From the sequence record MF327004: a stretch of DNA of 64,000 nucleotides. The stretch is one strand, 5' to 3'. Below the pieces are notes generated by a model that made no database searches, was not told where the DNA came from, and was given only the letters and a program-made list of their open reading frames with translations. Shown here piece after piece: positions 1 to 64,000 of this stretch. The translations under genes were made by a program, and so were the position numbers. Within the stretch, counting starts at the first letter, position 1, and every line of letters starts with the position of its first letter. This DNA is from Shigella phage Sf17.

Positions 1-2
1 TC

Positions 3-395
3 TTAAATAGACACAGCTTTGTAGTTAAAAGAAAGGTATCTGAAGATGGTCATTACAATGAAGATGGTGATTGGGTAGTTTCACAGGATATTGTATCAAT
101 TAACTGCAAAGGTAATATCCAACCTTATATTAAGGGTTCTGTAAAGAATGGTACACAGATTGTTTTACCTGAAGGTATCAGACTGACAGATACAAGAATC
201 CTTTTCACTGTAGCTGAGTTAAGAACGTCTGATGATGTTGATTGGACTGAAGCTGATATTGTCATGATTAAGGGACACGAATACGAAGTCTTTATGACAA
301 TGGATTGGTCTGAACAATTAGCTCACACATCCCATTATGAGTATATCATTATTAGAAGGGATAAGATGAATGCAGTTAGAAACAGCAGAACTTGA
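3..395 (+). CDS. hypothetical structural protein, C-terminal fragment (gene starts upstream of window)
   Basis: Frame 3 is open from the window edge to TGA at 393-395; same strand as, and overlapping, the next tail-module ORF. Confidence 0.35.
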   Translation, partial: LNRHSFVVKRKVSEDGHYNEDGDWVVSQDIVSINCKGNIQPYIKGSVKNGTQIVLPEGIRLTDTRILFTVAELRTSDDVDWTEADIVMIKGHEYEVFMTMDWSEQLAHTSHYEYIIIRRDKMNAVRNSRT

Positions 396-969
396 GAAAG
401 GTATTGTCCGAGTTTTGGTTGATGTTATTGGTCACCGTTTAGCGAGAGACAAGAATAACAGACCAAATGTTATTAGGGCTTACCCTTCAGATAATTCCAA
501 TGATAAAGGTCTGAAACCAGACCAACCTTTTATTACAGTATACTGTCAAGATGCTACCACACCTTATGGTTGGGTTCTTGATAAGTTCGTGGAAGATGAT
601 GTAGTTTGTTATAGAATTGCTTTTCAGATTCCTGTACTGATTACTGTAAATGGTAAAGGTGCTCACAGTATTATGCTTGAGCTAAAACAAAGATTAGAGA
701 TGAGTACTACAAGAGATTATCTAGCTGACATGACAGGTGCTTCAGTACTTGATACAGGGGCTATCCCGAATGATTATACTTATCTCAACACAGATTTTGA
801 AAATTCTGCACCTCTTGTTGTAACCCTTGTAAAAAATTCAGTATTAAAAGATGAGCGTGGAAGTATTATCGAGCGTATCATTGTGGATGGTGAATTGGTT
901 TACGAGGAAGGACAGGAGCCACCAGAATATACTATCCATCTAGATGTAGACTCCAAAGGGGTAAAATAA
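370..969 (+). CDS. hypothetical tail/neck structural protein
   Basis: 199-aa ORF directly before the sheath-like gene, stop abuts next start; function from position only. Confidence 0.4.
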   Translation: MQLETAELEKGIVRVLVDVIGHRLARDKNNRPNVIRAYPSDNSNDKGLKPDQPFITVYCQDATTPYGWVLDKFVEDDVVCYRIAFQIPVLITVNGKGAHSIMLELKQRLEMSTTRDYLADMTGASVLDTGAIPNDYTYLNTDFENSAPLVVTLVKNSVLKDERGSIIERIIVDGELVYEEGQEPPEYTIHLDVDSKGVK

Positions 970-2322
970 ATGTGGAATCCAATTGTTAATGTAGATATTA
1001 CATTGAACACAGCAGGAACTACAAGAGAAGGTTTTGGTTTACCATTATTCCTTGCTTCAACAGATAACTTTGAAGAAAGAATCCGTGGTTATACTTCATT
1101 AACAGAAGTAGCTGAAGACTTTGATGAAAGCACTGCTGCGTATAAAGCTGCAAAACAGCTATGGAGCCAAACTCCAAAAGTAACTCAACTGTATATTGGT
1201 AGAAGAACTATGCAATATACTGTTTCTATTCCCGACACAGTGGCTGAAGGGAGTGAATATTCATTGACAGTTGCTATTGGTGGTGGTGTTTCTCAGCCAT
1301 TCCAGTACACTGCAAAAGAAAGCGACACAGCACTTATTGTCTTGAATGAGTTTAAATCACAGATTGAAGCAAGCCCAACAATTAAAGATGGTGTTAATGT
1401 TAGTGTAACAGGTACTGGTGCTTCTGCGACGATGATTATTACTAAAGCTGGTGATAATGACTTCGTAAAAGTAACGTCTATTACACCTACAACATCTATT
1501 GCAGCAACAACTGCTGACACGGCTTCCGCTGCTCTGGCATCCATTGAAACATATTCAACAGATTGGTACTTCATCTCAGCAGAAGACAGAACTCAACAGT
1601 TTGTCTTAGCAATGGCTTCAGAGATTCAGGCTCGTAAGAAGATTTTCTTCACAGCTAATGCTGACGTTAAGGCTCTGCAAGGCACTGATTTGACCTCTGC
1701 AACAGATGTTCCAGCACAGTTAGCTAAGAGCAAGTACACTCGTACAGTTTGCTTGTGGCATCACACAGCCGAGTTTGACTACCCAGAAATGGCTTACATT
1801 GCATATGGTGCTCCATACGATGCAGGTTCAATTGCTTGGGGTAACGCTCAGTTAACTGGTGTTGCAGCATCCCTACAACCTGCTAACCAGAGACCACTGA
1901 CAAGCATTCAGAAGTCAGCTTTGGATACCCGTAGCTGTAACTTCATTGACCTCGATGGTGGGGTTCCTGTAGTGCGCAGAGGTATCACTTCTGGTGGTGA
2001 ATGGATTGATATTGTACGTGGTGTTGATTGGCTTGAATCTGATTTGAAAACATCTCTGAGAGACTTGCTAATTAATCAGAAGGGTGGTAAGATTACTTAT
2101 GATGATACTGGTATTACCCGTATTCGTCAGGTCATTGAAACATCTCTTCAGCGAGCAGTTAACAGAAACTTTTTGTCAACTTACACCGTTACTGTTCCTA
2201 AAGCCTCACAAGTTGCATTGGCAGATAAGAAAGCACGTATCCTGAAAGACATTACCTTCCACGGTATTCTTGCAGGGGCTATCTTGGATGTTGACTTGAA
2301 AGGCACAGTGGCTTACGAATAA
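970..2322 (+). CDS. putative tail sheath protein
   Basis: 450-aa ORF followed by a ~150-aa tube-like ORF, strong terminator, chaperone pair and tape measure gene: the conserved contractile-tail order; not confirmed by search. Confidence 0.5.
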   Translation: MWNPIVNVDITLNTAGTTREGFGLPLFLASTDNFEERIRGYTSLTEVAEDFDESTAAYKAAKQLWSQTPKVTQLYIGRRTMQYTVSIPDTVAEGSEYSLTVAIGGGVSQPFQYTAKESDTALIVLNEFKSQIEASPTIKDGVNVSVTGTGASATMIITKAGDNDFVKVTSITPTTSIAATTADTASAALASIETYSTDWYFISAEDRTQQFVLAMASEIQARKKIFFTANADVKALQGTDLTSATDVPAQLAKSKYTRTVCLWHHTAEFDYPEMAYIAYGAPYDAGSIAWGNAQLTGVAASLQPANQRPLTSIQKSALDTRSCNFIDLDGGVPVVRRGITSGGEWIDIVRGVDWLESDLKTSLRDLLINQKGGKITYDDTGITRIRQVIETSLQRAVNRNFLSTYTVTVPKASQVALADKKARILKDITFHGILAGAILDVDLKGTVAYE

Positions 2323-2336
2323 AGGAGTAATTAGGA

Positions 2337-2783
2337 ATGGCTATGTATCAGCAATATTCCCCTAAAGATGTAGTTTGTAGCTGGAATGGCATTGCCATTG
2401 AAGGTTTTGCACCAGACTCATTCTTGCGTCTTCAGAGAAACTCTCCACTTGTTACGCAAGTTGTAGGTGCAGGTGGTCAAGTGGCTCTGACAAGAAATGC
2501 AGACAAGACAGGTACGATTGAGATTGAGCTAATGCAGACTTCTCTATCAAACCAGATGCTTTCTGCAATTCAAGCTAAACAAGATGACATGGAACTTGAA
2601 GAAGATATCTCATCTAACTTTGTAATTTACGACCCATCTGGTTCAGTTCTGGCAACAGGTATTAATGCTTGGTTGCAAGAGCTTCCACAGATTGAATTAG
2701 GTCGTGACCAGAACTCGAAAACTTGGATTTTCGGTTGTGAGAAGTTAGACTACACTTCAACAATCCCTGCGTCAAGCGTTTAA
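2337..2783 (+). CDS. putative tail tube protein
   Basis: 148-aa ORF between sheath-like ORF and tail chaperones, followed by a terminator. Confidence 0.5.
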   Translation: MAMYQQYSPKDVVCSWNGIAIEGFAPDSFLRLQRNSPLVTQVVGAGGQVALTRNADKTGTIEIELMQTSLSNQMLSAIQAKQDDMELEEDISSNFVIYDPSGSVLATGINAWLQELPQIELGRDQNSKTWIFGCEKLDYTSTIPASSV

Positions 2784-2796
2784 CAAATCCTAATAA

Positions 2797-2830
2797 GGGG
2801 GAGACTGTAAAAGGTCTTCCCCTTTTGTGT
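2797..2830 (+). terminator. rho-independent terminator after tube gene
   Basis: GGGGGAGAC - 8-nt loop - GTCTTCCCC followed by TTTTGTGTTTTT. Confidence 0.5.
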
Positions 2831-2859
2831 TTTTATAGCATAACTTTTAAGGAATCACA

Positions 2860-3261
2860 ATGAAGACTGAAACTAAAATGATTAACGGCAAGAAGGTAAC
2901 TATTATTCTTCTTGGAGCAAGAGATGGTATCCGTATCTCTATGAAACTTGGTAAAGCAGTTGTACCAGCATTTGCACAGATGTTCTCTGGTTTAACCTCT
3001 AAAGATGGGGAAGCTAAAATCCCATTTAAAGAACTCGTTGAAGCTTGCTTTGAAAAGGTTGACGAACTAGATATTGATGCAATGGCAGAGACACTATTTC
3101 AGGGGGCAACAGTTAACGACTTCCCACTGAAAATTGATAGTTACTTCCAAGCGAACTACGGTGAATTTATTGACTTCTTAGCTTTTGCTTTGGAGGCAAA
3201 CTTCGGAAGTTTTTTCGAGGCAAGCATTTTCAAAAGCCTAACTTCTCAGCAGGAAGCTTAA
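2860..3261 (+). CDS. tail assembly chaperone (G-like, frame-0 product)
   Basis: 133-aa ORF immediately upstream of tape measure gene; carries slippery heptamer T_TTT_TTC about 45 nt before its stop. Confidence 0.5.
   Translation: MKTETKMINGKKVTIILLGARDGIRISMKLGKAVVPAFAQMFSGLTSKDGEAKIPFKELVEACFEKVDELDIDAMAETLFQGATVNDFPLKIDSYFQANYGEFIDFLAFALEANFGSFFEASIFKSLTSQQEA
3210..3216 (+). other. putative -1 programmed ribosomal frameshift site (T TTT TTC)
   Basis: X_XXY_YYZ heptamer in frame 0 of ORF 2860-3261; the -1 frame is stop-free from 3210 through ORF 3270-3497. Confidence 0.5.
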
Positions 3262-3269
3262 GTTATTCT

Positions 3270-3497
3270 ATGCAGACCCCGCTGACTGACGGGGCTGTAA
3301 AGGCAACTTATGATGAAGCAGATGAGATGAAATTTGTGCTTGCTATTTATGGTATGGATGGGTGTAAAGAAACACTCAACCAACTTTTTGATATGACCTT
3401 CGTTGATTTATTATCTCTACGTCAGTATTTAGAAATTCAGAAGTCATATAAAGAAGAAATGGCTTACAACGAACTCAGAAAAGCAGGTAAAATTTAA
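3270..3497 (+). CDS. tail assembly chaperone extension (T-like; probably made as G-T fusion)
   Basis: 75-aa ORF in the -1 frame relative to 2860-3261, open upstream across the slippery site; its stop overlaps the tape measure ATG. Confidence 0.45.
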   Translation: MQTPLTDGAVKATYDEADEMKFVLAIYGMDGCKETLNQLFDMTFVDLLSLRQYLEIQKSYKEEMAYNELRKAGKI

Positions 3498-5733
3498 TGG
3501 CACAATATACAGTTGATAGTTTTATTGTTGAACTTGGATTCAGTGAAAAGGTTGTTAAGGGTTTGCAAAGAGTTGAGAAAATGGCTATGCAGTCTGCTCA
3601 ACGTATCGAACGTAATATCAATAAAGCCTTTGATGTGAAGCCTAATAGAAGTTCACAAGACGCTCTAAACAGACTTGTAAAAAACGCTCAGACTGCTTCA
3701 GGCAGAATCAATAAATCCCTAAACAATGCTATGAATTTAGATTCACAAGGTGTAAAATCACTTCGTAGATTAGAAACACAGGGTAAGAAAACAGCCAAAG
3801 AAATTAATAAGGCTCTAAGACAAGCTATGAATGTTGAAGGTAAAGTCAATGTTCGTGGTGGAGTTGGTAGAGGCCGTGGTAATACTATCCCTCCGGTTGG
3901 AGGTGGTGGTTCACCTAGAGTTAGACCTGATATTGCTCAAAGACAGATGGAAAGAATGTTTAATAACAACTTCTACTCTGGTTTGACTCGTCGTCTTGAA
4001 ACAATTGGTGGACAAGGTAACCAAATGGCTACTTCCTTCAGAGGAAGCTTACAAGGAATCTATAATAAGTACAAAGGTAGTGGTAAAGTTGGTGAGTATG
4101 AGATGGAAGTCAAGAAACTCATTGACACTACCAAACGTTGGGTTATTGCAGAAAATGCTAGACTTAAGGCAGTCAGAGAGTCAGCTTGGTTACAAGACAG
4201 AGCAAACTCTTCACTAAGACAGCTTGTAGGTGGTTTTGTTTCAGCGTATGCTATGCTGGAATTAGCTCAGAAGACTATTGATGCAGGTGTAAAGAGACAG
4301 TCTGCACAGTTAGCCTCAACAGCTATCTTTGGAGGGGATACACAGCAAGCTAGAATGTTCGCTGCTACGTTCTCTCACCAGATTGGTCAGAACTACACAG
4401 ACACTATGAAGCAGTACTCAAACTTCGCTGCTGGTGCTCAACCAGAGTTAGGTTTTAAAGGGACTCAAGAGTTCTATAAGAATGCTGCTATGTTCTCACG
4501 TATTCGTGGTGCTTCTGATGAAGACTTGAAAGGTATCATGGTTGCTTTCCAGCAAATGGCATCTAAAGGTAAGATTCAGGCTGAAGAACTTCGTGGACAG
4601 TTAGGTGACCGTTTGGCAGGTGCTGTTCAGTTATTCTCTGATGCTATTGGTAAAACTCCACAAGAACTTGACAAGATGATGAAAGATGGTCAGCTTCTTG
4701 CTAAAGACGTTCTACCAAAAGTCTCAGAAAAAATGAGAGAGCTTGTTGAAGCAGCAGGTGGTATGAATGCAGTTTCTAAGCAGACAGCCACCTCTATGGG
4801 TCAAGCAAAAGCTATGTGGGATAACACTCTTGTAGCACTTTTCAACAACTCTAGCGAAGGTATTTCACAACTCTCTAACTCAGTTGCAATGTTCTTGCAA
4901 GGTTCCCTTGGTACATCTGAAGCACTTGGTACAGGTATTGGTTACCTTTTAAAAGGTGCTAGTAACCTTCTAGACTTCGTGACAGATATCATGTACCGCA
5001 TTTCTTCATTGTACTATACCTCAATGGGCTATTTCAAGGAATTAGATGCTAGTCAACAGAAACTAATCAAGGATTCTGCTGAGTTAGTTGCTACGTTCAC
5101 CGCTATTGGTGTCTCAATTGCAGCTATTACAAAAGTCGCTAAAATCTTTGGTGGTACTGTAGCATTTGTCAAGAGTATCTTTGAAGAAGGTATCTTAGCT
5201 AAGATTGCACAGAAGTTTGGATTAACTACAGCAGCAGAAACAGCAGCTACAACGGCTGGTGTATCAGCAACCAGAATGGCTCTTGGTGTAGGTGGTTCTG
5301 CATTAATGTTATCTGGTTCAGTTGACAAGAATGCTGGAAAGAGATTTAACGAGGTTAACACACCTAATCCTTTCAATGAAGCTATCTCAGGAATCACTAA
5401 TCCAAAACGTCCAATGTTCTTTGACCAGAATGGACAACTTCAGTTTGCACAATATACCACAGACACTTCTGGAAATATTCAGAGAGTTGATAATGGTTTG
5501 TCAAATTGGGATATTATCATGAACAACCTGTCTGAGTCTCTAAATAACTTTGCAAACAAGTTTAACCAGACACCTATGATGATGACTCCTTCTGGACTAC
5601 CATTGCAAACTAAGCAGACGCTTCACGTTTCCTTTAATCTGGATGGTAAGCAGATTGCTACTAAGATGGTGGATATCACTGATAAGAGTCAGGAAGATAT
5701 TCTGTTAAACTCTAGCTACCCAGAGGATGAATA

Positions 5734-5734
<1 letters not shown>
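3497..5734 (+). CDS. tail tape measure protein
   Basis: 745-aa ORF right after the chaperone pair; long helical-looking N-terminal half rich in A/K/Q/R, Gly-rich segment, hydrophobic C-terminal stretches; typical position and composition. Confidence 0.65.
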
Positions 5735-8495
<2,761 letters not shown>

Positions 8496-8496
<1 letters not shown>

Positions 8497-8912
8497 TGAA
8501 AACAGATTTTGCAATCAATCTTGGTGGTGACTACGTAGCTAAATTAGGAAATGATTCTGTATACGTTGCTCACGGAGATTTAAAAATTACGGGTAATCAG
8601 ATTAGAATTATCCCAGAAGACGATAAAGCTACTCAGGTAGCTCAAAGATTACATATTAGGTGTCTTCTAAGGGCTGGAGAAGTATTCTTTAATACATCTG
8701 CTGGATTCCCTTATTTACAGCTTGCGAAGTTCAAGCAGAAGACCTCTATTTTTGATAATTATATGAAAGGTTACCTTGTTGAAACGAGAGATGTAACAAA
8801 CATCTACAACTACTCTTCAACAATGGATAATGCAATGAGAAAAGTGTCAGTAAGATTTAATGCAACGACAACTGCTGACGATGTTGAAATTAATACAGAG
8901 GTAAACATTTAA
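8496..8912 (+). CDS. putative baseplate wedge protein (gp25/W-like size)
   Basis: 138-aa ORF between spike-like and J-like ORFs; position and size only. Confidence 0.35.
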
Positions 8913-10381
8913 TGGCTGGATTAACAACTACAGGTTTACAAACAAAAAGATATCAAGAAATCTTGGATGATGTTAAAGCAAGTCTGTATAGAGATATCTC
9001 ACCAAACCTTGATGTTTCTGAAGATAGCGAACTTGGGTTATTCTTAGCTTCTGTTTGCCGAGGTCTTGCAGACGTTCATGAAATCTTGTCAGAAATCTAT
9101 GATGGTGGTACTATTGACAAAGCTGAAGGATTCAGTTTAGATGATGTAACAGCTTTGAATGCTGTATACAGATATGTGGCACAGGCTACAAGAGGTCAAG
9201 CTGAGTTCACTGGTAATTCTGGTGCTCCTGTACCAGCCACTACAAGATTAAGAAGCACAGCAGGTAACATCTTTTACCCTGTGTCAACTTTCACACTGAC
9301 TCCATCTTACTGTGTAGAGGCAAACTTAGAAGTTAACTCTTTACGAACAGATGCAAACTATGTTATTATCATTGACAACATTGAGTATTCATATCAGCCG
9401 ACTAGTTCTGATACCATTACAACATTGCTACAGAAACTTGCAGATGCTATTAATGGTGGTATTATTGCAAAGGCTGAAGTTACTAATGATGGTTCAGTTC
9501 TGAGAATCTATAAAGACACTGGAGATATCATTGCCAGAACTAACCCTATGGTTGTTACTGCAACGACATTCTTAACATTTACAAAGATTACTTCAATCAG
9601 TGACGTTGTAGCAGATGAAACTGGAGCTATCCAGACTCTTGCAGGAACCTTGATTGAGATTGAAACAACTGTAGATGGTCTCGATAGTGTTTTCAACAGA
9701 TATGACTTGACAACAGGTCGTGATGAGGAAACTGACACAGAACTGAGACAACGTTACTTAGAATCTCTGGCTGTTACTGGTGTAGGTACTCTAGATGCTA
9801 TTGTAGCTGCTGTCAAGAGAGTTCAAGGTGTGTCTGATGCTTCTGGTGTAGAAAATGATACTGAGACAACAAACTCTGATGGTCTTCCTCCGAAGTCTTT
9901 TAAGATTGTTGTAGTTGGTGGTCAGAATGATAATATTGCACAGGCAATCTGGGACACGAAACCTGCTGGTATTCGCCCATATGGTTCAATCTTTGGGACT
10001 GCATATGACTTAGGTTCTCTCCCTCACGACGTTTACTTTAGTAGACCAATGCCTAAATACGTTTTTGTCAAGGTTACTTACTCTCTTTACGATGAAGAAA
10101 CTCTTAACATCCCTGAGCAGGATATTCATGACAGAATTGTTCAAGGTATTAATGCCTACGGTAGAACTTTGAAAGTTGGTAACGATGTAATCCCTAACAG
10201 AATCTATGGACATATCTATGATGTGATTCAAGGTATCGAGATTAATGAGATTAAGGTTGCACTTTCAAATAACCAAGCAATTCCACCTGCTGAGGGGCAG
10301 TACACAACCTCAAGAATCACTATTGATGGTGACCAGTACACTGTTTGGGAAAGCTCACAGTATACAATTACCAAGGAGTAA
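8912..10381 (+). CDS. putative baseplate J-like protein
   Basis: 489-aa ORF following the small wedge-like ORF, the usual position of J/gp6-type baseplate proteins. Confidence 0.4.
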
Positions 10382-10383
10382 CA

Positions 10384-11241
10384 ATGTTTAAAAAGATTGA
10401 AAACTTTTATGAGAAAACATTGGACGAAAGAACTGTAACTCAATTCAAAGATAAGTTTATTTACACAAGTCTATTGAAATCTATCACAGATGAGTTACAA
10501 TTATTAGAGGATATCAGTAATCAGTTATATACTGAAAGAAATATTCGTGTAGGTGTTGGCACACAACTTGATAACATCGGGGCTTTGATTAAAGTCCCTA
10601 GACCTATTGGTGCTGATGATGACACTTACAGAGCTATCCTCTACATTCAAATTTTCTTAAGACGTTCTGACACCACACCAAGCTTCTTACAAAGAGCTGT
10701 TATGACTCTTTACAACGCATCATTCAGCCAGATTTTTGAGCACATTACGCCAATGACTGGTGGAATTGTTATCCGTGTAAACACTCGTAATAACGTGTTA
10801 GATACAGCATACACACTTTCTAAGATTGCTGCAACAACTATTGGTTCAGCAGTTATCCTTAGAGATGTTACCTTAAATGGTACTGCTTGGACTCCTGTAG
10901 AGGTTGCTGATTCATCTCTGGCAATTACTGATGAGAACAATAACTGGTTTGTAACAAACACTAACAAGGGTCTTATTACGAACAACACAGGTGGCTCTCT
11001 AGAAGCAAATAAATTAGGTAGTTTTGCAGATGCAGGTGTAAGGGATGGTTATGTAAGAGTGGATAAAACTGGTGGAAGTACCAGTAAAGATTATTTAAAA
11101 GTCAGCAAAACAAACAATAGCAACGACTATTTCATTGCTGGTAAAGAAACAGTAGCAGGTGGTGATTATGGGATTATGGCAGAAGTCGCCCAAATCGTCA
11201 AAGGCAGAAAAGATAAATCTCAACAAGAAGGAAGTTCATAA
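10384..11241 (+). CDS. putative baseplate/tail-fibre-associated protein
   Basis: ATG at 10384 directly after previous stop (ORF-track start 10345 overlaps upstream gene); 285 aa. Confidence 0.35.
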
Positions 11242-11540
11242 TGTCTCTTTCATGGTCTACAGATACAGTTGATGCTGATGGTAACCAGCTTAAAGTTTTA
11301 CCACCTCCAGAAATTCAAGCCACTGGCCTATTAAGGGGTGAGCCTATGGGTCGTCAGTGGTTTAACTATATTATCAACTATTTGCTTAACAAAGTAAATG
11401 GTACGGTTGGAGAGGTTCGTTCATTTGCTACGGAGCAACCTGATTTAGTTTCCAATGGTTGGGAATTAATTGACACAGTAACAGGAACTGCACCCACTAG
11501 CACGACTAACCTTTACACATACGAATATAAAGGGAGCTAA
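11241..11540 (+). CDS. hypothetical tail protein
   Basis: 99-aa ORF coupled to neighbours, immediately upstream of fibre genes. Confidence 0.35.
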
Positions 11541-11542
11541 TA

Positions 11543-12718
11543 ATGCCAGTAGGTGAAATTCAAATTAGTGCATTGCCTCAAGCCTCGTTGCCTATTGATT
11601 TAAGTGATATCTTTCACCTTAAGCAAGGTATTGAGGATAAACGATGCACACTTGAGCAATTACTTGCTCCACACGCATCTTTAAGAAATAACCCACACGG
11701 TGTTACAAAGGTTCACGTAGAACTTGGTAATGTTGTTAACGCACTCCAATTAGTGGCTGCTAATAACTTGTCAGACGTGGTTAGTGTTGAAGAGGCTAGG
11801 CAGAACCTTAATATTCTATCAAGTGATGAAGTTAATGCTCTTATCCAGAATCACATTAATGACAAGAATAACCCTCACAACACTAACAAGATTCAAGTAG
11901 GTTTGTCTAATATTCAAAACTGGACATATTCAAACTCTTACTCTGAAGACGCTGATAAGTATGCTACTGCAAAAGCTGTGAATGCTTTATATAGAGCTAT
12001 CCAGAATAGCTATCCAATCGGTACTATTCATTTGTCAGTTAACCCTGCAAACCCATCTACATATTTACTTTGTGGTGGTACTTGGGAGTTAGTTTCTAAA
12101 GGAAGGTCTCTTGTCGGTTATGACACAGATACAAGACCTGTAGAATCAGTATTTGGTTCTGCTACTGTAACACTTACACAAAATAACATTCCAAGTCACA
12201 CACACTCTGTATTACTAACTGGTGGTGGACACTCCCACAATGCAACAGTAGTAATTTCTAACTTTGACTATGGGACTAAGAGCACATCAAGTTTTGATTA
12301 TGGTTCTAAGGCCACAAACGACTCTGGAAGCCACGCTCATAACGTTAATGGTTCTGTAAGCAGTGCTGGTAGTCACAGCCACAGGATTCCATTGAGGGGT
12401 TCTGACAGGGGTGGTGTGAATGCTATTACGGCAACGGCTGATGCAGGTGTTGGTAATGCGTCATATACAGACTTTGATGGGGTTCACACACATACCTTCA
12501 ACGTTAATTCTTCAGTTGGTGGTAACCACTCTCACAGTGTGTATATCGGAGCACATGGACACAGTGTTGCAATTGGTTCACATGGACACTCAGGTACTGT
12601 GACAGTTCAATCTTCTGAGCACACTCACTCAGGTACAACTGGTGCATTTGGTGCTGGACAAGCATTTAATATTGAGCAACCTTCTTATGTTGTATATGTT
12701 TGGAAGAGAACTGCGTAA
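11543..12718 (+). CDS. tail fibre protein (short) with His-rich distal domain
   Basis: 391 aa; C-terminal third carries repeated HxH motifs (GGGHSHNAT, GSHSHRI, GNHSHSVYIGAHGHSVAIGSHGHSG); ends ...VWKRTA like the next fibre. Confidence 0.55.
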   Translation: MPVGEIQISALPQASLPIDLSDIFHLKQGIEDKRCTLEQLLAPHASLRNNPHGVTKVHVELGNVVNALQLVAANNLSDVVSVEEARQNLNILSSDEVNALIQNHINDKNNPHNTNKIQVGLSNIQNWTYSNSYSEDADKYATAKAVNALYRAIQNSYPIGTIHLSVNPANPSTYLLCGGTWELVSKGRSLVGYDTDTRPVESVFGSATVTLTQNNIPSHTHSVLLTGGGHSHNATVVISNFDYGTKSTSSFDYGSKATNDSGSHAHNVNGSVSSAGSHSHRIPLRGSDRGGVNAITATADAGVGNASYTDFDGVHTHTFNVNSSVGGNHSHSVYIGAHGHSVAIGSHGHSGTVTVQSSEHTHSGTTGAFGAGQAFNIEQPSYVVYVWKRTA

Positions 12719-12729
12719 TTATTTTATAA

Positions 12730-12745
12730 GGGGCTACACAGCCCC
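12730..12745 (+). other. intercistronic hairpin GGGGCT-acac-AGCCCC
   Basis: Perfect 6-bp stem between the two fibre genes, no T-run; same stem sequence recurs at 46455 and 51519. Confidence 0.4.
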
Positions 12746-12763
12746 TAGAAAGAGGATTTATAA

Positions 12764-15142
12764 ATGGCTGAATATAAGCTAAGTGAGCTAAACAGTATTG
12801 ATACAGTTCGCTCAGAAGATTTACTTCACCTAAGAATTATCAAAAGGTCTGATATGCTAGGTGATGAAGACCGTAAAATGACCTATGCAAATTTCCTTGC
12901 CTCTTTCAAACTAGAAAGATTCTTACAACTAACTGGTGGGGATATGACAGGGAATCTTGGCATCGTTAAATTAAGATACGGTGGAAAAGACTTATTAGAC
13001 CCAACAGGTTCTTCTGAGGTTATTCTCGGTGACACTGCCAAGACCTTTAGAATTAATGCAAGTGCTTTAAGATTAACTGTAAATGATGCCACAAGGTCTG
13101 CAACAGTTTATCACACACTTAATAAACCATCTCCTAATGAATTAGGTATGAGAACTAACACTGAAAATGATGCAAGATATGCTATGAAGGAAACTGAAAA
13201 TACCTTCTTGGCAAGACAAATCATTAATATCAACGGTGTTGGTTTGACACTTAAAAGTATCTTACCAGATGGTGGAGCATATATTGAAGCAAGAGATTCA
13301 AATAATGCTTTGAGATTCACAGTTGGTAACTTGACTTCTGGTACTGATGTTACATTAGTTAACAGCAAAGGTGCTACGTTGACTCTTGGTACAAACTCTG
13401 TTAGTGTTGACAAGAACTTTGAAATCAATGGTCAGGTTCAGCCTAATAACTGGAATAACCTTGATGCAAGATTCTTTACACAGACTGCTGCTGACCAGAG
13501 ATTTGCACGACTTAATGCAAGTAATAACTTTGTTGGGGTTAACAACTTCAACGGGAAGACTTACGTTATTGCAGATAGTAATGCACTTAACTTAAGAGCG
13601 GCTACAGAGAATGCTGCATTATTTATGCGTGGTTATAACAGTGCTGGGACAGGTGCTTGGTATGTAGGTCAACCAGATGGTACGCAGTCTGAGGTTGTTT
13701 TAGCAAACCAGATGACAAATGTTAACTTGAAAATTGCTACAGAGTTTTCATTTAACAAAGCTATCAACGTAACTGGTCAGGTAAAACCAAGTGACTTTGC
13801 AAACTTTGATACAAGATATGTTCCAAGCTCTTTAACGAACGTTCTTGCAAGAACTAATGCTGCAAACGTTTTTACTAACCCACAAACTATTGTTACTACA
13901 GATGCGGCTTTCACATTGCAAAGTGGGACAGCTAATTCATCACTGTATATTGTTGGTGCTAATGCAGACGGCAATAGACGTTGGTATGTTGGTAACGGTG
14001 AAGGTAGCAGACCAAATTCCCTGTTCCTATACAACTATTCAAGTGGTGGTGTGCAGTTAGAAATTGCTGAGACTTTCATGTTTAATAGAAGCGTATCAGT
14101 ATCTGGTCAGGTTCAGCCTACAGATTGGACAAACTTTGACTCAAGATATTACACACAATCTGCTGCAAACTCAAGATATATGTTGTCTGGTGTGTCTGGA
14201 ACTGGAACAGAAGTAGGTGATGCAACAGGTATTGCTTGGAATTCAAAAACAGGTTTGTACAGTGTTACAAATTCAACTGGTGGGTCTACTCACTTAGTTT
14301 ACCAAATGCACCTTGGAGTTGGTACATCTACACCGACTGCACAGTTTAAATTTAACTACAAGAATACTGGAATCTATTATAGAACAGCAAGGGATGGATT
14401 TGGTTTTGAAGAGGTTTGGGCTAAAATCTACACAGACCAAGACAAACCTACACCCTCTGAACTTGGTGCTTACACCAAGGCTGAAGTAGACCAACGTATT
14501 GCCTCTGCGGTAACTGATTCTACAGACCTCAAGAAAGTGTATCCAGTAGGAATTGTGACGTTCTTTGCTTCTAATGTCAACCCAAATACAGCTTTCCCAG
14601 GCACTACTTGGACTTACTTGACAGAGGGTGCAAACAGAACTATTAGAATCGGTTCTGCAAATGGTTCCGATGTGAAAGGGCTTGGTGGTGCTGATACAGT
14701 TGCATTAAGTGTTGGTCATATTCCTGCACACACTCATAGCTTCTCTGGAACAACAAGTACATTTGATTATGGCACTAAGTACACAGACGCTCAAGGTGCT
14801 CACGACCATGACAGAGGTAACATGGAAATCTCTGGTGACTTTGGTTTCTTCAGAAGTGATGCAAATAGCTTCTATACAGCAAGTGGGGCATTCGCTATCT
14901 CAGGTTCACAAGCCTCTAGGGGTTATACTGGTTCACAATTCACTTATGGTACACCTGTCAACTTCTACGCATCAAGAACTTGGACAGGGAGAACAAGTTG
15001 GGTAGGTGCTCACGGTCACGGTGTAGGTATTGGTGCTCACAACCACACATTCAGTGGTAACACTGGTGCAACTGGTTCTGGTGCAGCATTCAGTGTTCTT
15101 AACACTTACATTAAATTAATGGCTTGGGTAAGAACTGCATAA
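12764..15142 (+). CDS. tail fibre protein (long), probable receptor-binding fibre
   Basis: 792 aa; three internal copies of a ~110-aa module (INGQVQPNNW.., VTGQVKPSDF.., VSGQVQPTDW..); C-terminal HxH tracts (AHTHSF, AHGHGVGIGAHNHTF); terminal WVRTA shared with ORF 11543-12718. Confidence 0.6.
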   Translation: MAEYKLSELNSIDTVRSEDLLHLRIIKRSDMLGDEDRKMTYANFLASFKLERFLQLTGGDMTGNLGIVKLRYGGKDLLDPTGSSEVILGDTAKTFRINASALRLTVNDATRSATVYHTLNKPSPNELGMRTNTENDARYAMKETENTFLARQIININGVGLTLKSILPDGGAYIEARDSNNALRFTVGNLTSGTDVTLVNSKGATLTLGTNSVSVDKNFEINGQVQPNNWNNLDARFFTQTAADQRFARLNASNNFVGVNNFNGKTYVIADSNALNLRAATENAALFMRGYNSAGTGAWYVGQPDGTQSEVVLANQMTNVNLKIATEFSFNKAINVTGQVKPSDFANFDTRYVPSSLTNVLARTNAANVFTNPQTIVTTDAAFTLQSGTANSSLYIVGANADGNRRWYVGNGEGSRPNSLFLYNYSSGGVQLEIAETFMFNRSVSVSGQVQPTDWTNFDSRYYTQSAANSRYMLSGVSGTGTEVGDATGIAWNSKTGLYSVTNSTGGSTHLVYQMHLGVGTSTPTAQFKFNYKNTGIYYRTARDGFGFEEVWAKIYTDQDKPTPSELGAYTKAEVDQRIASAVTDSTDLKKVYPVGIVTFFASNVNPNTAFPGTTWTYLTEGANRTIRIGSANGSDVKGLGGADTVALSVGHIPAHTHSFSGTTSTFDYGTKYTDAQGAHDHDRGNMEISGDFGFFRSDANSFYTASGAFAISGSQASRGYTGSQFTYGTPVNFYASRTWTGRTSWVGAHGHGVGIGAHNHTFSGNTGATGSGAAFSVLNTYIKLMAWVRTA

Positions 15143-15150
15143 TTACCTTG

Positions 15151-15179
15151 TTGACTAACTGTCAAGATGGTGTTAATAT
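15151..15179 (+). promoter_or_regulatory. sigma70-type promoter TTGACT-17-TAATAT overlapped by 10-bp inverted repeat
   Basis: -35/-10 hexamers with 17-bp spacer 9 nt after fibre stop; inverted repeat CAAGATGGTG (15163-15172) / CACCATCTTG (15197-15206) overlaps it; about 50 nt upstream of ORF 15229. Confidence 0.45.
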
Positions 15180-15228
15180 TTCTTAGTAGGTATTCTCACC
15201 ATCTTGGCTCAAGAAGTAAGGTGATTAA

Positions 15229-15423
15229 ATGCCAACCATTCTAGCAATCCTCATGAAAAACCTTGGGGCATTCTTTTGGAAGCTTCTTTTTTCTCTTCTC
15301 AGTGAATACATGATTGAAAAAGTGTTCTTTAAGCTTGCAAGATACCTTGCGAGTAAAACAGATACACCTATTGATGATGAATTTGTAGATACCTTGGAAA
15401 AGGCTTTTAAAGGTGAGAAATAA
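15229..15423 (+). CDS. small protein with hydrophobic N-terminal segment (possible membrane protein)
   Basis: 64-aa ORF with own promoter and GGTGA SD; N-terminal ILAILMKNLGAFFWKLLFSLL. Confidence 0.4.
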   Translation: MPTILAILMKNLGAFFWKLLFSLLSEYMIEKVFFKLARYLASKTDTPIDDEFVDTLEKAFKGEK

Positions 15424-15797
15424 TGAAGTGGCTTGAAGATGCTTTTAAGAATAATATTGGTGCAATCGTTGTAGGTATTTTCAGTGTAATTGGTATGTAC
15501 ACTACAATGCAGGTCTCTGATGGTAAACAGGAAGTGTCTATCACAAATAAGTTACAGCAGTTGGATGGTTACTCAAAAGGTAACTATTCAGCTATTCGTG
15601 ACTTACAATCTGATATGAAGCTCCTACAATTAGGGATGGAGAACCAGAAAGTTCAGCTAGAGAATGTTAAGGGAGAAAACGCTAAGTTGACTAAGACCCT
15701 TGATAAGTTCTCTGACAGTGTTAACAACTTAGCACAATCTGTATCAGCTTTGCAAGCAATTACAGAACAAAATACCCAAAGCACTAAAAAGAAATAA
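15423..15797 (+). CDS. membrane-anchored coiled-coil protein
   Basis: 124 aa; N-terminal hydrophobic helix IGAIVVGIFSVIGMYTT then heptad-like region; start overlaps previous stop. Confidence 0.4.
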   Translation: MKWLEDAFKNNIGAIVVGIFSVIGMYTTMQVSDGKQEVSITNKLQQLDGYSKGNYSAIRDLQSDMKLLQLGMENQKVQLENVKGENAKLTKTLDKFSDSVNNLAQSVSALQAITEQNTQSTKKK

Positions 15798-15802
15798 TTC
15801 TA

Positions 15803-15830
15803 AGGCTCCTTTTTACGGGAGCCTTTTTTG
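15803..15830. terminator. terminator at convergence of + and - blocks
   Basis: GGCTCC - loop - GGAGCC followed by T6; sits between the last + strand structural ORF and the thyA stop on the - strand. Confidence 0.55.
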
Positions 15831-15833
15831 TTT

Positions 15834-16733
15834 CTACTTACCTACTGATAAAGGTGCTTCAATCTTACCAGCATGTTTATACCCTTTCAACCCACCTAGG
15901 AAGTCATCTGCTGTCATATGTCTCAAGTCTTCAAGAGACTTCAAATCTTGATGAATTTCAAACTTAGGTGCTGGGAACTCTTCATTACCAAGAAGCTGAA
16001 AAACCTGTGACATATGGTTCTGGTAGATTTGAGTATCACCATAAGTCCCTACCAGATATCGCGGTGTATACCCCGTCAGTTTACACAACACTTCCAAGAT
16101 AAAGGCATAGGAAGCAATGTTAAATGGTAATCCTAAGAACGTATCACAAGAGCGCTGATACCATTTCAAATCTACCTCATTAGTGTTCGAGATGTAAATC
16201 TGAAAAAGTACATGGCAAGGTGCTAATGCCATAGAGTTACTTGATATATCTGCTGCATTCCATGCGTTAACGAGCATGTAACGGTCTGTAGGAGACTTTC
16301 TCATCTTCTCTACAAGATTACTCAACTGGTCTACAACAACTCCACCATGACCTTCGTAGGCTCTCCATTGGACTCCATAGATTCTTCCTCCAGCGTCCTC
16401 CAGCCAATCATTCTCTGTAGCATAGGTTGTTTTCAACCAACGTTTAAAATCATCTGTCCAGATAGTCCAACGCTCTCCGTCATTCTCCCCCCAAGTTCTG
16501 TAACGCAAATGGCCTAGTTGGTTTTCACCGTTCATAAACCATAATGCTTCACCGAGGACTTGACGCATAAACGTTTGTTTTGAGGTGATTAATGGAAATC
16601 CACTACGCATATCAAAACGGAACTCAGGTGGAGCAAAGGTAGAAATCACTGAGCCAGTTCTGGTTTTACGCAACTCACCAACTGATAAAACATGGTTTAA
16701 AATAGCTTTGTAGCTTACATCTGCTTGTGACAT
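15834..16733 (-). CDS. thyA: thymidylate synthase
   Basis: 299 aa; LAPCHVLFQIY and YQRSCDTFLGLPFNIASYA match the ThyA active-site signature; ATG at 16731-16733. Confidence 0.85.
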   Translation of the reverse strand: MSQADVSYKAILNHVLSVGELRKTRTGSVISTFAPPEFRFDMRSGFPLITSKQTFMRQVLGEALWFMNGENQLGHLRYRTWGENDGERWTIWTDDFKRWLKTTYATENDWLEDAGGRIYGVQWRAYEGHGGVVVDQLSNLVEKMRKSPTDRYMLVNAWNAADISSNSMALAPCHVLFQIYISNTNEVDLKWYQRSCDTFLGLPFNIASYAFILEVLCKLTGYTPRYLVGTYGDTQIYQNHMSQVFQLLGNEEFPAPKFEIHQDLKSLEDLRHMTADDFLGGLKGYKHAGKIEAPLSVGK

Positions 16734-16734
16734 A

Positions 16735-17280
16735 TTAGAAAAGCCCTCTTACTTGTGGAACATAGGTATCAAACACCACAGACTTATCTTCTGAAGGTTT
16801 GGACTGTACTTTAGCAAATAAATCTGTGTCATACAAGTACTGGAAGAAACCCTCATAAGGTAGCTTGACAGTAGCCTCTTCAGTAACTTCCTTAATAACA
16901 CTGTGGAAAACTACGTCAGCATACGGCAAAGCTGAGATTAAGATATTGGCTCCACCGATTACTAAAACATCTTCATCAATAGAGCTATCAATATACTTCA
17001 GGAAAGCCCCAAAAGCTTCAGGCTTAACTCTTGCTTTACAATGAGAGTCATCTTTAAAATCCAGACCATAAAAGTCAAGAGAGTTTGTCAAGACAATGTT
17101 CTCACGGTTTGGCAAAGGCTTGCTCCCAAGAGTCTTCCAAGTTTCGCTACCCATCAAGACTAACTGGTTAACAGTCTGCTTCTTAAACTCTGCCATATCT
17201 TGTTTATTACGAGGCCAAGGCATTCCAGTAGCTGTGCCAAACTCCCCGTTAATACCACTTGCAAAAATTAACTTAATCAT
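16735..17280 (-). CDS. frd: dihydrofolate reductase
   Basis: 181 aa; N-terminus IKLIFASGINGEFG..MPW and LMGSETW resemble DHFR; adjacent to thyA. Confidence 0.75.
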   Translation of the reverse strand: MIKLIFASGINGEFGTATGMPWPRNKQDMAEFKKQTVNQLVLMGSETWKTLGSKPLPNRENIVLTNSLDFYGLDFKDDSHCKARVKPEAFGAFLKYIDSSIDEDVLVIGGANILISALPYADVVFHSVIKEVTEEATVKLPYEGFFQYLYDTDLFAKVQSKPSEDKSVVFDTYVPQVRGLF

Positions 17281-17549
17281 TTTGTAAATCCTTTGATAAT
17301 GAACCAGTTCAGAACACGCTTCACAATCCTGTTTGGATGGTAAATAAGGTGGGGTTGTGGTTCATAACTTCCATAAGCCCAAAAAGATAAAATCTTTCCA
17401 CATCCACAGCAACGGGTGTACTCTTCAGCGATATTGCCAGAGACAATCTCTGAAACTTCACCTTGGAAGTTCTCACCTCCACAATGGCAGCATTTAACTG
17501 GCTCACCATCATTCATGTAACACTGTGATACTCCGCTTAAGATTTTCAT
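17277..17549 (-). CDS. small Cys-rich protein (putative zinc ribbon)
   Basis: 90 aa with CCHCGG ... CCGCGK cysteine clusters. Confidence 0.4.
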   Translation of the reverse strand: MKILSGVSQCYMNDGEPVKCCHCGGENFQGEVSEIVSGNIAEEYTRCCGCGKILSFWAYGSYEPQPHLIYHPNRIVKRVLNWFIIKGFTK

Positions 17550-18061
17550 TTTTTGTTTACCTTAAAAGTGCGTTCAAATTTTAGTATGAAATCAAGGTCA
17601 TCAACTTCACTTGACAGGAAGTCTTCAAAGTGTTTTGGAACAAAGTCTAAGAAACTCATAGAACCAAAATCACCTGTCAGCTTGATAGTGCCTTGTTCAC
17701 ACTCAGCAGTTACTACATGACCACCTTCAGTTTGCTTAACAATCTCTACAATATCAGCTATGAAGATGTTTAGCAATGCTTTAAAACTTCTTGGATACTG
17801 TGTATCTGAGTACAGTTCAATACTTGGCTCAAGATTAACTTCAATAGAACGACTATCCCGTAGCTCTGGAGTAAATAAGTGAGCAGGAAGAACACACAGA
17901 GAATCAGCAGTGTCTTCATCAATGAACTCAATAGTTCCTGCATCATAGTTAGTGTCAATCAAGAATGTCTTCTCAGTATGATTTGTGGACTTCATATGCT
18001 CAGACAACATTGATTTCAAGAACTCTGCTTCAGGCTGGCAAAGGGTAATTCCAATTTTCAT
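17546..18061 (-). CDS. hypothetical protein
   Basis: 171-aa ORF, co-oriented, overlapping stops/starts with neighbours. Confidence 0.4.
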   Translation of the reverse strand: MKIGITLCQPEAEFLKSMLSEHMKSTNHTEKTFLIDTNYDAGTIEFIDEDTADSLCVLPAHLFTPELRDSRSIEVNLEPSIELYSDTQYPRSFKALLNIFIADIVEIVKQTEGGHVVTAECEQGTIKLTGDFGSMSFLDFVPKHFEDFLSSEVDDLDFILKFERTFKVNKK

Positions 18062-18062
18062 G

Positions 18063-18566
18063 TTAAACCTCTACAAAAGTATCTTTGTCATTATCGTACT
18101 TGAAGAATTTTATACACTTTTGTGTCTTCCAGTCAACCTTTTCATCATAAGCAAGACCTTTTGCTACACGCTTTCCAATGGTCTGTATAATGATTTCACG
18201 GAGTTTTTCATATTCCTTCCAAGCTCTTGATACAACAGTTAGGTTATATTTGCGATAACTTTCAACAGATTGTTCGTTATAGCGTATCTCCATAGGGCTT
18301 GCAGGCTTGTACAGATGGGGTAGTAAATCCCAACCCATATGCCCTTCTTCTTTGGCTAGTTCTAGTTGGTGAAGATATTCATTCAACCGTCCATCTTCCT
18401 CAAGCCACCTGTGAAGTGTCTGCAAGCCTAAGATATTGTTGTTAAAGTGTGATGCACGTTTCACAGAACCTAAATCACAACGATAATCTGACTTTGGTAG
18501 TGATAGTATACTGCCTTGCAATACACTGTACCCAAAGTATAAATCGAGTTTTAAGGGAAGAGACAT
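18063..18566 (-). CDS. hypothetical protein
   Basis: 167-aa ORF, co-oriented in - strand early block. Confidence 0.4.
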   Translation of the reverse strand: MSLPLKLDLYFGYSVLQGSILSLPKSDYRCDLGSVKRASHFNNNILGLQTLHRWLEEDGRLNEYLHQLELAKEEGHMGWDLLPHLYKPASPMEIRYNEQSVESYRKYNLTVVSRAWKEYEKLREIIIQTIGKRVAKGLAYDEKVDWKTQKCIKFFKYDNDKDTFVEV

Positions 18567-18910
18567 TTGATATCCTCATTTTTAAACACAAAAGTTGTAT
18601 AGTTGTGACCATCAACATCTAACCAGACAGCCTTGACTTCAACACCATCTAGGTTCTCTGACAACTCTTTGATGAAGTGGTCTCGCACCTTTTTAGCACT
18701 TGTAGTTTCAAGTTTGATGTTAGAGATTGCAGAGCCAATTGCCATATAACCTCTTACACGATTTGCTTCAGTATGCTTCATACCACCAGTTGTGTAAACC
18801 TCTTTCAAGGTCTCCAGAATTGCATTACCATAAAGCTTCTCTGCTGGAGTTGGTTTACCATAGAAGCCAATTGCAAAGTTATCGTTAAAGATTGCATTTT
18901 CACGTTTCAT
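18551..18910 (-). CDS. hypothetical protein
   Basis: 119-aa ORF, co-oriented. Confidence 0.4.
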   Translation of the reverse strand: MKRENAIFNDNFAIGFYGKPTPAEKLYGNAILETLKEVYTTGGMKHTEANRVRGYMAIGSAISNIKLETTSAKKVRDHFIKELSENLDGVEVKAVWLDVDGHNYTTFVFKNEDIKCLFP

Positions 18911-18911
18911 A

Positions 18912-19211
18912 TTAATCTGCCAGCCTTAAGTTAAAGTTTACACCAAGTTTTGTACAAGCATTAAGCATGTACTCTAAAGAAATCTTTTGAGGGTCGTTAA
19001 TGATATTTGACACACGACTCTGTGAGATTTCACAAACAGTTGCTACTTGAGCCTGAGAAAGTTTTAGCTTCTCAATCTCTTTAGAGAATCTGAAAGATAC
19101 AAAATCTTTCATCTCTTCTATATCCATTGGACAGATATAACTCTCCATTTCCGCCTCTCTATCAGCCTCCCAAGAATCTTGAGGTGCATATGGGTCAAAG
19201 ACTTCATTCAT
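18912..19211 (-). CDS. helix-turn-helix domain protein (possible transcription regulator)
   Basis: Segment LKLSQAQVATVCEISQSRVSNII resembles an XRE/Cro-type HTH. Confidence 0.4.
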   Translation of the reverse strand: MNEVFDPYAPQDSWEADREAEMESYICPMDIEEMKDFVSFRFSKEIEKLKLSQAQVATVCEISQSRVSNIINDPQKISLEYMLNACTKLGVNFNLRLAD

Positions 19212-19407
19212 CTTTCTTTCTCCGTTTTCGAGAAGTGTCTATTAACGAATCAAGATTAGTTGCTCTGACGTTTTCACGAGTCCCATTGATGTAGTTATCT
19301 AAAGACTCTACAACGGTTGAATAATCACTTGCCCAAACTCTGTAAATAACTACTCCGTCATCATCGACTACTTCACCGTAGTCTACTCTACAGATGTTCT
19401 TCTTCAT
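19204..19407 (-). CDS. hypothetical protein
   Basis: 67-aa ORF, basic C-terminus (RKRRKKDE). Confidence 0.35.
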   Translation of the reverse strand: MKKNICRVDYGEVVDDDGVVIYRVWASDYSTVVESLDNYINGTRENVRATNLDSLIDTSRKRRKKDE

Positions 19408-19409
19408 GA

Positions 19410-19790
19410 TTATAAACCCATGCAGTGACGATTTTCAATAAAGTATTGAACACCTTTGAAAGACTCACGCATAAAATTATCTTTCACATCTTCTACAGTT
19501 TCGATACCTTTACTATCAAGAAGGTCAACGTTCTGAGTAACCATCTCATCTGCTAATCTGTCATAGTAATCTCCCATAAAATGGTAGTTGTAGTCAACCA
19601 TCTTATCAGTCATTTCTTGAACAGTCTGAGCAGATAACGGTTTAGTTAACTCTCCAGCATTTGATGCAATTTTCTGTACAATCTTACAAGATTCTAAAGC
19701 AACACCACTAAAGTTTGCTTCAGGCATCTTCATAGCTGCTGCACTAAAACTCATACCAAGAGCAATGATACCAACAAGTAACTTTTTCAT
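19410..19790 (-). CDS. secreted/periplasmic protein
   Basis: 126 aa; N-terminal signal-peptide-like MKKLLVGIIALGMSFSAAA. Confidence 0.45.
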   Translation of the reverse strand: MKKLLVGIIALGMSFSAAAMKMPEANFSGVALESCKIVQKIASNAGELTKPLSAQTVQEMTDKMVDYNYHFMGDYYDRLADEMVTQNVDLLDSKGIETVEDVKDNFMRESFKGVQYFIENRHCMGL

Positions 19791-19906
19791 AACTACCTCC
19801 TATATAAAATTTTGTATACATTTGAGTATAAAAATAAGCTATAACACCTGACTTGTCAACAGATTTTATAGCTTATTTGGCAGATTTTTTATAAGGCTAC
19901 TGCCAT

Positions 19907-19965
19907 CCTTCCGCACCCGACCTGACCTCGCCCAACCTTACCTGACTGAACCACACCCGACCAAA
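19907..19965. repeat. phased pentanucleotide (NNACC)n tract 1
   Basis: About 11 consecutive in-phase pentamers, + strand nearly G-free; left flank GGCTACTGCCATCC. Confidence 0.7.
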
Positions 19966-20004
19966 CATCACTTAAAAACCCTTTTCAAAGACTCTTAAGT
20001 GATG
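19966..20004. other. hairpin A (CATCACTTAA - 19 nt - TTAAGTGATG)
   Basis: Perfect 10-bp inverted repeat capping tract 1; second copy at 21499-21537. Confidence 0.6.
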
Positions 20005-20033
20005 TAATCGAATTTTTATGTAGCTCCGATTAA

Positions 20034-20084
20034 CTACCCATACCTAACCCCACCTTGCCACACCGAACCAGACCAAACCCAGCC
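20034..20084. repeat. phased pentanucleotide (NNACC)n tract 2
   Basis: About 10 in-phase pentamers (ctacc catac ctaac cccac ...); left flank GTAGCTCCGATTAACTACCC. Confidence 0.7.
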
Positions 20085-20104
20085 TCATTAAAAGACCCTT
20101 TTAA

Positions 20105-20136
20105 AGACCTTTTAAAAAGGAGCCTCCGAAGAGGCT
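20105..20136 (-). terminator. rho-independent terminator of - strand cassette (UUCG-tetraloop hairpin)
   Basis: On - strand: AGCCTC-TTCG-GAGGCT followed by CCTTTTTAAAAGG, 12 nt downstream of the stop of ORF 20148-20588. Confidence 0.5.
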
Positions 20137-20147
20137 ACCTAGTCAAC

Positions 20148-20588
20148 TTAGAAAGGTTTTCTACGTTGCTTGTTAATGTTAGCTTTCATGGCAGCTAAAT
20201 GGTTTTGCTGTTCAATCAGTCGTGAACGTTCTTGATGACTAAGTACCATAGTGTTCACATTCTCAATCGCTTGAGTGGCTTGTTTTAAAGCACGACCAAT
20301 CTTACTAGACATTTTACGTTTTGCAATAGTTGCTTGATGTTTAGGTTCCACCACACGATAACCAACACCCATTGAAGTGACCAGATAAATCTTCTCTTCT
20401 TTAAGAAGCTTCTCAATAAACTTCTCAAGTCGATTTAGGCGTGTAAGTGCGTAAGCTTTCATTTCATCTTCGTACTTAACAATGTCACCTTGATAAGTCG
20501 GCTTCACAATACCTAAGAAGGTGTCCATCTCAGAGTGTGATACAGTATCACCGTAACTGAACTTTGCTGCTAATGCTTTTGTATTCAT
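20148..20588 (-). CDS. hypothetical protein
   Basis: 146-aa ORF, ATG at 20586-20588, basic C-terminus (NKQRRKPF); no recognisable motif. Confidence 0.45.
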   Translation of the reverse strand: MNTKALAAKFSYGDTVSHSEMDTFLGIVKPTYQGDIVKYEDEMKAYALTRLNRLEKFIEKLLKEEKIYLVTSMGVGYRVVEPKHQATIAKRKMSSKIGRALKQATQAIENVNTMVLSHQERSRLIEQQNHLAAMKANINKQRRKPF

Positions 20589-20590
20589 AA

Positions 20591-21196
<606 letters not shown>

Positions 21197-21284
21197 TTAG
21201 TTGATTGTTAAGTTGTTTGTAAAGAACCCTCAACAGAAGACTCTTTAGAAACTTGGTAGATTTTTAACGTGGCTACTACCATCC

Positions 21285-21346
21285 ACCCTTACCTCACTTT
21301 ACCTAACCTGACCTTACCAGACCCAACCGGACACTACCCTACCTAG
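21285..21346. repeat. phased pentanucleotide (ACCNN)n tract 3
   Basis: In-phase pentamers accta acctg acctt accag accca accgg acact accct accta; left flank GGCTACTACCATCC. Confidence 0.7.
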
Positions 21347-21417
21347 CGAAACCTCATTAAAAGACCCTTTTAAAGACCTTTTAAAAAGGTGAGTCTCATT
21401 TTAATGTAGCTGAGACT

Positions 21418-21497
21418 AACTACCCTCACCAAACCGGACCAGACCCAACCCAGCCATACCAGACCATACCACACCCAACCGAACCGAACCTTACCGA
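21418..21497. repeat. phased pentanucleotide (NNACC)n tract 4
   Basis: 15 consecutive in-phase pentamers taccc tcacc aaacc ggacc agacc caacc cagcc atacc agacc atacc acacc caacc gaacc gaacc ttacc. Confidence 0.75.
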
Positions 21498-21498
21498 G

Positions 21499-21537
21499 CA
21501 TCACTTAAAAACCCTCTTAAAAGACTCTTAAGTGATG
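21499..21537. other. hairpin A, second copy
   Basis: CATCACTTAA - 19 nt - TTAAGTGATG, near-identical to 19966-20004. Confidence 0.6.
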
Positions 21538-21758
21538 CTGGTGAGTACCCGTTGGTTTATGCTGCTCAGTATACTCACCAAATTTTCTATGTCAACAACT
21601 TTATATTAAAAATTCTCTGACTACTGCATTTACTACAAATGATAACAGAGTAAGGGCTAAGGCTGATTTGTATGTTATGCTTAACAGTTTACTTATGAAG
21701 TAAGATAATGATAAAACAACAAAAACAAACAGGATAATTGCGCTAAACATGCTAACCT

Positions 21759-22859
21759 CTATTCATAATCTCGTATAACAAGCCCAACAGGGAACTGTAA
21801 AGACCCCTTACGAGTCATCTTCTGGAACTGAACCGTTAAAGGCTTCCCGATAAACTCTTCAGGATGTTCAGCAAGATACTTTTTCTTCTCGTGTGTAGTT
21901 TTCCATGAAACATCTACAAAGACGTTAGGAAGAGTCTCTACAACGAACTTACCATGACCACGTTTATCAGTCTTTACACCAGTTACTTTAAATTCCTGTG
22001 TGTGCATCTTCTTGTGCTTAATCAGGAAGTAAGAGCGATGACCACACTCATAGAACGAATCTGGTGAGATTGACCGATACATTGCCCCTTCAAACTTGAG
22101 TTTAACCCAGTTGTCATGAGCATTATCAAATTCTTCCCAAGAGTTAACACGGATTGTCTGAACAGGTACAACCCTGCAAGCATCACCGAGTTCAACGATT
22201 GGTGAATTATCAATAACTTCACGACGCTCAGGCCAAGATTTAGTCTTGTCACAGATATCATACCAGTAGAATTTAAGAAGGTGACGGTCTGGATTGTCAG
22301 CATTCTTAATCATAGATACAATATCTTCCAAGTCCCAACCATGAGCATAAATCTCCCCGTCGAAATCCTCAACATCTTTGTGCAGTTTCAGCATAAGAAG
22401 AACATCAGGAATCAACTCTACAGGAATGTTGTATACCGTGTTCTCACGAGAATATGCCGTAAAACTTTCTGAGTCAGCATCTCTTGAAATCCTGCAACGA
22501 ACACCATCAAGTTTAGGTTGAGCATCGGCAGGGAATACCAGATACTTCTTGTGACTTATCTTGGAAGCATCCTGAGCAAGCTGTACACCAACCTTCTCAA
22601 CATTCTCTGCTTCAGATTTTGTGTAAGCATATCCTTTACGGTCAACCTGCTTCTTGTACTTAGCAGCAACTTCAAAGAGAGCTTGCTGTTCAGCATTACG
22701 CTCATTCTTTTTACCGATGTTCTTAGGTTCTGCTGTGTACTCTTCAAACATCATCTTGCCATTTTCTTTACCATAAGTTGTGACGACTTTATCACCTACA
22801 GCAACACATGACCAGACGTTGAAAGAACCATCTTTATTTTGTTTGTACAGAATTGTCAT
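21759..22859 (-). CDS. ATP-dependent DNA ligase
   Basis: 366 aa; nucleotidyltransferase motif I PKLDGVRC (KxDG), motif III FDGEIYA, downstream LKFEGAMYR and KHKK; T7-type ligase size. Confidence 0.75.
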   Translation of the reverse strand: MTILYKQNKDGSFNVWSCVAVGDKVVTTYGKENGKMMFEEYTAEPKNIGKKNERNAEQQALFEVAAKYKKQVDRKGYAYTKSEAENVEKVGVQLAQDASKISHKKYLVFPADAQPKLDGVRCRISRDADSESFTAYSRENTVYNIPVELIPDVLLMLKLHKDVEDFDGEIYAHGWDLEDIVSMIKNADNPDRHLLKFYWYDICDKTKSWPERREVIDNSPIVELGDACRVVPVQTIRVNSWEEFDNAHDNWVKLKFEGAMYRSISPDSFYECGHRSYFLIKHKKMHTQEFKVTGVKTDKRGHGKFVVETLPNVFVDVSWKTTHEKKKYLAEHPEEFIGKPLTVQFQKMTRKGSLQFPVGLVIRDYE

Positions 22860-23113
22860 TTACGTTTCCCACCAATTTCTACATCAATAACTTGTGTGTC
22901 TCCACAAACATCAAACTTATGAATGATATTCTCTACAGTGTAAGTCCAACCATCAATCCTTACCCATTCACCTTCTCGTGGCACTATTGGGTTACGTTGT
23001 GCTACAGTTGTAGTTGAGTGAACAACGTCATACTTATAGATAAAATTTACCAGAACCTGCATATCAATATCCTCCATCAAAAACTGTGGTGTGTGACTGA
23101 CTATTCTTCCCAT
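22856..23113 (-). CDS. hypothetical protein
   Basis: 85-aa ORF, start overlaps ligase stop. Confidence 0.4.
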   Translation of the reverse strand: MGRIVSHTPQFLMEDIDMQVLVNFIYKYDVVHSTTTVAQRNPIVPREGEWVRIDGWTYTVENIIHKFDVCGDTQVIDVEIGGKRK

Positions 23114-23309
23114 ACTTGTAAGAAGTTGTAGTCTGAGAATTTGGGCAGCGAACTACAATAACATCCCTGCTAATGGCATCACCATTAAGCTTATAAATCT
23201 TGCAGTCTTGCATTTCTGGAGGAAGTCTGTAAGAGGCATCCTTATTCTCATAAGAAGGGTTGCACCCCACCAGTAAGACTACTAAAGCTGGTATCAATAA
23301 TTTTAACAT
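23064..23309 (-). CDS. putative lipoprotein
   Basis: 81 aa; MLKLLIPALVVLLVGC with lipobox LVGC then Cys-containing mature part. Confidence 0.5.
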   Translation of the reverse strand: MLKLLIPALVVLLVGCNPSYENKDASYRLPPEMQDCKIYKLNGDAISRDVIVVRCPNSQTTTSYKYGKNSQSHTTVFDGGY

Positions 23310-23319
23310 TTTAAACCTC

Positions 23320-23571
23320 TCAATAAAATAAGTCTGAAGCTTTTGAATTTACAGGATTCAAAGAACCTTCGTAATGTTCTTCATAACCCTCTTGGCAGAT
23401 ATTATACAGTTCTTTGAATCGGGTTTCATCAACTGGTTTAACATCTTTCTTAGCGCATAAGAAGAGATACCAATCATACCCCAAATCCCTGCACCAAGCC
23501 TCTGAGACAAAAGCTATTGATTTGTCTTCGCTCTTGAAGATTGCTAAAGCTTCTTGCTCTTTATTGCTCAC
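23320..23571 (-). CDS. hypothetical protein
   Basis: 83-aa ORF, co-oriented. Confidence 0.4.
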   Translation of the reverse strand: MSNKEQEALAIFKSEDKSIAFVSEAWCRDLGYDWYLFLCAKKDVKPVDETRFKELYNICQEGYEEHYEGSLNPVNSKASDLFY

Positions 23572-23782
23572 GATACTCTACCTCTCTAAAAGTTTTATGG
23601 TAATAGATTTTGTAGTAAGCTATCTCGTTACTTTTAACATTTGTTTTAAGAAGAGTCCAGTCATAACCTTCACCAACTCTTCCCCAAATGCTATAAAGTT
23701 TCATTAAAGATACTCCATCCAGTTTTCTGCCAAGGTTCCCCCTTGTACCATGCAGCCATTGGGTAACCCATTTCACATACAA
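23561..23782 (-). CDS. hypothetical protein
   Basis: 73-aa ORF; overlaps ORF 23691-23897 by 92 nt, internal ATG at 23704 would reduce overlap to 14 nt. Confidence 0.35.
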   Translation of the reverse strand: MYVKWVTQWLHGTRGNLGRKLDGVSLMKLYSIWGRVGEGYDWTLLKTNVKSNEIAYYKIYYHKTFREVEYREQ

Positions 23783-23897
23783 CCTTTCCGTCTTTTATTT
23801 CAAAGAACTCATCAGATGTGAAATTTTCATTTCGAACTTTCTTGCCCTGTTTCATAGCTTCGAGAGCTTCTTCGTATGTCATTTTTGGTGTCTCCAA
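23691..23897 (-). CDS. hypothetical protein
   Basis: 68-aa ORF, co-oriented. Confidence 0.4.
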   Translation of the reverse strand: METPKMTYEEALEAMKQGKKVRNENFTSDEFFEIKDGKVVCEMGYPMAAWYKGEPWQKTGWSIFNETL

Positions 23898-24088
23898 AAT
23901 TCAATGTCAATAAGTTCCTGTGCAATACTCTTCAGATTCCCTTTCAAGAAAACCTTTTCAGAGTTAGGTAGGCTTGCATTATCAATGAGTCTATTCATTC
24001 TGTCAAAAAGAGTTTTCTTCCGATTCTTGATAGTCTCTTTTGAAGCACCTTGCATCATGGCAAGATGAGTTCTTCCACGGTGGCTCAT
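23879..24088 (-). CDS. hypothetical protein
   Basis: 69-aa ORF, co-oriented. Confidence 0.4.
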   Translation of the reverse strand: MSHRGRTHLAMMQGASKETIKNRKKTLFDRMNRLIDNASLPNSEKVFLKGNLKSIAQELIDIEFWRHQK

Positions 24089-24285
24089 AGACGTTCACCT
24101 TTAAGGTAACCTGTCTTATCCTTGATAATCTTACCTCCAGCAATAAAAATATCAACCTTGCGAAGATTTTCATTAGAAAGCTTGAGGTGCTTATGGCTAC
24201 TGCAAATGATGATGCACATAGTCTCAATCTCACTTTGAGAATATCCAGCACATTGCAGTTGAACTTCAATTTCTGAAATAGTCAT
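24085..24285 (-). CDS. hypothetical protein
   Basis: 66-aa ORF directly downstream of DNA polymerase on - strand. Confidence 0.4.
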   Translation of the reverse strand: MTISEIEVQLQCAGYSQSEIETMCIIICSSHKHLKLSNENLRKVDIFIAGGKIIKDKTGYLKGERL

Positions 24286-24346
24286 ACAAGTCTCCTATAC
24301 AATATATAGTATAAGGTACTCTTCCATGAGCACCTTGTCAACACTA

Positions 24347-27046
24347 TTAGTGGACTTCAAGCCACGATTTACCAACTTTCCCTGCACCTGTGACCAATGT
24401 CTCTTTTCTTAGCCCAAGGTTCTTAGATGCTTGACCATAATACCAGTCAGTTACTGCTTTCACATCTGCTGTCATGCTCTCTGGACATTCCCAGCTTGTT
24501 TCATCGTGGTAAGCACAGAGTAAGCGAGCACCAATAGCTGGTTTACGACCATTCAACTTCATCAAACCTTCGTCAATCATACGACGACATGCAAGGTTGA
24601 TTGCTTCATTCTGAACTTGTGCTTCTGAACCCATCAGCAAATAGTTCAAGAGTTTGTGTGGAGACTTACACCACAGCCAAGCCCCAGCAACCTTCACAAA
24701 ACCACCTTTAGAGATTGCAGCAGTTTTACCAAACACCTCTTCAAGTGCTTTCTTAGTTGCTTTGAAATCAGCTTCCAAGTTGTCTAACAGTTTCTTAATC
24801 TTCGGCAAACGCACAAAGTAAGTCTGCTTAGTCAATGCACCTTCCTGAGTAGTTGCTGCTTTAATTGTCTTGGCAAACTTCTCATCACCTGCACCGAACA
24901 ACAAAGCATAGATACCATTCTTAGCTTTCTTACGTCCCTTGCTAATCTCATGAAGAAGATTCTCATCCTGAGTAGCACGACAAGTCAAGATATCTTGCTC
25001 ATCATTAAGGCTGAAGTAGATACTGTTCAGAGTGTGAGCATCAGTCCCTGAGTAAACTACGTACAAATCGTTTTCAGAGTCGTAACGCAGATACTTGTCA
25101 ATCTCTGGATTCAGATACTGGTCAAAGTGTTTACAGTAGTATCTTCCATCCTCTTGACGGACAAACTCAATCTCTTCTTTACCCTCTGTTACCGCTTTGG
25201 TGAAGTCTTTATCACCCATGAAGTTACAGAGTAGTACAAGCTGTGCAGAGTTCATATCAACAGATACTACGTTGGTTCCCTCTTCACAAATCCACACTGC
25301 CCTCATTGGCTCACCGTACACGGCAGCACCAGAAGGTACGTTTACAATACCATACTGAGTCATACGTCCAGTAGAAGTACCAAACACCATTGCACCTGCA
25401 CTCAAACGACCATCTGGACGAATCTGGTTCAGCCAACCTTTCTCATCATCCTTTGAGTTCTCAATAGTCCTGCGTCGGTGCATCAAAGTATAGTACTTCG
25501 CAATCTTCTGTCCAAGCTCACCTTCGATTGTATCATAAGAAGACTCTGTAAGCTTTGGTGAAGTCCTAATCAAGCAAGGCTCAAGCACATCTGTGTACTT
25601 CTTAACAGACCAGTTATGCTCAATGTAATAGACACCTTCATGCTCAATGTAATTCAATCCACAACGTTCAACCATCTCATCCCACTTAGGATGTTTGCGA
25701 ATCATCTTTTTGTTGTCTTTGAATCTGCAAACCTTGATAGGACGACCATCAGAATCTTTTTTATAGTTCCAATCATCAGGAATCCAACCAACGGATTTTA
25801 AGTAATCCTTCACCACAGCTACCTGAGTCATTCGTGAAACTTCAAACTCAATTGGTGTGAATGGTGCATCAATCAAACCAGTGTAGCGACTAGACTCTAA
25901 CTCAAAGTGGTTAACAACGTGAACATTGTAGTACTTCACAGTTTTCACAGTCTTAACTGGCTTCCAATCTTTACACTTCTTGCCAATCTTCTCATTCAGT
26001 TCATTACAAACTGCACGAGCATCTTTCATTGCTACAAAACCTTCAGGGTACTCTTCTTTTGTGACCGTGTTAGTTGGAGTGTAGCAGTTGCGTTTCTCAA
26101 CATTAAAAATCTTTGTAGTTGGCTTACCATACGGCTTGATAGGGTACTGCTTCAACTCGCCTTCACGCATCTGTTCACGATACTTTGTCTTAGGGTACTT
26201 GGTAATCCTTTTTAAACCGTCAACGTGACCAAATGTATCTACATACTCATTCCAAGACTTGGCAAATTCTTCACCTGTGACTTTACCTTTTGTCTTAATA
26301 GTTGGTGGAAGGTGTGGTTCAACCTCAGCAGCCAACTCATTAGTTAACTTGTCAAGCTCTTTAACGTGGAACTGCATAAGCTCTACATCAGCTTTCCAAC
26401 CGTTGATAGCTTGCTGACTCATCCAGAAAGATGTTTCTTTAGCTCGCATGTAGGTTTCATAAGTGTCAACACCACACTTCTTAAGCTTGAGGTACTCATT
26501 ATCAAGAGCACGTTTAGTTTTGGCGTTAATCTTAATATCTTCTACAACACGAGTAAGAATCTCTGCATTCCAGACACCCCACTCTTCAATCTCTGGTTTA
26601 CGGACACCTACACGAGCACCCCATGCAGCCAAACCATGAGCACCTTTGTAACCTTTTGGTGTAGGTCTATCCATCCACTGTACGCGAGATTGGATAAGTG
26701 AATCCTGAAAGAAGTCACCCCAAGGCTTACACTTAGGATTCTCAAAGTTCCACAGGTCAGGTGCAATGTGATTAAACACCCACCAGTCATAACCAAGACC
26801 ATTATGGATACAAAGACGTTTAGCTTTCAGTGCAAACTCAACCCCTTCACGCAGACCACCTTTGATGTACTTCGTGTACTTGTGACCAAGGATAGGCTCA
26901 TCAGTGAACACCCACACAGCAGGTTCGTCACTGTCATCTTTATAGTCTGCGAAAGCCATTACGTGTGCTTTTGTAAACTCAAGGAGCAACCCATCAGTTT
27001 CTGTATCACCAACCAAATGTAATTTTTCGAAATCTACATTGTCCAT
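24347..27046 (-). CDS. DNA polymerase, family A (T7 gp5-like)
   Basis: 899 aa; Exo I motif GDTETDG near N-terminus; polymerase segments GRMTQYGIVNVP, DMNSAQL, ALLFGAGDEKFA, AYHDE parallel T7 DNA polymerase. Confidence 0.85.
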   Translation of the reverse strand: MDNVDFEKLHLVGDTETDGLLLEFTKAHVMAFADYKDDSDEPAVWVFTDEPILGHKYTKYIKGGLREGVEFALKAKRLCIHNGLGYDWWVFNHIAPDLWNFENPKCKPWGDFFQDSLIQSRVQWMDRPTPKGYKGAHGLAAWGARVGVRKPEIEEWGVWNAEILTRVVEDIKINAKTKRALDNEYLKLKKCGVDTYETYMRAKETSFWMSQQAINGWKADVELMQFHVKELDKLTNELAAEVEPHLPPTIKTKGKVTGEEFAKSWNEYVDTFGHVDGLKRITKYPKTKYREQMREGELKQYPIKPYGKPTTKIFNVEKRNCYTPTNTVTKEEYPEGFVAMKDARAVCNELNEKIGKKCKDWKPVKTVKTVKYYNVHVVNHFELESSRYTGLIDAPFTPIEFEVSRMTQVAVVKDYLKSVGWIPDDWNYKKDSDGRPIKVCRFKDNKKMIRKHPKWDEMVERCGLNYIEHEGVYYIEHNWSVKKYTDVLEPCLIRTSPKLTESSYDTIEGELGQKIAKYYTLMHRRRTIENSKDDEKGWLNQIRPDGRLSAGAMVFGTSTGRMTQYGIVNVPSGAAVYGEPMRAVWICEEGTNVVSVDMNSAQLVLLCNFMGDKDFTKAVTEGKEEIEFVRQEDGRYYCKHFDQYLNPEIDKYLRYDSENDLYVVYSGTDAHTLNSIYFSLNDEQDILTCRATQDENLLHEISKGRKKAKNGIYALLFGAGDEKFAKTIKAATTQEGALTKQTYFVRLPKIKKLLDNLEADFKATKKALEEVFGKTAAISKGGFVKVAGAWLWCKSPHKLLNYLLMGSEAQVQNEAINLACRRMIDEGLMKLNGRKPAIGARLLCAYHDETSWECPESMTADVKAVTDWYYGQASKNLGLRKETLVTGAGKVGKSWLEVH

Positions 27047-27305
27047 TTTTACTCCCTCTCAAATCATTCTGGGTAATACCCTACAGCAATTTTCTGCAAA
27101 AAGCAAGTTGACAAACTGCTTGACAAGGTGTTAGTCTTTTCGAAGTGGGTTTTATCTTAATAGACTCCCTTTATAGATTAACTATACAGTTTCTTTAAAA
27201 GTCTTAAAAGATTTTTAATAGCTTTTAAAAAGCTTTAAAGTTATATGTATAACATACATAAAGATAAGAGATTAAAATCTTTATAGATACTTAACAGAGG
27301 CAATC

Positions 27306-27746
27306 ATGCAGAGGATGTACGTTCACCCAGATATCAATAACCTTGTCCAAGCTTTAGAAAGAGTTGAAGCACTTTACATCGAGGCTCAGAAGGAGTATGC
27401 TTATCAACATCGTCGAATGGTTGATGTTCAGCATGAGATAGAACTATCAAGTGGATACGACGAAGGTTTAAAGTGCTCGGTATTTGAGCACATGAAAGAG
27501 ATATCTTCAGAAAGACGTAAAGCGAAAGACACAATCTTTTTGATAGATACCTTAAAAAATAAGTTGCAAAATGGAACGGACTTAGATAGTCTATCCCAAC
27601 TGCTTCAGGATGCAGAGAATACATGGGACAGAAATTACTTCCCACGGTCTGAAAAAGGACTTGACTTCTCTTCACAAGAAAGCTTAAGATTGTCACGACT
27701 TACTATTAACAAAATGAGAGAGATTAAAGATGAAAACTGTAAATGA
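27306..27746 (+). CDS. hypothetical protein
   Basis: 146-aa ORF, first gene of + strand block after AT-rich strand-switch region. Confidence 0.45.
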   Translation: MQRMYVHPDINNLVQALERVEALYIEAQKEYAYQHRRMVDVQHEIELSSGYDEGLKCSVFEHMKEISSERRKAKDTIFLIDTLKNKLQNGTDLDSLSQLLQDAENTWDRNYFPRSEKGLDFSSQESLRLSRLTINKMREIKDENCK

Positions 27747-28524
27747 GATTCTTGAAGAAAAAGGTATTGACGAAGCATTCATGCTGAACACTGTTGAGAC
27801 TCTTGCTATCATTATGCGTAGCAACTCACTGTCAGGAAAATTTATCCCTGAATCTCTGCGTGTTGTAGAAAACGCTGTAGAGAATGACGAAGATTTCCGT
27901 AAAGAGGTTGAATACCTGCTGGCTAATAAGACTGATGCTCTGAAAACCATCCTCATTGGTGTTGATGCCTTTGCAACATACATCTTTGATGAAATGTATT
28001 CAGGTGGATACATCCAGATTACTGAGAAGGGTATTAAAGAGCTTGATAACATGAGTGATGAAGACCTTCTGAAAGCTATTTGTACGCCAGTTGCTGCTGT
28101 AATGGCATCGCTAGAGAAGCGTATGAATGATAAGTCACCACGTTATGCAAAACTGGATTGGGGCTTTGATGAAGTATCTGACAAGGCAATTCAGTATGCT
28201 GATGAGACAATGAATAAGCTGTCAGAGATTACTAATGGTCTCTCTTTAGACCCTATTCAGGTTAAGGTAACTTCACTGTTAAATGCTATCTTTAGCATCA
28301 TGGGTATCCATGCTTTACTTGAAGTGTCAAAAATGTTAGAGTCTGACCCAAGCTTTGTAGAGAGCATTTCACAAGGTGCTCATACAGCAGCACTCGGGGA
28401 TGTATTTAGCCAAACTGGTGCAGCAGTTCTTAGCACCAAGATTGCAATCAACTTCGGTGAAGAGTTTGTTCAGCAGTTAGAAGCAATGTCTGAGCGTGAA
28501 CTCACTGGTTCTAAACTACAATAA
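27730..28524 (+). CDS. hypothetical protein
   Basis: 264-aa ORF, overlaps previous stop; no recognisable motif. Confidence 0.45.
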   Translation: MKTVNEILEEKGIDEAFMLNTVETLAIIMRSNSLSGKFIPESLRVVENAVENDEDFRKEVEYLLANKTDALKTILIGVDAFATYIFDEMYSGGYIQITEKGIKELDNMSDEDLLKAICTPVAAVMASLEKRMNDKSPRYAKLDWGFDEVSDKAIQYADETMNKLSEITNGLSLDPIQVKVTSLLNAIFSIMGIHALLEVSKMLESDPSFVESISQGAHTAALGDVFSQTGAAVLSTKIAINFGEEFVQQLEAMSERELTGSKLQ

Positions 28525-28540
28525 TTGTGGCATACCCTTA

Positions 28541-28565
28541 AGCCTCCTTAATTGGGGGCTTTTTA
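28541..28565 (+). terminator. rho-independent terminator
   Basis: AGCCTCC - ttaatt - GGGGGCT (one G-U pair) followed by TTTTTATT. Confidence 0.4.
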
Positions 28566-28581
28566 TTATGGAGTGAACGAT

Positions 28582-29322
28582 ATGAAAAGTGTTATTGCAT
28601 TTACTGGAAAAGCTCGTTCTGGAAAGGATACATCTTGCAGCATTGTAAAAAATCTATTGAATGAGGCTGGATACACTGTTAAAGTGTTTGCGTTTGCCGA
28701 TAACTTAAAAGCAACTGCTGGATTTATCTTTGACTTGAACTGGCAAGACCTGTATGGTGATACGAAAGAAACACCTAAAAAGTTTAGCTTAGATTTTGAC
28801 AATCTTAACTCCCGTGTGGCATGGGCTTTCCAGCTAAACATGAAAAGTAAGGGCATCCATGAAGATGCAAAACTTTGTGGGGAAATCACAGACAGGCTTA
28901 TCAAAGAGTTAAAGAAAGTTGGTAAACCTACATTGCTTACAAAGCTTGGTTTGAAAAATGAATATATGATTTCCTCAAGACAAATACAGCAAGTCTGGGG
29001 TAGTGAGGTTATCCGTAAAATTCTTGGAGAGCGTTTCTGGATTACAGACTTGGCAGAACGTATTGAAAAATTCTATGGTGATTGTGTTAAGAAAAGTCAC
29101 ATAGGTATTGCACTGATATGTGATTTAAGGTTTGATATTGAAGCTGAGTTCCTTCAAAGCTATGATAGCCAGATAATTGAGATTACAAGAAAAGATGCTA
29201 TTCAGGTGGCTTCCCATAGCTCTGAACGTGGTATTTCCACTAACTTCTCTCGTGATATTATCCAGAATAATGGAACGATGGAAGAATTAGAGAGTAAACT
29301 TAAAACCATTATCAATCTATAA
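28582..29322 (+). CDS. deoxynucleoside monophosphate kinase (T4 gp1-like)
   Basis: P-loop GKARSGKDT; C-terminus IIQNNGTMEELESKLKTIINL parallels T4 dNMP kinase C-terminus; ATG 28582 after terminator (track start 28552 is TTG inside hairpin). Confidence 0.6.
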   Translation: MKSVIAFTGKARSGKDTSCSIVKNLLNEAGYTVKVFAFADNLKATAGFIFDLNWQDLYGDTKETPKKFSLDFDNLNSRVAWAFQLNMKSKGIHEDAKLCGEITDRLIKELKKVGKPTLLTKLGLKNEYMISSRQIQQVWGSEVIRKILGERFWITDLAERIEKFYGDCVKKSHIGIALICDLRFDIEAEFLQSYDSQIIEITRKDAIQVASHSSERGISTNFSRDIIQNNGTMEELESKLKTIINL

Positions 29323-29334
29323 AAGGTGTTGAAG

Positions 29335-29526
29335 ATGAGAGAGAATAACTTTAAAGTAATTGACCACCGTACAGTGGAACTCTCATCTCTTTCCAAAGAA
29401 GTTATGATGGAGCGACTTGAAAGGGTCGCTTCAAGAAGGAAAGAGATTGCAGAAGAAATCCATGAGCTTGATAAGATTGAAAACGGTCTTAAGGCAGAAC
29501 TACAACGAAGAGGTGTGAATGGCTAA
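29335..29526 (+). CDS. hypothetical coiled-coil protein
   Basis: ATG at 29335 with AAGGTG SD (track start 29326 is GTG); about 63 aa. Confidence 0.4.
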   Translation: MRENNFKVIDHRTVELSSLSKEVMMERLERVASRRKEIAEEIHELDKIENGLKAELQRRGVNG

Positions 29527-31510
29527 ACAGAGAAAACTGAAAGATGCTGGAACATTTGTAGGTCACTGTGCATGTCCACGCCATCAATGTTTATCTTCAG
29601 ATGCAGGTTCTATATATCGTCATGATGACGGTTCATATTCAATGACATGTTTCAGTTGTGGAAAAGGTTTTCCAGAGTGGGATTTTGATAAAGGGCAGAT
29701 TGTGAGTACTCATACTTCAGGTTCAGAGAATAAAAACCGTACATTTCGTGGTATGGATTTAGATGATGTGAAAGAAAACCTAGAAGCAATGGATTTAAAA
29801 GACAGGAAGATTCCTGCAAAAGTCCTTGAGCGTCTTGGTATTAAAGTTGATATTGATGATAACGGTGATATTGATGCACATTTCTATCCAACATACAAAA
29901 AGGATGAAGATGGGAAGTTGCAACATGTAGGTTATCGTGTTCGTCACAAATATCCAGATGACTATCATAAAGAGCACTTACGTGGGAAGTTGAAAGATTT
30001 TTCTGGTGGTGTCGGAGATATTAAAGGTGAACTGGCTATGTTCGGTTCATGGATTGCTCCAGAAGGTGGTAACCGTCTTTTCATCTGGGAAGGTGAGATG
30101 GAATGTGCTACAGCAATCTACATGACTTCTTTAGCAATTAAAGATAAGTCTAGACGTAAGAATTACTGCCACGTTTCTGTACCATCTGGTGCTAATGTTA
30201 AGTCTATCAAAGAGAACTATCAGTATATTACTTCCTTTGATGAAATCTACCTGTGCTTTGATAATGATGAAGCAGGGGCTAAAGCAACTAAGGAAGCTGC
30301 TGGTATCTTACCTATTGAGAAAGTAAGACTGTTCCAGTATCCTGAAGGTATTAAAGACCTTAGTGAGTGGTGGACTAAGTTCTTCAAAGACAAAGATACA
30401 GTCTTAGAAGGATTTAAACAACGAATCTACAATGCACCTCGTTACTGTCCTGCTGGTATCAAGAACTTTGCAGACGGTTTCGATGCTATGAAGAATCGTG
30501 GTCAGATTCCTTTAATTCCTTTCCCAGATTCTTTCGGGGATTTGAATAAGCTGACTTATGGCGGGTATGGTTTAGGTGAAATTACAACCCTTGCTGCACC
30601 TTCATCTGTAGGTAAATCTGCATATACTCGTGAGATGATTTACAAAGCATGGAAAGATACCGAGTACAACATTGGTGTGATTCCTGTAGAAGATACTTAC
30701 GAAGAACTCATGGAAATGCTCTGTGCAATCCATCTTAGTAAGCAGATTTCAGAGATTCCTTACGATGAGCGTAATTGGGATGAGATTAAGGTTGCACATG
30801 CTGAGTTATCAAAAGGTCGTCGTATTCACATCGTAGACCACCAAGGGGCAATTGACCAAGATAACCTGCTGGAGTTTGTTGACTATCTGGTTAACAGTCT
30901 CGATTGTAAGATTATCATCCTTGACCCTATTACATTGGCACTGTCACGCTCTGATACAGATGAAGAAGAAGTTCTGTCTGAGTTACTTCGTCGCTGTAAG
31001 CGTTATCAGTATGCTCAGGTAAACGTATGTCACGTTCGTAAGAGTGCAGGTGGTCAAAAGGCCAACTCTGAAGGTGGTGATATTTCTGAAGAAGATATCA
31101 AGGGTTCTGGTGCATACTTCCAGATTTCCATGAACAACATTTTGCTTATGCGTAACAAGGTTGACCCAGACCCTGTTAAAAAGAACTTGACAAAAATCAA
31201 GCTAACGAAGTGTCGTCGTCATGGTAAATCAACTGGTATTGCTGGTCACACTTGGTACAATCCAGATACAGGCCGTCTTGTAAAGGCTGCTGGATGCGGT
31301 GTTGATATTGATGGTGCAGCAGAGAATATTCGTCAGCAGTTTGGTATTGGTGAGGCTGAAGACCATTACGATGACTCTATGCCACACTATGAAGATGTTG
31401 ATTTTGACCGTGAATCTGGAGAGATTTACACACAAGAGCAACGTGAAAGCTCCACCATTCCACCTGTGATTAACGAGGATAATGATGACTGTCCGTTCGA
31501 AACTGATTGA
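29519..31510 (+). CDS. DNA primase-helicase (T7 gp4-like)
   Basis: 663 aa; N-terminal Cys cluster (CACPRHQC ... CFSCGK), TOPRIM-like acidic motifs (EGEMECATA, CFDNDEAG), helicase P-loop AAPSSVGKS. Confidence 0.8.
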   Translation: MAKQRKLKDAGTFVGHCACPRHQCLSSDAGSIYRHDDGSYSMTCFSCGKGFPEWDFDKGQIVSTHTSGSENKNRTFRGMDLDDVKENLEAMDLKDRKIPAKVLERLGIKVDIDDNGDIDAHFYPTYKKDEDGKLQHVGYRVRHKYPDDYHKEHLRGKLKDFSGGVGDIKGELAMFGSWIAPEGGNRLFIWEGEMECATAIYMTSLAIKDKSRRKNYCHVSVPSGANVKSIKENYQYITSFDEIYLCFDNDEAGAKATKEAAGILPIEKVRLFQYPEGIKDLSEWWTKFFKDKDTVLEGFKQRIYNAPRYCPAGIKNFADGFDAMKNRGQIPLIPFPDSFGDLNKLTYGGYGLGEITTLAAPSSVGKSAYTREMIYKAWKDTEYNIGVIPVEDTYEELMEMLCAIHLSKQISEIPYDERNWDEIKVAHAELSKGRRIHIVDHQGAIDQDNLLEFVDYLVNSLDCKIIILDPITLALSRSDTDEEEVLSELLRRCKRYQYAQVNVCHVRKSAGGQKANSEGGDISEEDIKGSGAYFQISMNNILLMRNKVDPDPVKKNLTKIKLTKCRRHGKSTGIAGHTWYNPDTGRLVKAAGCGVDIDGAAENIRQQFGIGEAEDHYDDSMPHYEDVDFDRESGEIYTQEQRESSTIPPVINEDNDDCPFETD

Positions 31511-31763
31511 TAGTTATCTGAAGGAGGGTTTTGAACCCTTCTATTCAGAAGAAAGCAGAGAAAAATTTGTAAAAGAGTGCTTGACTAAGATAGAGCAGTT
31601 CGGTAAAGTACTCATCAACAAGGGACATGAAGTAAAGTTTGAACACTTATCAAAAGATAATGTTGAGCAGTTTGCATTAGCGATTGATGGTTTATCTACA
31701 GTTTACATCTTTACCTTGACTAATAAACATTTTGAATATGAAATATATCGGAGAGATTCATGA
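31482..31763 (+). CDS. hypothetical protein
   Basis: 93-aa ORF overlapping the 3' end of the primase-helicase gene. Confidence 0.4.
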   Translation: MMTVRSKLIDSYLKEGFEPFYSEESREKFVKECLTKIEQFGKVLINKGHEVKFEHLSKDNVEQFALAIDGLSTVYIFTLTNKHFEYEIYRRDS

Positions 31764-31982
31764 AACATTCTAAAGCATTCGAGAAAGTATTTGGCGATTC
31801 CATGAAAGCAACTGCTGGTAAATCTGCTGAACACTATGTACAGAAGCGAGTTCGTACAGGTAAGACGGCTCGTAAAGCAGCTAAGAAATCTGCTTAAAGT
31901 GTTTGACAAGGGAGTACGAAGTCTGTAAGATTGTACTCCTTGATAGTTGAGTTGAAAGTTAATTTGAGAAAGAGGTATTAAA

Positions 31983-32846
31983 ATGTCTAAAGTTGTTAAA
32001 ATGAAAGCTCCGGTAGAGAAGTACAATGGTCAAGAACGTGAGACTCTGCGTTACCTGCTGAAAGATGTTTGGTTCTATTACCTGAACACTATTCCACGCC
32101 CTCAAAAGGGTAAATCTGTGGATAAGCATTTTCCGGGCAAAGATTGTAACTACAGCGTTTCAATTCTGGCAAAAGATGGTAACAAGCTCTTTAAAGAGTT
32201 CACCAAGTCTAAAAAGAGTCCTGAAGGTTGGGATAAAGTTACTACAGAGGCTGTTGATGCAGATGACTTCGAAGAGAAGTTTGGTTGTGAGCCTCCGTTT
32301 GAAGCTGACACCTATCACATCCTGAAGGTTAGCCGTTCAGCAGCATATAAAGATGGTGCTGTGTGGTCAGCAAAACAGAGTTTCCCTGTAATGCTGGTTG
32401 AAGAAATCAACGGTAAGCGTGTTGCAGTTAAGCAGCCTATGAAGAAAATCAAGGCAGCAAAATCTGATAAGCACGATGATGATAAGACTTACGATGTAAT
32501 TCATCCAGATATTGCAGTTGGTAACGGTTCATTTGGTAGTGTGATTCTGGCGACTCACTTCTACACATTTGAAGGTAACGTTCTGACCAAGCCAATTCAG
32601 GAACAATTTATCATTGATACTCTGGTTCCTTACACTGGTGGTACTGGTGGTGCTACTGAGACTGAACTGGATGAAGATGAACTGGCAATGCTTGGTCTTG
32701 CAGGTGTTGAAGACAACGGTGAAATCACTGAAGAAGATGCAAAAGATTCTGGTGATGAAGGTAAAGGTGGTGATGACGACGATGACGACGACCTGCCAAA
32801 CCCAGATGATGACGACGAAGATGATTTCGAAACTGACGACGAGTAA
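31983..32846 (+). CDS. ssDNA-binding protein (T7 gp2.5-like, acidic C-tail)
   Basis: 287 aa; long acidic C-terminal tail GDDDDDDDLPNPDDDDEDDFETDDE with aromatic residue; between helicase and exonuclease genes. Confidence 0.45.
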   Translation: MSKVVKMKAPVEKYNGQERETLRYLLKDVWFYYLNTIPRPQKGKSVDKHFPGKDCNYSVSILAKDGNKLFKEFTKSKKSPEGWDKVTTEAVDADDFEEKFGCEPPFEADTYHILKVSRSAAYKDGAVWSAKQSFPVMLVEEINGKRVAVKQPMKKIKAAKSDKHDDDKTYDVIHPDIAVGNGSFGSVILATHFYTFEGNVLTKPIQEQFIIDTLVPYTGGTGGATETELDEDELAMLGLAGVEDNGEITEEDAKDSGDEGKGGDDDDDDDLPNPDDDDEDDFETDDE

Positions 32847-32908
32847 TAGTCAGTAACTACTACAAAGCCCTGTACAGACGTATGGGGCTTTTTCGTATGG
32901 AGAGTACA

Positions 32909-33949
32909 ATGGAACAATACACCTTAACAAAGCTCCCAGAGAGCGTTACACACGTCTTTATTGACTCTGATAGCATTGCTTACAAAGGTGCTTGTGTAGT
33001 TGAAAAAGCAAAGTACAAGTATGTGAATAAAATCACTGCTGAAGAATCCGACGCTTTTGATAGTGCAAAACTGGCAGCACAATGGCTGTCTGACCAAAGA
33101 GTTTTAACTGAAGAGTTAGGACTTGACTTTGATGAAGATGAATGGGAAAGACAGACTTGGAAGGAGGCTAAGAGTGAAGCTGAAGCAATTATGGCTACAC
33201 AGCAAGTTCTTCAGGAGTGGTTGAAAGTCGTTGGTAAAGAACGCAAATGGATGGGTTACCTTACTGAGAAAGGTGTTCACAAACACAAGGATATCAAAGG
33301 TCTTGAACACCAATACCAAGGTAACAGAAAAGAAGCTGTAACACCTACACACCTAGTTGCTTGTCGTGAGTATCTTCTGTCACGACCAGAGTTTAAGCTC
33401 CTAAAGGGGGGCTTCGAAGCAGACTCTATCGTTATTGCAAAAGCTGAGAAGATGGGTAAAAAAGCTGCTCTGATGAGTATTGATAAAGACCTTCGTCAAG
33501 CTGAAGGAACTTACTGTATTGATATGACTTACGAGAAAGCTCCATTAATTTTCATTGCAGATAATAACGTTGGTGAGATTTGGGATTGCCCTATCAAATC
33601 TAAACCGAAAGCTAAGAAGACAGTCGGAGTAGGTTTTAAATTCCTCTGCTATCAAGCTGTAGCAGGTGATAATGCAGATAACTACTTCGGTTTAAAAGGT
33701 GCTGGTAAGGTTGCAGTGATGAATGCACTGGAAGGTAAAACTACCTACAAAGAGTGCTTAGACGCAATCTATGAGCTTTATGCTAAGAAAGAGTCATACA
33801 CCTATGAATCATGGGATGGTCAGATTGTGACAAGAACTCCACTAGAATTAATGGAGCAACACTTCTGGATTGCTTATCAAGAACGAAATCCTAAAGATGA
33901 TTTTACGTTTAAAAAATACAATTGGGAGCCAGTTATGAATGAAGATTAA
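32909..33949 (+). CDS. 5'-3' exonuclease / flap endonuclease
   Basis: N-terminal acidic cluster VFIDSDSIAYKG and GDNADNYFGLKGAGKVA (HhH-like) typical of FEN family; likely start ATG 32909 after GGAG (track start 32882). Confidence 0.6.
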   Translation: MEQYTLTKLPESVTHVFIDSDSIAYKGACVVEKAKYKYVNKITAEESDAFDSAKLAAQWLSDQRVLTEELGLDFDEDEWERQTWKEAKSEAEAIMATQQVLQEWLKVVGKERKWMGYLTEKGVHKHKDIKGLEHQYQGNRKEAVTPTHLVACREYLLSRPEFKLLKGGFEADSIVIAKAEKMGKKAALMSIDKDLRQAEGTYCIDMTYEKAPLIFIADNNVGEIWDCPIKSKPKAKKTVGVGFKFLCYQAVAGDNADNYFGLKGAGKVAVMNALEGKTTYKECLDAIYELYAKKESYTYESWDGQIVTRTPLELMEQHFWIAYQERNPKDDFTFKKYNWEPVMNED

Positions 33950-34439
33950 AGGATTTGGAAATTGCCCTGTTTATGGACATTGGGTTTCACTGTGCGGGGA
34001 AATTGACCCCGCTAACTATTTTGGTTTTGTCTATTTAGTATACTGTAAGAAAACTGGACAATATTATATTGGAAAGAAACAATTTAATAACGTCACTAAG
34101 AAAAAGGTTGCTGGAAAGACCAGACGTAAAGTCGTGACAAAAGAAAGTGATTGGATGACTTATCAAACATCTTCTGAATACATTAAGAAAGATATTGAAT
34201 CTTTTGGTGAAAAAGAGTTTGACTTCTACATCATCCAGACTTACTATACGCGAGGTGGCTTAGTTTATGGCGAAGCTAACCTACAACATAAGTTTGACGT
34301 CATGACAAAAAGGATTGACTCTAAGCTTCGACTCTTCTACAATGCAAACATTGCAGCAATCAAGTTTCTTACAAAAGAGACTTATGATGAAGCTGAGAAG
34401 AGAATCACTAAAATCATGAAACTTAATGAGAGAGTTTAA
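33939..34439 (+). CDS. GIY-YIG-type endonuclease-like protein
   Basis: Segment GFVYLVYCKKTGQYYIGKK fits GIY-(10-11)-YIG spacing; free-standing between replication genes. Confidence 0.45.
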   Translation: MKIKGFGNCPVYGHWVSLCGEIDPANYFGFVYLVYCKKTGQYYIGKKQFNNVTKKKVAGKTRRKVVTKESDWMTYQTSSEYIKKDIESFGEKEFDFYIIQTYYTRGGLVYGEANLQHKFDVMTKRIDSKLRLFYNANIAAIKFLTKETYDEAEKRITKIMKLNERV

Positions 34440-34656
34440 AATGTTTAATAAAATCAAAAATGACCATGTTTCTAAAATCCAGAGTGGTGTAGCAGCACTG
34501 AAGGAAACTATCAGTAAAGCTAAGTCAGCTACAGAAGCTGAGATGGATGCTCTGGAATCACAAATTCAACATCTGTTAAGCAAACGTGTTGAACTCAAAG
34601 AACGAATGGACTATATTGAGTCTCAACAAAAGTTGTTTGAAGATAAGGAGGCTTAA
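34426..34656 (+). CDS. hypothetical coiled-coil protein
   Basis: 76-aa ORF, overlapping neighbours. Confidence 0.4.
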   Translation: MREFKMFNKIKNDHVSKIQSGVAALKETISKAKSATEAEMDALESQIQHLLSKRVELKERMDYIESQQKLFEDKEA

Positions 34657-35411
34657 TGTTTAATTCCAGAGAATCCGTAAGAAATTGGAATCTACGTTGT
34701 GGCAATAATCCAAAAGAACCATACAGCACAGAGTATTGGGAATCACTGAAAAGCCAATCTCTGTGTATGCTTGAAGAAGCTAGAGAGTTAGTCGCAGCAG
34801 TAGAAGCCAAAGACCCTGTTGAGACCCTTGATGCTCAAGCTGATTTGCAGTATGTACTTGATGGTTTAATTTTCCTGACACAACATGACCATGATGGTGC
34901 TATCAAGGCTGTTTGTGAAAACAACAACCTCAAATACACAGACGACTATCAAGAAGCTCTACAGCGAATGTTTGATATTGAGAAACGTACTGGTGATGAA
35001 TGTTACCTGCGTCAATCAATCATCGAAGGTAAAGAGTGGTTTGCGATTATTCGCAAGTCTGATGGTAAGATTATGAAACAGTCTAATCTTCCAAAAGTTC
35101 AACTTGAAAGTTTTATTGCAGAAGTTGACGCAAAAGAATTATTTGTGGTAACATCTGACACATGCGTTATCTGCCAAGGACTGATTGGAAGTCTTGGTAG
35201 TCTTGGCATTAAAAACTTTTCTAAAGTTGAACCAATCTCTTCAAAAGCAGATAAAGATTTCTGCCGTGAGAATGGATTATGGCTTGCGGATATTGTGTAC
35301 TATGATGGTGAGAAGTTCCATGTAACCTCATATCCGAAATTGAATTATGATGCAATCAACCTCAAGCAGTGGTTGAAAGGAGTCGGTTATAATGGATTCA
35401 CAGAACATTAA
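34656..35411 (+). CDS. hypothetical protein (N-terminal region vaguely MazG/NTP-pyrophosphohydrolase-like)
   Basis: 251 aa; N-terminal helical region with conserved acidic residues (EEARELVAAVEAKD, LDGLIF); assignment unverified. Confidence 0.3.
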   Translation: MFNSRESVRNWNLRCGNNPKEPYSTEYWESLKSQSLCMLEEARELVAAVEAKDPVETLDAQADLQYVLDGLIFLTQHDHDGAIKAVCENNNLKYTDDYQEALQRMFDIEKRTGDECYLRQSIIEGKEWFAIIRKSDGKIMKQSNLPKVQLESFIAEVDAKELFVVTSDTCVICQGLIGSLGSLGIKNFSKVEPISSKADKDFCRENGLWLADIVYYDGEKFHVTSYPKLNYDAINLKQWLKGVGYNGFTEH

Positions 35412-35718
35412 TAAAGGTGAAGAAGTGGTGGCAAAAAGCCACTTCTCCAACTACAACCTCTCTATGACAGTGTTTATGAATGATTCACTGTTAGACAAGT
35501 ACGGAGAGAAGCCAGAAACGATTCTGGATAATGAACAAGTATTAGCAGCAGTGTTGTATAAGTATGGCTTAAATATTGATAAACCGTACTCTTACGAGAT
35601 TTGCCAGCACAGAAATACTTTTGGTAAAGTTGTTGTAGCCCCCCTGTTCATGGGTGTAGAGCGCACAGATGACCAGTGGATTTACTTGAAACGAAACTTG
35701 GATAGATATCATGTCTAA
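35392..35718 (+). CDS. hypothetical protein
   Basis: 108-aa ORF. Confidence 0.4.
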   Translation: MDSQNINKGEEVVAKSHFSNYNLSMTVFMNDSLLDKYGEKPETILDNEQVLAAVLYKYGLNIDKPYSYEICQHRNTFGKVVVAPLFMGVERTDDQWIYLKRNLDRYHV

Positions 35719-36046
35719 AATTAAGAAGTTAACTAAAGAAGAAATCAAAGCTGGTGAAGAACTAGGCAATGATAAGTTTGGTGAGACATTACATCATGGT
35801 GACTTTGTAATGTACACTGAAGATTGCAAAGGTCGCAGCGATATCAAATTTGGACGAGTTGTCTGCAAAGTACGTGGTAACTTTTCAATTGCAAGACTTG
35901 AAGAAGATATTAGTGAGAAACTTGACATGGCATTCGATGAAGGTAAACGTTACTGGTACATGAATACAATGTCTAAAGGTTCACTAACAAAAGTGTCACA
36001 GAAGTTCATTGAACTCTGGGAAAGTAAAAAGATTTTTAGCATTTAA
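35711..36046 (+). CDS. hypothetical protein
   Basis: 111-aa ORF followed by terminator. Confidence 0.4.
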   Translation: MSKIKKLTKEEIKAGEELGNDKFGETLHHGDFVMYTEDCKGRSDIKFGRVVCKVRGNFSIARLEEDISEKLDMAFDEGKRYWYMNTMSKGSLTKVSQKFIELWESKKIFSI

Positions 36047-36053
36047 TCTCTAA

Positions 36054-36078
36054 GGGGTCTCTTCGGAGACCCTTTTTC
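36054..36078 (+). terminator. rho-independent terminator (UUCG tetraloop)
   Basis: GGGTCTC-TTCG-GAGACCC followed by T5. Confidence 0.6.
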
Positions 36079-36097
36079 ACCTGTAGGATTTAATATA

Positions 36098-38332
36098 ATG
36101 ATTACTACTATTCGCAAATCAGACGGTACAATCGTACCATTCGAACCAGAACGTTTAAATAAGTGGGCTTCATGGGCTGACAAGAGAGGAATTATCTGGT
36201 CAGAAGTTGTAATGGAAGCTATGAAGCGTGTCTATGAAGGTTGCACAACAAAAGAAATGCACCAAGCTATGATTGACGTTTGTATTGATAAGCAAACTCA
36301 AGAGTACTCTGATATGGCTGGGAGACTACTTCTTGGCATTATCTACAAAGAAGCTTTTGGTGGATTTACAAAGGTTCCTCAATTACTTCCATTTGTGATG
36401 AAGATGGAGCAGATGGGGCTTTGGGAGCATATGGATTACACACCTGAAGAGATTGACTATTTACAAGGTCACATTGTACATTCAAAAGATATCTCTTATG
36501 GGTATGCAGTACTGAAGCAGTTCCGTGATAAGTATGGAATCCGTGACATTAAAAGTGGTAAGCTGTTTGAGTCTCCACAGTTTATGTTCATGGGTATGGC
36601 TATGAAATCCTTTGAAAGACAGCCTAAACAGCGCCGTTTAGATGATGTTATTAAGCTCTACACATATCTATCTGACCTGAAGATTAATGCCCCTACACCG
36701 TATCTGAATGGTCTGAGAGCTACAAAATCTGGCTATGCTTCATGCTGCCTAATTAAAGCAAACGATACTGCTGAATCTCTTGGCATTGCTACAAAAGTAG
36801 CTTATGACATGACCACTAAGCAAGCAGGTATTGGTATGCTGATGGAGACCAGAACAATTGGTGATGGAATCCGACAAAATACTATTGAGCATATGGGAAA
36901 ACTCCCTTATTATAAGCTTGTACGTGCTGCTGTAGAAGCTAATAAGCAGAAGAGTCGTGGTGGTTCAGCTAATAACTTCTTCACTGCATTAGACCCACAG
37001 ATTGAGGATTTGCTACGCTTGAAGCACCCTACAACGGTTCCTGCAAAGCGTATTAATGAAATGGATTACTCATTTGGTGCAAATGATTACTTCTGGCAAT
37101 GTGTACAGTACGATACAGATTGGTTGCTATTCTCTTACAAAGACGCACCAAGACTGTATGATATGTTCTACACAGCAAGTGCTGATGAATTTGCTATGGC
37201 AGTAGGTCACGCAGTTCATACAGGTGTTAAACATAAACGTGTAAAGGCTCGTGAGGTTGCCAAGTTGTTTATTCAGCAACGTTATGCTACAGGACGTGTT
37301 TACCCGTTCTTTACTAACAACGCAAACTATCATACACCTTTCAAAGAGCCTTTGAAAATGTCAAACCTGTGTATGGAGATTGTCTTACCAGTTCATGGTT
37401 TTGAGGATGAAAGAGACCTGTATAGCTACACAGCCAAGAAAGAAGATGGTGAAGTTGCTCTTTGCTTCCTAGCTAGTTTGGTTGCAGGGAGAATCACAGA
37501 AGATGAATACGCTGACGTTGCTTATTATGCTCTTGCAATGGTTGACTCCGTTATTGACCTTATGGATTATCCGTATCCGTCAATGCGTAACCATGTTCAG
37601 AAGCGTCGTTCTGTTGGTATTGGCCTTACTAATGTGGCTCATTACCTTGCGAAGAACTATGTGAACTACTCATCAAGGGCTGGTAAAACTAAACTTCATG
37701 AGTTGGCTGAGATGCACTCTTACTTCTTGCATGAAGCATCTTTAAGACTCGCAAAAGAGCGTGGTGTACCAGAGTACATGCAGTTTACTAAGTACCCTGA
37801 CGGTTGGGTTCCACCAAAGACTGCTAACAAGAAAATTGATGAAAAGCACGATGCAAAACTTCGTTATGATTGGGATGACCTGTCACATCGAATCAAAGAA
37901 AATGGAGGTATCCGTAACTCTGTGTTAGAGGCTTACATGCCTAATGAGAGTTCTTCTCTGGCAACTAACACGACAAACGGTCTGTACCCTATTCGTGACT
38001 TCATCTTAACTAAGAAGTCTGCAACTGGTAACGTTCTGTTTATTGTACCTGATTATGAAGAGTTGAAGTATGTATATGAAATTGCTTGGGATATTGATAC
38101 ATTTGATATGATTGATTGCTATGCAATTGTTCAAAAATTCACTGGTCAAGCTATCTCTTCAGATTTCTATGTTGACTACTCGAAGTCTAAGAAGGTATCA
38201 TTAGAGCAAGCTTTGAAGTACATGATTTATGCAAACCTTGTTGGTTTGAAAACTATGTACTACCTGAACAGTCGTATCGGTGTTGGCAAATCAGCACTAC
38301 AAGATGCCTACTGTGAGGGTTGCGGCGTTTAG
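36098..38332 (+). CDS. nrdA: ribonucleotide reductase class Ia large subunit
   Basis: 744 aa; segments NLCMEIVLP, SSSLATNTTNG, C-terminal KTMYYLNSR and thiol pair YCEGCGV as in NrdA. Confidence 0.9.
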   Translation: MITTIRKSDGTIVPFEPERLNKWASWADKRGIIWSEVVMEAMKRVYEGCTTKEMHQAMIDVCIDKQTQEYSDMAGRLLLGIIYKEAFGGFTKVPQLLPFVMKMEQMGLWEHMDYTPEEIDYLQGHIVHSKDISYGYAVLKQFRDKYGIRDIKSGKLFESPQFMFMGMAMKSFERQPKQRRLDDVIKLYTYLSDLKINAPTPYLNGLRATKSGYASCCLIKANDTAESLGIATKVAYDMTTKQAGIGMLMETRTIGDGIRQNTIEHMGKLPYYKLVRAAVEANKQKSRGGSANNFFTALDPQIEDLLRLKHPTTVPAKRINEMDYSFGANDYFWQCVQYDTDWLLFSYKDAPRLYDMFYTASADEFAMAVGHAVHTGVKHKRVKAREVAKLFIQQRYATGRVYPFFTNNANYHTPFKEPLKMSNLCMEIVLPVHGFEDERDLYSYTAKKEDGEVALCFLASLVAGRITEDEYADVAYYALAMVDSVIDLMDYPYPSMRNHVQKRRSVGIGLTNVAHYLAKNYVNYSSRAGKTKLHELAEMHSYFLHEASLRLAKERGVPEYMQFTKYPDGWVPPKTANKKIDEKHDAKLRYDWDDLSHRIKENGGIRNSVLEAYMPNESSSLATNTTNGLYPIRDFILTKKSATGNVLFIVPDYEELKYVYEIAWDIDTFDMIDCYAIVQKFTGQAISSDFYVDYSKSKKVSLEQALKYMIYANLVGLKTMYYLNSRIGVGKSALQDAYCEGCGV

Positions 38333-38387
38333 TTTTAATAACTATGAGGGTCGTAAAAGACCCTCTAAAATTAACTTGGAGAAAGGT

Positions 38388-38663
38388 ATGCTAGATTTAA
38401 TTCGCAATGCGAGAATACGTAGCAAAGACAACTCACTATATTTATTTTATATTCCAAGACGGTCTTTGTATTATATTGCAGACTTAGACTTAAAAGTTAA
38501 GATGCCAGATGGTTCTTGGAAAGAACATATACGATATATTGATTGTTTTAATCCAAAGCAAACATATGCAAGACCACTTGATATGTTCAACAAGGACAAA
38601 TGGGTTGTTATGACAACAACTGAAGCCAGAAACTTTCTAGATACAGGAATCTTACCAGAATGA
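38388..38663 (+). CDS. hypothetical protein between nrdA and nrdB
   Basis: ATG at 38388 after nrdA stop (track start 38280 overlaps nrdA); 91 aa. Confidence 0.35.
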   Translation: MLDLIRNARIRSKDNSLYLFYIPRRSLYYIADLDLKVKMPDGSWKEHIRYIDCFNPKQTYARPLDMFNKDKWVVMTTTEARNFLDTGILPE

Positions 38664-39733
38664 TTAACCCACATCCAATTTTCTTAGGCGGTGAACGGAA
38701 AACTTTCGATTCACTGAATAAACACTATCCAAAAATCTTTGAACTGTATAAGCAGCAGAAAGCACAAGACTGGTCTGAAGATGAGTTCCCATTTGAACAG
38801 TCACGTTTAGACTTTGAGAGTGTCCCTCAGTCAATGTCTGGTGTAATGCTTGAGATTCTGAAATGGCAATGGGAAGCAGATACACAAGTTGCTAAGAGTT
38901 TAGCTTTTGCCTTTGCACCATTCATCTCTGATGATATCTATGCAACTGCTATCATGAAGCAATCAGAAATTGAGAACCTTCATGCACTAACTTATTCAGA
39001 GATTGTTCGTCAGTGTATCAAGAACCCTGAAACAATCCTTGATGAGATTAACCAGAACGCTGCTGTACAGGACAGATTGAAGACTGTGAACAGAGCACTG
39101 GCAGAACTTCTTGACGAAGGTATTAACTATCGTTTAAGCTATGTTCGTCAAGAGCTAATGGAGAAAGACCCTTTACACTTCCACAAAGTAATCTTGAAAG
39201 GTCTCTTTGCAGTAACAGCACTTGAGGGTATTTCCTTCATGGCATCCTTTGCATGTACCTTTGCACTTGATGCACAAGATAAATTCCAAGGGATTGCACA
39301 AGCAGTACAGAAAATTATGCTTGACGAAATCATTCACACAAAGATTGATATCGAAGCATTAAAAGAAACTTTGAAAGATGAAGAGTGGCAAGAAGCTTTC
39401 CGTCAAGTACTACCAGAGATTAAAGTAATTCTGGATGAAGTAGTTGAAAGTGAAGAGAAATGGTCTTATTATATCTTCTCTGAAGGACGTGCTGTTGTAG
39501 GTTTGAATACAAAACTTCTTCACGAATGGGTTTACTACAACGCTGCTCCATTGTATGATATGTTTGGTATTCCAAGAGACTTCGTAGCTCCTAAAGAACC
39601 ACCTTTGAAATATATGATTAAGAAGATGGAAATTGATAAAGAGCAAAACGCTAACCAAGAACAACAAAATGGTGCGTACCTTTTGAATACCGTTGTTGAT
39701 GATTTAAATTCAGGATTTTTAGAGGTTCCTTAA
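38660..39733 (+). CDS. nrdB: ribonucleotide reductase class Ia small subunit
   Basis: 357 aa; diiron-site ExxH motifs (SEIENLHALTYSEIV, IMLDEIIH) and LEGISFMASFACTFA. Confidence 0.85.
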   Translation: MINPHPIFLGGERKTFDSLNKHYPKIFELYKQQKAQDWSEDEFPFEQSRLDFESVPQSMSGVMLEILKWQWEADTQVAKSLAFAFAPFISDDIYATAIMKQSEIENLHALTYSEIVRQCIKNPETILDEINQNAAVQDRLKTVNRALAELLDEGINYRLSYVRQELMEKDPLHFHKVILKGLFAVTALEGISFMASFACTFALDAQDKFQGIAQAVQKIMLDEIIHTKIDIEALKETLKDEEWQEAFRQVLPEIKVILDEVVESEEKWSYYIFSEGRAVVGLNTKLLHEWVYYNAAPLYDMFGIPRDFVAPKEPPLKYMIKKMEIDKEQNANQEQQNGAYLLNTVVDDLNSGFLEVP

Positions 39734-39975
39734 TGACTTATGTAATTTACTCAAAAGATGGATGCCCACAGTGTGTGACTGCTAAGAACTTTGCTCAGGC
39801 TCGTGGCTTAGACCATGTTGTTAGAATGCTTGGGAAAGATTATGAGCTAAGTGACCTGATGGATATTGCAAAGATACCTGTTCGTCAGATGCCTTTCATT
39901 ATGAAGGTTGAAGACAATGAAATGAAACCTGTTGGAACACTACAGAACTTTATGGCAGAGGTGAATAATGCTTAA
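39733..39975 (+). CDS. glutaredoxin/NrdH-like redoxin
   Basis: 80 aa with CPQC active-site motif near N-terminus; directly after nrdB. Confidence 0.6.
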   Translation: MTYVIYSKDGCPQCVTAKNFAQARGLDHVVRMLGKDYELSDLMDIAKIPVRQMPFIMKVEDNEMKPVGTLQNFMAEVNNA

Positions 39976-40168
39976 ACGTTTATGGGATGGTTTTGTTGAA
40001 GATGCTCCGATGATTGCTCTGGCATTCATGGTTACTAGCCTGTTTACTGATTTAAAACAAGGTGCTCTATTTGGAGCTATGCTAGTATGGGTTATCTTTG
40101 AGATATTAGATATCAAACATGATTTGAGTGGAAAGCTTAAAAAGCTTATTGAAAAGTTTTCTAAGTAG
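39968..40168 (+). CDS. small hydrophobic protein
   Basis: 66-aa ORF with hydrophobic core (IALAFMVTSLF ... LFGAMLVWVIF). Confidence 0.35.
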   Translation: MLKRLWDGFVEDAPMIALAFMVTSLFTDLKQGALFGAMLVWVIFEILDIKHDLSGKLKKLIEKFSK

Positions 40169-40178
40169 AATTAATATA

Positions 40179-40204
40179 AGGGTCTCTTCGGAGACCTTTT
40201 TTGT
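40179..40204 (+). terminator. rho-independent terminator (UUCG tetraloop)
   Basis: GGTCTC-TTCG-GAGACC followed by T7. Confidence 0.6.
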
Positions 40205-40217
40205 ATTAGGAGTCAGA

Positions 40218-42362
40218 ATGGTTAAAGTACAAATTATTAAGAAAGACGGTTCACTGGAAAAACCAAATGTAAATAAAATCGTCGAAGCAGTTACCAAGTC
40301 AGCTAATAGAGTTGGCTACAAAGAGTTACCACTAGAAGTTATCCATGCTCTTGAATCAGCCTTTATGAGACTGCTTGTCAGAGCAACTAATCAGAATGCT
40401 ATGCTCATCTCTGTAGATGATGTTCACAGTATTGTGGAAGGAACTCTGGCAGAGGTAAACCATGAAATCTATGAGTCATATTCAACCTACAGAAACTATC
40501 GTAAAGAGGTTGCACAGAATTGGGATGAACTTTACCAGAAAACTAAAGACACACTCTTCTTAGGTGACCGTGAGAATGCTAACTTTGACAGTAGCTTAAT
40601 CTCTACAAAAGGTTCAATCATCCGTGGGTATCTGACAAAAGAAATCTTTAAGCAGTATCACTTGACACCAGAAGAAGCAAGTGCTATTGAAGATGGATTC
40701 ATTTATATCCATGACTTAAGAGATTTAATCTTCGGTGGTATTAACTGTTGCTTGTTTGACATTGGAAGTGTCTTGAAAGGTGGTTTTGAAATGTCCGGCA
40801 TCGAATACTGTGAACCAAAGTCTGTACTTTCAGCTTTACAGGTTATTGGTGACGTTGTACTCTCAGCAACTGCACAGCAGTTTGGTGGGTTCACTATCCC
40901 AGAGATTGACAAGGTTCTTGTGCCATATGCTAAGAAGTCTTTTGAGTATCATCTGGAAAAAGCAAAGCAGTATAATATCACAGGGAGAGGTGGTGCATAC
41001 CACTATGCTAAAGAACAACTTCAGATTGAGCTAACCCAAGGCTTCCAATCTCTGGAAATGAAACTGAATACAGTTCCTTGCAGCCGTGGTGACTTTGCAT
41101 TCACAACCTTAACATTTGGTTTACTCGAACCAGATATGGCTAGTGAAGATAACCGCTTGCAATTTATGATTGCGAAGACTATTCTTGATGTGAGAATGAA
41201 TGGTCAAGGTAAATCTAAGAAGCCTGTTGTATTCCCTAAACTGGTTTACATTTATGATGAGACAAGACATATGCTAGACCCTTGGCAGGGAACTCTTTAT
41301 GACAAAGCTATTGAGTGCTGTTCTAAAGCTATGTACCCAGACTTCTTAAGTGTTTCTGGTCATGGTTCTGTTGCAGAAGCTTTTGAGCGTTCAGGTGCAG
41401 TCATCTCTCCAATGGGTTGCAGAGCTTTCTTATCTCCATATCATGATGAAGATGGTAAAGAGTTCTACACAGGGCGAGCAAATATCGGTGCAGTATCTCT
41501 TAATCTGCCAATGATTTACAAGTATTCTGAAGAGAATGGTTTAGACTTCTGGACAGAACTTGACAAGTATCTTGAGATGATTAGAAGCTTCCATAAAAAG
41601 CGTTATGAGATGATTGCTAATATGCCAGCAAGTTCTAACCCTCTGGCATTCACACAAGGTGGTTTGTATAAAGGTCATAAGAAGCCAACTGACAAGATTG
41701 GTTGGGATACTGTGAAGTCTTTTACAGCCTCTTTCGGTGTCACTGCATTGGATGAGTTGACAGTCCTTGCACAAGGTAAGAGATTACATGAGTCAGACGG
41801 TGATATTGCAAGTAAGGTTTTAAACTACCTGAATGGCAAACTGGAGCAGTTTAAACAGGAAGATGGTTTCTTGTATGCCCTCTATGGTACACCTGCTGAG
41901 AGCCTTTGTGGTACACAATTGAAGCAGTTTAGAAATATGTTTGGAGTTGTTAAAGGTGTATCTGATAAAGAATACTTTACAAACAGCTTCCACATGAATG
42001 TTGGTGCAGATATTACACCATTTGAAAAGCAAGACTTAGAAGAACCTTTCTTCCATGCTTGTAATGGTGGTCATATCCAGTACGTTCGTATTGCTAATCC
42101 AGAGAATCATAAAGCTATTAGGGCTTGTGTGACAAGAGGTATGGGTAAAGGCTTCTATCAAGGTGTTAACTTTGACTTGGCAATCTGTGAGAACTGTGGT
42201 CACCGTCCAAGTGCAGATGTTGAATTGTGTCCTAAGTGTAACTCACATGATATCTCTGTGATTAACCGTGTATGTGGATACCTTGGTTGGACTAAGATTA
42301 AAGGTACTTCCAGAATGAATGATGCAAAAATTGCTGAAATTCAGGATAGAAAATCTATGTAA
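40218..42362 (+). CDS. nrdD: anaerobic ribonucleoside-triphosphate reductase
   Basis: ATG 40218 after terminator and AGGAG SD; C-terminal glycyl-radical motif RVCGYLG and Zn-ribbon CENCGH ... CPKCN. Confidence 0.9.
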   Translation: MVKVQIIKKDGSLEKPNVNKIVEAVTKSANRVGYKELPLEVIHALESAFMRLLVRATNQNAMLISVDDVHSIVEGTLAEVNHEIYESYSTYRNYRKEVAQNWDELYQKTKDTLFLGDRENANFDSSLISTKGSIIRGYLTKEIFKQYHLTPEEASAIEDGFIYIHDLRDLIFGGINCCLFDIGSVLKGGFEMSGIEYCEPKSVLSALQVIGDVVLSATAQQFGGFTIPEIDKVLVPYAKKSFEYHLEKAKQYNITGRGGAYHYAKEQLQIELTQGFQSLEMKLNTVPCSRGDFAFTTLTFGLLEPDMASEDNRLQFMIAKTILDVRMNGQGKSKKPVVFPKLVYIYDETRHMLDPWQGTLYDKAIECCSKAMYPDFLSVSGHGSVAEAFERSGAVISPMGCRAFLSPYHDEDGKEFYTGRANIGAVSLNLPMIYKYSEENGLDFWTELDKYLEMIRSFHKKRYEMIANMPASSNPLAFTQGGLYKGHKKPTDKIGWDTVKSFTASFGVTALDELTVLAQGKRLHESDGDIASKVLNYLNGKLEQFKQEDGFLYALYGTPAESLCGTQLKQFRNMFGVVKGVSDKEYFTNSFHMNVGADITPFEKQDLEEPFFHACNGGHIQYVRIANPENHKAIRACVTRGMGKGFYQGVNFDLAICENCGHRPSADVELCPKCNSHDISVINRVCGYLGWTKIKGTSRMNDAKIAEIQDRKSM

Positions 42363-42371
42363 GTAGTTGAC

Positions 42372-42410
42372 AAGGTGGTGTAGGTCTTGATAGGCTTACA
42401 TCACCTTTTT
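42372..42410 (+). terminator. rho-independent terminator after nrdD
   Basis: AAGGTGGTG - 18-nt loop - CATCACCTT (one G-U pair) followed by T5. Confidence 0.45.
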
Positions 42411-42425
42411 ATTGGAGATAATAAA

Positions 42426-42608
42426 ATGTTGAAAATTGGCAAGGTTTACCTTTTCGTTGCAGGAAAGTCTAATCGCACACTTGAGGCTGTCCTCAAACAT
42501 GTATCTGAAAATAAATACACTGTGTCTTGGCAAGGTTCTAATGGGGTATGGTATGACGAGGACTTAACAAAAAACGTTTGGAAAGTGTATCAAGAGGTCA
42601 CAGCATGA
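42426..42608 (+). CDS. hypothetical protein
   Basis: ATG 42426 preceded by GGAGA SD (track start 42387 lies within terminator); about 60 aa. Confidence 0.4.
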   Translation: MLKIGKVYLFVAGKSNRTLEAVLKHVSENKYTVSWQGSNGVWYDEDLTKNVWKVYQEVTA

Positions 42609-42862
42609 GCTATGATTTTTGGCCTAAATTTTGGTTATGGTTTCTTGGGATTGCATTAGTAATTCTGATAGGTTTTGCTGTGTATGACAGTTACCACACT
42701 AAGCTTTGGATGACTGCAAACCATTGTCAGCAAACGTCACAGAGTAGAAATTACCTATACTATATGACAGTCATATCAGGCAACACTACAATCATCGTCC
42801 CACAAATCGGGACAGAGTACCTGTATGTTTGTGATAACAACCAAACAATATGGTGGTATTGA
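42578..42862 (+). CDS. putative membrane protein
   Basis: 94 aa; hydrophobic segment FWLWFLGIALVILIGFAVY. Confidence 0.4.
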   Translation: MESVSRGHSMSYDFWPKFWLWFLGIALVILIGFAVYDSYHTKLWMTANHCQQTSQSRNYLYYMTVISGNTTIIVPQIGTEYLYVCDNNQTIWWY

Positions 42863-42963
42863 TGATGATTAAGACATTCTTGTTAGTCACCTTAGTAGGC
42901 TCTGTCTTACTAGGTTTCTTGTTAGGGCTTTTATACAACACATTGAAAGGAAAGAGAAATGAC
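42862..42963 (+). CDS. small hydrophobic peptide
   Basis: 33-codon ORF MMIKTFLLVTLVGSVLLGFLLGLLYNTLKGKRND, start overlaps previous stop (TGATG), stop overlaps next start; below ORF-track cutoff. Confidence 0.3.
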
Positions 42964-43351
42964 TAAATTAAATAAAAATCAAATGGACTGGCTTAAAGAC
43001 TATGCTTTAGAGTGTGGCTCTTGTGAGAAAACTCACAGAAAATACTCAGAGTTTTACATAGCATGTACTCTTTTAATAACTGACTCTGTTATTGATGACG
43101 CAAAGGATGATGACATTGAACTCCCTACGGAGTTGAGTGATAAAGTCTTAGTAGTAACTGGAACATGGTCAGATTCATATGGTACAGAAATTGGTGACAT
43201 GTCTTTCTACAGTATTCAGCAAACAATGAATCCAAAGTATGTTGCTTTGATGACTCGTGCTCAGGAAGATGAACTGCTTCAGGAATTTATTAAAGAGCAT
43301 TGTGAAGAGTACGTCACAAAACATGTAAGTTTTGAAGTTGAGGTGTGCTAA
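42959..43351 (+). CDS. hypothetical protein
   Basis: 130-aa ORF between membrane ORFs and nrdG. Confidence 0.4.
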   Translation: MTKLNKNQMDWLKDYALECGSCEKTHRKYSEFYIACTLLITDSVIDDAKDDDIELPTELSDKVLVVTGTWSDSYGTEIGDMSFYSIQQTMNPKYVALMTRAQEDELLQEFIKEHCEEYVTKHVSFEVEVC

Positions 43352-43836
43352 TGAACTACATGGAAATACGAAAATTCGATACAGCGAACGGTGAAGGTGC
43401 TCGTGTCAGTCTTTTTGTAGCTGGCTGCAAACATCACTGTGAAGGTTGTTTTAACAAGGAATCTTGGAAGTTTAATGCTGGTAAAGAGTTTACTTATGCA
43501 AACCTTTATGGCATTATGCAGATAATGAATGATGATGGAATCAGTGGTCTATCTATCCTTGGTGGAGAGCCACTTGATGATAGGAATGTTCAGACAGTAA
43601 CAAATATCTGTAAGCGGATTAAAACCGTATACCCAGACAAATCTATATGGTTATGGACAGGTTACCAGCTACATGAAAAAATCAACTTAGAAGTGATGAA
43701 ATATGTTGACGTGGTAATAGATGGTAAGTATGATGCTTCTAAACCGACACACAAACCGTATCGTGGGTCTGACAATCAAATACTTTGGAGAAAAGAATAT
43801 GGCTGGCAAGGCGACTGTCAATGGAGAGCAGAATAG
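43351..43836 (+). CDS. nrdG: anaerobic ribonucleotide reductase activating protein (radical SAM)
   Basis: CxxxCxxC cluster CKHHCEGC near N-terminus; about 160 aa; ATG 43351 (track start 43345 is GTG). Confidence 0.8.
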   Translation: MNYMEIRKFDTANGEGARVSLFVAGCKHHCEGCFNKESWKFNAGKEFTYANLYGIMQIMNDDGISGLSILGGEPLDDRNVQTVTNICKRIKTVYPDKSIWLWTGYQLHEKINLEVMKYVDVVIDGKYDASKPTHKPYRGSDNQILWRKEYGWQGDCQWRAE

Positions 43837-43861
43837 AGCGGGTTTTCGAAGAGGTGAGATT

Positions 43862-44119
43862 ATGACCATCTCTTGCAATAGCTCACTGTTTGGAGAGTAT
43901 AAGGTTAACCCTAACACTCTTGAAGATTGGCAGAAGTACACAAAGAGTCTTTTTGATACAACTGGATTAGACGCTTTAAAAAAGCTTGCAGAAGTTGAAG
44001 TTTTCAGAGTAAAATATAAGTCACACATGTCAAACTTCTACGCAACAAATATTGTTGAAGATGACAAAGTGGTTTCCGTAACAGAAGAAGAACTGAAACA
44101 GTTCTGTATTAAACTTTAA
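43862..44119 (+). CDS. hypothetical protein
   Basis: ATG 43862 after nrdG stop (track ORF 43721 overlaps nrdG); about 85 aa. Confidence 0.35.
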   Translation: MTISCNSSLFGEYKVNPNTLEDWQKYTKSLFDTTGLDALKKLAEVEVFRVKYKSHMSNFYATNIVEDDKVVSVTEEELKQFCIKL

Positions 44120-44134
44120 TAGAGAGATATTAAA

Positions 44135-44392
44135 ATGGGAATTTTTTCAAACATGAAAGCAGGTTTCTTAGCAGCTCTGGCAAAAGCAGCAGCTATCGTT
44201 TCAATGACTGGTAAGCAGGTTGGAGTAGACGCTTCAGCAGTTGCACAGGTTCTTGCAAGCCAGATTGAACAGCAACCTTACATCCATGTTGGACGTGGTA
44301 AAGGTGGCAAGAAGCAAGCTCATCGCCAAACTGGTGCAGCAGCAATTAAACGTGCAGCTAAAAAAGCTCGCAACCGCAAACGTAGCAAGTAA
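44135..44392 (+). CDS. small basic protein
   Basis: 85 aa; Ala-rich N-terminus, strongly basic C-terminus (KRAAKKARNRKRSK). Confidence 0.4.
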   Translation: MGIFSNMKAGFLAALAKAAAIVSMTGKQVGVDASAVAQVLASQIEQQPYIHVGRGKGGKKQAHRQTGAAAIKRAAKKARNRKRSK

Positions 44393-44403
44393 GGATTATT
44401 AAA

Positions 44404-44715
44404 ATGGAAAAGATTTATAACACTCGTAAAATTCAGATTTCTATCCTGTGCCAGTTTATGGCTGATAAACACAAATCCCACTATTGTGGTACAGGTTTCC
44501 TTACTTTAGGTGGTGGCTACATTAGCTTTAAAGAAGCTGTGAAGATGTACAACGAGCACCCTGAAGATGACAAAGAGTTGAAACAACTGAAGCTTACTTA
44601 TGACAAGAAGCATAAGAAAATTGTATGCTTGAACAACCTTATCAAGCCAACTGAAAACGTTTATGATGCAATTGGTGAGGAAGGTTTCTTAAAAGTCTTG
44701 AAAATAGCTCAGTAA
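44404..44715 (+). CDS. hypothetical protein
   Basis: 103-aa ORF followed by terminator. Confidence 0.4.
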   Translation: MEKIYNTRKIQISILCQFMADKHKSHYCGTGFLTLGGGYISFKEAVKMYNEHPEDDKELKQLKLTYDKKHKKIVCLNNLIKPTENVYDAIGEEGFLKVLKIAQ

Positions 44716-44728
44716 ACGTATATGATTA

Positions 44729-44756
44729 GGGAACTGTAAAAGGTTCCCTTTTTATT
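44729..44756 (+). terminator. rho-independent terminator
   Basis: GGGAAC - tgtaaaag - GTTCCC followed by TTTTTATTTT. Confidence 0.55.
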
Positions 44757-44767
44757 TTGGAGAAATC

Positions 44768-45283
44768 ATGTACCATTCAAATCTGAAACGTGCTGCTGCA
44801 ATGTCTGTTCTTCGTCTTGATTTTGATGAGCGTCAAGAGTTCATCGATTCACATCAGTATGACCCTTCAAATTCTAACCACATGGTACTTTGGAACCGTG
44901 GTAAGTTTCGTGATAGTGCCTTGTTCCAGTACTACCCTCACTATACTATTGACAACCTCTATGAATACTGTGTTGTCAAGAACACTATTGCAACTCTTAA
45001 TAAGCTTTGTAGATATTCTGGAAAGAAAGCTTTCACATTAGGCCACCATAAGCCCGTGACAAAAGGTGGAGAGCACCATTGCTCGAACTGGTTTATCCAG
45101 ACTCAAGAAGATAACCAGAAGCAGGGAGAGAAGCTTCCAGAAGCCCCTAAGATGACTTGGGAGGAACAGAAAGCATATCTTAAAAATAATATGCCACCAA
45201 TGCTTGACAGGGAATATGCAGTTCTGGCAATATCACTCTTGTTGAAGCTTGAGACAGTTTATGAGGCAACTTATCATGGCTAG
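44768..45283 (+). CDS. HNH-type endonuclease-like protein
   Basis: His/Cys-rich core GHHKPVTKGGEHHCSNW resembles HNH motif; free-standing gene. Confidence 0.4.
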   Translation: MYHSNLKRAAAMSVLRLDFDERQEFIDSHQYDPSNSNHMVLWNRGKFRDSALFQYYPHYTIDNLYEYCVVKNTIATLNKLCRYSGKKAFTLGHHKPVTKGGEHHCSNWFIQTQEDNQKQGEKLPEAPKMTWEEQKAYLKNNMPPMLDREYAVLAISLLLKLETVYEATYHG

Positions 45284-45554
45284 AGAACAATGGGATATCA
45301 AAGAGCTTATTAGCGAAGCTGGAAATGGTAGTGAGATGTATATGATACGTGGTCACGTCCCAGATGCACTTGCTATTGAGATGATAGACCACTACTCCAA
45401 CGGATTCTATAAAGAGTTTGGAGAGCCAAATATTGAACGTACTTGGACAAAACCAGTACCAGACGGAACAGGAAACTGTTCAGTTATCTACCACATTGTA
45501 GACCCAAAGAAATGTAAATCAGCTATGGCTGTAACATTTGTAACTTTTGACTGA
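45276..45554 (+). CDS. hypothetical protein
   Basis: ATG 45276 overlapping HNH stop; about 92 aa. Confidence 0.35.
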   Translation: MAREQWDIKELISEAGNGSEMYMIRGHVPDALAIEMIDHYSNGFYKEFGEPNIERTWTKPVPDGTGNCSVIYHIVDPKKCKSAMAVTFVTFD

Positions 45555-45564
45555 GAGAGATATT

Positions 45565-46446
45565 ATGAAAACTACTATTCGAGTTCTACTTAATTCAAAT
45601 TCCAAAGGTTCTCATCAAGAGACCTTCAACATTATCCAGTTCCCTTCTGGGGAGATTGGTGGTAACTTCTCAGAAGACTTAGTAGGCTTTGTTGAACATG
45701 CTGCTGGTAAGATTGAAAATGTTATCTTCACTGTACAAGGCTATGACAAAGACACACTCTTTGCATTGGCTATGGCTAAAGAGGCTATTGACCGTTTGAT
45801 TCCTCAGAAAGCAACCATGAAAACTGTTCTTTTTGGATTCTTACCAAATGCTCGCTATGACCGTCACATGTTTAAAGGTGATTCAGCAGCACTTAAAGTC
45901 TTTGCAAATCTTGTAAATGCTATGGGGTTTGATGCAGTATGTGCTCTGGATACTCACAGTAATGTAGCAGAGAACTTGTTTAAGTGCTTCTACAACATCC
46001 CTCAAAAAGAGGCAGCAGTCCACTTTGCAAGTGACCCACGTATTGATTACTTAGTGGCTCCAGATGCAGGTGCAGCTAAGAAGACTGAAGAGGCTGCTAA
46101 AGAGGTTGAGAAACCTTATATTACAATGGCGAAGGTACGAAACCTGAAAACTGGTGAAATCACTGGTATGCGCATCCTTGATGATGTAGACTTAACAGGT
46201 AAGACTGTTATGATTCTGGATGATATCTGTGATGGTGGTCGAACCTTTATCGAGGCTGCAAAGTATCTTCGTGAAGCTGGAGCAGAACGTGTAGAGCTTT
46301 ATGTTACTCATGGGATTTTCTCTAAAGGTGTTGAAAATCTCCTTGACAATGGTATCGACCATATCTACACTACAAACTCACTAGGGGATGAAAAAGACCG
46401 TGGTCTTTCCCACTTCTCACAAGTGACCGTAGCAAATATTGAATAA
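45565..46446 (+). CDS. prs: ribose-phosphate pyrophosphokinase (PRPP synthetase)
   Basis: Segment GKTVMILDDICDGGRTFIEAAKYL matches the PRPP-binding loop; ATG 45565 after GAGAGAGA (track start 45547 is TTG). Confidence 0.75.
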   Translation: MKTTIRVLLNSNSKGSHQETFNIIQFPSGEIGGNFSEDLVGFVEHAAGKIENVIFTVQGYDKDTLFALAMAKEAIDRLIPQKATMKTVLFGFLPNARYDRHMFKGDSAALKVFANLVNAMGFDAVCALDTHSNVAENLFKCFYNIPQKEAAVHFASDPRIDYLVAPDAGAAKKTEEAAKEVEKPYITMAKVRNLKTGEITGMRILDDVDLTGKTVMILDDICDGGRTFIEAAKYLREAGAERVELYVTHGIFSKGVENLLDNGIDHIYTTNSLGDEKDRGLSHFSQVTVANIE

Positions 46447-46454
46447 CAACTTTA

Positions 46455-46470
46455 GGGGCTGAAAAGCCCC
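46455..46470 (+). other. intercistronic hairpin GGGGCT-gaaa-AGCCCC
   Basis: Perfect 6-bp stem with GAAA loop between prs and NAMPT genes; identical to the hairpin inside the rIIB promoter spacer. Confidence 0.4.
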
Positions 46471-46490
46471 ACTTTGAGAGAGATAAAAAG

Positions 46491-48308
46491 ATGACTAAAT
46501 CAATCTATGCAGTACCAGCAGGTCTTAATGCAGATGCTTATAAAGCGGGTCATATCTATCAGTATCCAGATGCTACACAGTATCTTATGCTGAACTTAAC
46601 ACCTCGTGGAGATAAATGGTTTAACTCTCCGTTAGAGATTGATGGTGTTGTAGCTTTTGGTATTCAGCGTTTTGTAAAAGACTATCTGGTAGACCACTGG
46701 AATGCAACGTTCTTTGAACGTGATAAGAAAGAAGCCATTGACGAAATCTTGGAAATCATGAATGGTGTCCTTGGTGCAGATGCTATTGGTCGTCAACATT
46801 GGGAAGAACTTCATGACTTGGGTTACCTGCCTGTTGAAGTCTACTCTGTAGAGGAAGGTACAATTGTCCCTATGCGTGTCCCGATGATTGTCTTCAAAAA
46901 CACTGTAGAAGGATTCCATTGGGTAGCTGGTTATCTTGAAGATGCTTTCTCTGCTGAAATCTGGAAGGCTTGTACGATTGCAACTATTGCACTGCATTAC
47001 AAACGTATCTGTAAGCAATGGGCTGATAAGACCTGTGACAATGACTTCCATTTACCTTGGCAGTGTCATGACTTTGCAATGCGTGGTATGTCTGGCTTCA
47101 CAGATGATGCGTTTAACGCAGTAGGTCACCTGACAAGTTTTAAAGGTACTGACAGCTTCCCTGCTGTATATACAGCTAAACGTGCATATGGTCAGTTTAT
47201 GAATGTAGGTGAGATTGGTAACTCTGTCCCGGCTACTGAGCACTCTGTGATGTGTGCAAACATCTCATGGAACAGTCTTAACAAAGAGGTAAGTGATTGG
47301 CATCTATCGCATTCTGACAACTTACTTGATGCAATGCGTTGGCGTGGTGAGGTAGAAACTTTCCATCGCCTTCTGACAGAAGTTTACCCAACTGGTATTG
47401 CAAGTGCCGTATCAGATACTTACAACTTCTGGCGTACTGTTACACAGATTCTGCCAGAGCTACGTAATGTAATCCTGAATCGTGATGGTAAGTTGGTAAT
47501 CCGTCCAGACTCTGGAGACCCTGTTCACATTGTCACAGGTTACAAAGCCATTGAATGGGAAACTGCTAAGTCAATGTTCTATAAGCACATGAAAGAGCTT
47601 GCACCGAACAATACACATCTGCATGACACAATCTTGAATTGTGAAATGTCTGATATTGGCTTTGGGTTCTCTGCTTGGCTAATCTCTGAAGGTTATGAGA
47701 TGGTTGTTGATAAAGAAGATTTTGAATCTGCTGATACAATCAACCTTATTACTGCTCAGAAGACTGGACAGTTTACTGTGAAGCGTATGTTAACAGCAGA
47801 AATTGATGGAGCTATCCACACGCTGTATAACATCTTTGGTGGCACTGTTAACTCCAAAGGGTACAAAGTACTGGATGAGCACATTGGGCTAATCTACGGT
47901 GATTCTATCACTCTGGAAAGGGCTAATGAGATTCTGTCACGTCTTGCTGATAAAGGTTTTGCAAGTTCTAACGTAGTGTTTGGTGTAGGCTCATACACCT
48001 ATCAGTACCTGACTCGTGACACCTTTGCATTTGCTGTTAAAGCAACTCTTGCACAGATGGACGGTCAAGAAATTATGCTGGCTAAAGACCCTAAAACTGA
48101 CAGCGGTCTTAAGAAGTCTGCTTTTGGTGGAGTTGTCCCTATGTGGGATGGTGACAAGCTGGTAGCTGTAGATGGTTTTGGCTTTGCAGAGTTTGAAGGT
48201 GCAATTGACAACTGTCATAGTGCTTTGAAACTGGTATTTAGCAACTCGCAACCTTATGGTTACATTAACCTGCGTGATGTTCGAAATACTATTGACAAGC
48301 AACTTTAA
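46491..48308 (+). CDS. nadV: nicotinamide phosphoribosyltransferase (NAMPT/NadV)
   Basis: 605 aa; segments LVIRPDSGDP and IYGDSITLERANEI match the NAMPT active-site region; about 100-aa insertion relative to canonical length. Confidence 0.75.
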   Translation: MTKSIYAVPAGLNADAYKAGHIYQYPDATQYLMLNLTPRGDKWFNSPLEIDGVVAFGIQRFVKDYLVDHWNATFFERDKKEAIDEILEIMNGVLGADAIGRQHWEELHDLGYLPVEVYSVEEGTIVPMRVPMIVFKNTVEGFHWVAGYLEDAFSAEIWKACTIATIALHYKRICKQWADKTCDNDFHLPWQCHDFAMRGMSGFTDDAFNAVGHLTSFKGTDSFPAVYTAKRAYGQFMNVGEIGNSVPATEHSVMCANISWNSLNKEVSDWHLSHSDNLLDAMRWRGEVETFHRLLTEVYPTGIASAVSDTYNFWRTVTQILPELRNVILNRDGKLVIRPDSGDPVHIVTGYKAIEWETAKSMFYKHMKELAPNNTHLHDTILNCEMSDIGFGFSAWLISEGYEMVVDKEDFESADTINLITAQKTGQFTVKRMLTAEIDGAIHTLYNIFGGTVNSKGYKVLDEHIGLIYGDSITLERANEILSRLADKGFASSNVVFGVGSYTYQYLTRDTFAFAVKATLAQMDGQEIMLAKDPKTDSGLKKSAFGGVVPMWDGDKLVAVDGFGFAEFEGAIDNCHSALKLVFSNSQPYGYINLRDVRNTIDKQL

Positions 48309-48322
48309 AACAGTATGATAAG

Positions 48323-48344
48323 AGGCTCCTACGGGAGCCTTTTT
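48323..48344 (+). terminator. rho-independent terminator (UACG tetraloop)
   Basis: AGGCTCC-TACG-GGAGCCT followed by TTTTT. Confidence 0.6.
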
Positions 48345-48349
48345 AATTT

Positions 48350-48577
48350 GTGGAGAATGATATGAGATTTAACACGGATTTATTTTATACAGATAGCACT
48401 GGATTTTTTGGTGGATATTGTGTAGCATCTTGGCAATTATGGTTCTCAGAAGAGTACAGGGGTGATATGCAGGTTTTTGTAGAAGACTATAAGTTCCCTG
48501 CAAAACCTACTAAACGCCAGATTAGAAAGCTTCGCAGAGAGTTTCGTAAAACTTGCAAAGGGATTAACAGGCTATGA
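48350..48577 (+). CDS. hypothetical protein
   Basis: 75-aa ORF with GTG start after GGAGAATGA; basic C-terminus. Confidence 0.35.
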   Translation: MENDMRFNTDLFYTDSTGFFGGYCVASWQLWFSEEYRGDMQVFVEDYKFPAKPTKRQIRKLRREFRKTCKGINRL

Positions 48578-48909
48578 AAATTAAACAGATGAATGTTAAT
48601 TTAATCATTGAAGAACGTTGGGAAAACATCAATCGCCCTGAAGATGGTCATAAGTTTATCAATGAACTGTTTCAAGCAGCACAATCAGAGTTAGCTTCTG
48701 AGATTTATACAACGGTTACTTTGAAGGTCTATATCAAAGGTCTTCCACAGAACCATCAAGAAGCTCTTGATTTGTTTCAAGAAAGGTTTTACAATCCAAA
48801 CAAAAAGATACTTGAGAATAGTTTTGCAGTATCTTCGAGTATTGTTCATGACAGGAGTTTTGTCCTATTCAGAACTATAGGAGATAAGGTATGCAAGGTT
48901 ATTGGTTAG
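48574..48909 (+). CDS. hypothetical protein
   Basis: 111-aa ORF overlapping previous stop. Confidence 0.4.
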   Translation: MKIKQMNVNLIIEERWENINRPEDGHKFINELFQAAQSELASEIYTTVTLKVYIKGLPQNHQEALDLFQERFYNPNKKILENSFAVSSSIVHDRSFVLFRTIGDKVCKVIG

Positions 48910-49070
48910 AAATTGTTCTTTCACTCGGTTGTATAGTTGCTATTGCAGTGTTACTATGCAAGTACTTCTCAGAGACTGAACCTTGTGATGAATGTGAAGG
49001 TTCTGGGGTAGTTGGTATAGGGCATTGTTGCCCTTACTGTAATGGAACTGGAAAGAAATTTAAAAAGTAA
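48891..49070 (+). CDS. small membrane-anchored Cys-rich protein (zinc-ribbon-like)
   Basis: 59-codon ORF MQGYWLEIVLSLGCIVAIAVLLCKYF..CDECEGSG..CCPYCNGTG; below ORF-track cutoff. Confidence 0.3.
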   Translation: MQGYWLEIVLSLGCIVAIAVLLCKYFSETEPCDECEGSGVVGIGHCCPYCNGTGKKFKK

Positions 49071-49071
49071 C

Positions 49072-49099
49072 TTGACAGTGGCATCTATAAAATTATATA
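49072..49099 (+). promoter_or_regulatory. sigma70-type promoter TTGACA-16-TATATA upstream of rIIA
   Basis: Starts 2 nt after preceding stop; GTGGCA (49078-49083) / TGCCAC (49103-49108) inverted repeat overlaps it; AAGGAG SD precedes rIIA ATG. Confidence 0.5.
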
Positions 49100-49132
49100 G
49101 TTTGCCACATCGACAACTAAGGAGATATTCTT

Positions 49133-51505
49133 ATGCGCATGGTAAATGACCACGCAACGGTAATTAAAAGCTCAAGTACACTGGAAACCTCTCAGGCTCA
49201 GATTAAGATGACACCTGAAATGTTCAGTCTTCTAAGCTCAGGTGTTTACACATATAAAGAACGTGCTGTAATTCGTGAATTGTCATGTAACGCAGTAGAT
49301 GCTCACATTGATTCTGGTAACGTTGATAAACCTTTCTTGGTTCACTTACCAACTCGTTTCGAGCCATTCTTTGAAGTTCGTGACTTTGGTACAGGACTGA
49401 CTCATGATAAAGTTATGAAACTTTACATGACCTATGGAGAATCTACAAAGAACGATTCAAACGACTACATTGGTGCTATGGGTATCGGTTCAAAGTCCCC
49501 ATTTGCAATTGCTCAGTCATTCACTGTATCAAGCTATGTTGATGGTGTAGTTAACAAATACTCAGTTTACCTTGAGAATGGTATCCCTCAAGTAACTAAG
49601 TTGACTACTAACCCAACTACAGAGCCAAATGGTTTAGCTGTTCGAGTAGCGGTATCCGATAACCGTATCAACAAGTTTCATGAAGAAGCGAGCAATGTAT
49701 ACTCGTACTTTAAAGTTAAGCCAGAGTGTAATGTTGAGTACTATGACATTCTTGAAGCAATGACTTCCATTTCTCGTGAAGATGGTGTCTATGATGCAAT
49801 GAAGTACAAAGAGAACTGGCGTTCAAATAGTAACAGTGTCCATTTCAATGTAATCATGGGTAATATTGCTTATCCTGTTGAAATGGGTGAGTTGCTTGGT
49901 TCAGAGTTTACAAGCATTCTGCCTCAGTTCTTCCGTAGTGCTGTAGACCTTGTTAACATCTACATGCCAATTGGTTCAGTGGCTATTGCTGCATCTCGTG
50001 AAGCATTGCAGATGAATGAGACCACTAAGACCAAGATTGTTGAAGCTGTGAAGAAAATCACTAAGACAATCGTAGAAGATGTGGTAAAAGAGATTGCTAA
50101 CAAGCCAACTCTGATTGATGCTGCTCAAGCCTATGATACCATGAGGAAGGAGGCTCGTGAAATCTTTATTCACGTCCAAGATTCTCTGGAATGGCAAGGC
50201 CAGAACTTGAAAAAACTTGAACAAAAACTGTTAGGTATCCGTCGTGGTCAGTTAACTGAAGCAGATGGTTCTCCGTCATTCTTGAAAGATGATGCAGGTA
50301 ACTTGAGGCTTGACAAAGATGGTAATCCAGTTCCTAATATTGGTAATCTGTATGAACCTGTAGCATACTACAAGTACAGCAGTCTGGAGAACCGTATTCG
50401 AGCAACTTCAGCAACTTATTCACAAGATGCAGCAATGTTTAGTATCTTTGGTGCAATGAGTAAAGATAAGTTGAGCAACTATTTGTTCCTTATCAATGAC
50501 CGTCGAAACAAGAACGGGTCTGAGAAGACAACTGGTAAAAACCAGATTATCCGTGGAGCTTGCCGTGACCGTGAACAGGAAGACTCTAACTTCCGTCGCT
50601 ACAACGGTATTGCTTTCTTGTTCAGCAGTCAGCAGCAATTCGATGAGTTTGTAGATTTGCATATGCTTGACAAGAGTCTGTTAAGTGTGCATACAATGTC
50701 ATCTAAAGAGCACCACTATGAGAAACGTACTATTGTACGTGGTGTTGTAAAACTGTATAAAGCATTTATATGTCCAAATACTGACATGATTCGCTATACA
50801 GAGGTTAAAGAGAACTTTGATGAGATTGAAGAACCACAACTGTATATCAAAGCACAGAGTGATGAAGTGATTGGTGGAATCTTCTCATGTTCACCAGAAC
50901 GTGCTGCAACGTTGATGACAGAGTTAACTGGACAGTCAGTTTATGTCTTCCGTAAAGCCAACTGGAAAAAGATTCCTGAAGACTGGACAGAAGTCAATGA
51001 ACAAGTGATGAAAGATTTTATTGATAATACTCATTGGATTGAGTATCACCGTTACTTGACTCACCAATATATGACTAATAATCATGATATCACTGATTGT
51101 AATGTGATTTCTCGAAACTTTATGTTTGCTGATAAGCGTAAGTCCAGAGGCCACATTTACAGTAAAGACTTTAAGAAGACTATTTTCTTAGAGGGGAATG
51201 AAGAGGCTATAGAAGCAATGTTTGGACGCTTGGCATATACTGCTGCACCAGTTGCTTACAAAGATATTACCAGCACTCTTGATACCATTCGTAGGAATAT
51301 GAGAGGTTCTTGTAAGCCAAGAAAGGTTCTGGATAATGCTAAGAAGCGTCTTGAAAGCAAGTTCAAAGATTACTTTGAGAAACGCCGTAAAGAAAACTTC
51401 TTGCTTTCTAATCTGGATTGGAATAAAGTATCACCAGTCGAAGTTGGTAAGTTTTTAGGTTTTGACACTAAGAGCATTCCAGAAGATACTGTATGCTGGG
51501 ATTAA
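49133..51505 (+). CDS. rIIA: rIIA-like protein
   Basis: 790 aa; N-terminal GHKL-ATPase-like motifs RAVIRELSCNAVDAH, RDFGTGL, IGAMGIGSKSPF parallel T4 rIIA. Confidence 0.8.
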   Translation: MRMVNDHATVIKSSSTLETSQAQIKMTPEMFSLLSSGVYTYKERAVIRELSCNAVDAHIDSGNVDKPFLVHLPTRFEPFFEVRDFGTGLTHDKVMKLYMTYGESTKNDSNDYIGAMGIGSKSPFAIAQSFTVSSYVDGVVNKYSVYLENGIPQVTKLTTNPTTEPNGLAVRVAVSDNRINKFHEEASNVYSYFKVKPECNVEYYDILEAMTSISREDGVYDAMKYKENWRSNSNSVHFNVIMGNIAYPVEMGELLGSEFTSILPQFFRSAVDLVNIYMPIGSVAIAASREALQMNETTKTKIVEAVKKITKTIVEDVVKEIANKPTLIDAAQAYDTMRKEAREIFIHVQDSLEWQGQNLKKLEQKLLGIRRGQLTEADGSPSFLKDDAGNLRLDKDGNPVPNIGNLYEPVAYYKYSSLENRIRATSATYSQDAAMFSIFGAMSKDKLSNYLFLINDRRNKNGSEKTTGKNQIIRGACRDREQEDSNFRRYNGIAFLFSSQQQFDEFVDLHMLDKSLLSVHTMSSKEHHYEKRTIVRGVVKLYKAFICPNTDMIRYTEVKENFDEIEEPQLYIKAQSDEVIGGIFSCSPERAATLMTELTGQSVYVFRKANWKKIPEDWTEVNEQVMKDFIDNTHWIEYHRYLTHQYMTNNHDITDCNVISRNFMFADKRKSRGHIYSKDFKKTIFLEGNEEAIEAMFGRLAYTAAPVAYKDITSTLDTIRRNMRGSCKPRKVLDNAKKRLESKFKDYFEKRRKENFLLSNLDWNKVSPVEVGKFLGFDTKSIPEDTVCWD

Positions 51506-51512
51506 AAATAGT

Positions 51513-51541
51513 TTGACAGGGGCTGAAAAGCCCCTTAGAAT
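51513..51541 (+). promoter_or_regulatory. sigma70-type promoter TTGACA-17-TAGAAT with hairpin filling the spacer
   Basis: Spacer is GGGGCT-gaaa-AGCCCC-T; 44 nt upstream of rIIB ATG. Confidence 0.5.
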
Positions 51542-51584
51542 ACGAACCACTAAGTAATTTTAAACAACAAAGAGAGATATTGAA

Positions 51585-52715
51585 ATGACTACTAAGACTA
51601 AAGCACAAATCGACGCAGAAATCTATGCACTGGTTAAAGAAGGTAAACTGACCAAAACTGCAATCGCTCTGAAGTATAACACTTCAACCCGTTCGGTAGG
51701 TCGTGCTGTAGAGCGTCATGAAGCAACGCTGCTGTCAGGGAAAACCAAAGCAAAACCTGCAAAGACTCTGAAAGATATTGCAAAGAGTGCAAAGAGTGCT
51801 AAGAAAGCTAAAGCGACCAAGAAAGTATCTAAGCAGAAACCTGTTACAAAAGCTGTTAAAGAAGCAGTCAAAGCAGAACCTGTAAATGCTCTGCATGAAG
51901 CAATGCAGAATAACAGCCAGATTGAATACATGATTACTGGTGATTCTGTTATCATGACTTTCGGTGCAGAGTCTGAGATTGTTGAGTCAACTCATCCTAA
52001 CTACACTGATATTGTAATGGCTGTTGTTTCAGGTGAGTACAAGAAAGCTTTTGAACTGATGAACATTCGCAAGTCTATTGAGAACTTCACTCAAGGTGCT
52101 GTAACCATCAAAGGTGACAACCTGTATTACGGTGCTGTTCAGATGCGCTCAACTCTGGTAGACCGTATTCTGGATATGATGAAGAAAGGTGATAATGGTT
52201 TTGTTCGACTGATTGCATTCTTCGAAAAACTGATGGAAAACCCATCAAAAGATTCTGTAGAACAACTTTGGGGCTTCGTATCACACCTTGATGTTGAAAT
52301 TGATGAAGAAGGTTATATCATCGGCTGGAAGAAAGTCACAACTCGTGGTGGTAAACTGTTTGACTCTCGTACCTGCAAAGTTCCAAATGATTTGGGTAAC
52401 ATTGTAGAGATGCCACGTTGGATGGTTGATAATAACCGTCATGTAACCTGCTCTCAGGGTCTGCACGTTGGTGCTTGGGATTATGTAACTAGCTTCTCTG
52501 GTGACACTATCCTAAAAGTTCGTGTTCATCCTCGTGATGTTGTTTCAGTACCAACTGACTACAACGACATGAAAATGCGAGCTTCCCGCTATGAAGTTGC
52601 AGCGATTGTAAATAGTCGCCGTGAAGTCATCAAAGAGTGGGATGGTTCAGAAGCACTCCACGTAGTTGTAGGTACTGCTGGTGAACTAATTTCTCAGCGT
52701 AAACGTGAAGTTTAA
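51585..52715 (+). CDS. rIIB: rIIB-like protein
   Basis: 376 aa; segments RSTLVDRILDMMKKGDN, CSQGLHVG, VRVHPRDVVSVPTDYNDMKMRA parallel T4 rIIB; directly downstream of rIIA. Confidence 0.8.
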   Translation: MTTKTKAQIDAEIYALVKEGKLTKTAIALKYNTSTRSVGRAVERHEATLLSGKTKAKPAKTLKDIAKSAKSAKKAKATKKVSKQKPVTKAVKEAVKAEPVNALHEAMQNNSQIEYMITGDSVIMTFGAESEIVESTHPNYTDIVMAVVSGEYKKAFELMNIRKSIENFTQGAVTIKGDNLYYGAVQMRSTLVDRILDMMKKGDNGFVRLIAFFEKLMENPSKDSVEQLWGFVSHLDVEIDEEGYIIGWKKVTTRGGKLFDSRTCKVPNDLGNIVEMPRWMVDNNRHVTCSQGLHVGAWDYVTSFSGDTILKVRVHPRDVVSVPTDYNDMKMRASRYEVAAIVNSRREVIKEWDGSEALHVVVGTAGELISQRKREV

Positions 52716-52731
52716 TAAGTAAATTCCTAAA

Positions 52732-52756
52732 GGGGCTGCTTCGGCAGCCTTTTTTA
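52732..52756 (+). terminator. rho-independent terminator (UUCG tetraloop)
   Basis: GGCTGC-TTCG-GCAGCC followed by T6. Confidence 0.6.
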
Positions 52757-52757
52757 T

Positions 52758-52785
52758 TTGAAAAATGTGCAGGTTAGTGTATAAT
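52758..52785 (+). promoter_or_regulatory. sigma70-type promoter TTGAAA-16-TATAAT
   Basis: Consensus -10 TATAAT; spacer contains TGTGCAGGT, the core of the 56.9-57.2 kb repeats. Confidence 0.5.
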
Positions 52786-52816
52786 TGTCTGCATGTTTAA
52801 CAAAATAGGAGTGCAA

Positions 52817-53365
52817 ATGAAGAAATTTGTTTTAGGTTTGTGCTTATTCTTTACAGCACATTTAGCTACAGCATCTGACTGTCCAGAGCTTACAATCAGC
52901 CAGAAAGTTAATATGTTAAAAGCATATAACTATGGCGAAGGGCAGATGGGAAAAGGTTGGGGAATCCCTTTAGCAGCTATAGCCTTACAAGAGTCACAAT
53001 TAGGTGTCATGTTAGAAAATAAAAAGACTCATGATTATGGTGTTTTCCAGAATCACTTGAAGACTGTTGTAAAGCGTAACAAGGTATCTCCAAAGGTTGC
53101 TAAGAAGAAGCTAGTAAGTGACTTCCATTACTCAGCGAAAGAGGCTCATAAGGAGCTATTATTCTGGACTAAGGTTCATGGTAACCCAGATGGAAAGTAC
53201 TCTATGAAGCGTGTCCTAGCTTCTTATAATGCTGGTTACAAATACAAGATTCCAAAGGCTAGACAATACTCTCAAGATGTGTACAATAACATGAAACTGC
53301 TGGCTCAATGTGAGTTTGCAACAAACATTAAAAAGGTAAAATATGAGCGAATCAAAACAATTTGA
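52817..53365 (+). CDS. lytic transglycosylase-like protein with signal peptide
   Basis: ATG 52817 after AGGAG; signal-peptide-like MKKFVLGLCLFFTAHLATA; motifs ALQESQLG, YGVFQ, SYNAG resemble lytic transglycosylase catalytic region. Confidence 0.45.
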   Translation: MKKFVLGLCLFFTAHLATASDCPELTISQKVNMLKAYNYGEGQMGKGWGIPLAAIALQESQLGVMLENKKTHDYGVFQNHLKTVVKRNKVSPKVAKKKLVSDFHYSAKEAHKELLFWTKVHGNPDGKYSMKRVLASYNAGYKYKIPKARQYSQDVYNNMKLLAQCEFATNIKKVKYERIKTI

Positions 53366-54038
53366 TATGGTTCTGTGTCATGCTTATGATATTAAGCCAC
53401 TTGATTTAGATATCAGTTCTGCAAGTTGGTCAGATATTGCTAAAGCTGACTTTGCAGATACAGCAAGAGATGTTGTGTGTAGCTTTGAAGACTTCCACTC
53501 AACAAAGACACAGATTCCTTGTCAGGATTTGCTAACAGGTAAAACTGTATATGTTGGTCGTAACAGCCTTATCTTGGTTGCAAAGAACTTGGAAGAAAAA
53601 CGTAAAATGGTCTTAGCAGACATTGATGGTGTTCTTACAAGTTTTGACAAGAAACTTAATGCAACTTTGTTAGATGATGGTACTTACTCACAGTATACTA
53701 ACTTGGTAGACTCTCGCAGAGCTAAACCAACATATGTTTTTAACATTCTGTGTGGTATATCAAGAAATGCTGATATAGGATTCTTAACTGCTCGTGGTGA
53801 ATCACAAAGAGTTGTCACACATCTTTTCCTGAATGAGAATGTAGACAGTGATTTCCTACTGTTTATGCGTGGATTTGGTGACAATGAGATTAGTGCAGAA
53901 AGTTTGAAAGTTCGTATGCTTCAGTCTTGCATTCTACCTTACTATGATGTAGTATGCTTTATAGAAGATACAGTGAAGAACGTGGAGAAGGTTGAAAGAA
54001 TCTTACCACACATCAAAACAATGCTTGTTAAAAACTGA
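53343..54038 (+). CDS. HAD-superfamily hydrolase-like protein
   Basis: 231 aa; motif LADIDGVLT (DxDG[TV]) typical of HAD phosphatases/nucleotidases. Confidence 0.4.
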   Translation: MSESKQFDMVLCHAYDIKPLDLDISSASWSDIAKADFADTARDVVCSFEDFHSTKTQIPCQDLLTGKTVYVGRNSLILVAKNLEEKRKMVLADIDGVLTSFDKKLNATLLDDGTYSQYTNLVDSRRAKPTYVFNILCGISRNADIGFLTARGESQRVVTHLFLNENVDSDFLLFMRGFGDNEISAESLKVRMLQSCILPYYDVVCFIEDTVKNVEKVERILPHIKTMLVKN

Positions 54039-54049
54039 GAGAGTAAACC

Positions 54050-54514
54050 ATGCAAAACATTATTACAGTAGCTATCGATGCTTCCGGTAACAAATCACAG
54101 GTAGTTCGTGAGATTATCAAAAGTAATTTCGATGGTAAAATCTTTCGTGCAGTAAACGTGAAAGCTGATGGTAACATTCGTGAGTATCGTGCAATGTTGA
54201 ATGTCACAAAACACGTTAAGGGTGTTGGTTCAACTACTGCTCATAAAGAAAATCTGATGACTATCTATGATATGGGTATGGCTTCAGAGTTAGGTGCAAA
54301 AGGGATTGTACAATCCGGTGCTCCTTACCGTTCTTTCAATCTGGAAACTGCTCTTATGCTTTCCTTTACAAGTGGTTCTCAAACTACCACTTACCTCTTC
54401 ACAGATACTGCAACGGTTTCTGCGATTAAGGACAATACCATTAAGGCTGGCGTAGCTGCTGCTTCAAAAGCCTCAACAATGGCAGCAAATGTCCTTGCGA
54501 AAGTTCTTGGTTAA
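54050..54514 (+). CDS. hypothetical protein
   Basis: 154-aa ORF followed by terminator; N-terminus ITVAIDASGNKSQVV. Confidence 0.4.
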   Translation: MQNIITVAIDASGNKSQVVREIIKSNFDGKIFRAVNVKADGNIREYRAMLNVTKHVKGVGSTTAHKENLMTIYDMGMASELGAKGIVQSGAPYRSFNLETALMLSFTSGSQTTTYLFTDTATVSAIKDNTIKAGVAAASKASTMAANVLAKVLG

Positions 54515-54525
54515 AGTTATTATAG

Positions 54526-54548
54526 AGGCTCCTTCGGGAGCCTTTTTC
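54526..54548 (+). terminator. rho-independent terminator (UUCG tetraloop)
   Basis: AGGCTCC-TTCG-GGAGCCT followed by T5. Confidence 0.6.
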
Positions 54549-54566
54549 ATTTCTAGGAGAAGTTAA

Positions 54567-54914
54567 ATGACGTTTAAAGAATTTTGTCAAGCAGCTTTTG
54601 TAATCATCTTCTTAACAGGTGTTGGTGCTTGGGGAGGTTACACTTACAAGACCAGCCAAGTTAATGAAAAGGAGCTAACTAACCAGAGACTGGTAAGTGT
54701 TGCTAAAGATGCTTATCAAGAAGGTTTATCAAATCTTAGCTCCAATTACAAAAATGATTTGAAAGATGTGCTTGCTAAAAACAAACACACCAAAGAGGTA
54801 TTGAACTATGAAAAAACTAAGACAGTCTTTATTAATGATTGTGCTACTGAGCCTTATGTCAGGGTGTTCAACGAGCAAAGTGAGCAGTACCTTCAAAAAC
54901 TCCCAAGTAAGTGA
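54567..54914 (+). CDS. putative i-spanin (inner-membrane spanin subunit)
   Basis: 115 aa; N-terminal transmembrane segment AAFVIIFLTGVGAWGGY then charged helical periplasmic part; o-spanin-like lipoprotein gene starts inside it in another frame. Confidence 0.45.
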   Translation: MTFKEFCQAAFVIIFLTGVGAWGGYTYKTSQVNEKELTNQRLVSVAKDAYQEGLSNLSSNYKNDLKDVLAKNKHTKEVLNYEKTKTVFINDCATEPYVRVFNEQSEQYLQKLPSK

Positions 54915-55077
54915 GAGTGACAAGTACACTCAAGAAGAAGCACGATATGAGGTTAAAGGCACTAAAGGTGCAGACCTTGCAAGTGCTCTTGAGTTTTATC
55001 GTGATGGTTACTATGAATGTACTATTAAGGCAAACAATTTGATTGATATGATTTTGTTAGGGAATAAGCAGCAATGA
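54808..55077 (+). CDS. putative o-spanin (outer-membrane lipoprotein subunit)
   Basis: 89 aa; MKKLRQSLLMIVLLSLMSGC lipobox (MSGC); starts within the i-spanin gene (+1 frame) and extends beyond it, with AAGAGG SD. Confidence 0.45.
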   Translation: MKKLRQSLLMIVLLSLMSGCSTSKVSSTFKNSQVSESDKYTQEEARYEVKGTKGADLASALEFYRDGYYECTIKANNLIDMILLGNKQQ

Positions 55078-55343
55078 CAGAGAAGAATGAAACATTTTTT
55101 GTGGAAGGTTATCTTCTGTTACCAAGACCAAGTAACACTTACATGAGATTTGACATTATGCCAACGGTTATGGATGATGTAACTTGTCACATCTTTATGC
55201 AGGGTGTTTCTGCACAACTTAAACATGTTGGAAGAGATTGCAAAATACGTGTTGACAACCATCCTGAAATCAACGAGAATCACTACACATGGTTCGGAGA
55301 AGATTCTAAAGAAATCTATGCAGTCCTTAAAACGAGGAAGTGA
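55074..55343 (+). CDS. hypothetical protein
   Basis: 89-aa ORF overlapping previous stop. Confidence 0.4.
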   Translation: MTEKNETFFVEGYLLLPRPSNTYMRFDIMPTVMDDVTCHIFMQGVSAQLKHVGRDCKIRVDNHPEINENHYTWFGEDSKEIYAVLKTRK

Positions 55344-55352
55344 GGTTTAGTG

Positions 55353-55679
55353 ATGCAACTAGATGGTAAGAATTATGTAGCCGTCTTTTCAGACGGTGAG
55401 AAAGAAATTGGTACAGCACAAGTCTGTCACAGTGGTAAAGAGTTTCTCTATGGGGTTGTTGCATTCATTGGTACTCGTGGAGATATGAAGTCTTTTAAAG
55501 ATTGTGTTGACAAGCTTGAAGAATCCATAGAGAATCATTGGTGTCTGATATGGCTTAATGCAGAGAATGTTAAAGAACGCTATGCAAAAGTTGGTATCCA
55601 TATTGAAAGCATCGAACATGTTGACCTGTTTGAGCTAACTGAAAAGGTGATGTATGAAAGCAATTCTGGTAAGAAGTAA
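55353..55679 (+). CDS. hypothetical protein
   Basis: ATG 55353 after GAGG (track start 55350 is GTG); about 108 aa. Confidence 0.4.
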   Translation: MQLDGKNYVAVFSDGEKEIGTAQVCHSGKEFLYGVVAFIGTRGDMKSFKDCVDKLEESIENHWCLIWLNAENVKERYAKVGIHIESIEHVDLFELTEKVMYESNSGKK

Positions 55680-55914
55680 AGTTACACGTCAAGTATTAGC
55701 AGGGGCTATATTTGTTGGAAGGGATGAGGTGATGCCATTTGGTTCACGAATCTATAAAGGTTCTGTACTATCACATAGCCACTTTAAGGCTGGTGATTTT
55801 TGTCACTATATTAACAGGGGCTATCTAAGAGAGGAACTTGGATATTGGAAGACCCGCATTAAGGAAAGATACGGTGACAGAGTATTCTTACAAGAGGTAA
55901 TTTCAAATGGCTGA
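55654..55914 (+). CDS. hypothetical protein
   Basis: 86-aa ORF with AAAGGTG SD. Confidence 0.4.
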   Translation: MKAILVRSKVTRQVLAGAIFVGRDEVMPFGSRIYKGSVLSHSHFKAGDFCHYINRGYLREELGYWKTRIKERYGDRVFLQEVISNG

Positions 55915-56107
55915 TTTCTGCACTAAGTGTTCTGTTGAGATGTTTGGAAAAGATACAGGAGACTTAAAAGGTCTCTTTACAAAAGCAGAGTTTGAAGCTG
56001 GTTCAGCAATGCCAGTAATCTGTGAAGGCTGTGGTGCTTTATGGGTAGACCATGAAGGTAACCGAGTTAAACCCTCTGAAGATAACGAACGTTGGGAGCA
56101 TTACTAA
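55907..56107 (+). CDS. small Cys-rich protein (zinc-ribbon-like)
   Basis: 66 aa with CTKCS ... CEGCG cysteine pairs. Confidence 0.4.
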   Translation: MADFCTKCSVEMFGKDTGDLKGLFTKAEFEAGSAMPVICEGCGALWVDHEGNRVKPSEDNERWEHY

Positions 56108-56108
56108 T

Positions 56109-56903
56109 ATGGGTATCGTAAAAATTATTAAAGGTGATATCTTTAAAGACTTTGATGGTAAGAAGTTTGATATCATTGGTCACGGTTGTAACTGCATGAA
56201 CTTGATGGGTTCAGGTATCGCAGCAACAATTGCTAAACGCTACCCAAAAGCTTATGAAACTGACGCTGAGGTTTATGCTACAGTAGGTGGTGAAAATCAT
56301 AACCCTAAGCACCTAATGCTTGGTAACATCTCTGTAGCACGTTTTAAGCAGGGTCGGATTGCTAACCTTTATACTCAGGTTATCACTGGCAAAGATGCAC
56401 GGTACAATGCTTTAGAAGCAGCTTTGCAGCGTCTGAATAATTACTGCAAAGTCAACCAACTTAAGAAAGTTGGGCTTCCTATGATTTGTGCAGGGATTGG
56501 TGGTCTTGATAGTATGGCTGTGCTGTCCATTATTAATCAGACTATGAAAGATGTTGACGTATATATGTATGTCTATGAAGATAAGATGTACAGTCAGTTG
56601 ACTAGTCCTGTTACTGGTTGGGAGAACTTCAGTGAGCCTCAATATTTTGATGGTGTTGCTGTGGTAGGCAAGGATAAAGTTACCCTCAAGGTGAAGCGTA
56701 ATGGCAAGGTACACACCAGTTACCCTCCGGTTGAGAAGTACAATCGAAGTAACGCTCAAGTTACCCACCCGTTACAAGGTCACCACCACAGAGCGGTAAC
56801 GTTTGGTGATGATGCAAGTGTGTATATCAATGCGACTACAGAAGAGTTTGCAGAAGATTATATCACACATGAAAACGTAAACTATGTTGAAGCACGTAAC
56901 TAA
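56109..56903 (+). CDS. macro-domain protein (Poa1p-like ADP-ribose-phosphate phosphatase family) with C-terminal extension
   Basis: ATG 56109; motifs KGDIFK, DIIGHGCNC, GSGIAATIAKRYP, GLPMICAGIGGLD parallel yeast Poa1p (IHSCNC ... GGGIAYQLALRYP); about 100 extra C-terminal residues. Confidence 0.5.
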   Translation: MGIVKIIKGDIFKDFDGKKFDIIGHGCNCMNLMGSGIAATIAKRYPKAYETDAEVYATVGGENHNPKHLMLGNISVARFKQGRIANLYTQVITGKDARYNALEAALQRLNNYCKVNQLKKVGLPMICAGIGGLDSMAVLSIINQTMKDVDVYMYVYEDKMYSQLTSPVTGWENFSEPQYFDGVAVVGKDKVTLKVKRNGKVHTSYPPVEKYNRSNAQVTHPLQGHHHRAVTFGDDASVYINATTEEFAEDYITHENVNYVEARN

Positions 56904-56930
56904 TAAGTTACCCAGATAAACATAGACAAG

Positions 56931-57156
56931 CCCTCCAAAGTTTGAGTTTAAAATCTCAGGTAAGGGGGGCTTTTTCATTTTAAATTTGTGCAGGTATAGT
57001 TGCATAGAACTCTGGACAGATTTCTTTAGCTGAACTCCAAAGGGAAAATTCATTTCAAATTTGTGCAGGTTTAGACTCCAAAGAGCTTTTTCATTTTCAA
57101 TCTGTGCAGATGCAGTTGGACTCCAAAGGGAAAATTCATTTTCAAATTGTGCAGGT
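56931..57156. repeat. tandem direct repeats (4 copies, about 36-bp unit at 41-45-bp period)
   Basis: CTCCAAAG-N-TTCATTT(T)CAAAT(T)TGTGCAGRT at 56931/56971-56995 (split copy), 57035-57070, 57076-57111, 57121-57156. Confidence 0.65.
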
Positions 57157-57173
57157 AGGTAGCTGTAGGAAAC

Positions 57174-57208
57174 CAGCCCCACCATCCCCTCTTACTCCCC
57201 TTCCTCCC
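57174..57208. other. C-rich polypyrimidine tract
   Basis: AGCCCCACCATCCCCTCTTACTCCCCTTCCTCCC, G-free on + strand, directly after the repeat array. Confidence 0.4.
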
Positions 57209-57250
57209 AAAAGTCAAGAGAAAAATTTGTAGAGAACTGAAAAATAATTC

Positions 57251-57279
57251 TTGACTAGATTTCTGTTTTAGTGTATTCG
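57251..57279 (+). promoter_or_regulatory. possible sigma70-type promoter (TTGACT-17-TATTCG)
   Basis: Good -35, weak -10. Confidence 0.3.
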
Positions 57280-57329
57280 CATACGTGCGTTCTATTCACG
57301 AAACATCAAAAATATTTTAAAAATTTTTG

Positions 57330-57358
57330 TTGACTTCATAAATCCAGTCTTATAGTAT
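57330..57358 (+). promoter_or_regulatory. sigma70-type promoter TTGACT-17-TAGTAT
   Basis: In AT-rich region; followed by CATCAACGGGAAACATCCC hairpin and the conserved leader CAATCCTAAACTGGAGAATCTAAAAATG. Confidence 0.5.
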
Positions 57359-57407
57359 TTGCATCAACGGGAAACATCCCAACAATCCTAAACTGGAGAA
57401 TCTAAAA

Positions 57408-57614
57408 ATGTTATATCAACGTGAGTTAATGATTGTTGACAACAACAAAACAAATAAACGTCGTTTCTATATGCTAATTTGTGATGTTTGGCAACGTATC
57501 TCAGAAAAGGATTTTGATGAATATGTTGATACGTCAATCAGGTCTGATTGTTATTTGACAACTCATACAAGACAGTTTACAAGGCATACAGCAATTTATT
57601 ATTATAACGTTTAA
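57408..57614 (+). CDS. hypothetical early protein
   Basis: 68-aa ORF behind conserved leader/SD CTGGAGAATCTAAAAATG. Confidence 0.45.
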   Translation: MLYQRELMIVDNNKTNKRRFYMLICDVWQRISEKDFDEYVDTSIRSDCYLTTHTRQFTRHTAIYYYNV

Positions 57615-57619
57615 AGTGC

Positions 57620-57648
57620 TTTACATGGGGTTTAAAAGCTAGTATATT
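57620..57648 (+). promoter_or_regulatory. early-cassette promoter TTTACA-17-TATATT
   Basis: Spacer starts TGGGG, -10 followed by AAGCCCCA (inverted repeat spanning the -10), then conserved leader. Confidence 0.5.
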
Positions 57649-57698
57649 AAGCCCCAGATAAAGAGCTTTACCAACAATCCTAAACTGGAGACTCTAAA

Positions 57699-58079
57699 AT
57701 GAAATATCGTGCGCCTAAATTTATCAACAAAGAAAACTTTCGTAGTATCTTAGAAGAAACTATGAAAGAAAACTTCAAAGGAAAAATAATTGTTGTTCAC
57801 GCTTACAATTTTAAGTATGATGTTAATGGTAACCGTATTAACCACTACAAAGCTACTATGCTTGACGGTACATTATCCGGTGAAAAAGCTATCATAAATG
57901 CTATTGCAGGACGTGGTAAAACTGTGATACGATGCGAAAAAAGACGCTATCAAGGCGGTAAATATGGGTATGAAGATGCAATGTACCATCTTGATAAAAT
58001 GGGGTATGATGTAGAGAAAGCTGGAGTATCTCAAACTATTGGTAGTGACGGCTACGTTACAGTTTTCAAAATTAACTAA
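57699..58079 (+). CDS. hypothetical early protein
   Basis: 126-aa ORF behind conserved cassette leader. Confidence 0.45.
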   Translation: MKYRAPKFINKENFRSILEETMKENFKGKIIVVHAYNFKYDVNGNRINHYKATMLDGTLSGEKAIINAIAGRGKTVIRCEKRRYQGGKYGYEDAMYHLDKMGYDVEKAGVSQTIGSDGYVTVFKIN

Positions 58080-58088
58080 ATAAAGTCC

Positions 58089-58117
58089 TTTACATGGGGT
58101 TTATAATTAGATAAGAT
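58089..58117 (+). promoter_or_regulatory. early-cassette promoter TTTACA-17-TAAGAT
   Basis: Same cassette architecture. Confidence 0.5.
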
Positions 58118-58170
58118 AAGCCCCAGATAAAGAGCTTTACCAAACAATAACCTAAACTGGAGTATCAAAA

Positions 58171-58428
58171 ATGGCTACTATCAAAAACATCATTGTATCT
58201 GCAAAATCTCGTGATGACGCTCGCGCAACTGCTAAAAAATTAAATGGTAAGGTGGTTGACAACGGAAAAGAATCTGCTGTAAGATGGGGCGTAAAATGTG
58301 ATAAGGAAATTACTTTAAAACGTAGTTCCTATGACCTTTTCAAAGGTGTAAAAGCAATCGGTAGAACTAACGTCTACACGAAGAAAGGTTATAAAATGCA
58401 CTTATCATTAACTGACAATTTAATCTGA
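58171..58428 (+). CDS. hypothetical early protein
   Basis: 85-aa ORF behind cassette leader. Confidence 0.45.
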   Translation: MATIKNIIVSAKSRDDARATAKKLNGKVVDNGKESAVRWGVKCDKEITLKRSSYDLFKGVKAIGRTNVYTKKGYKMHLSLTDNLI

Positions 58429-58436
58429 TAAAGTGC

Positions 58437-58465
58437 TTTACATGGGGTTTATAGTTAGATAAGAT
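58437..58465 (+). promoter_or_regulatory. early-cassette promoter TTTACA-17-TAAGAT
   Basis: Same cassette architecture. Confidence 0.5.
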
Positions 58466-58519
58466 AAGCCCCAGATAAAGAGCTTTACTAACCAATAGTC
58501 CTAAACTGGAGAATCTAAA

Positions 58520-59032
58520 ATGAATTTTGTTGAAGCTACCTTTGAAGTTCAAAAAGAAAAATTCACTATCATCTATGAAGCTGTTAATATTTGTGAAGCA
58601 TCCCATTGTGTGGAAAATTGGAAGTTTACCGATGAGCACAAAGGCGGGGTTACAATCAAACTTAAAAATCCAGAGCGTAACGGGTACAAATATGCAATTC
58701 CACAGCATTACAGCCTTTCACAATTGATGAGTGATTATGCTAAACAAGGCCGCGAAAATCCATCTATAGAGGCTTACAAGAGCTTACAAGATGAATTACA
58801 AAGAGATTTAGAGGCTAACAGCTACGTGCTATTTGCAAAGGTAGAAGATAAAGAAGGTAATACAGTATTAAATAGCTTTTCTCTTGCTTATGGCTTCGAT
58901 TGGTGCTATCTTGACGGGGAAGATTTAGATTCACGATTAGAAGAGGAAGTGTCGAACTCCGATGGAGAATCTGAAGTAATGGAACGTTTAGAAGCCTTGA
59001 AAGATTCTGTTATGAATATCTTTAATATCTAA
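58520..59032 (+). CDS. hypothetical early protein
   Basis: 170-aa ORF behind cassette leader. Confidence 0.45.
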   Translation: MNFVEATFEVQKEKFTIIYEAVNICEASHCVENWKFTDEHKGGVTIKLKNPERNGYKYAIPQHYSLSQLMSDYAKQGRENPSIEAYKSLQDELQRDLEANSYVLFAKVEDKEGNTVLNSFSLAYGFDWCYLDGEDLDSRLEEEVSNSDGESEVMERLEALKDSVMNIFNI

Positions 59033-59037
59033 AGTGC

Positions 59038-59066
59038 TTTACATGGGGTTATCAAGTTGATAAGAT
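59038..59066 (+). promoter_or_regulatory. early-cassette promoter TTTACA-17-TAAGAT
   Basis: Same cassette architecture. Confidence 0.5.
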
Positions 59067-59115
59067 AGCCCCAGATAAAGAGCTTTACCAACAATCCTAA
59101 ACTGGAGAATCTAAA

Positions 59116-59412
59116 ATGTTTATTGCCGCAAACGTTAGAACTAAATTAAGCCAGCTATTAAGTAATATTCAATTCATTGAATCCATGCGCCGTACTTCTG
59201 AAGCCGTAGAGTGGTATCATGGAAAGATTAACAAAAAAGAAGTAATAATTTGTGTATGGAACTTTTGCAAAGAATACAAAAAACCATTGCTTCAGGTTGA
59301 TATATATGATAACACTAATAAGTCATCGATTAAGACTACTAGAGATATGGTTGATTCATATGAAATTAGTCACACTGGTAAACTATTTCACAAAGGCGTG
59401 AACAAATGTTAA
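59116..59412 (+). CDS. hypothetical early protein
   Basis: 98-aa ORF behind cassette leader. Confidence 0.45.
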   Translation: MFIAANVRTKLSQLLSNIQFIESMRRTSEAVEWYHGKINKKEVIICVWNFCKEYKKPLLQVDIYDNTNKSSIKTTRDMVDSYEISHTGKLFHKGVNKC

Positions 59413-59780
59413 TCACATACACTGCAATTTTTATCTCTATTGTGGCGCTCTATAAAGCCTTGCAAGCGCACAGTATAGCTAATAAGGCACTTACAAGGGA
59501 TTTAAAAATAAATCTTGTACGGGGCTTTTTAGAGCGTTTGAGCTTAGAACAATTGAAACGTTTAGAGATGAGCTTTCGATTCAAAGCAGAAACATACCGG
59601 ATTGATAACATCCTAGATGGTGATTTTAAATTAATCAGTGATTATGACATACTTCTTGAGTCAATTCAAGATATAAACCTGAAAGATTATTATATCGTGA
59701 TAGCGCAAGAAATTAATAAAAAAGAGCTTGCAATGCGGGGCAAGATAGAAGCCCCAACAATCCTAAACTGGAGAATCTGA
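59406..59780 (+). CDS. hypothetical early protein
   Basis: 124-aa ORF with hydrophobic N-terminus; its 3' end encodes a leader-only cassette copy (59748-59782). Confidence 0.4.
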   Translation: MLITYTAIFISIVALYKALQAHSIANKALTRDLKINLVRGFLERLSLEQLKRLEMSFRFKAETYRIDNILDGDFKLISDYDILLESIQDINLKDYYIVIAQEINKKELAMRGKIEAPTILNWRI

Positions 59781-59782
59781 AA

Positions 59783-60055
59783 ATGTATACTACTAATGAC
59801 GGTCGAACTTTGAACGTAACTTTAAAACACTATATAGACGGTGTATTAAACTTTGAAGAGTTAAGAGCAGAACAGCACCTATTAGATTGGCAAGTAGCAG
59901 GTTTACAAAAACCCGCCACAGGATATGGAAAGAAAATTCCTACATCTTGGAAAGTTCGATACCTTGGAAAGTTACGCAGAATTTATCAAGATGTTTATAG
60001 TAATAGCGGTGTAAGTTACATTATTGTTAGCGGTAAAAAATTGTATTTAGTCTAA
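59783..60055 (+). CDS. hypothetical early protein
   Basis: 90-aa ORF behind leader-only cassette copy. Confidence 0.45.
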   Translation: MYTTNDGRTLNVTLKHYIDGVLNFEELRAEQHLLDWQVAGLQKPATGYGKKIPTSWKVRYLGKLRRIYQDVYSNSGVSYIIVSGKKLYLV

Positions 60056-60063
60056 TAAATTGC

Positions 60064-60092
60064 TTTACATGGGGTTATCAAGTTGATAAGAT
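60064..60092 (+). promoter_or_regulatory. early-cassette promoter TTTACA-17-TAAGAT
   Basis: Same cassette architecture, leader variant AACCTAAACTGGAGACTAGAAAATG. Confidence 0.5.
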
Positions 60093-60144
60093 AGCCCCAG
60101 ATAAAGAGATTTATCTAAAACTAACCTAAACTGGAGACTAGAAA

Positions 60145-60552
60145 ATGACTAATGTTAATCACAAAGAAGTTGCAATTTTGAAAGCACGTTTGACCATTAA
60201 CCGCATCAACATTGTAACATCAGCAGCACCAGACGAAACACTACATAATATCATCGGTAAAATTCAGGGCGCAGTAGTAGACACAAAACAGCTTAAAGAA
60301 TCCTTGCAAGATGTAGCAGCAGGAGCTATAATTGACGGTGCTCAGTATGAGATGAAAGAAATGCTGTCAAAGTCAAAAGTAATGAATAAAGAACTTGACT
60401 TGAAAATGTTTAGATTTGCTGTTAAAGTGTGGCTATGTGTTGATTTTGATGCAAACTTTGCAATTGCTGATTTCTTTGCAACATGGTTACAGCGTAACTT
60501 ACCGGTTGAAGTTTTCCGTGAAATCTGCGATGCAATTTATTCAGAGATTTGA
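60145..60552 (+). CDS. hypothetical early protein
   Basis: 135-aa ORF behind cassette leader. Confidence 0.45.
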   Translation: MTNVNHKEVAILKARLTINRINIVTSAAPDETLHNIIGKIQGAVVDTKQLKESLQDVAAGAIIDGAQYEMKEMLSKSKVMNKELDLKMFRFAVKVWLCVDFDANFAIADFFATWLQRNLPVEVFREICDAIYSEI

Positions 60553-60581
60553 TTGACATTGCAAAAGCATAGTAGTAGAGT
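60553..60581 (+). promoter_or_regulatory. sigma70-type promoter TTGACA-17-TAGAGT
   Basis: Begins immediately after preceding stop; followed by ACTCATCAACGGGGCAAG motif. Confidence 0.5.
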
Positions 60582-60658
60582 ACTCATCAACGGGGCAAGC
60601 TGATACATGCCGACTCTTAACACAACTTGATAACCTTGGCAAGCCGTTTTTATATCAT

Positions 60659-60826
60659 ATGCCAGATAACACTGCAAAAACTTACAGTTACATTGTAAAC
60701 CGTTTTACGGCTTATGGTTCAAAGTATGGCTATAATGTCAAGACTCAAAAAGTGACTTTGTTCACAAGTATTGAAGAGTTACCAACTGTTGCCGTTAAAC
60801 TAATCTTTACAAAGAAAACTAAATAA
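60659..60826 (+). CDS. possible small ORF
   Basis: 55-codon ATG ORF downstream of promoter 60553-60581, no clear SD; below ORF-track cutoff. Confidence 0.25.
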   Translation: MPDNTAKTYSYIVNRFTAYGSKYGYNVKTQKVTLFTSIEELPTVAVKLIFTKKTK

Positions 60827-60831
60827 AGTGC

Positions 60832-60860
60832 TTTACATGGGGTTTATAGTTAGATAAGAT
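60832..60860 (+). promoter_or_regulatory. early-cassette promoter TTTACA-17-TAAGAT
   Basis: Same cassette architecture. Confidence 0.5.
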
Positions 60861-60910
60861 AAGCCCCAGATAAAGAGCTTTACCAACAATCCTAAACTGG
60901 AGAATCTAAA

Positions 60911-61468
60911 ATGAAATGCTTTCATGGTACTACACAAGAAAACTTTGTAAACCTTATCAATGGCGGTGATAAACCATCAGGAGCTTGGAATTGCTCTGAT
61001 ATGGATGGATGTTTTTACGTCTACCCTGTTAACAAGTTCTATGATGTAGAGAATCTGGATGACGAACAAATCACAGATGAAGGTATTAGAAACGCGCTTG
61101 ATAGCGCAAGCATTACAGCAGCCTATCAAATGAAGTCACAAAAGCTTGTTATCTTGGAACTGGATATTCCAGAAGATGATTTACAAGATGACTGGAGCTG
61201 TGAGAACATGAGCGACGTAGCAAGCTTTACAGAATATTTCGATAAAGAATGGATTAAAAAGGTTTACACAACTGAATTTAATGCTATGTATGCACCTTTC
61301 TTTGTCCCTAACCTAAACAATAGAAATTTAGGATATGTACCAGACGAACTACGCAACATTGCAGAAATAGTCCAACGTAGTGATGGGATGAGTAATGTAT
61401 ATTGTGATATCTTTGACACCATGCAATGCAACGTAACAGAAACGGTTATAAACGACTTAACAGCATAA
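60911..61468 (+). CDS. hypothetical early protein
   Basis: 185-aa ORF behind cassette leader. Confidence 0.45.
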   Translation: MKCFHGTTQENFVNLINGGDKPSGAWNCSDMDGCFYVYPVNKFYDVENLDDEQITDEGIRNALDSASITAAYQMKSQKLVILELDIPEDDLQDDWSCENMSDVASFTEYFDKEWIKKVYTTEFNAMYAPFFVPNLNNRNLGYVPDELRNIAEIVQRSDGMSNVYCDIFDTMQCNVTETVINDLTA

Positions 61469-61531
61469 ACCATAGAATCACACCAGTTCACTAGAAAAGC
61501 CCCGCACAGGGGCTTACAAGAGGCTTAAAAG

Positions 61532-61762
61532 ATGCTTACAACAATCTATCTTATCTTATCTATCTGCAATGGTTCACAATGTGACTTTAAAGGTTTAGAA
61601 GAGTTTACAGGTAGCGAAAATAATGCTATTGTTGCTTGTCAGATAGCAAGGCAAGACTACCCTACATCAGATGATATCCAATGTTACTATAAATCAGAAG
61701 ATGAATACGGGATTTATTTTGATAGTGTGAATGGTGATTATGAAATTCTTATAGAAAAGTAG
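61532..61762 (+). CDS. hypothetical early protein
   Basis: 76-aa ORF with AAGAGG SD, preceded by hairpin AAGCCCC-gcaca-GGGGCTT. Confidence 0.4.
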   Translation: MLTTIYLILSICNGSQCDFKGLEEFTGSENNAIVACQIARQDYPTSDDIQCYYKSEDEYGIYFDSVNGDYEILIEK

Positions 61763-61791
61763 TTGACACTGAAAACGCAAACCAGTAGAGT
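61763..61791 (+). promoter_or_regulatory. sigma70-type promoter TTGACA-17-TAGAGT
   Basis: Begins right after preceding stop; followed by ACTCATCAACGGGGCAAG and cassette leader. Confidence 0.5.
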
Positions 61792-61847
61792 ACTCATCAA
61801 CGGGGCAAGTTAGAAGCCCCAACAATCCTAAACTGGAGATTCAAAAA

Positions 61848-62069
61848 ATGTTGCAAGTTCTTAACGTAAAAACCATTGATTTTAAATTCTCAAATGTTCG
61901 TCGTACCTATTTACAACCGTTTAATAACCCTGTTAGAATTCCCAATGATGACGCTAAAAAGTTGATTGATGAAATTCTAGCTAATGGCGGTTATCTGGCT
62001 AGTCATAAGCAGTATAATGATGAGGCTGGAAGCCTGATAAATGAGTTTACATATTATTACTACAAATAA
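61848..62069 (+). CDS. hypothetical early protein
   Basis: 73-aa ORF behind cassette leader. Confidence 0.45.
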   Translation: MLQVLNVKTIDFKFSNVRRTYLQPFNNPVRIPNDDAKKLIDEILANGGYLASHKQYNDEAGSLINEFTYYYYK

Positions 62070-62081
62070 CTAATAAAGTGC

Positions 62082-62110
62082 TTTACATGGGGTAAACTGG
62101 AGAATCTAAA
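62082..62110 (+). other. truncated early cassette (-35 and GGGG joined directly to SD)
   Basis: AAAGTGCTTTACATGGGGTAAACTGGAGAATCTAAAATG: the -10, CCCC arm and leader body are missing. Confidence 0.5.
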
Positions 62111-62308
62111 ATGTTATCACTGATGCAAAAACTTTCTACCTTGTGGTGTTTAAAAGGTGTAGAGTGTAACCTTAACATGGAAGGTTCAAAGATAGACCTA
62201 AAAATAGTATACAATGGAGAAATACTATTCTCACAGAATAGCAGTCATCCACACTTCAAAGATAATGCAATTATGGCCGTGAATAATCTGATGGATAGAA
62301 TTTATTAA
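62111..62308 (+). CDS. hypothetical early protein
   Basis: 65-aa ORF behind truncated cassette. Confidence 0.4.
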   Translation: MLSLMQKLSTLWCLKGVECNLNMEGSKIDLKIVYNGEILFSQNSSHPHFKDNAIMAVNNLMDRIY

Positions 62309-62313
62309 AGTGC

Positions 62314-62342
62314 TTTACATGGGGTTTAAAAGCTAGTATCTT
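62314..62342 (+). promoter_or_regulatory. early-cassette promoter TTTACA-17-TATCTT
   Basis: Same cassette architecture, weaker -10. Confidence 0.45.
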
Positions 62343-62393
62343 AAGCCCCAAAGAAAGAGCTTTACCAACAATCCTAAACTGGAGAATCTGAAA

Positions 62394-62735
62394 ATGGCCT
62401 ATGTAACAATTATCACCGATAAAGAAAATTCGTCATGGTCTACCCAAGTTAACGACAAAATGAAACCTATGCAGTGTCTCAAGTACTTTGAGCAATGGAA
62501 CAGGGGAGAAGATGTAAGCCCGTTTCAAGTGATGCAGATTGTACATGTTGACAATGAAGGGAATAAAACTACCCTTAACACTGAATACTATGCTACACGT
62601 TTCGAAACTCGCAAATCAGCTATGCAGGAGTTAAGAGAAAAGGGATATAGTCACATTGCCGCGCTCATTTGGTCTGATTTGCTTAAAAAACAGTCATTAA
62701 CCTATGTTAAGCCAGAAAAAATCTTTATAAGCTAA
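62394..62735 (+). CDS. hypothetical early protein
   Basis: 113-aa ORF behind cassette leader. Confidence 0.45.
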   Translation: MAYVTIITDKENSSWSTQVNDKMKPMQCLKYFEQWNRGEDVSPFQVMQIVHVDNEGNKTTLNTEYYATRFETRKSAMQELREKGYSHIAALIWSDLLKKQSLTYVKPEKIFIS

Positions 62736-62862
62736 TCAACAACTTATAAAAATCTTTTGAAAAACTATTGACAATGCCCCTTGACAAGTGTAACTTTGTT
62801 CGAGGGGGTTTATCTAAAAGGGATTAACTTAATAGATTCTTTATAGATAAGCGTAAAAAGTA

Positions 62863-62891
62863 CTTGCAAAGGTCTAATCATATCTATATAG
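62863..62891 (+). promoter_or_regulatory. sigma70-type promoter TTGCAA-17-TATAGT
   Basis: Upstream of leader TTCCTAAACTGGAGAATCACTAAATG. Confidence 0.45.
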
Positions 62892-62931
62892 TATCTTCAA
62901 AAGGCAACTTCCTAAACTGGAGAATCACTAA

Positions 62932-63063
62932 ATGTTAGATATCATTAAAAACCCTATCCTTTGCGGTATGATTGTTTCTGTTGTGTTGCCATTAGCAATG
63001 CTCATCATTGGTGAAATCTCAGATAAACTTTTTGATAAAAAACTAGGGAGACTTCCCCACTAA
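62932..63063 (+). CDS. small hydrophobic peptide
   Basis: 43-codon ORF MLDIIKNPILCGMIVSVVLPLAMLIIG... behind cassette leader; its last codons are the GGGAGACTTCCCCACTAA element. Confidence 0.35.
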   Translation: MLDIIKNPILCGMIVSVVLPLAMLIIGEISDKLFDKKLGRLPH

Positions 63064-63092
63064 AACAAAATTCCTAAACTGGAGAATCTAGA

Positions 63093-63620
63093 ATGAATAA
63101 GTTTAATGCTGTTAATGCAATCCGTAGCCGTGAAGTGATGAGCAAGCCTTGTAAAGATACTTGGGAATTTACCTTAAAGAGCAAAGTTTTTGCAGTTATC
63201 ACAAAAGGGGAAGATAAGAAGTTTTATGTACACCGACCAAATGTAAAAGCGGTAACAGCCAACAACTTTATGGGGGCTATTTCTCTTATTCTGAATGATT
63301 ATATGGCTATAGTCGCAGAAATTCACGAAATGGCTATTAAGGCAACTAAAAACGAGTTAAACCGCTTTAAAATGGCTTATGAGCGCTCTATTAAGTCCCA
63401 TAATCTTTTTATTGCAATCCACTATACAGGCATGTATGCTATGGGAACGGGTAACCAACAATACCCACTCTATGAAGTGGAAAACATCTTTACAAGTGAC
63501 TACCCAACAACTAATTTTAAAATTACGTTAGGGGAAGCATTAAGTAGGGGAATTAGGCTTTACGAACAATCTTTAAAAAACTTAGAAAATTCCCTTGACG
63601 AAATCATCACAAATCTATAA
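63093..63620 (+). CDS. hypothetical early protein
   Basis: 175-aa ORF behind cassette leader. Confidence 0.45.
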   Translation: MNKFNAVNAIRSREVMSKPCKDTWEFTLKSKVFAVITKGEDKKFYVHRPNVKAVTANNFMGAISLILNDYMAIVAEIHEMAIKATKNELNRFKMAYERSIKSHNLFIAIHYTGMYAMGTGNQQYPLYEVENIFTSDYPTTNFKITLGEALSRGIRLYEQSLKNLENSLDEIITNL

Positions 63621-63623
63621 AGT
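63595..63623 (+). promoter_or_regulatory. sigma70-type promoter TTGACG-17-TAAAGT inside 3' end of ORF 63093-63620
   Basis: Followed by ACTTATCAACGGGGAGGGAGACTTCCCC hairpin and leader. Confidence 0.45.
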
Positions 63624-63685
63624 ACTTATCAACGGGGAGGGAGACTTCCCCACTAAAACAAAATTCCTAAACTGGAGAATCTAGA

Positions 63686-63949
63686 ATGAATAATCAAGAA
63701 ATCACTATCCTGTTACAAATCGGTACTGACAAAGAAGATATCCAACTTTGCAAACGTATTGAAAGTGATTGGTTCAACGGTGAAATCATCGCAGAATCTT
63801 ATGAAGTAGTTGGATTTATGAATGGTGCAATTGTAAGCCATTTCGGTTTAACTAAATCTGAAGCCGTTGCAAAGTATGACGTTTTATCTTGTGAGATTCT
63901 TACAAAATACAATGAAAAAAGACTTGCAACTTATGCAGCAATGAATTAA
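63686..63949 (+). CDS. hypothetical early protein
   Basis: 87-aa ORF behind cassette leader. Confidence 0.45.
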   Translation: MNNQEITILLQIGTDKEDIQLCKRIESDWFNGEIIAESYEVVGFMNGAIVSHFGLTKSEAVAKYDVLSCEILTKYNEKRLATYAAMN

Positions 63950-63952
63950 TAT
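63924..63952 (+). promoter_or_regulatory. sigma70-type promoter TTGCAA-17-TAATAT inside 3' end of ORF 63686-63949
   Basis: Followed by TTTCAACGGGGAGGGAGACTTCCCC hairpin and start of another leader at window edge. Confidence 0.45.
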
Positions 63953-64000
63953 TACTTTCAACGGGGAGGGAGACTTCCCCACTAACCTAAATTCCTAAAC

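Follow-up and report, generated by a model that had tools for sequence, protein, structure and literature searches.

Why does a phage that carries a PRPP-synthetase-like gene beside a NAMPT-like gene have no visible gene for an NMN adenylyltransferase (NMNAT)? The question arises at positions 45565-48308 of a 64,000-nucleotide stretch of Shigella phage Sf17 (record MF327004), hereafter the window, which covers about 63 of the roughly 90 kb of the genome. The initial annotation read the pair as producing NMN from nicotinamide with phage-made PRPP, and assigned the missing adenylyltransferase step to the host, to a gene outside the window or to an unrecognised ORF. We are instead highly confident that the pair constitutes NAD+ reconstitution pathway 1 (NARP1), composed of Adps and Namat. 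A locus of this type is already known: NARP1 was described in 2024, in work by Osterman and co-workers that reportedly appeared in Nature. The two genes are assigned as follows.

45565-46446, plus strand: Adps, ADP-ribose pyrophosphokinase (ADPR-PP synthetase), 293 aa, PRPP-synthetase fold; an alternative TTG start lies at 45547
46491-48308, plus strand: Namat, nicotinamide ADP-ribose transferase, 605 aa, NAMPT fold with an adenine-binding selectivity clamp

The proposed reactions begin with an NAD+-depleting defence (SIR2-HerA, type I Thoeris, DSR1/2, SEFIR or a similar system), which would split NAD+ into ADP-ribose and nicotinamide. Adps would attach the beta,gamma-pyrophosphate of ATP to ADP-ribose at its distal ribose, yielding ADPR-PP and AMP, and Namat would exchange the pyrophosphate of ADPR-PP for nicotinamide by NAMPT-type chemistry. 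The adenylate would already be contained in the substrate. Since NAD+ would thus arise in one step from ADPR-PP and nicotinamide, neither an NMN intermediate nor an adenylyltransferase would be required. The names "ribose-phosphate pyrophosphokinase" and "nicotinamide phosphoribosyltransferase" persist in every GenBank record of these phages, and it is this inherited naming that makes the adenylyltransferase look missing; once they are called Adps and Namat, the anomaly disappears. In the sequence, the assignment draws on orthology to the gene pair of phage Bas63, the Namat clamp signature, the retained catalytic residues and the negative search for an NMNAT.

The gene pair and its transcription unit

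Over this region the window is 98.9-99.2% identical to Shigella phages Sf18 and Sf19 (Ounavirinae, Mooglevirus). Both ORFs are present as the initial annotation described them, next to each other on one strand and 44 nt apart, and their Pfam and PHROG matches bear out the family-level homologies to a PRPP-synthetase fold and a NAMPT fold. Such an arrangement is more than chance, because a Namat gene adjoins 97% of the Adps-clade genes in a published census (Osterman et al. 2024, 10.1101/2024.02.11.579819). The pair is probably the 3' half of a four-gene transcript delimited by two terminators, with the following additional elements.

44728-44749, plus strand: intrinsic-terminator-like hairpin closing the preceding transcription unit; the terminator scan finds an 8-bp stem, then TTTTTATTTT
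44768-45283, plus strand: ORF of 171 aa, first gene of the terminator-bounded unit, phrog_3500 at 2e-93
45276-45554, plus strand: ORF of 92 aa, second gene of the unit, phrog_4726 at 7.6e-60
48320-48343, plus strand: strong intrinsic-terminator-like hairpin at the end of the unit, 10-bp stem, then a T run

The first hairpin forms the upstream edge of the unit, and the last one (-18.2 kcal/mol, z = -4.5) sits directly 3' of the Namat stop codon; Citrobacter phage Michonne has annotated terminators at the places equivalent to both. Neither upstream ORF has a match in the Pfam scan. The 171-aa product shows a weak HNH-like motif (HNH families at 2e-5) and is 52% identical to its counterpart at the same place upstream of the Erwinia phage Hena2 pair, and no sequence conservation of the 92-aa product was found in Hena2. 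The four small ORFs flanking the pair contain no Macro, Nudix, RyR or nucleotidyltransferase domain.

Assignment of Adps

The Adps product matches Pfam Pribosyltran/Pribosyl_synth and phrog_619. It is 82% identical to Bas63 gp79 across all 293 aa without a gap, and 99% identical to Sf19 gp104, an entry of Table S1 in Osterman et al. (2024, 10.1101/2024.02.11.579819) that is classed as Adps and has a Namat neighbour. The key residues of the ICP1 Adps structure are retained as R97, H131, D167, K190 and D219-D220, together with the donor (PP) loop ICDGGRTF at 221-228, which aligns with ICDGAASF in ICP1. K190 corresponds to K185 of ICP1, the beta-hairpin catalytic Lys; this Lys is common to Prs and is therefore non-discriminating. 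The likeness to the Adps of Vibrio phage ICP1, for which structures and kinetics are published (PMC13586617), thus covers the catalytic R, H, D and K as well as the DDICDG..F loop. The overall identity is 30%, and in the alignment the adenine-contacting aromatics F18 and F92 of ICP1 fall opposite H17 and M102, within an N-terminal stretch that aligns poorly.

We sought a single sequence rule dividing Adps from Prs and found none. The catalytic residues are common to both, the PP-loop sequence varies even among validated Adps proteins such as that of FADO, and pairwise scores do not place the window protein nearer FADO Adps than archaeal Prs. What supports the name Adps is therefore Bas63 orthology and the Namat neighbour, clade membership being taken from orthology rather than from a tree.

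Namat core and selectivity clamp

Namat matches Pfam NAPRTase and NAMPT_N and phrog_448 (1.6e-199). It is 76% identical to Bas63 gp80 and 100% identical to Sf19 gp105, an "Adps-associated" Namat in Table S2 of Osterman et al. (2024, 10.1101/2024.02.11.579819). The proteins of Sf18, Sf19 and 3HA14 all appear in those supplementary tables, as Adps (Namat nearby: Yes) and "Adps-associated" Namat. Among solved structures, the best match by both sequence and fold is the SpbetaL1 Namat (9w5w/9w5x; PMC12774641), with E 2.5e-125 and a target TM-score of 0.94. HdNadV and human NAMPT rank below these entries, and NAMPTs reach 1e-40 to 1e-50 by sequence.

The NAMPT-type catalytic core, i.e. the nicotinamide-stacking Phe/Tyr, Asp, catalytic His and RPD motif, is kept in the window protein as D15, Y17, F195, R198, D221, H251, R338 and D340, aligning with SpbetaL1 D13, Y15, F189, R192, D215, His, R306 and D308. 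The clamp that distinguishes Namat consists of two elements.

46599-46619, plus strand: selectivity-clamp loop (SCL), TPRGDKW, with K42 at the third loop position and W43 at the fourth, as in Bas63
47988-48020, plus strand: selectivity-clamp helix (SCH) motif, GSYTYQYLTRD, residues 500-510

The published loop rule calls for Arg, Lys or Tyr at the third position plus a stacking residue, and the Namat signature of the helix is GS-X-phi-X-phi-X-phi-TRD (PMC12774641). The window loop conforms with K42 followed by W43, K42 lying at the position of SpbetaL1 R40 in the alignment. In the helix, Y502 and Y506 occupy the adenine-stacking positions, and G500, S501, Y504, T508, R509 and D510 are invariant in alignment A4. 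The Bacillus phage SpbetaL1 system thus resembles the window in its two-gene layout, catalytic core, fold and SCH (GSFTYQYNTRD). It differs in its ~37% identity, in the Arg40 of its clamp loop where the window has Lys-Trp, and in a 491-aa Namat that has neither of the insertions described below. The ICP1 Namat (~440 aa) also lacks them.

Comparison with the Bas63 pair

The products gp79/gp80 of Escherichia phage JohannRWettstein (Bas63) are the pair on which NARP1 was discovered (Osterman et al. 2024, 10.1101/2024.02.11.579819). Bas63 without gp79-gp80 forms ~20-fold fewer plaques on SIR2-HerA cells, and ADPR-PP (m/z 720.010) is found in infected cells only when the gene pair is present (10.1101/2024.02.11.579819). 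Escape from NAD+-depleting defence has been demonstrated by deletions in Bas63 and FADO. The Bas63 enzymes themselves purified poorly, and the activities were shown for the SpbetaL1, ICP1, Paenibacillus and DyoEdafos homologues. The purified SpbetaL1 enzymes convert ADPR and ATP to ADPR-PP, and ADPR-PP and nicotinamide to NAD+ (10.1101/2024.02.11.579819). The homologues used for enzymology (SpbetaL1, ICP1 and others) share only 29-37% identity with the window proteins.

The window and Bas63 have the same gene order, with two small ORFs upstream and rIIA/rIIB downstream, an Adps of 293 aa in both, and common Namat insertions, clamp residues and intercistronic hairpin. The differences are the genus (Felixounavirus for Bas63, Mooglevirus for the window), a first Namat insertion that is 11-12 aa longer in the window, and the hairpin loop (TGAA in Bas63, GAAA in the window). 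By this orthology, the reactions, the ADPR-PP formation in vivo and the anti-defence phenotype would carry over to the window enzymes. The initial annotation was right to link the locus to escape from NAD+-depleting immunity. With this locus, the Shigella/E. coli phage studied here is predicted to resist SIR2-, TIR- and SEFIR-type NAD+-depleting defences, which is relevant to the choice of therapeutic phages.

Could the pair be a true PRPP synthetase and a true NAMPT that produce NMN, with host NadR, or PncC followed by NadD/NadE, completing NAD+? The Pfam and PHROG names agree with such a route, as does the GenBank annotation, and Namat homologues do yield NMN from PRPP in vitro if ADPR-PP is withheld. 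However, when Namat is offered both substrates only NAD+ is formed, and purified SpbetaL1 Adps gives no product in a Prs-type assay and makes ADPR-PP when supplied with ADPR. Moreover, the window protein has the adenine clamp, whereas true NAMPTs do not. Bas63 still overcomes SIR2-HerA in a pncC nadR double-deletion host (10.1101/2024.02.11.579819). Osterman et al. had started from the NMN reading and disproved it for the Bas63 pair, so that the PRPP-to-NMN route proposed initially for the window finds no support, nor does the search for its missing last step in the host or in a hidden gene. We consider a host-completed NMN route very improbable.

Equally improbable is a role in nucleotide supply, in which extra PRPP would feed phage nucleotide synthesis and the NAMPT-like protein would serve general NAD+ salvage unrelated to defence. 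The location is suggestive, since the nrdA/B/D/G, thymidylate synthase and dNMP kinase genes lie just upstream of the pair. However, in Bas63 infection ADPR-PP is formed only with the defence system, and the deletion phenotype is specific to the defence-carrying host. The Adps protein itself also argues against this role. It is 22 aa shorter than the 315-aa E. coli Prs, with which it shares 25% identity, and in alignment A3 it lacks the C-terminal segment of Prs (alpha11-alpha12 in PMC13586617). Adps homologues are reported to lack the same region and to have degenerate allosteric sites (PMC13586617).

Search for an NMN adenylyltransferase

The absence of an NMNAT noted initially holds after a systematic search, including the profile search of hypothetical ORFs that had been proposed as a check. 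In total, 73 ORFs were scanned with Pfam: 40 hypothetical ORFs of the window, 9 neighbouring ones and a further 24 from beyond the window in the Sf19 genome, which is 99% identical and stands in for the remaining 27 kb. No cytidylyltransferase/NMNAT family was detected in any of them. With E. coli NadD and NadR as queries, phmmer --max reached no better than E 1.2 on all 571 six-frame segments of the window and 0.84 on 816 segments covering the entire Sf19 genome. The sole HxGH tetrapeptide in the window lies inside a 46-aa antisense segment, and the Sf19 and Bas63 annotations list no NMNAT. An NMNAT homologue elsewhere in the genome, which would have pointed to a standard pathway, was thus not found in the Sf19 remainder by Pfam or phmmer. 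Its absence is expected rather than anomalous, because the orthologous Bas63 pair rebuilds NAD+ without the NMN route.

These results also bear on a NARP2-type pathway (NAMPT plus NMNAT) with the adenylyltransferase outside the window or in an unrecognised ORF. About 20% of phage Namat/Nampt homologues in the census do form a separate Nmnat-paired clade, as in Vibrio phage KVP40, and part of the genome lies beyond the window, but this reading is the least probable of all and can practically be dismissed, given the negative Pfam and phmmer searches of the window and the Sf19 remainder, the Namat clamp motif and a gene that adjoins Adps and is labelled "Adps-associated" rather than Nmnat-associated in the published table. 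KVP40 (NadV Nampt and NatV Nmnat/Nudix) resembles the window in that a NAMPT-fold enzyme restores NAD+ under NAD+-depleting immunity. In contrast, it proceeds from PRPP through NMN and needs the phage Nmnat. NARP2 is further defined by the absence of an Adps homologue anywhere in the phage genome, and here Adps is adjacent.

Insertions in Namat

The initial annotation recorded a ~100-aa insertion in the NAMPT-like protein. The size is right, as 98 aa are gained, but they fall into two insertions of 25 and 73 aa rather than one. Sizes are net gains against 495-aa relatives, and the same segments are gaps against SpbetaL1 Namat.

47262-47348, plus strand: insertion 1, residues ~258-286, net +25 aa, helical extension
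47544-47807, plus strand: insertion 2, residues ~352-439, net +73 aa, compact alpha/beta subdomain

In the AlphaFold model, helices span 251-262, 269-273 and 278-298 around insertion 1. Both insertions are lineage-specific and common to Bas63, and the subdomain formed by insertion 2 is specific to the Ounavirinae-type Namat. Although insertion 2 is confidently modelled, no fold relatives were found in the PDB or among viral models. It could add a function absent from the minimal 490-aa Namat, for example docking Adps to pass on the labile ADPR-PP, or regulation.

The intercistronic hairpin

46455-46470, plus strand: hairpin GGGGCT-GAAA-AGCCCC, 6-bp G+C stem and GAAA loop, GGGGCTGAAAAGCCCC

The GGGGCTgaaaAGCCCC hairpin is indeed located between the two genes, as noted initially, lying between the Adps stop and the Namat ribosome-binding site (-12.8 kcal/mol, z = -3.6 against shuffles). 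It occurs at the matching position in Bas63, Sf19 and Michonne and has no counterpart in Hena2, whose two genes lie 13 nt apart. We considered it as a terminator. The terminator scan, which requires five or more T among the 8 bases that follow the stem, does not call it, only three T being present. Nor is it a NARP1-specific element: an identical 16-mer separates rIIA from rIIB (51519-51534), and two tail-fibre genes have a variant between them (12730-12745). Within this phage group the hairpin recurs between genes and is not confined to this locus; it may tune the stability of the transcript or the proportion of Adps to Namat.

A Macro-domain protein and bacterial relatives

56109-56903, plus strand: Macro-domain protein, candidate accessory enzyme resembling Adpp, with a Pfam Macro hit (3.3e-7) that clears the family cut-off

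Adpp is the ADPR-1''-phosphate phosphatase of NARP1-AP (10.64898/2026.01.28.702374). The window protein matches phrog_335 "phosphatase" at 2e-105 and is 30% identical to Vibrio phage Gary Adpp over the whole of Adpp (E 2e-16). Its sole sequence matches among solved structures are to yeast Poa1p, an ADP-ribose 1''-phosphate phosphatase. In Gary, Adpp lies inside the operon (Adps-Adpp-Namat), whereas the Macro gene of the window is 7.8 kb, about 15 genes, downstream of the pair, and its product carries an extra C-terminal extension of ~110 aa. None of the four flanking ORFs supplies a Macro gene within two genes of the pair. The NARP1-AP census counted only Macro genes at most two genes from the pair, and Sf19 and Bas63 are missing from its table (10.64898/2026.01.28.702374).

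The Macro protein could serve as a trans-acting ADPR-1''-phosphate phosphatase. If so, Ounavirinae phages would be NARP1-AP-competent and resistant to the aRES defence. An elaborated NARP1 in Ounavirinae phages, combining an added function of insertion 2 with this unlinked protein in trans, is a tentative proposal, and we regard it as somewhat unlikely. Only the function of the inserted subdomain, the possible trans-acting Adpp and the NrtR control of bacterial relatives go beyond the literature that we searched.

The nearest insertion-free relatives of Namat (45% identity) are found on the chromosomes of Klebsiella, Phytobacter and Kosakonia, where they adjoin an Adps-like gene and a divergent NrtR gene. 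This layout matches the NrtR-regulated prs-nadV operons of gamma-proteobacteria (Rodionov et al. 2008, PMC2330246). Unlike the window pair, these systems are cellular and chromosomal, encode 495-aa proteins and are associated with an ADP-ribose-sensing repressor.

Identification of the locus

The two adjacent genes constitute a standard, already catalogued NARP1 locus, which pairs an ADP-ribose pyrophosphokinase (Adps) with a nicotinamide ADP-ribose transferase (Namat):

45565-46446, + strand: ORF 1 (Adps), 293 aa from ATG, with a TTG 18 nt upstream
46491-48308, + strand: ORF 2 (Namat), 605 aa

Pfam places the first ORF in Pribosyltran and Pribosyl_synth and the second in NAPRTase and NAMPT_N; the corresponding PHROG families are 619 "ribose-phosphate pyrophosphokinase" for the first and 448 "nicotinamide phosphoribosyl transferase" (1.6e-199) for the second. 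The 44-nt gap between them holds the hairpin GGGGCTGAAAAGCCCC at 46455-46470 followed by the ribosome-binding box GAGAGAGAT, which also precedes Adps. The initial annotation thus described the two genes and the intergenic hairpin accurately, but its interpretation, in which PRPP is used to make NMN and an adenylyltransferase is missing, is superseded by the known NARP1 locus.

The region is carried by about 260 Ounavirinae genomes, and is 98.9-99.2% identical in Shigella phages Sf18 and Sf19 and Escherichia phage 3HA14. The supplementary tables of Osterman et al. (bioRxiv 10.1101/2024.02.11.579819) enter the proteins of these three phages under Adps, with Namat nearby, and under "Adps-associated" Namat. 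Sf19 gp104 and gp105 are 99% and 100% identical to the window Adps and Namat, respectively. Direct comparison with Bas63, the Escherichia phage on which NARP1 was discovered, gives 82% identity for Adps over all 293 residues without gaps and 76% for Namat (605 aa in the window, 593 aa in Bas63), with identical gene order and neighbours around the pair.

The reading proposed in the initial annotation was also the initial reading of Osterman et al. for the two-gene operon (genes 79-80) of BASEL phage Bas63: Prs yields PRPP, Nampt yields NMN, and the host completes the synthesis. They then disproved it (10.1101/2024.02.11.579819). Bas63 without the operon performed about 20-fold worse on SIR2-HerA cells, and wild-type Bas63 still beat the defence when pncC and nadR, and with them both NMN-to-NAD+ routes, were missing. 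A new metabolite, ADPR-pyrophosphate (ADPR-PP), was seen only with defence and operon together. From the homologous SpbetaL1 operon, the first enzyme, once purified, pyrophosphorylated ADP-ribose and gave no Prs-type product; the second converted ADPR-PP and nicotinamide to NAD+, preferring ADPR-PP over PRPP when both were supplied. The same authors coined the names Adps, Namat and NARP1, counted the pathway in 859 phage genomes (4.3%), and found that 97% of Adps-clade genes have an adjacent Namat gene (10.1101/2024.02.11.579819).

Absence of an adenylyltransferase

The claim that no NMN adenylyltransferase (NMNAT) is encoded here is borne out. Pfam searches covering 40 hypothetical ORFs of the window, 9 neighbouring ORFs and 24 Sf19 ORFs beyond its limits returned no cytidylyltransferase/NMNAT family. 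The window corresponds to Sf19 positions 27025-90350, wrapping to 1-315, which leaves about 27 kb of the Sf19 genome uncovered. Nothing resembling NadD or NadR occurs in any reading frame (best E-values 1.2 in the window and 0.84 in the Sf19 genome), and no plausible gene contains an HxGH motif. This absence is a prediction of NARP1: because the AMP moiety never leaves the ribose, the pathway has no adenylylation step.

Sequence and structure of Namat and Adps

The window Namat keeps the NAMPT-type catalytic core whole. Among solved structures, its top sequence matches are the Namat entries 9w5w and 9w5x (E 2.5e-125), compared with 1e-40 to 1e-50 for true NAMPT structures. The AlphaFold model (pLDDT 89.9) has the Namat crystal structures as its best fold match (target TM-score 0.94), followed by Haemophilus NadV and human NAMPT. 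The feature distinguishing Namat from true NAMPT is an adenine-binding "selectivity clamp" that includes a variable loop with Arg, Lys or Tyr at its third position; where this is Lys or Tyr, stacking is provided by the fourth residue, as in Bas63 (PMC12774641). In the window Namat the clamp loop reads TPRGDKW (residues 37-43) and the clamp helix motif GSYTYQYLTRD (residues 500-510).

The window Adps keeps the residues that the ICP1 Adps structures single out as important (PMC13586617), namely R97, H131, D167, K190, D219/D220 and the donor loop ICDGGRTF, but these alone are insufficient to tell Adps from Prs. The protein has no counterpart of the E. coli Prs C-terminal segment, and two adenine-contacting aromatic residues of ICP1 Adps have no aromatic equivalent in the alignment, which is weak in that region. 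The assignment of ORF 45565-46446 as Adps is therefore based chiefly on its Bas63 orthology and its Namat partner.

Transcription unit and intergenic hairpin

The pair probably makes up the 3' half of a unit of four genes, because good terminators were called on both sides:

44728-44749: good terminator
44768-45283, + strand: small ORF, 171 aa, phrog_3500, weak HNH-like motif LGHHKPVTKGGEHHCSNW
45276-45554, + strand: small ORF, 92 aa
48320-48343: good terminator directly after Namat

Both terminators are annotated at the corresponding sites in Citrobacter phage Michonne. Erwinia phage Hena2 has a counterpart of the 171-aa ORF (52% identity) in the equivalent place ahead of its pair, whereas the 92-aa ORF is not conserved in that phage.

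The hairpin at 46455-46470 is stable (-12.8 kcal/mol, z = -3.6), but the terminator scan, with its threshold of 5 or more T among the 8 bases after the stem, did not call it; only three T follow. The pattern GGGGCT-N4-AGCCCC occurs in three intergenic copies (12730-12745, 46455-46470 and 51519-51534), against a chance expectation of 0.01 per window. The rIIA/rIIB copy at 51519-51534 is the identical 16-mer and occupies the 17-nt spacer of a promoter-like TTGACA-17-TAGAAT, and the variant copy at 12730-12745 lies between two tail-fibre genes, with TAGAAA after it. The Adps/Namat and rIIA/rIIB copies are at conserved positions in Bas63 and Sf19; in Hena2 the hairpin is absent and the Adps and Namat genes are 13 nt apart. 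The hairpin recurs in intergenic gaps within this phage group and does not belong to the NARP1 pathway; transcript processing, transcript stability or partial attenuation are possible roles.

Associated genes and bacterial relatives

Modest remaining value lies in the Namat subdomain (an inserted 73-aa region), a Macro-domain protein and NrtR-linked bacterial relatives.

56109-56903, + strand: 264-aa Macro-domain protein, Pfam Macro, PHROG 335 (phrog_335) "phosphatase"

This product matches Vibrio phage Gary Adpp at 30% identity (E 2e-16) over the whole Adpp length, and its sole sequence match among solved structures (PDB) is yeast Poa1p, an ADP-ribose 1''-phosphate phosphatase. Its gene lies 7.8 kb from the pair, and compared with Gary Adpp the protein carries about 110 additional aa at its C-terminus. 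Adpp is the ADPR-1''-phosphate phosphatase of NARP1-AP and enables phages to overcome aRES, a defence whose NAD+ cleavage product, ADPR-1''-phosphate, is not a substrate for Adps. The NARP1-AP study counted Macro genes only if located at most 2 genes from the pair; Sf19 and Bas63 are absent from its table. The Macro protein could provide Sf17 with aRES resistance in trans; its link to NARP1 is hypothetical, since phages of many kinds, among them many T4-like ones, very commonly carry this family.

The insertion-free proteins nearest to the window Namat (45% identity) are encoded on the chromosomes of Klebsiella, Phytobacter and Kosakonia. In Klebsiella michiganensis (contig DAHJTQ010000013.1; 3127-5491 and 2211-2930), a 289-aa Prs-like gene precedes the Namat relative; a second chromosomal locus likewise pairs such a relative with an Adps-like gene. 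The K. michiganensis Prs-like protein is closer to phage Adps (49% identity with that of the window, 39% with that of ICP1) than to E. coli Prs (28%), and a divergent Nudix/WHD_NrtR gene adjoins this pair. Rodionov et al. 2008 (PMC2330246) described prs-nadV operons repressed by NrtR, which ADP-ribose releases, and called the co-regulation "quite unexpected". If prs-nadV is read as Adps-Namat, the substrate ADP-ribose would, by releasing NrtR, switch on the pathway that recycles it, and in the NrtR-linked relatives it may in this way promote its own conversion back to NAD+. In the literature searched, a single introduction is the only text to mention NrtR alongside Namat, Adps or NARP1.

Other observations

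Just past the Namat terminator, a 192-bp segment (48380-48571) comprising most of a 75-aa DUF7279 ORF (48350-48577) is missing from the otherwise 99%-identical Sf19 but present in Michonne, a small indel bordering the unit. Two more short stretches, 23570-23867 and 42414-42605, likewise fail to align when the window is mapped onto Sf19 by blastn. The nucleotide-metabolism block upstream of the pair contains another, putative, nucleotide pyrophosphatase:

34656-35411, + strand: MazG-like / phosphoribosyl-ATP pyrophosphohydrolase-like protein, Pfam PRA-PH, phrog_2144

Follow-up and report, generated by a model that had tools for sequence, protein, structure and literature searches.

A stem-loop repeated between genes of a Felix O1-like phage and its PeSL-like combination with a predicted rIIB promoter

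Promoter-early stem-loops (PeSLs) have been described in the T4-type phages RB49/phi1, PST/T4 and nt-1/KVP40, and their stem-loop has been proposed to terminate or attenuate transcription coming from upstream (Arbiol et al. 2010, PMC2839356; Comeau et al. 2014, PMC4122927). The RB49 211/210 stem-loop diminished the expression of a downstream lacZ gene about as much as the rrnB T1 terminator (Arbiol et al. 2010, PMC2839356), an in vivo reporter effect that could reflect RNA decay instead of termination, and degraded PeSLs are known that contain the -35 and the stem-loop, with the -10 missing (Comeau et al. 2014, PMC4122927). Felix O1-like phages are not mentioned in either of these papers. In the Felix O1 genome paper, the early cassette discussed below appears solely as a direct repeat of 57 bp; neither the rIIB promoter nor the hairpins between rIIA and rIIB and between prs and NAMPT are listed, and read-through and temporal regulation are described as not understood. 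We found no usable data on transcript 5' or 3' ends for Felix O1-like phages in the literature that we searched.

We analysed a stretch of 64,000 nucleotides from Shigella phage Sf17 (record MF327004), hereafter the window. It corresponds to a Mooglevirus (Ounavirinae, relatives of Felix O1) and is ca. 99% identical overall to Shigella phage Sf19; positions 49000–53000 are 100% identical in both, and the remainder shows about 98–99% identity with few indels. Gene names (the tail-fibre genes, prs, NAMPT, rIIA and rIIB) were taken from the annotations of Sf19 and Mordin. For the protein encoded at 52793–53365, labelled RegB-like by the Mordin annotators, Pfam returned only a sub-threshold SLT match, and we therefore claim no link to a ribonuclease. 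For comparisons, we fetched 30 rIIB, 28 NAMPT and four fibre loci from IMG/VR.

The original prediction held that an identical 16-nt hairpin is present in the spacer of the rIIB promoter and between prs and NAMPT, with a loop variant between the fibre genes. All three were located, as follows:

12729–12746, + strand: site 1, stem-loop A-GGGGCU-ACAC-AGCCCC-U, between two tail-fibre genes
12718 and 12764, + strand: end of the upstream fibre stop codon and ATG of the next fibre gene (site 1 gap)
46455–46470, + strand: site 2, stem-loop GGGGCU-GAAA-AGCCCC, between prs and NAMPT
46446, about 46476 and 46491, + strand: end of the prs stop codon, Shine-Dalgarno (SD) sequence and ATG of NAMPT (site 2 gap)
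51518–51535, + strand: site 3, stem-loop A-GGGGCU-GAAA-AGCCCC-U, 7 bp with a 4-nt loop, between rIIA and rIIB
51505 and 51585, + strand: end of the rIIA stop codon and ATG of rIIB (site 3 gap)

The exact sequence GGGGCTGAAAAGCCCC occurs twice in the window, at 46455–46470 and 51519–51534, both on the + strand, against an expectation of 0.00 and without a single match in 100 shuffles; relaxing the loop (GGGGCTNNNNAGCCCC) adds the variant at 12730–12745 (GGGGCTACACAGCCCC, loop ACAC), with an expectation of 0.01. The motif is clearly above chance, and these hairpins are real and non-random. All three lie on the sense strand of short gaps between + strand genes, starting 8–13 nt past the upstream stop codon (13 nt at rIIA), and, counting the flanking A and T, the stem measures 6 bp at site 2 and 7 bp at the other two. 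The intergenic regions of sites 1, 2 and 3 fold at -12.7, -12.8 and -14.7 kcal/mol (z of -2.64, -3.59 and -3.28, respectively), and the 16-mers alone at -11.3 and -10.1 kcal/mol. More generally, GGGG...CCCC pairs no more than 30 nt apart occur at 16 sites, 14 of them in non-coding DNA, which makes up 8.8% of the window.

Only the rIIB copy, among the three, is located in a promoter, whose elements are arranged as follows:

51513–51518, + strand: rIIB -35 hexamer TTGACA from the promoter scan, its final A doubling as the first base of the 7-bp stem
51536–51541, + strand: rIIB -10 hexamer TAGAAT from the promoter scan, directly 3' of the stem
51571–51587, + strand: rIIB SD region (GAGAGA) and ATG, the 3' end of the composite element

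In the promoter scan, TTGACA and TAGAAT scored an 11/12 match with a 17-nt spacer (51519–51535), which consists of the 16-nt hairpin plus one T and nothing else. The AT-rich segment GATTAAAAATAGT lies 5' of TTGACA, and the predicted leader, of about 43 nt, compares with 30–45 nt in RB49. We consider it probable that this promoter is active: a separate rIIB promoter fits RT-PCR data from Felix O1, where the maximum is reached at 10 min for rIIB and at 25 min for the upstream rIIA. No credible promoter was found at sites 1 and 2; the best readings there were TTTATA-17-TAGAAA and no -10 whatever, and -35-like sequences (TTTATA/CTTTA) lie just 5' of the hairpins. The distance to translation signals also varies, the stem ending only 3–5 nt before the SD at sites 1 and 2 and about 35 nt from it at site 3.

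The same stem, GGGG(C/U)U/AGCCCC, is shared with a set of early cassettes near the end of the window, and other promoters nearby are combined with stems as well:

57611–57699, + strand: first of seven early cassettes, whose -35 hexamers start at 57620, 58089, 58437, 59038, 60064, 60832 and 62314
61763–61850, + strand: second early-promoter type, with TTGACA, 17 nt, TAGAGT, ACTCATCAAC and GGGGC-(9 nt)-GCCCC in the 5' leader
57330, 60553 (truncated) and 63610: relatives of the second early-promoter type, with a promoter-less copy at 59737
49072–49108, + strand: rIIA promoter, TTGACA, 18 nt, TATAGT, with a stem GTGGCA/TGCCAC enclosing spacer and -10

A GGGGTT...AAGCCCC pairing around the -10 of the early cassettes, as had been proposed, is present in five copies in the window against 0.02 expected, and two further cassettes carry the variant GGGGTTATC...GATAGCCCC. 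The cassettes run in the order TTTACA, UG-GGGGUUU..., -10 (TAAGAT or TATATT), AAGCCCC, leader and GGAG-ATG, with 17 nt separating TTTACA from TAAGAT and with the leader pattern …CCCATCGAAACGAAAC…GGAGAATCAAAATG. Each of the seven has its 5' arm in the spacer that follows TTTACA and its 3' arm beginning directly past the -10; the stem so formed encloses the -10 and, on the sense strand, includes a U.G wobble. The corresponding stem in the Felix O1 cassette is GGGGCTTA/TAAGCCCC. The rIIA promoter has the same design as the rIIB and early elements with an unrelated stem sequence, and in region 15143–15228 a promoter is combined in the same geometry with another unrelated inverted repeat, CAAGATGGTG/CACCATCTTG. 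Contrary to what was originally thought, the stem is not at a fixed position relative to promoter elements: it occupies the spacer at rIIB, surrounds the -10 in the early cassettes, lies downstream of the start site in the other early promoters, and stands without a promoter at sites 1 and 2.

With 7 + 4 copies within 57.3–64 kb, the early region appears to behave like a PeSL-rich hyperplastic region, judging from its comparison with other genomes. No phage record covers at least 80% of 56900–64000 in one place, against 31 for the rII region. With respect to Sf19, the early region has five indels, all of which break at cassettes; in four, the breakpoint falls in the 5' arm or the loop of a GGGG...CCCC stem. 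Sites 1 and 3 show no indels with respect to relatives, only loop inversion.

Comparison with the T4-type PeSLs shows the same architecture. As read from the sequence, the RB49 units 211/210 (TTGACA-GGGGATCACGTATCCCC-TATACT) and 206/205 (TTGACA-GGGGATCGGTGATCCCC-TATAAT) share their layout with the rIIB element (TTGACA-GGGGCTGAAAAGCCCCT-TAGAAT). Both the rIIB element and the early cassettes, unlike sites 1 and 2, have sigma-70-type -35 and -10 hexamers about 17 nt apart, and other common features are the AT-rich upstream segment with the previous stop codon, the SD and ATG at the 3' end, and a stem made of a G-run and a C-run with G.U pairs on the sense strand. Even the two placements of the stem recur: between -35 and -10 at rIIB and in RB49 211/210, 206/205, 210/209, 191/190 and 187/186, and enclosing the -10 both in our early cassettes and, as TAAGAT, in RB49 226/225 and 228/227; still other positions of the stem occur as well. 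Further, the early cassettes, like PeSLs, are repeated within a mosaic region, where they lie beside small ORFs of unknown function, and coincide with indel breakpoints, and a near-identical leader of 19–20 nt is common to RB49 (ACCCCCATCGAAACGAAATA...GGAGAATCAAATG) and phage phiEa21-4 (AACCCCATCGAAACGAAACA...GGAATCAAAAATG). There are also differences, because the host phage belongs to the Ounavirinae and is not T4-type; the rIIB copy is single and lies between two conserved genes, syntenic in about 30 genomes, and is not part of a hyperplastic region; sites 1 and 2 lack any promoter; and the stem is G4CU/AGC4 with a 4-nt loop here versus G4AUC-N3-GAUC4. In all, the rIIB element best fits a PeSL-type promoter/stem-loop cassette of the Ounavirinae, with sites 1 and 2 as promoter-less copies of the same stem-loop.

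This design is not restricted to these two groups. The pattern TTGACA-GGGG(N8-9)CCCC(N0-1)-TANNNT retrieved 81 matches from IMG/VR, 47 of which extend to at least six consecutive pairs (about 14% expected by chance), with many unrelated stems; 36 of the 42 distinct hairpin-bearing matches are followed 17–45 nt later by an SD and an ORF. RB49-like contigs contain five to six copies of the pattern and Moogle/SUSP-like contigs a single one, at rIIB.

Conservation of the rIIB element among close relatives is high. The stem GGGGCT/AGCCCC is unchanged in 27 of the 30 loci, the exceptions being two with AACCCC, a G-to-A change, in the 3' arm (L017 and L033) and the distant L032, with another stem. 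TTGACA is kept in 29 loci, including L032 (the other one, L009, has TTGACT), and the -10 is TAGAAT or TAAAAT across Felix O1-like and Moogle-like loci. The stem and both hexamers are thus maintained in nearly all of the ca. 30 genomes despite the rIIB and NAMPT proteins being only 75–80% identical. At the prs/NAMPT site the hairpin is present in 22 of 28 related loci, and an ORF for an HNH endonuclease takes its place in the other six; since it is also absent from the prs/NAMPT gap of phiEa21-4, this copy is dispensable. The site 1 hairpin is also found in four related contigs.

The loop behaves very differently from the stem. At rIIB, the Moogle/SUSP group has GAAA or GCAA, Felix O1-like genomes have UUGA or UCAA, and among all orthologues the loop can be GAAA, GCAA, GCAT, ACAC, UUGA, UCAA, UAAA, UGAA, UACA or others. 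UUGA and UCAA are reverse complements found on identical flanking haplotypes, indicating that the rIIB loop has been inverted several times; in the same way, loops at the NAMPT site come in reverse-complement pairs (UAAA/UUUA and UGAA/UUCA), and at site 1 the window has ACAC where Sf19, with identical flanks, has GTGT. Because the stem is fixed while the loop varies and flips, selection acts on the stem and the promoter hexamers and not on the loop. GAAA is a GNRA loop, and the hairpin had been taken as GNRA-type; this does not hold, given that the loop is unconserved and inverts and that the third loop, ACAC, is not GNRA, so that we rejected the GNRA loop as the signal and consider its identity incidental. 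Short stable hairpins between the cistrons of a polycistronic message have parallels: stable tetraloop hairpins reportedly occur in T4 intercistronic regions, and REP-type elements are said to stabilise mRNA 3' ends. In contrast to the former, the loop class is not conserved here, and thus the extra stability of special tetraloops does not seem to be what selection maintains.

More distant relatives maintain a hairpin after rIIA. In phiEa21-4 it is GGGCUG-GAAA-CAGCCC, without -35 or -10, and in Wc4-1 it is GUGGUGGC-CUAACAA-GCCACCAU, without a clear promoter, whereas L032, an IMG/VR contig with 57% rIIB identity, contains TTGACA and a stem AAGUGG/CCACUU enclosing the -10. The first two add to the evidence against a fixed position relative to promoter elements, and suggest that the promoter fusion at rIIB is clade-specific. 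Between the fibre genes, Felix O1 has a published terminator, t76 (gggggctgtacagccctcttt), and phiEa21-4 a canonical terminator, GGGGACUC-UUCG-GAGUCC plus UUUUUAUU. Synteny of sites 1 and 3 extends across the whole subfamily, and since distant relatives keep hairpins there, those after rIIA and after the first fibre gene are old and structurally conserved; the same positions hold, depending on the relative, from full terminators to stems without a tail.

The focal hairpins share with intrinsic terminators a G+C-rich stem of 6–7 bp, a 4-nt loop and a location just past a stop codon, as well as orthologous positions that are annotated as terminators in Felix O1 and phiEa21-4, but they lack the U-tract. 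The tails are UAGAAUAC at site 3, ACUUUGAG at site 2 and AGAAAGAG (also read as AGAAAGAGG) at site 1, with three, three and zero U per 8 nt, respectively, against our criterion of a U-rich tract 0–2 nt after the hairpin with at least five U in eight; in Felix-like genomes, the tail of the NAMPT site is AUUUUG. A scan of 44001–64000 for terminator-like structures did not return sites 2 and 3, and the clear terminators in the window, at 36055, 40181, 48323, 52734 and 54526, have UUCG or UACG loops and T-runs. A canonical intrinsic terminator was thus ruled out at the three sites, where intrinsic termination should be weak by the usual rules. The U-tract is also absent from the sequence of the RB49 211/210 stem-loop, and the A/U-rich -10 may act as a weak tail for the stem-loop. 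Elsewhere in Sf19 (record 9778–9791, minus strand), the same stem, as GGGGC-GAAA-GCCCC, is followed by UUUUAUUU. We also rejected the 16-nt hairpin as an RNase III site, because its stem of 6–7 bp is too short for an enzyme for which we required about 20 bp or more of double-stranded RNA, interruptions allowed; the extended fold predicted for the early cassettes, of about 20 interrupted pairs, could qualify. A search of the whole window against Rfam gave no matches at the gathering score. Of the proposal of a shared regulatory or RNA-processing signal, the part that stands is one reused regulatory building block, with a common stem and 14 of 16 sites in non-coding DNA; processing by RNase III is implausible with so short a stem.

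Strand asymmetry bears on whether the element works as RNA or as DNA. Of 30 intergenic hairpin elements, 26 form a more stable fold from the sense strand than from the antisense (Wilcoxon p = 2.7e-5). The three focal sites are among them, by only 0.5–1.7 kcal/mol, a small advantage because these stems are perfect palindromes. Wobbles that pair only on the sense strand occur in the cassettes (GGGGUUU/AAGCCCC), in a minus-strand gap of Sf19 (GGGGU...GCCCC) and in phiEa21-4 (GGUGUUUA/UAAGCACC), this last with a compensatory G-C to U-A change, such that GGGG/CCCC becomes GGUG/CACC in its cassettes and the U.G wobble is retained. Within the Felix/Moogle clade we found no compensatory or G.U change in the stem, and the rare variants, AACCCC (L017 and L033) and UGGGCU...AGACCC (L043 and L044), disrupt the sense-strand pairing; covariation tests are uninformative in this clade, where the stem scarcely varies, and the evidence for conservation of structure comes from a few distant genomes. 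Overall, the sense-only wobbles, the sense-strand folding bias and the unrelated inverted repeats in the same promoter geometry favour an RNA structure over a sequence-specific DNA operator.

We propose, with a probability of around one half, that G4CU-loop-AGC4 is the standard intercistronic RNA stem-loop of this lineage, which would attenuate or end upstream transcripts and which at rIIB is fused to a promoter that restarts transcription. The stem-loop would act in the RNA coming from the upstream gene, and not through its loop sequence. RNA polymerase arriving from that gene would transcribe the stem, the hairpin would form in the nascent RNA and, because the hybrid downstream is A/U-rich and weak, some of the complexes would pause or release. 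Any transcript ending at the stem, or trimmed back to it, would carry a stable 3' hairpin protecting the upstream message, whatever the efficiency of termination. At rIIB, transcripts reading through from rIIA would contain the hairpin followed by the A/U-rich -10, and new transcripts would start about 7 nt past the -10 and would not include the hairpin, so that expression of rIIB would be uncoupled from that of rIIA. These hairpins may serve for termination or attenuation and for RNA stabilisation, two roles that sequence data alone do not separate.

The closest competing reading, possible although we give it limited weight, is that they are pure RNA-stability elements that do not stop the polymerase: after an endonucleolytic cut downstream, the hairpin would block 3'-to-5' exonucleases (PNPase, RNase II), and the upstream message (fibre, prs or rIIA) would outlive the downstream one, as with REP sequences and intercistronic stem-loops in bacterial operons. 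Intercistronic hairpins do stabilise upstream mRNA in bacterial mRNA decay, and a stable G-C stem right after the stop codon without a U-tract, the A/U-rich single-stranded sequence 3' of it, the sense-strand bias and the irrelevance of the loop, as a steric barrier would predict, all agree with such a role; the true terminators at orthologous positions in relatives do not, and the frequent interlocking of the stem with promoter hexamers would be left unexplained. A further reading is that the palindrome GGGGCT-N4-AGCCCC is a DNA operator: a dimeric protein, of the phage or the host, would bind the duplex, repress or activate the rIIB promoter from its spacer and mark the other two sites. The promoter spacer is a classic operator position, the stem is identical at three loci and near-invariant in the clade, without compensatory changes and with a free 4-nt centre, and the phage encodes a Cro/CI-like HTH protein (Sf19 gp65). 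Nevertheless, there is no promoter to control at two of the three sites, distant relatives carry a hairpin with an unrelated stem at the same place, other promoters in the window combine unrelated inverted repeats (GTGGCA/TGCCAC and the repeat at 15143–15228) with the same geometry, related stems have wobbles that pair on the sense strand only, and the same design with other stems appears in RB49 and many unrelated phages. We therefore consider a sequence-specific DNA operator unlikely, while the near-invariance of the stem leaves some room for its recognition by sequence.

The hairpins might instead be evolutionary residues, that is, collapsed or half cassettes left by recombination and kept as hot spots for recombination and slippage, not as regulators. 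The cassette stems that coincide with indel breakpoints between the window and Sf19, the repeated inversion of the loop, the HNH gene in place of the site 2 hairpin and the -35-like TTTATA/CTTTA without a -10 at sites 1 and 2 are in line with this idea, as are the degraded PeSLs without a -10 (Comeau et al. 2014, PMC4122927). Even so, conservation of the stem while loop and flanks change, at 75–80% protein identity, indicates purifying selection, which together with the synteny of sites 1 and 3 across the subfamily makes a purely residual origin improbable. Least probable of all, and by our estimate very much so, is a translation insulator, in which the local hairpin would prevent upstream coding RNA from pairing with the next ribosome-binding site and may modulate re-initiation. 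The short distance from stem to SD at sites 1 and 2 is what such an insulator would need, but the rIIB stem is too far upstream to match it, transcripts from the rIIB promoter lack the stem, and the overlap with the promoter would have no explanation.

Returning to the stem-loop as an intercistronic attenuator fused to a promoter, a broader version of it can be put forward tentatively. PeSL-type cassettes may be a mobile module shared, and probably exchanged, among unrelated virulent phage families, as would be suggested by the layout, leader and SD context that RB49 (Straboviridae) and the Ounavirinae have in common; G4CU/AGC4 would be its minimal form, its stems would be hot spots for deletion, gene replacement and loop inversion, through which the order and expression of genes would be reshaped, and the near-invariant stem could be read by a phage factor timing the passage from early to middle expression.

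Felix O1-like phages are used in Salmonella typing, biocontrol and therapy, and the control of their transcription is essentially undescribed. Recognition of PeSL-like units in them provides a map of likely transcription-unit boundaries and helps to explain where their genomes gain and lose small genes, and it suggests compact parts for phage engineering that unite a terminator with a promoter within about 30 nt. No general principle is altered by these results, which would be unsurprising to a specialist and whose use lies in the annotation and engineering of Felix O1-like phages; the hairpin itself best fits a tidy form of gene punctuation, and not a new type of signal.

The early region of the window (56900-64000) is, judged from sequence comparisons, a mosaic. 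No phage record covers at least 80% of it in a single place, even among genomes that are 97-99% identical elsewhere. All five indels that separate this region from that of Shigella phage Sf19 have their breakpoints at the early promoter cassettes:

57612, 59736, 60599, 62093 and 63045, indel breakpoints relative to Sf19

Four of the five are deletions of 30-60 nt in the window that end at the 5' arm or the loop of a GGGG...CCCC stem; promoters were lost through these deletions and, at 60599, so was the start of the downstream ORF. The window also differs from Sf19 by three additional insertions of roughly 190-300 nt each, the last two of which are small ORFs lying directly after a terminator-plus-SD arrangement (at 42372 and 48320, respectively):

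23570-23867, insertion relative to Sf19
42414-42605, insertion relative to Sf19, small ORF
48379-48572, insertion relative to Sf19, small ORF

In the cassette at 57611-57672 and its six sister copies, a long and imperfect inverted repeat, UAAAGUGCUUUAC...GAUAAAGAGCUUUA, encloses the entire early promoter, both -35 and -10. This repeat is predicted to fold into some 20 interrupted pairs, with an energy of -20 to -26 kcal/mol, and read-through RNA that carries the structure might for that reason be cut by RNase III. A 43-nt repeat (...TTCATTT(T/C)AAATTTGTGCAGGT; family D6) is present in four tandem-like copies at 56953-57156, ahead of the first early promoter.

Promoter and terminator elements are also combined in four further composites:

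44698-44749, 48292-48343, 54495-54545 and 52734-52785, composite arrangements

A promoter-like -10 adjoins a canonical terminator hairpin in three of these, an arrangement in which transcription from that promoter would begin within the stem; in the remaining one, the T-run of a terminator and the -35 of the promoter that follows overlap.

As regards the G4CU-loop-AGC4 hairpin, its 4-nt loop has repeatedly been exchanged for its own reverse complement among near-identical genomes (loci L011-L033 and L041-L061 of related phages, and the window versus Sf19), as in the copy between the fibre genes:

12736-12739 in the window versus 39759-39762 in Sf19 (L003), inverted loop

The loop pairs found were ACAC/GTGT, TTGA/TCAA, TAAA/TTTA and TGAA/TTCA, some of them on identical flanking haplotypes, and the reversal looks like a hairpin-mediated flip-flop inversion. 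In some Felix O1-like genomes, the hairpin-bearing gap between prs and NAMPT is replaced by an ORF for a 167-aa HNH endonuclease (Pfam HNH_3, E = 1e-18):

about 981-1481 in L035, L036, L038-L040 and L046, HNH ORF

Each of 11 small early ORFs has the conserved leader TCCTAAACTGGAGAATCTAAAATG in front of it (11 copies, 57386-63695), and the SD contains GGAG, the motif cut by T4 RegB. The neighbouring protein, encoded at 52793-53365, was labelled RegB-like by the annotators of the related phage Mordin; a Pfam check of it returned only a sub-threshold SLT match.

Lastly, a leader of 19-20 nt, (A/C)CCCCATCGAAACGAAA(C/T)A, is near-identical in the Ounavirinae phage phiEa21-4 (L067, 10040-10110) and in cassette 227|226 of the T4-type phage RB49 (L069), one of its promoter-early stem-loops (PeSL), and their SD contexts are similar as well (GGAGAATCAAATG versus GGAATCAAAAATG). 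This likeness suggests that the two phages have regulatory cassettes in common or have exchanged them.

Follow-up and report, generated by a model that had tools for sequence, protein, structure and literature searches.

Muralytic domains placed behind an N-terminal export segment are known from the SAR endolysins P1 Lyz and 21 R and from the Sec-secreted endolysin Lys44 of phage fOg44; each of these is the only endolysin of its phage and has a pinholin or holin as its partner. A second set of exported wall enzymes, the specialised small lytic transglycosylases of secretion systems, includes EtgA of EPEC as well as IpgF, IagB, VirB1 and P19; the genes for the EtgA-type enzymes lie in type III or type IV secretion loci, and it is rod or needle proteins that target the enzymes. 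In phage T4, loss of the e lysozyme abolishes lysis although vs.1 is present, so Vs.1 is not sufficient for lysis. A likeness of Vs.1 to SLT enzymes was pointed out as early as 2006 (Nolan et al.). Among catalogued spanin pairs, 507 of 528 have at least one periplasmic cysteine, and the pair of phage Felix O1 is listed among the overlapped spanins (Kongari 2018).

The DNA analysed here is a window of 64,000 nucleotides from Shigella phage Sf17 (sequence record MF327004). The whole window was collinear with Shigella phage Sf19, to which it was 99.8% identical over 2.7 kb of the stretch under study, and the source phage is a Mooglevirus (Ounavirinae, Felix O1-like) myophage. All three open reading frames that the initial annotation had singled out as lysis candidates were found where it had placed them (Table 1), and its anatomy of the SLT open reading frame and the spanin pair was correct, with both being ordinary, already known features. 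We consider it probable (about 0.8) that two unrelated and already annotated features adjoin here, namely an overlapped spanin pair and a Vs.1-type SLT enzyme that is accessory and not an endolysin. The distance from the SLT open reading frame to the spanin genes is 1.2 kb.

Table 1. Positions of the features discussed in the Sf17 window (position 1 is the first nucleotide of the window).
Feature	Position	Strand	Basis
Holin candidate, 124 aa, one N-terminal TMD and a coiled-coil-like periplasmic domain (class III-type)	15423..15797	+	architecture only
Intrinsic terminator of rIIB (GGGGCUGC-UUCG-GCAGCC + U6)	52729..52754	+	fold -15.6 kcal/mol, z -3.76
Sigma-70-type promoter TTGAAA-16-TATAAT of the SLT / HAD phosphatase / phrog_2267 unit	52758..52785	+	11/12 matches
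Vs.1-family exported lytic-transglycosylase-like protein (predicted), 182 aa	52817..53365	+	catalytic E59-S60
HAD-type phosphatase, annotated 'polynucleotide kinase', co-transcribed	53343..54038	+	phrog_3970, E 1e-127
phrog_2267 protein, co-transcribed, last gene ahead of the terminator	54050..54514	+	ORF list, PHROG match
Intrinsic terminator (GAGGCUCC-UUCG-GGAGCCUU + U-tract) closing the SLT-headed unit	54524..54550	+	-14.8 kcal/mol, z -4.36
i-spanin, 115 aa, N-terminal TMD at about aa 6-26, periplasmic domain, conserved Cys92	54567..54914	+	phrog_1152 'Rz-like spanin', E 6.8e-38
o-spanin, 89 aa, signal II peptide, lipobox LMSG followed by C20, conserved Cys71	54808..55077	+	ORF, lipobox, conservation

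The ATG of the SLT open reading frame is preceded by a strong Shine-Dalgarno sequence (AGGAG), and the N-terminus of the protein (MKK, then FVLGLCLFFTAHL, then ATA followed by SD) is readable as a Sec signal predicted to span residues 1-19 (nt 52817-52873). The hydrophobic segment runs for 17 residues without a charge, has a Leu/Phe-rich core and ends in A-T-A before S-D, and the export signal would be cleaved at this junction, after Ala19. The E-S, GVFQ and YNAG motifs that had been reported together with the signal peptide were likewise present, and were mapped to E59-S60 (nt 52991-52996), G75-V-F-Q78 (53039-53050) and Y137-N-A-G140 (53225-53236). When the protein was compared with 101 relatives, an N-terminal hydrophobic signal was seen in 92-98 of them (median uncharged stretch 16 aa), and E59 (101/101), G63, Y137 (101/101) and Y151 were found to be invariant. 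Residue 60 was Ser in 97 relatives and Thr in the other four, G75 was kept in 98 (with F or Y at position 77 and Q or H at 78), and S136, N138 and G140 were kept in 90, 93 and 100 respectively. Cys22 and Cys165 occurred together in 56 relatives, were both missing from 41 and occurred singly in only four; this co-variation points to a periplasmic disulfide, which the two residues probably form.

The assignment of the protein to the lytic transglycosylases rests on its fold and on the profile of the wider family. The AlphaFold2 model (pLDDT 79, with 88-96 across most of the core) has a lysozyme-like, all-helical fold that superposes on solved lytic transglycosylases, and the top Foldseek matches to the model were all lytic transglycosylases, with TM values of about 0.5. 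Similarly, a profile of the 101 relatives matched EtgA (E 1.3e-4), and the alignment placed the E-S, G-x-x-Q and Y-N-A-G motifs in register. The profile search for an SLT domain gave a divided result, as the window protein itself fell under the Pfam gathering cut-off (PF01464, GH23; 18.4 bits, E 0.0017, cut-off 21.3 bits), whereas 46 of the 101 relatives matched Pfam SLT at E ≤ 0.001 (best 2.8e-12) and Vs.1 of phage RB32 exceeded the cut-off with 25.1 bits. Searches of PDB sequences with single-sequence and 11-sequence profiles found no transglycosylase; the matches to a designed ankyrin and to PRP4 kinase that they gave were rejected as spurious, the 101-sequence profile and the fold comparison being preferred. 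An NCBIfam search with the four proteins returned nothing useful. The claimed kinship with lytic transglycosylases is supported by fold, family profile and motifs, and the signal peptide is supported too; the protein has a family-1 lytic-transglycosylase (goose-lysozyme-like) fold in its model, and the features of a Sec signal.

The structural comparisons also bear on whether the enzyme could be carried by the virion and pierce the wall for DNA injection, like T7 gp16 or PRD1 P7. Many phage SLT domains are virion proteins, and tape-measure and tail proteins were among the weaker matches in BFVD (predicted viral protein structures). A Sec signal, however, would take the protein out of the cytoplasm, which is where virions are assembled, and the protein is small, free-standing and encoded in a non-structural region. 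Its Felix O1 orthologue, ORF3, is moreover missing from the virion proteome list, and we give this explanation almost no weight.

Sequence comparison identifies the SLT open reading frame as an orthologue of phage T4 Vs.1. The T4 Vs.1 family, phrog_600, matched residues 1-170 of the protein (E 3.6e-57), and BLASTP against RB32 Vs.1 gave 33% identity (E 2e-14). With tblastn, 1,927 phage records were retrieved, including those of T4, T2, RB32 (labelled vs.1) and KVP40, and the family, so far as seen, is found only in large virulent myophages (T4-like, Felix O1-like and Vi1-like). A scan of 185,579 bacterial and archaeal genomes with an 11-sequence alignment and two narrow peptide patterns detected no relatives; this negative is weak, as only those two patterns were scanned. 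Recognition of the gene as a homologue of Vs.1 and SLT enzymes dates from the T4 and Felix O1 genome papers, and the record of Felix O1 ORF3 describes a '20.7 kDa protein in vs-regB intergenic region'. Several Vs.1 homologues are wrongly labelled 'RegB'. The KVP40 homologue of Vs.1 (PHROG 600) is labelled 'Transglycosylase SLT domain protein'. For vs.1, literature searches for functional studies turned up nothing beyond the 2006 comparative-genomics note, and those covering any member of the Vs.1 family found no reported enzymatic activity, export, cleavage site or phenotype.

The SLT gene had been credited with its own consensus promoter and its own terminator. The promoter was found; counting both strands, the 64 kb window has only seven sites with 11/12 or more matches, among them those before the SLT open reading frame, rIIA and rIIB. 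The terminator claim failed, as the hairpin at 52729-52754 precedes the SLT promoter and is therefore not the terminator of the SLT gene; it ends rIIB, and a terminator is annotated at the same place in phage Michonne. The next terminator follows only two genes later, 17 nt ahead of the i-spanin start, and is annotated as such in Michonne too. Of the two intervening genes, the first overlaps the SLT open reading frame by 23 nt and encodes the HAD phosphatase, which has a weak Pfam HAD_PNKP match and a DIDGV motif and no Walker A. The repeated promoter/leader element of about 90 bp from the 57.6-62.4 kb region was absent from the SLT and spanin upstream regions. On this arrangement, host RNA polymerase would read the SLT gene from a sigma-70-type promoter of its own, the gene being the first of a three-gene unit by rIIA/rIIB. 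The transcript of Felix O1 ORF3 peaks at the middle RT-PCR time point (25 min), the same as the GH24 lysin and the i-spanin, and so timing cannot set the SLT gene apart from the lysis genes; a literature search for RNA-seq of Felixounavirus phages brought up no relevant paper.

That shared peak is one of the observations that would suit the initial annotation's proposal of a secreted or SAR endolysin. Such an enzyme would be either Sec-secreted and held inactive or freed from the membrane on depolarisation, and would work with the nearby spanins. The protein does join an export signal to a muralytic fold with an intact catalytic Glu, the spanins lie only 1.2 kb away, and the records of Sf19 and several Salmonella phages give its counterparts the label 'putative lysin' or 'lysin'. 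However, the endolysin job would already be filled in this genome by a GH24 lysozyme, a soluble enzyme that the class III-type holin candidate would release. The lysozyme of Sf19, gp17, is a canonical soluble GH24 enzyme (Pfam Phage_lysozyme, E 5.9e-38) whose Sf17 counterpart lies outside the window, and the holin candidate, annotated as holin in Sf19 (gp58) and belonging to a PHROG with no function label, lies about 37-39 kb from the SLT and spanin genes. The initial annotation had rightly seen no classical holin beside them, and the flanking open reading frames 54050-54514 and 55074-55343, checked as holin or antiholin, had no TMD and no lysis-family match. Curated lysis sets leave the SLT gene out, the genome papers of the Center for Phage Technology (CPT) giving 'class-III holin, soluble lysozyme, inner and outer spanin'.

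The signal itself also speaks against an endolysin, as a 17-residue uncharged stretch ending in A-T-A before S is typical of cleaved signals and the median in relatives is 16. A SAR endolysin was rejected on a heuristic reading of the sequence, the h-region being short with an A-x-A site and not a long Gly/Ala/Ser-rich TMD. The gene is furthermore the orthologue of T4 vs.1, which T4-type genomes place between regB and vs, unlinked to lysis genes, and in Sf17 it is read from a sigma-70-type promoter beside rIIA/rIIB and co-transcribed with a phosphatase. The endolysin proposal thus goes unsupported, and it is unlikely that the SLT protein is the endolysin of this phage; it is probably an accessory enzyme and not the main lysis enzyme.

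As an accessory enzyme, the SLT protein would cut MurNAc-GlcNAc bonds, leaving 1,6-anhydro ends, and may do so from the early or middle phase of infection onwards, with an activity too low to lyse the cell, as the host's own periplasmic transglycosylases do. The export signal, the SLT fold, this presumed low activity and the gene's own promoter together suggest wall remodelling as its function, and not that of an endolysin. More tentatively, the Vs.1-type proteins could form a phage-specific class of specialised periplasmic lytic transglycosylases, exported before lysis for a task other than lysis, which we regard as possible but doubtful. If it were so, local gaps in the murein could let envelope-spanning complexes such as spanins assemble; other tasks might be trimming of uncross-linked glycan after host shut-off, or alteration of the wall against superinfecting phages. 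The co-varying cysteine pair, the near-universal Sec signal, the invariant Glu and the lack of bacterial homologues detected with the narrow patterns are all compatible with such a class.

An exported protein of this kind might alternatively be no enzyme at all, acting as a periplasmic protective factor whose lysozyme-like groove would serve to bind murein, or which would block the tail lysozyme of superinfecting phages; superinfection would then be excluded, or the cell would resist lysis from without, in functional analogy to T4 Spackle. The export signal, the host-type promoter and the position next to rIIA/rIIB would suit this, as would a family so far confined to large virulent myophages and with no relatives in the 185,579 bacterial and archaeal genomes by the patterns tried, although that scan used only two narrow ones. 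The protein nevertheless has no similarity to Spackle, and Glu59 (101/101), Ser or Thr at 60 (101/101), Y-N-x-G and Tyr151 are invariant or nearly so, which argues for retained catalysis. We therefore consider a non-enzymatic role highly unlikely and keep to that of an accessory wall-remodelling enzyme.

The i-spanin/o-spanin architecture claimed for the remaining two open reading frames was borne out by TMD, lipobox, overlap, PHROG match, conservation and the curated orthologues in Felix O1. Hydropathy predicted a single N-terminal TMD in the i-spanin, with the best 19-residue window at residues 6-24 (FCQAAFVIIFLTGVGAWGG) and no second hydrophobic segment. The o-spanin reading frame begins within that of the i-spanin, in the +1 frame and with an overlap of 107 nt, and encodes the signal MIVLLSLMSG followed by C20, with Ser at +2 (outer-membrane sorting, no Asp). 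A signal fitting the PROSITE-type lipobox rule was found in only 2 of the 568 ATG open reading frames of at least 50 aa in the window; the stricter pattern [LVI][ASTVI][GAS]C misses the o-spanin because of the Met at -3. The i-spanin is annotated in Sf19 and Michonne and was found in 290 Ounavirinae-type records, and the o-spanin is annotated at identical coordinates in Michonne, with 298 records. In the Sf19 record the o-spanin is started at a GTG (window position 54880), at the cost of the lipobox; this is an annotation error, the correct start being the ATG at 54808.

The TMD, the lipobox with Ser at +2, the overlap and one periplasmic cysteine per protein were kept in Michonne, Felix O1, Erwinia phage M7 and LPML1, with Cys92 of the i-spanin and Cys71 of the o-spanin conserved in 5/5 Ounavirinae genomes. 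These spanin features were retained even where o-spanin identity among the Ounavirinae genomes compared dropped to about 34-42%. By these sequence features, the two open reading frames are a genuine overlapped two-component spanin pair, conserved across Ounavirinae. By analogy with lambda Rz/Rz1 and T4 PseT.3/PseT.2, the i-spanin would be anchored in the inner membrane through its N-terminal TMD and the o-spanin sorted as a lipoprotein to the outer membrane. The two would bind each other across the periplasm and, once holin and GH24 endolysin had stripped the murein, fuse or disrupt the outer membrane in the final step of lysis.

The spanins are a textbook case, annotated in near-identical GenBank records and with their Felix O1 orthologues in a published spanin census. 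The 'putative lysin' label on the SLT gene should not be taken to mean endolysin, for example in enzybiotic mining. The question raised is why some 1,900 sequenced virulent myophages retain a Sec-exported transglycosylase besides a classical endolysin.

Among known systems, T4 Vs.1 matches the SLT protein in length (181 against 182 aa), in its N-terminal Sec signal, in the E-S, G-x-F-Q and S-Y-N-x-G motifs and in being the product of a non-structural gene of a large virulent myophage; it lacks the Cys22/Cys165 pair, and its gene neighbours are regB and vs in place of rIIB and the HAD phosphatase. EtgA and the other specialised transglycosylases are of comparable size (about 150-180 aa) and also combine a Sec signal with a single SLT domain, but identity is only about 21% over the aligned core, and the SLT gene, unlike those of the EtgA type, lies in a phage non-structural unit without a rod or needle partner, among rIIB, the HAD phosphatase and phage hypothetical genes. 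A secretion-system transglycosylase (EtgA/IpgF/VirB1) was rejected, as the likeness is one of size, signal and fold only and the gene is not in a secretion, pilus or flagellar locus. The SAR endolysins P1 Lyz and 21 R and the secreted Lys44 share the muralytic domain behind an N-terminal export segment, whereas Sf17 has a separate GH24 endolysin and the SLT segment is short and ends in A-x-A.

For the spanins, the closest relatives are Felix O1 ORF6/ORF7, orthologues with about 75% (i-spanin) and 83% (o-spanin) identity and the same overlap, lipobox and cysteine positions; neither they nor other Ounavirinae spanins differ substantively from the Sf17 pair. Lambda Rz/Rz1 and T4 PseT.3/PseT.2 share the plan of a type II inner-membrane protein and an outer-membrane lipoprotein with periplasmic cysteines, but have no detectable sequence similarity to the Sf17 proteins, and the gene arrangement is overlapped in Sf17, embedded in lambda and separated in T4. 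The Sf17 o-spanin is longer than lambda Rz1 and contains no prolines, so that it lacks the proline-rich region of Rz1. In T4, as in Sf17, the spanin genes are far from those for holin and endolysin, and the Sf17 o-spanin may resemble T4 PseT.2, which has a C-terminal helix (Kongari 2018).

All three open reading frames proposed in the initial annotation were found in the window (see table), and our reading, to which we assign a probability of roughly 80%, is that they encode a real spanin pair and an exported transglycosylase of the Vs.1 family that is not the main endolysin. The ATG of the SLT-like ORF is served by an AGGAG Shine-Dalgarno sequence, and its product, with the N-terminus MKK-FVLGLCLFFTAHL-ATA/SD, carries the motifs previously noticed (E59-S60, G75-V-F-Q78 and Y137-N-A-G140). 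The promoter was also confirmed. Across the 64 kb window, both strands included, only seven sites reach 11 or more matches out of 12; of the six besides this one, three are found immediately in front of rIIA, rIIB and another gene farther upstream. The terminator credited to the gene was not correct, as the hairpin at 52729-52754 precedes the promoter and ends rIIB, and the next terminator comes two genes later. Given these terminator positions and a 23-nt overlap between the SLT-like ORF and the next ORF, the unit consists of promoter, SLT-like gene, HAD phosphatase, phrog_2267 protein and terminator; the same terminator features are annotated in the record of Citrobacter phage Michonne, and the i-spanin ATG follows 17 nt past the second terminator. 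The phosphatase gene product gave a weak Pfam HAD_PNKP phosphatase match at aa 88-216 only, and is probably a phosphatase alone, with an uncharacterised N-terminal 87 aa.

Features of the Sf17 window and their coordinates
Feature	Window position	Details
Holin candidate, annotated holin in Sf19 (gp58)	15423-15797	124 aa, one TMD, long coiled-coil-like tail; class III-like candidate
Lipoprotein-signal ORF	23064-23309, - strand	81 aa; MLKLLIPALVVLLVG/C-N…; four cysteines
Terminator of rIIB	52729-52754	Strong UUCG hairpin and U-tract, upstream of SLT-like gene's promoter
Promoter of SLT-like gene	52758-52785	TTGAAA-16-TATAAT
SLT-like ORF	52817-53365	182 aa
HAD phosphatase gene	53343-54038	Annotated 'polynucleotide kinase'; HAD motif DIDGV; Walker A motif absent
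Terminator	54524-54550	After two more genes beyond SLT-like ORF
i-spanin	54567-54914, + strand	
o-spanin	54808-55077, + strand	
Sf19 gp114 o-spanin	54880-55077	8181-8378 of Sf19 stretch L001; annotated from internal GTG (54880)
~90 bp element copies	near 57612, 58074, 58428, 59030, 60817, 62306	

Directly after rIIA and rIIB, window 52800-56900 gathers genes that are homologous or analogous to scattered early genes of T4, namely vs.1, a pseT-like phosphatase, the spanins (functional analogues of T4 pseT.3/pseT.2) and, at about 56052-56903, a Tk.4-like macro-domain protein. Window 57590-62400 holds a repeated intergenic element of ~90 bp directly before at least six small + strand genes (consensus ...AAAGTGCTTTACATGGGGTTTAAAATTTGATAAGATAAGCCCCAGATAAAGAGCTTTACC...CTGGAGAATCTAAAATG). 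Within the element are a promoter-like pair, TTTACA-N17-TAAGAT, an inverted repeat of GGGG/CCCC and a Shine-Dalgarno sequence that is fixed; it was not found upstream of the SLT-like gene or the spanins.

Over the 2.7 kb around these genes, identity was 99.8% with Shigella phage Sf19 and 97-99% with Sf13-Sf18, with the Citrobacter phages Michonne and Mordin, and with further phages; every one of them belongs to Mooglevirus in the subfamily Ounavirinae (Felix O1-like myophages). Sf19 is collinear with the whole window, from Sf19 27025 to the genome end and then wrapping onto 1-315. Short stretches at 23570-23867, 42414-42605 and 48379-48572 did not align, indicating indels of ~190-300 bp relative to this closest genome, and the rIIA CDS is absent from the Sf19 feature table, an intact 790-aa rIIA lying at window 49133-51505.

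By its own sequence the SLT-like protein was a marginal match to Pfam SLT (18.4 bits, below the cut-off of 21.3), and PDB sequence searches with the single protein or 11 close relatives returned spurious matches only. An exhaustive profile search yielded 624 cluster representatives of ~160-200 aa, and a family profile built from 101 of them matched EtgA, a transglycosylase of type III secretion, at E 1.3e-4, and in this match the E-S, G-x-x-Q and Y-N-A-G motifs line up; Pfam SLT was matched by 46 of the 101; this wider-family evidence settles the predicted fold as that of a lytic transglycosylase. E59, G63, Y137 and Y151 were invariant across the 101 relatives and S60, G75, W117, N138 and G140 nearly so, and we regard a non-catalytic, protective function as quite unlikely. 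In 92-98 of the relatives the N-terminus is positively charged and leads into a short hydrophobic segment, with a median of 16 uncharged residues. Cys22 and Cys165 occurred together in 56, were both missing in 41 and stood singly in 4 of these phylogenetically non-independent sequences, a co-occurrence that fits a periplasmic disulfide.

By tblastn, homologues were detected in 1,927 of 50,697 phage records, including T4, T2, RB32 (labelled vs.1), KVP40 ('transglycosylase SLT domain protein'), T4-like phages of Aeromonas, Klebsiella and Acinetobacter, and Vi1-like phages of Dickeya. RB32 Vs.1 shares the length and layout of the SLT-like protein (E 2e-14), and the Felix O1 record describes the orthologue as a '20.7 kDa protein in vs-regB intergenic region'; the protein is a member of the T4 Vs.1/PHROG 600 family. 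Homologues in FQ482083 (phiEa104), KY942056 (Dickeya JA15), ON645936 (Escherichia N2) and MN106245 (Klebsiella EI) bear the label RegB endoribonuclease or 'site-specific RNA endonuclease', apparently a mistake inherited from regB, the neighbouring gene in T4. Nolan et al. (2006) described a marginal SLT match for orthologues of vs.1 and proposed 'some role in cell lysis' for them; no functional study of a vs.1-type gene was found in the searchable literature.

The initial annotation suggested that the SLT-like protein may be a secreted or SAR (signal-anchor-release) endolysin, which we consider improbable: Sf19 encodes a separate GH24 'lysin' that falls outside the window (gp17; Pfam Phage_lysozyme E 5.9e-38, PHROG endolysin family 6e-55), a holin is annotated elsewhere in Sf19, and the signal of the SLT-like protein appears to be of the cleavable kind and not a SAR type. 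T4 e-lysozyme mutants fail to lyse despite intact vs.1, so a Vs.1-type enzyme is presumably not sufficient for lysis. The SLT-like protein is probably not the endolysin; the papers on Michonne and Moogle give the lysis set as a holin, a soluble lysozyme and two spanins, 'scattered around the genome', and Whichard et al. identified the Felix O1 lysin as gp35, the GH24 enzyme. The transcript of the Felix O1 orthologue, ORF3, peaks at the 25-min 'middle' point, which puts it in one RT-PCR class with the GH24 lysin and the i-spanin, but as the data set is coarse this timing neither proves nor excludes a link to lysis. ORF3 is not in the virion proteome, and that the protein is a virion enzyme is highly improbable. 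A 64-aa single-TMD ORF directly precedes the holin candidate (window 15229-15797), its stop overlapping the holin start in an ATGA-type junction, and is a possible antiholin or partner of the holin; each of the two falls in a PHROG without assigned function.

For the spanin pair, the evidence agreed with the earlier call on every point tested. The i-spanin matched PHROG 1152 'Rz-like spanin' (E 6.8e-38) and has a single N-terminal hydrophobic segment (aa 6-24), and the o-spanin begins within it in the +1 frame, 107 nt ahead of its stop, with a PROSITE-type lipoprotein signal (…LMSG/C20). The residue at +2 is Ser, and under the usual sorting rule the lipoprotein would go to the outer membrane. 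Among the window's 568 ATG ORFs of 50 aa or longer, only two have such a signal. The second of them corresponds to Sf19 gp72 ('putative membrane protein'), is situated among the replication genes and may encode a superinfection-exclusion-type lipoprotein. The TMD, lipobox, overlap and one periplasmic Cys per spanin are kept in Michonne, Felix O1, Erwinia phage M7 and phage LPML1 despite o-spanin identity down to 34-42%; the o-spanin is not a chance ORF. Both spanins are annotated with exactly matching boundaries in Michonne; the GTG start in Sf19 is an annotation error that loses the signal peptide and lipobox, the correct start being ATG 54808, as in Michonne and Felix O1. The Felix O1 pair is counted among overlapped two-component spanins by Kongari et al. 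(2018), who also found periplasmic cysteines in 507 of 528 catalogued pairs. Everything on the SLT-like gene and the spanins is already annotated or published.

Signal features, transglycosylase fold, conserved catalytic residues, co-varying Cys pair and promoter/terminator layout were shown for the SLT-like gene. Its product would most likely be exported by Sec, cleaved after Ala19 and disulfide-bonded, and would cut glycan strands at a low, non-lytic level from early or middle infection onward, akin to the host's own periplasmic transglycosylases. The spanins, by the example of lambda and T4, would bridge the inner and outer membranes and, after loss of the murein, fuse or disrupt the outer one. 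They belong to the Felix O1 family of overlapped spanins and probably act as Rz/Rz1 and PseT.3/PseT.2 do, with no sequence similarity to either pair detectable. The SLT-like protein may work like EtgA and other small Sec-exported 'specialised' transglycosylases although, unlike those of EtgA-type enzymes, its gene lies outside any secretion locus.
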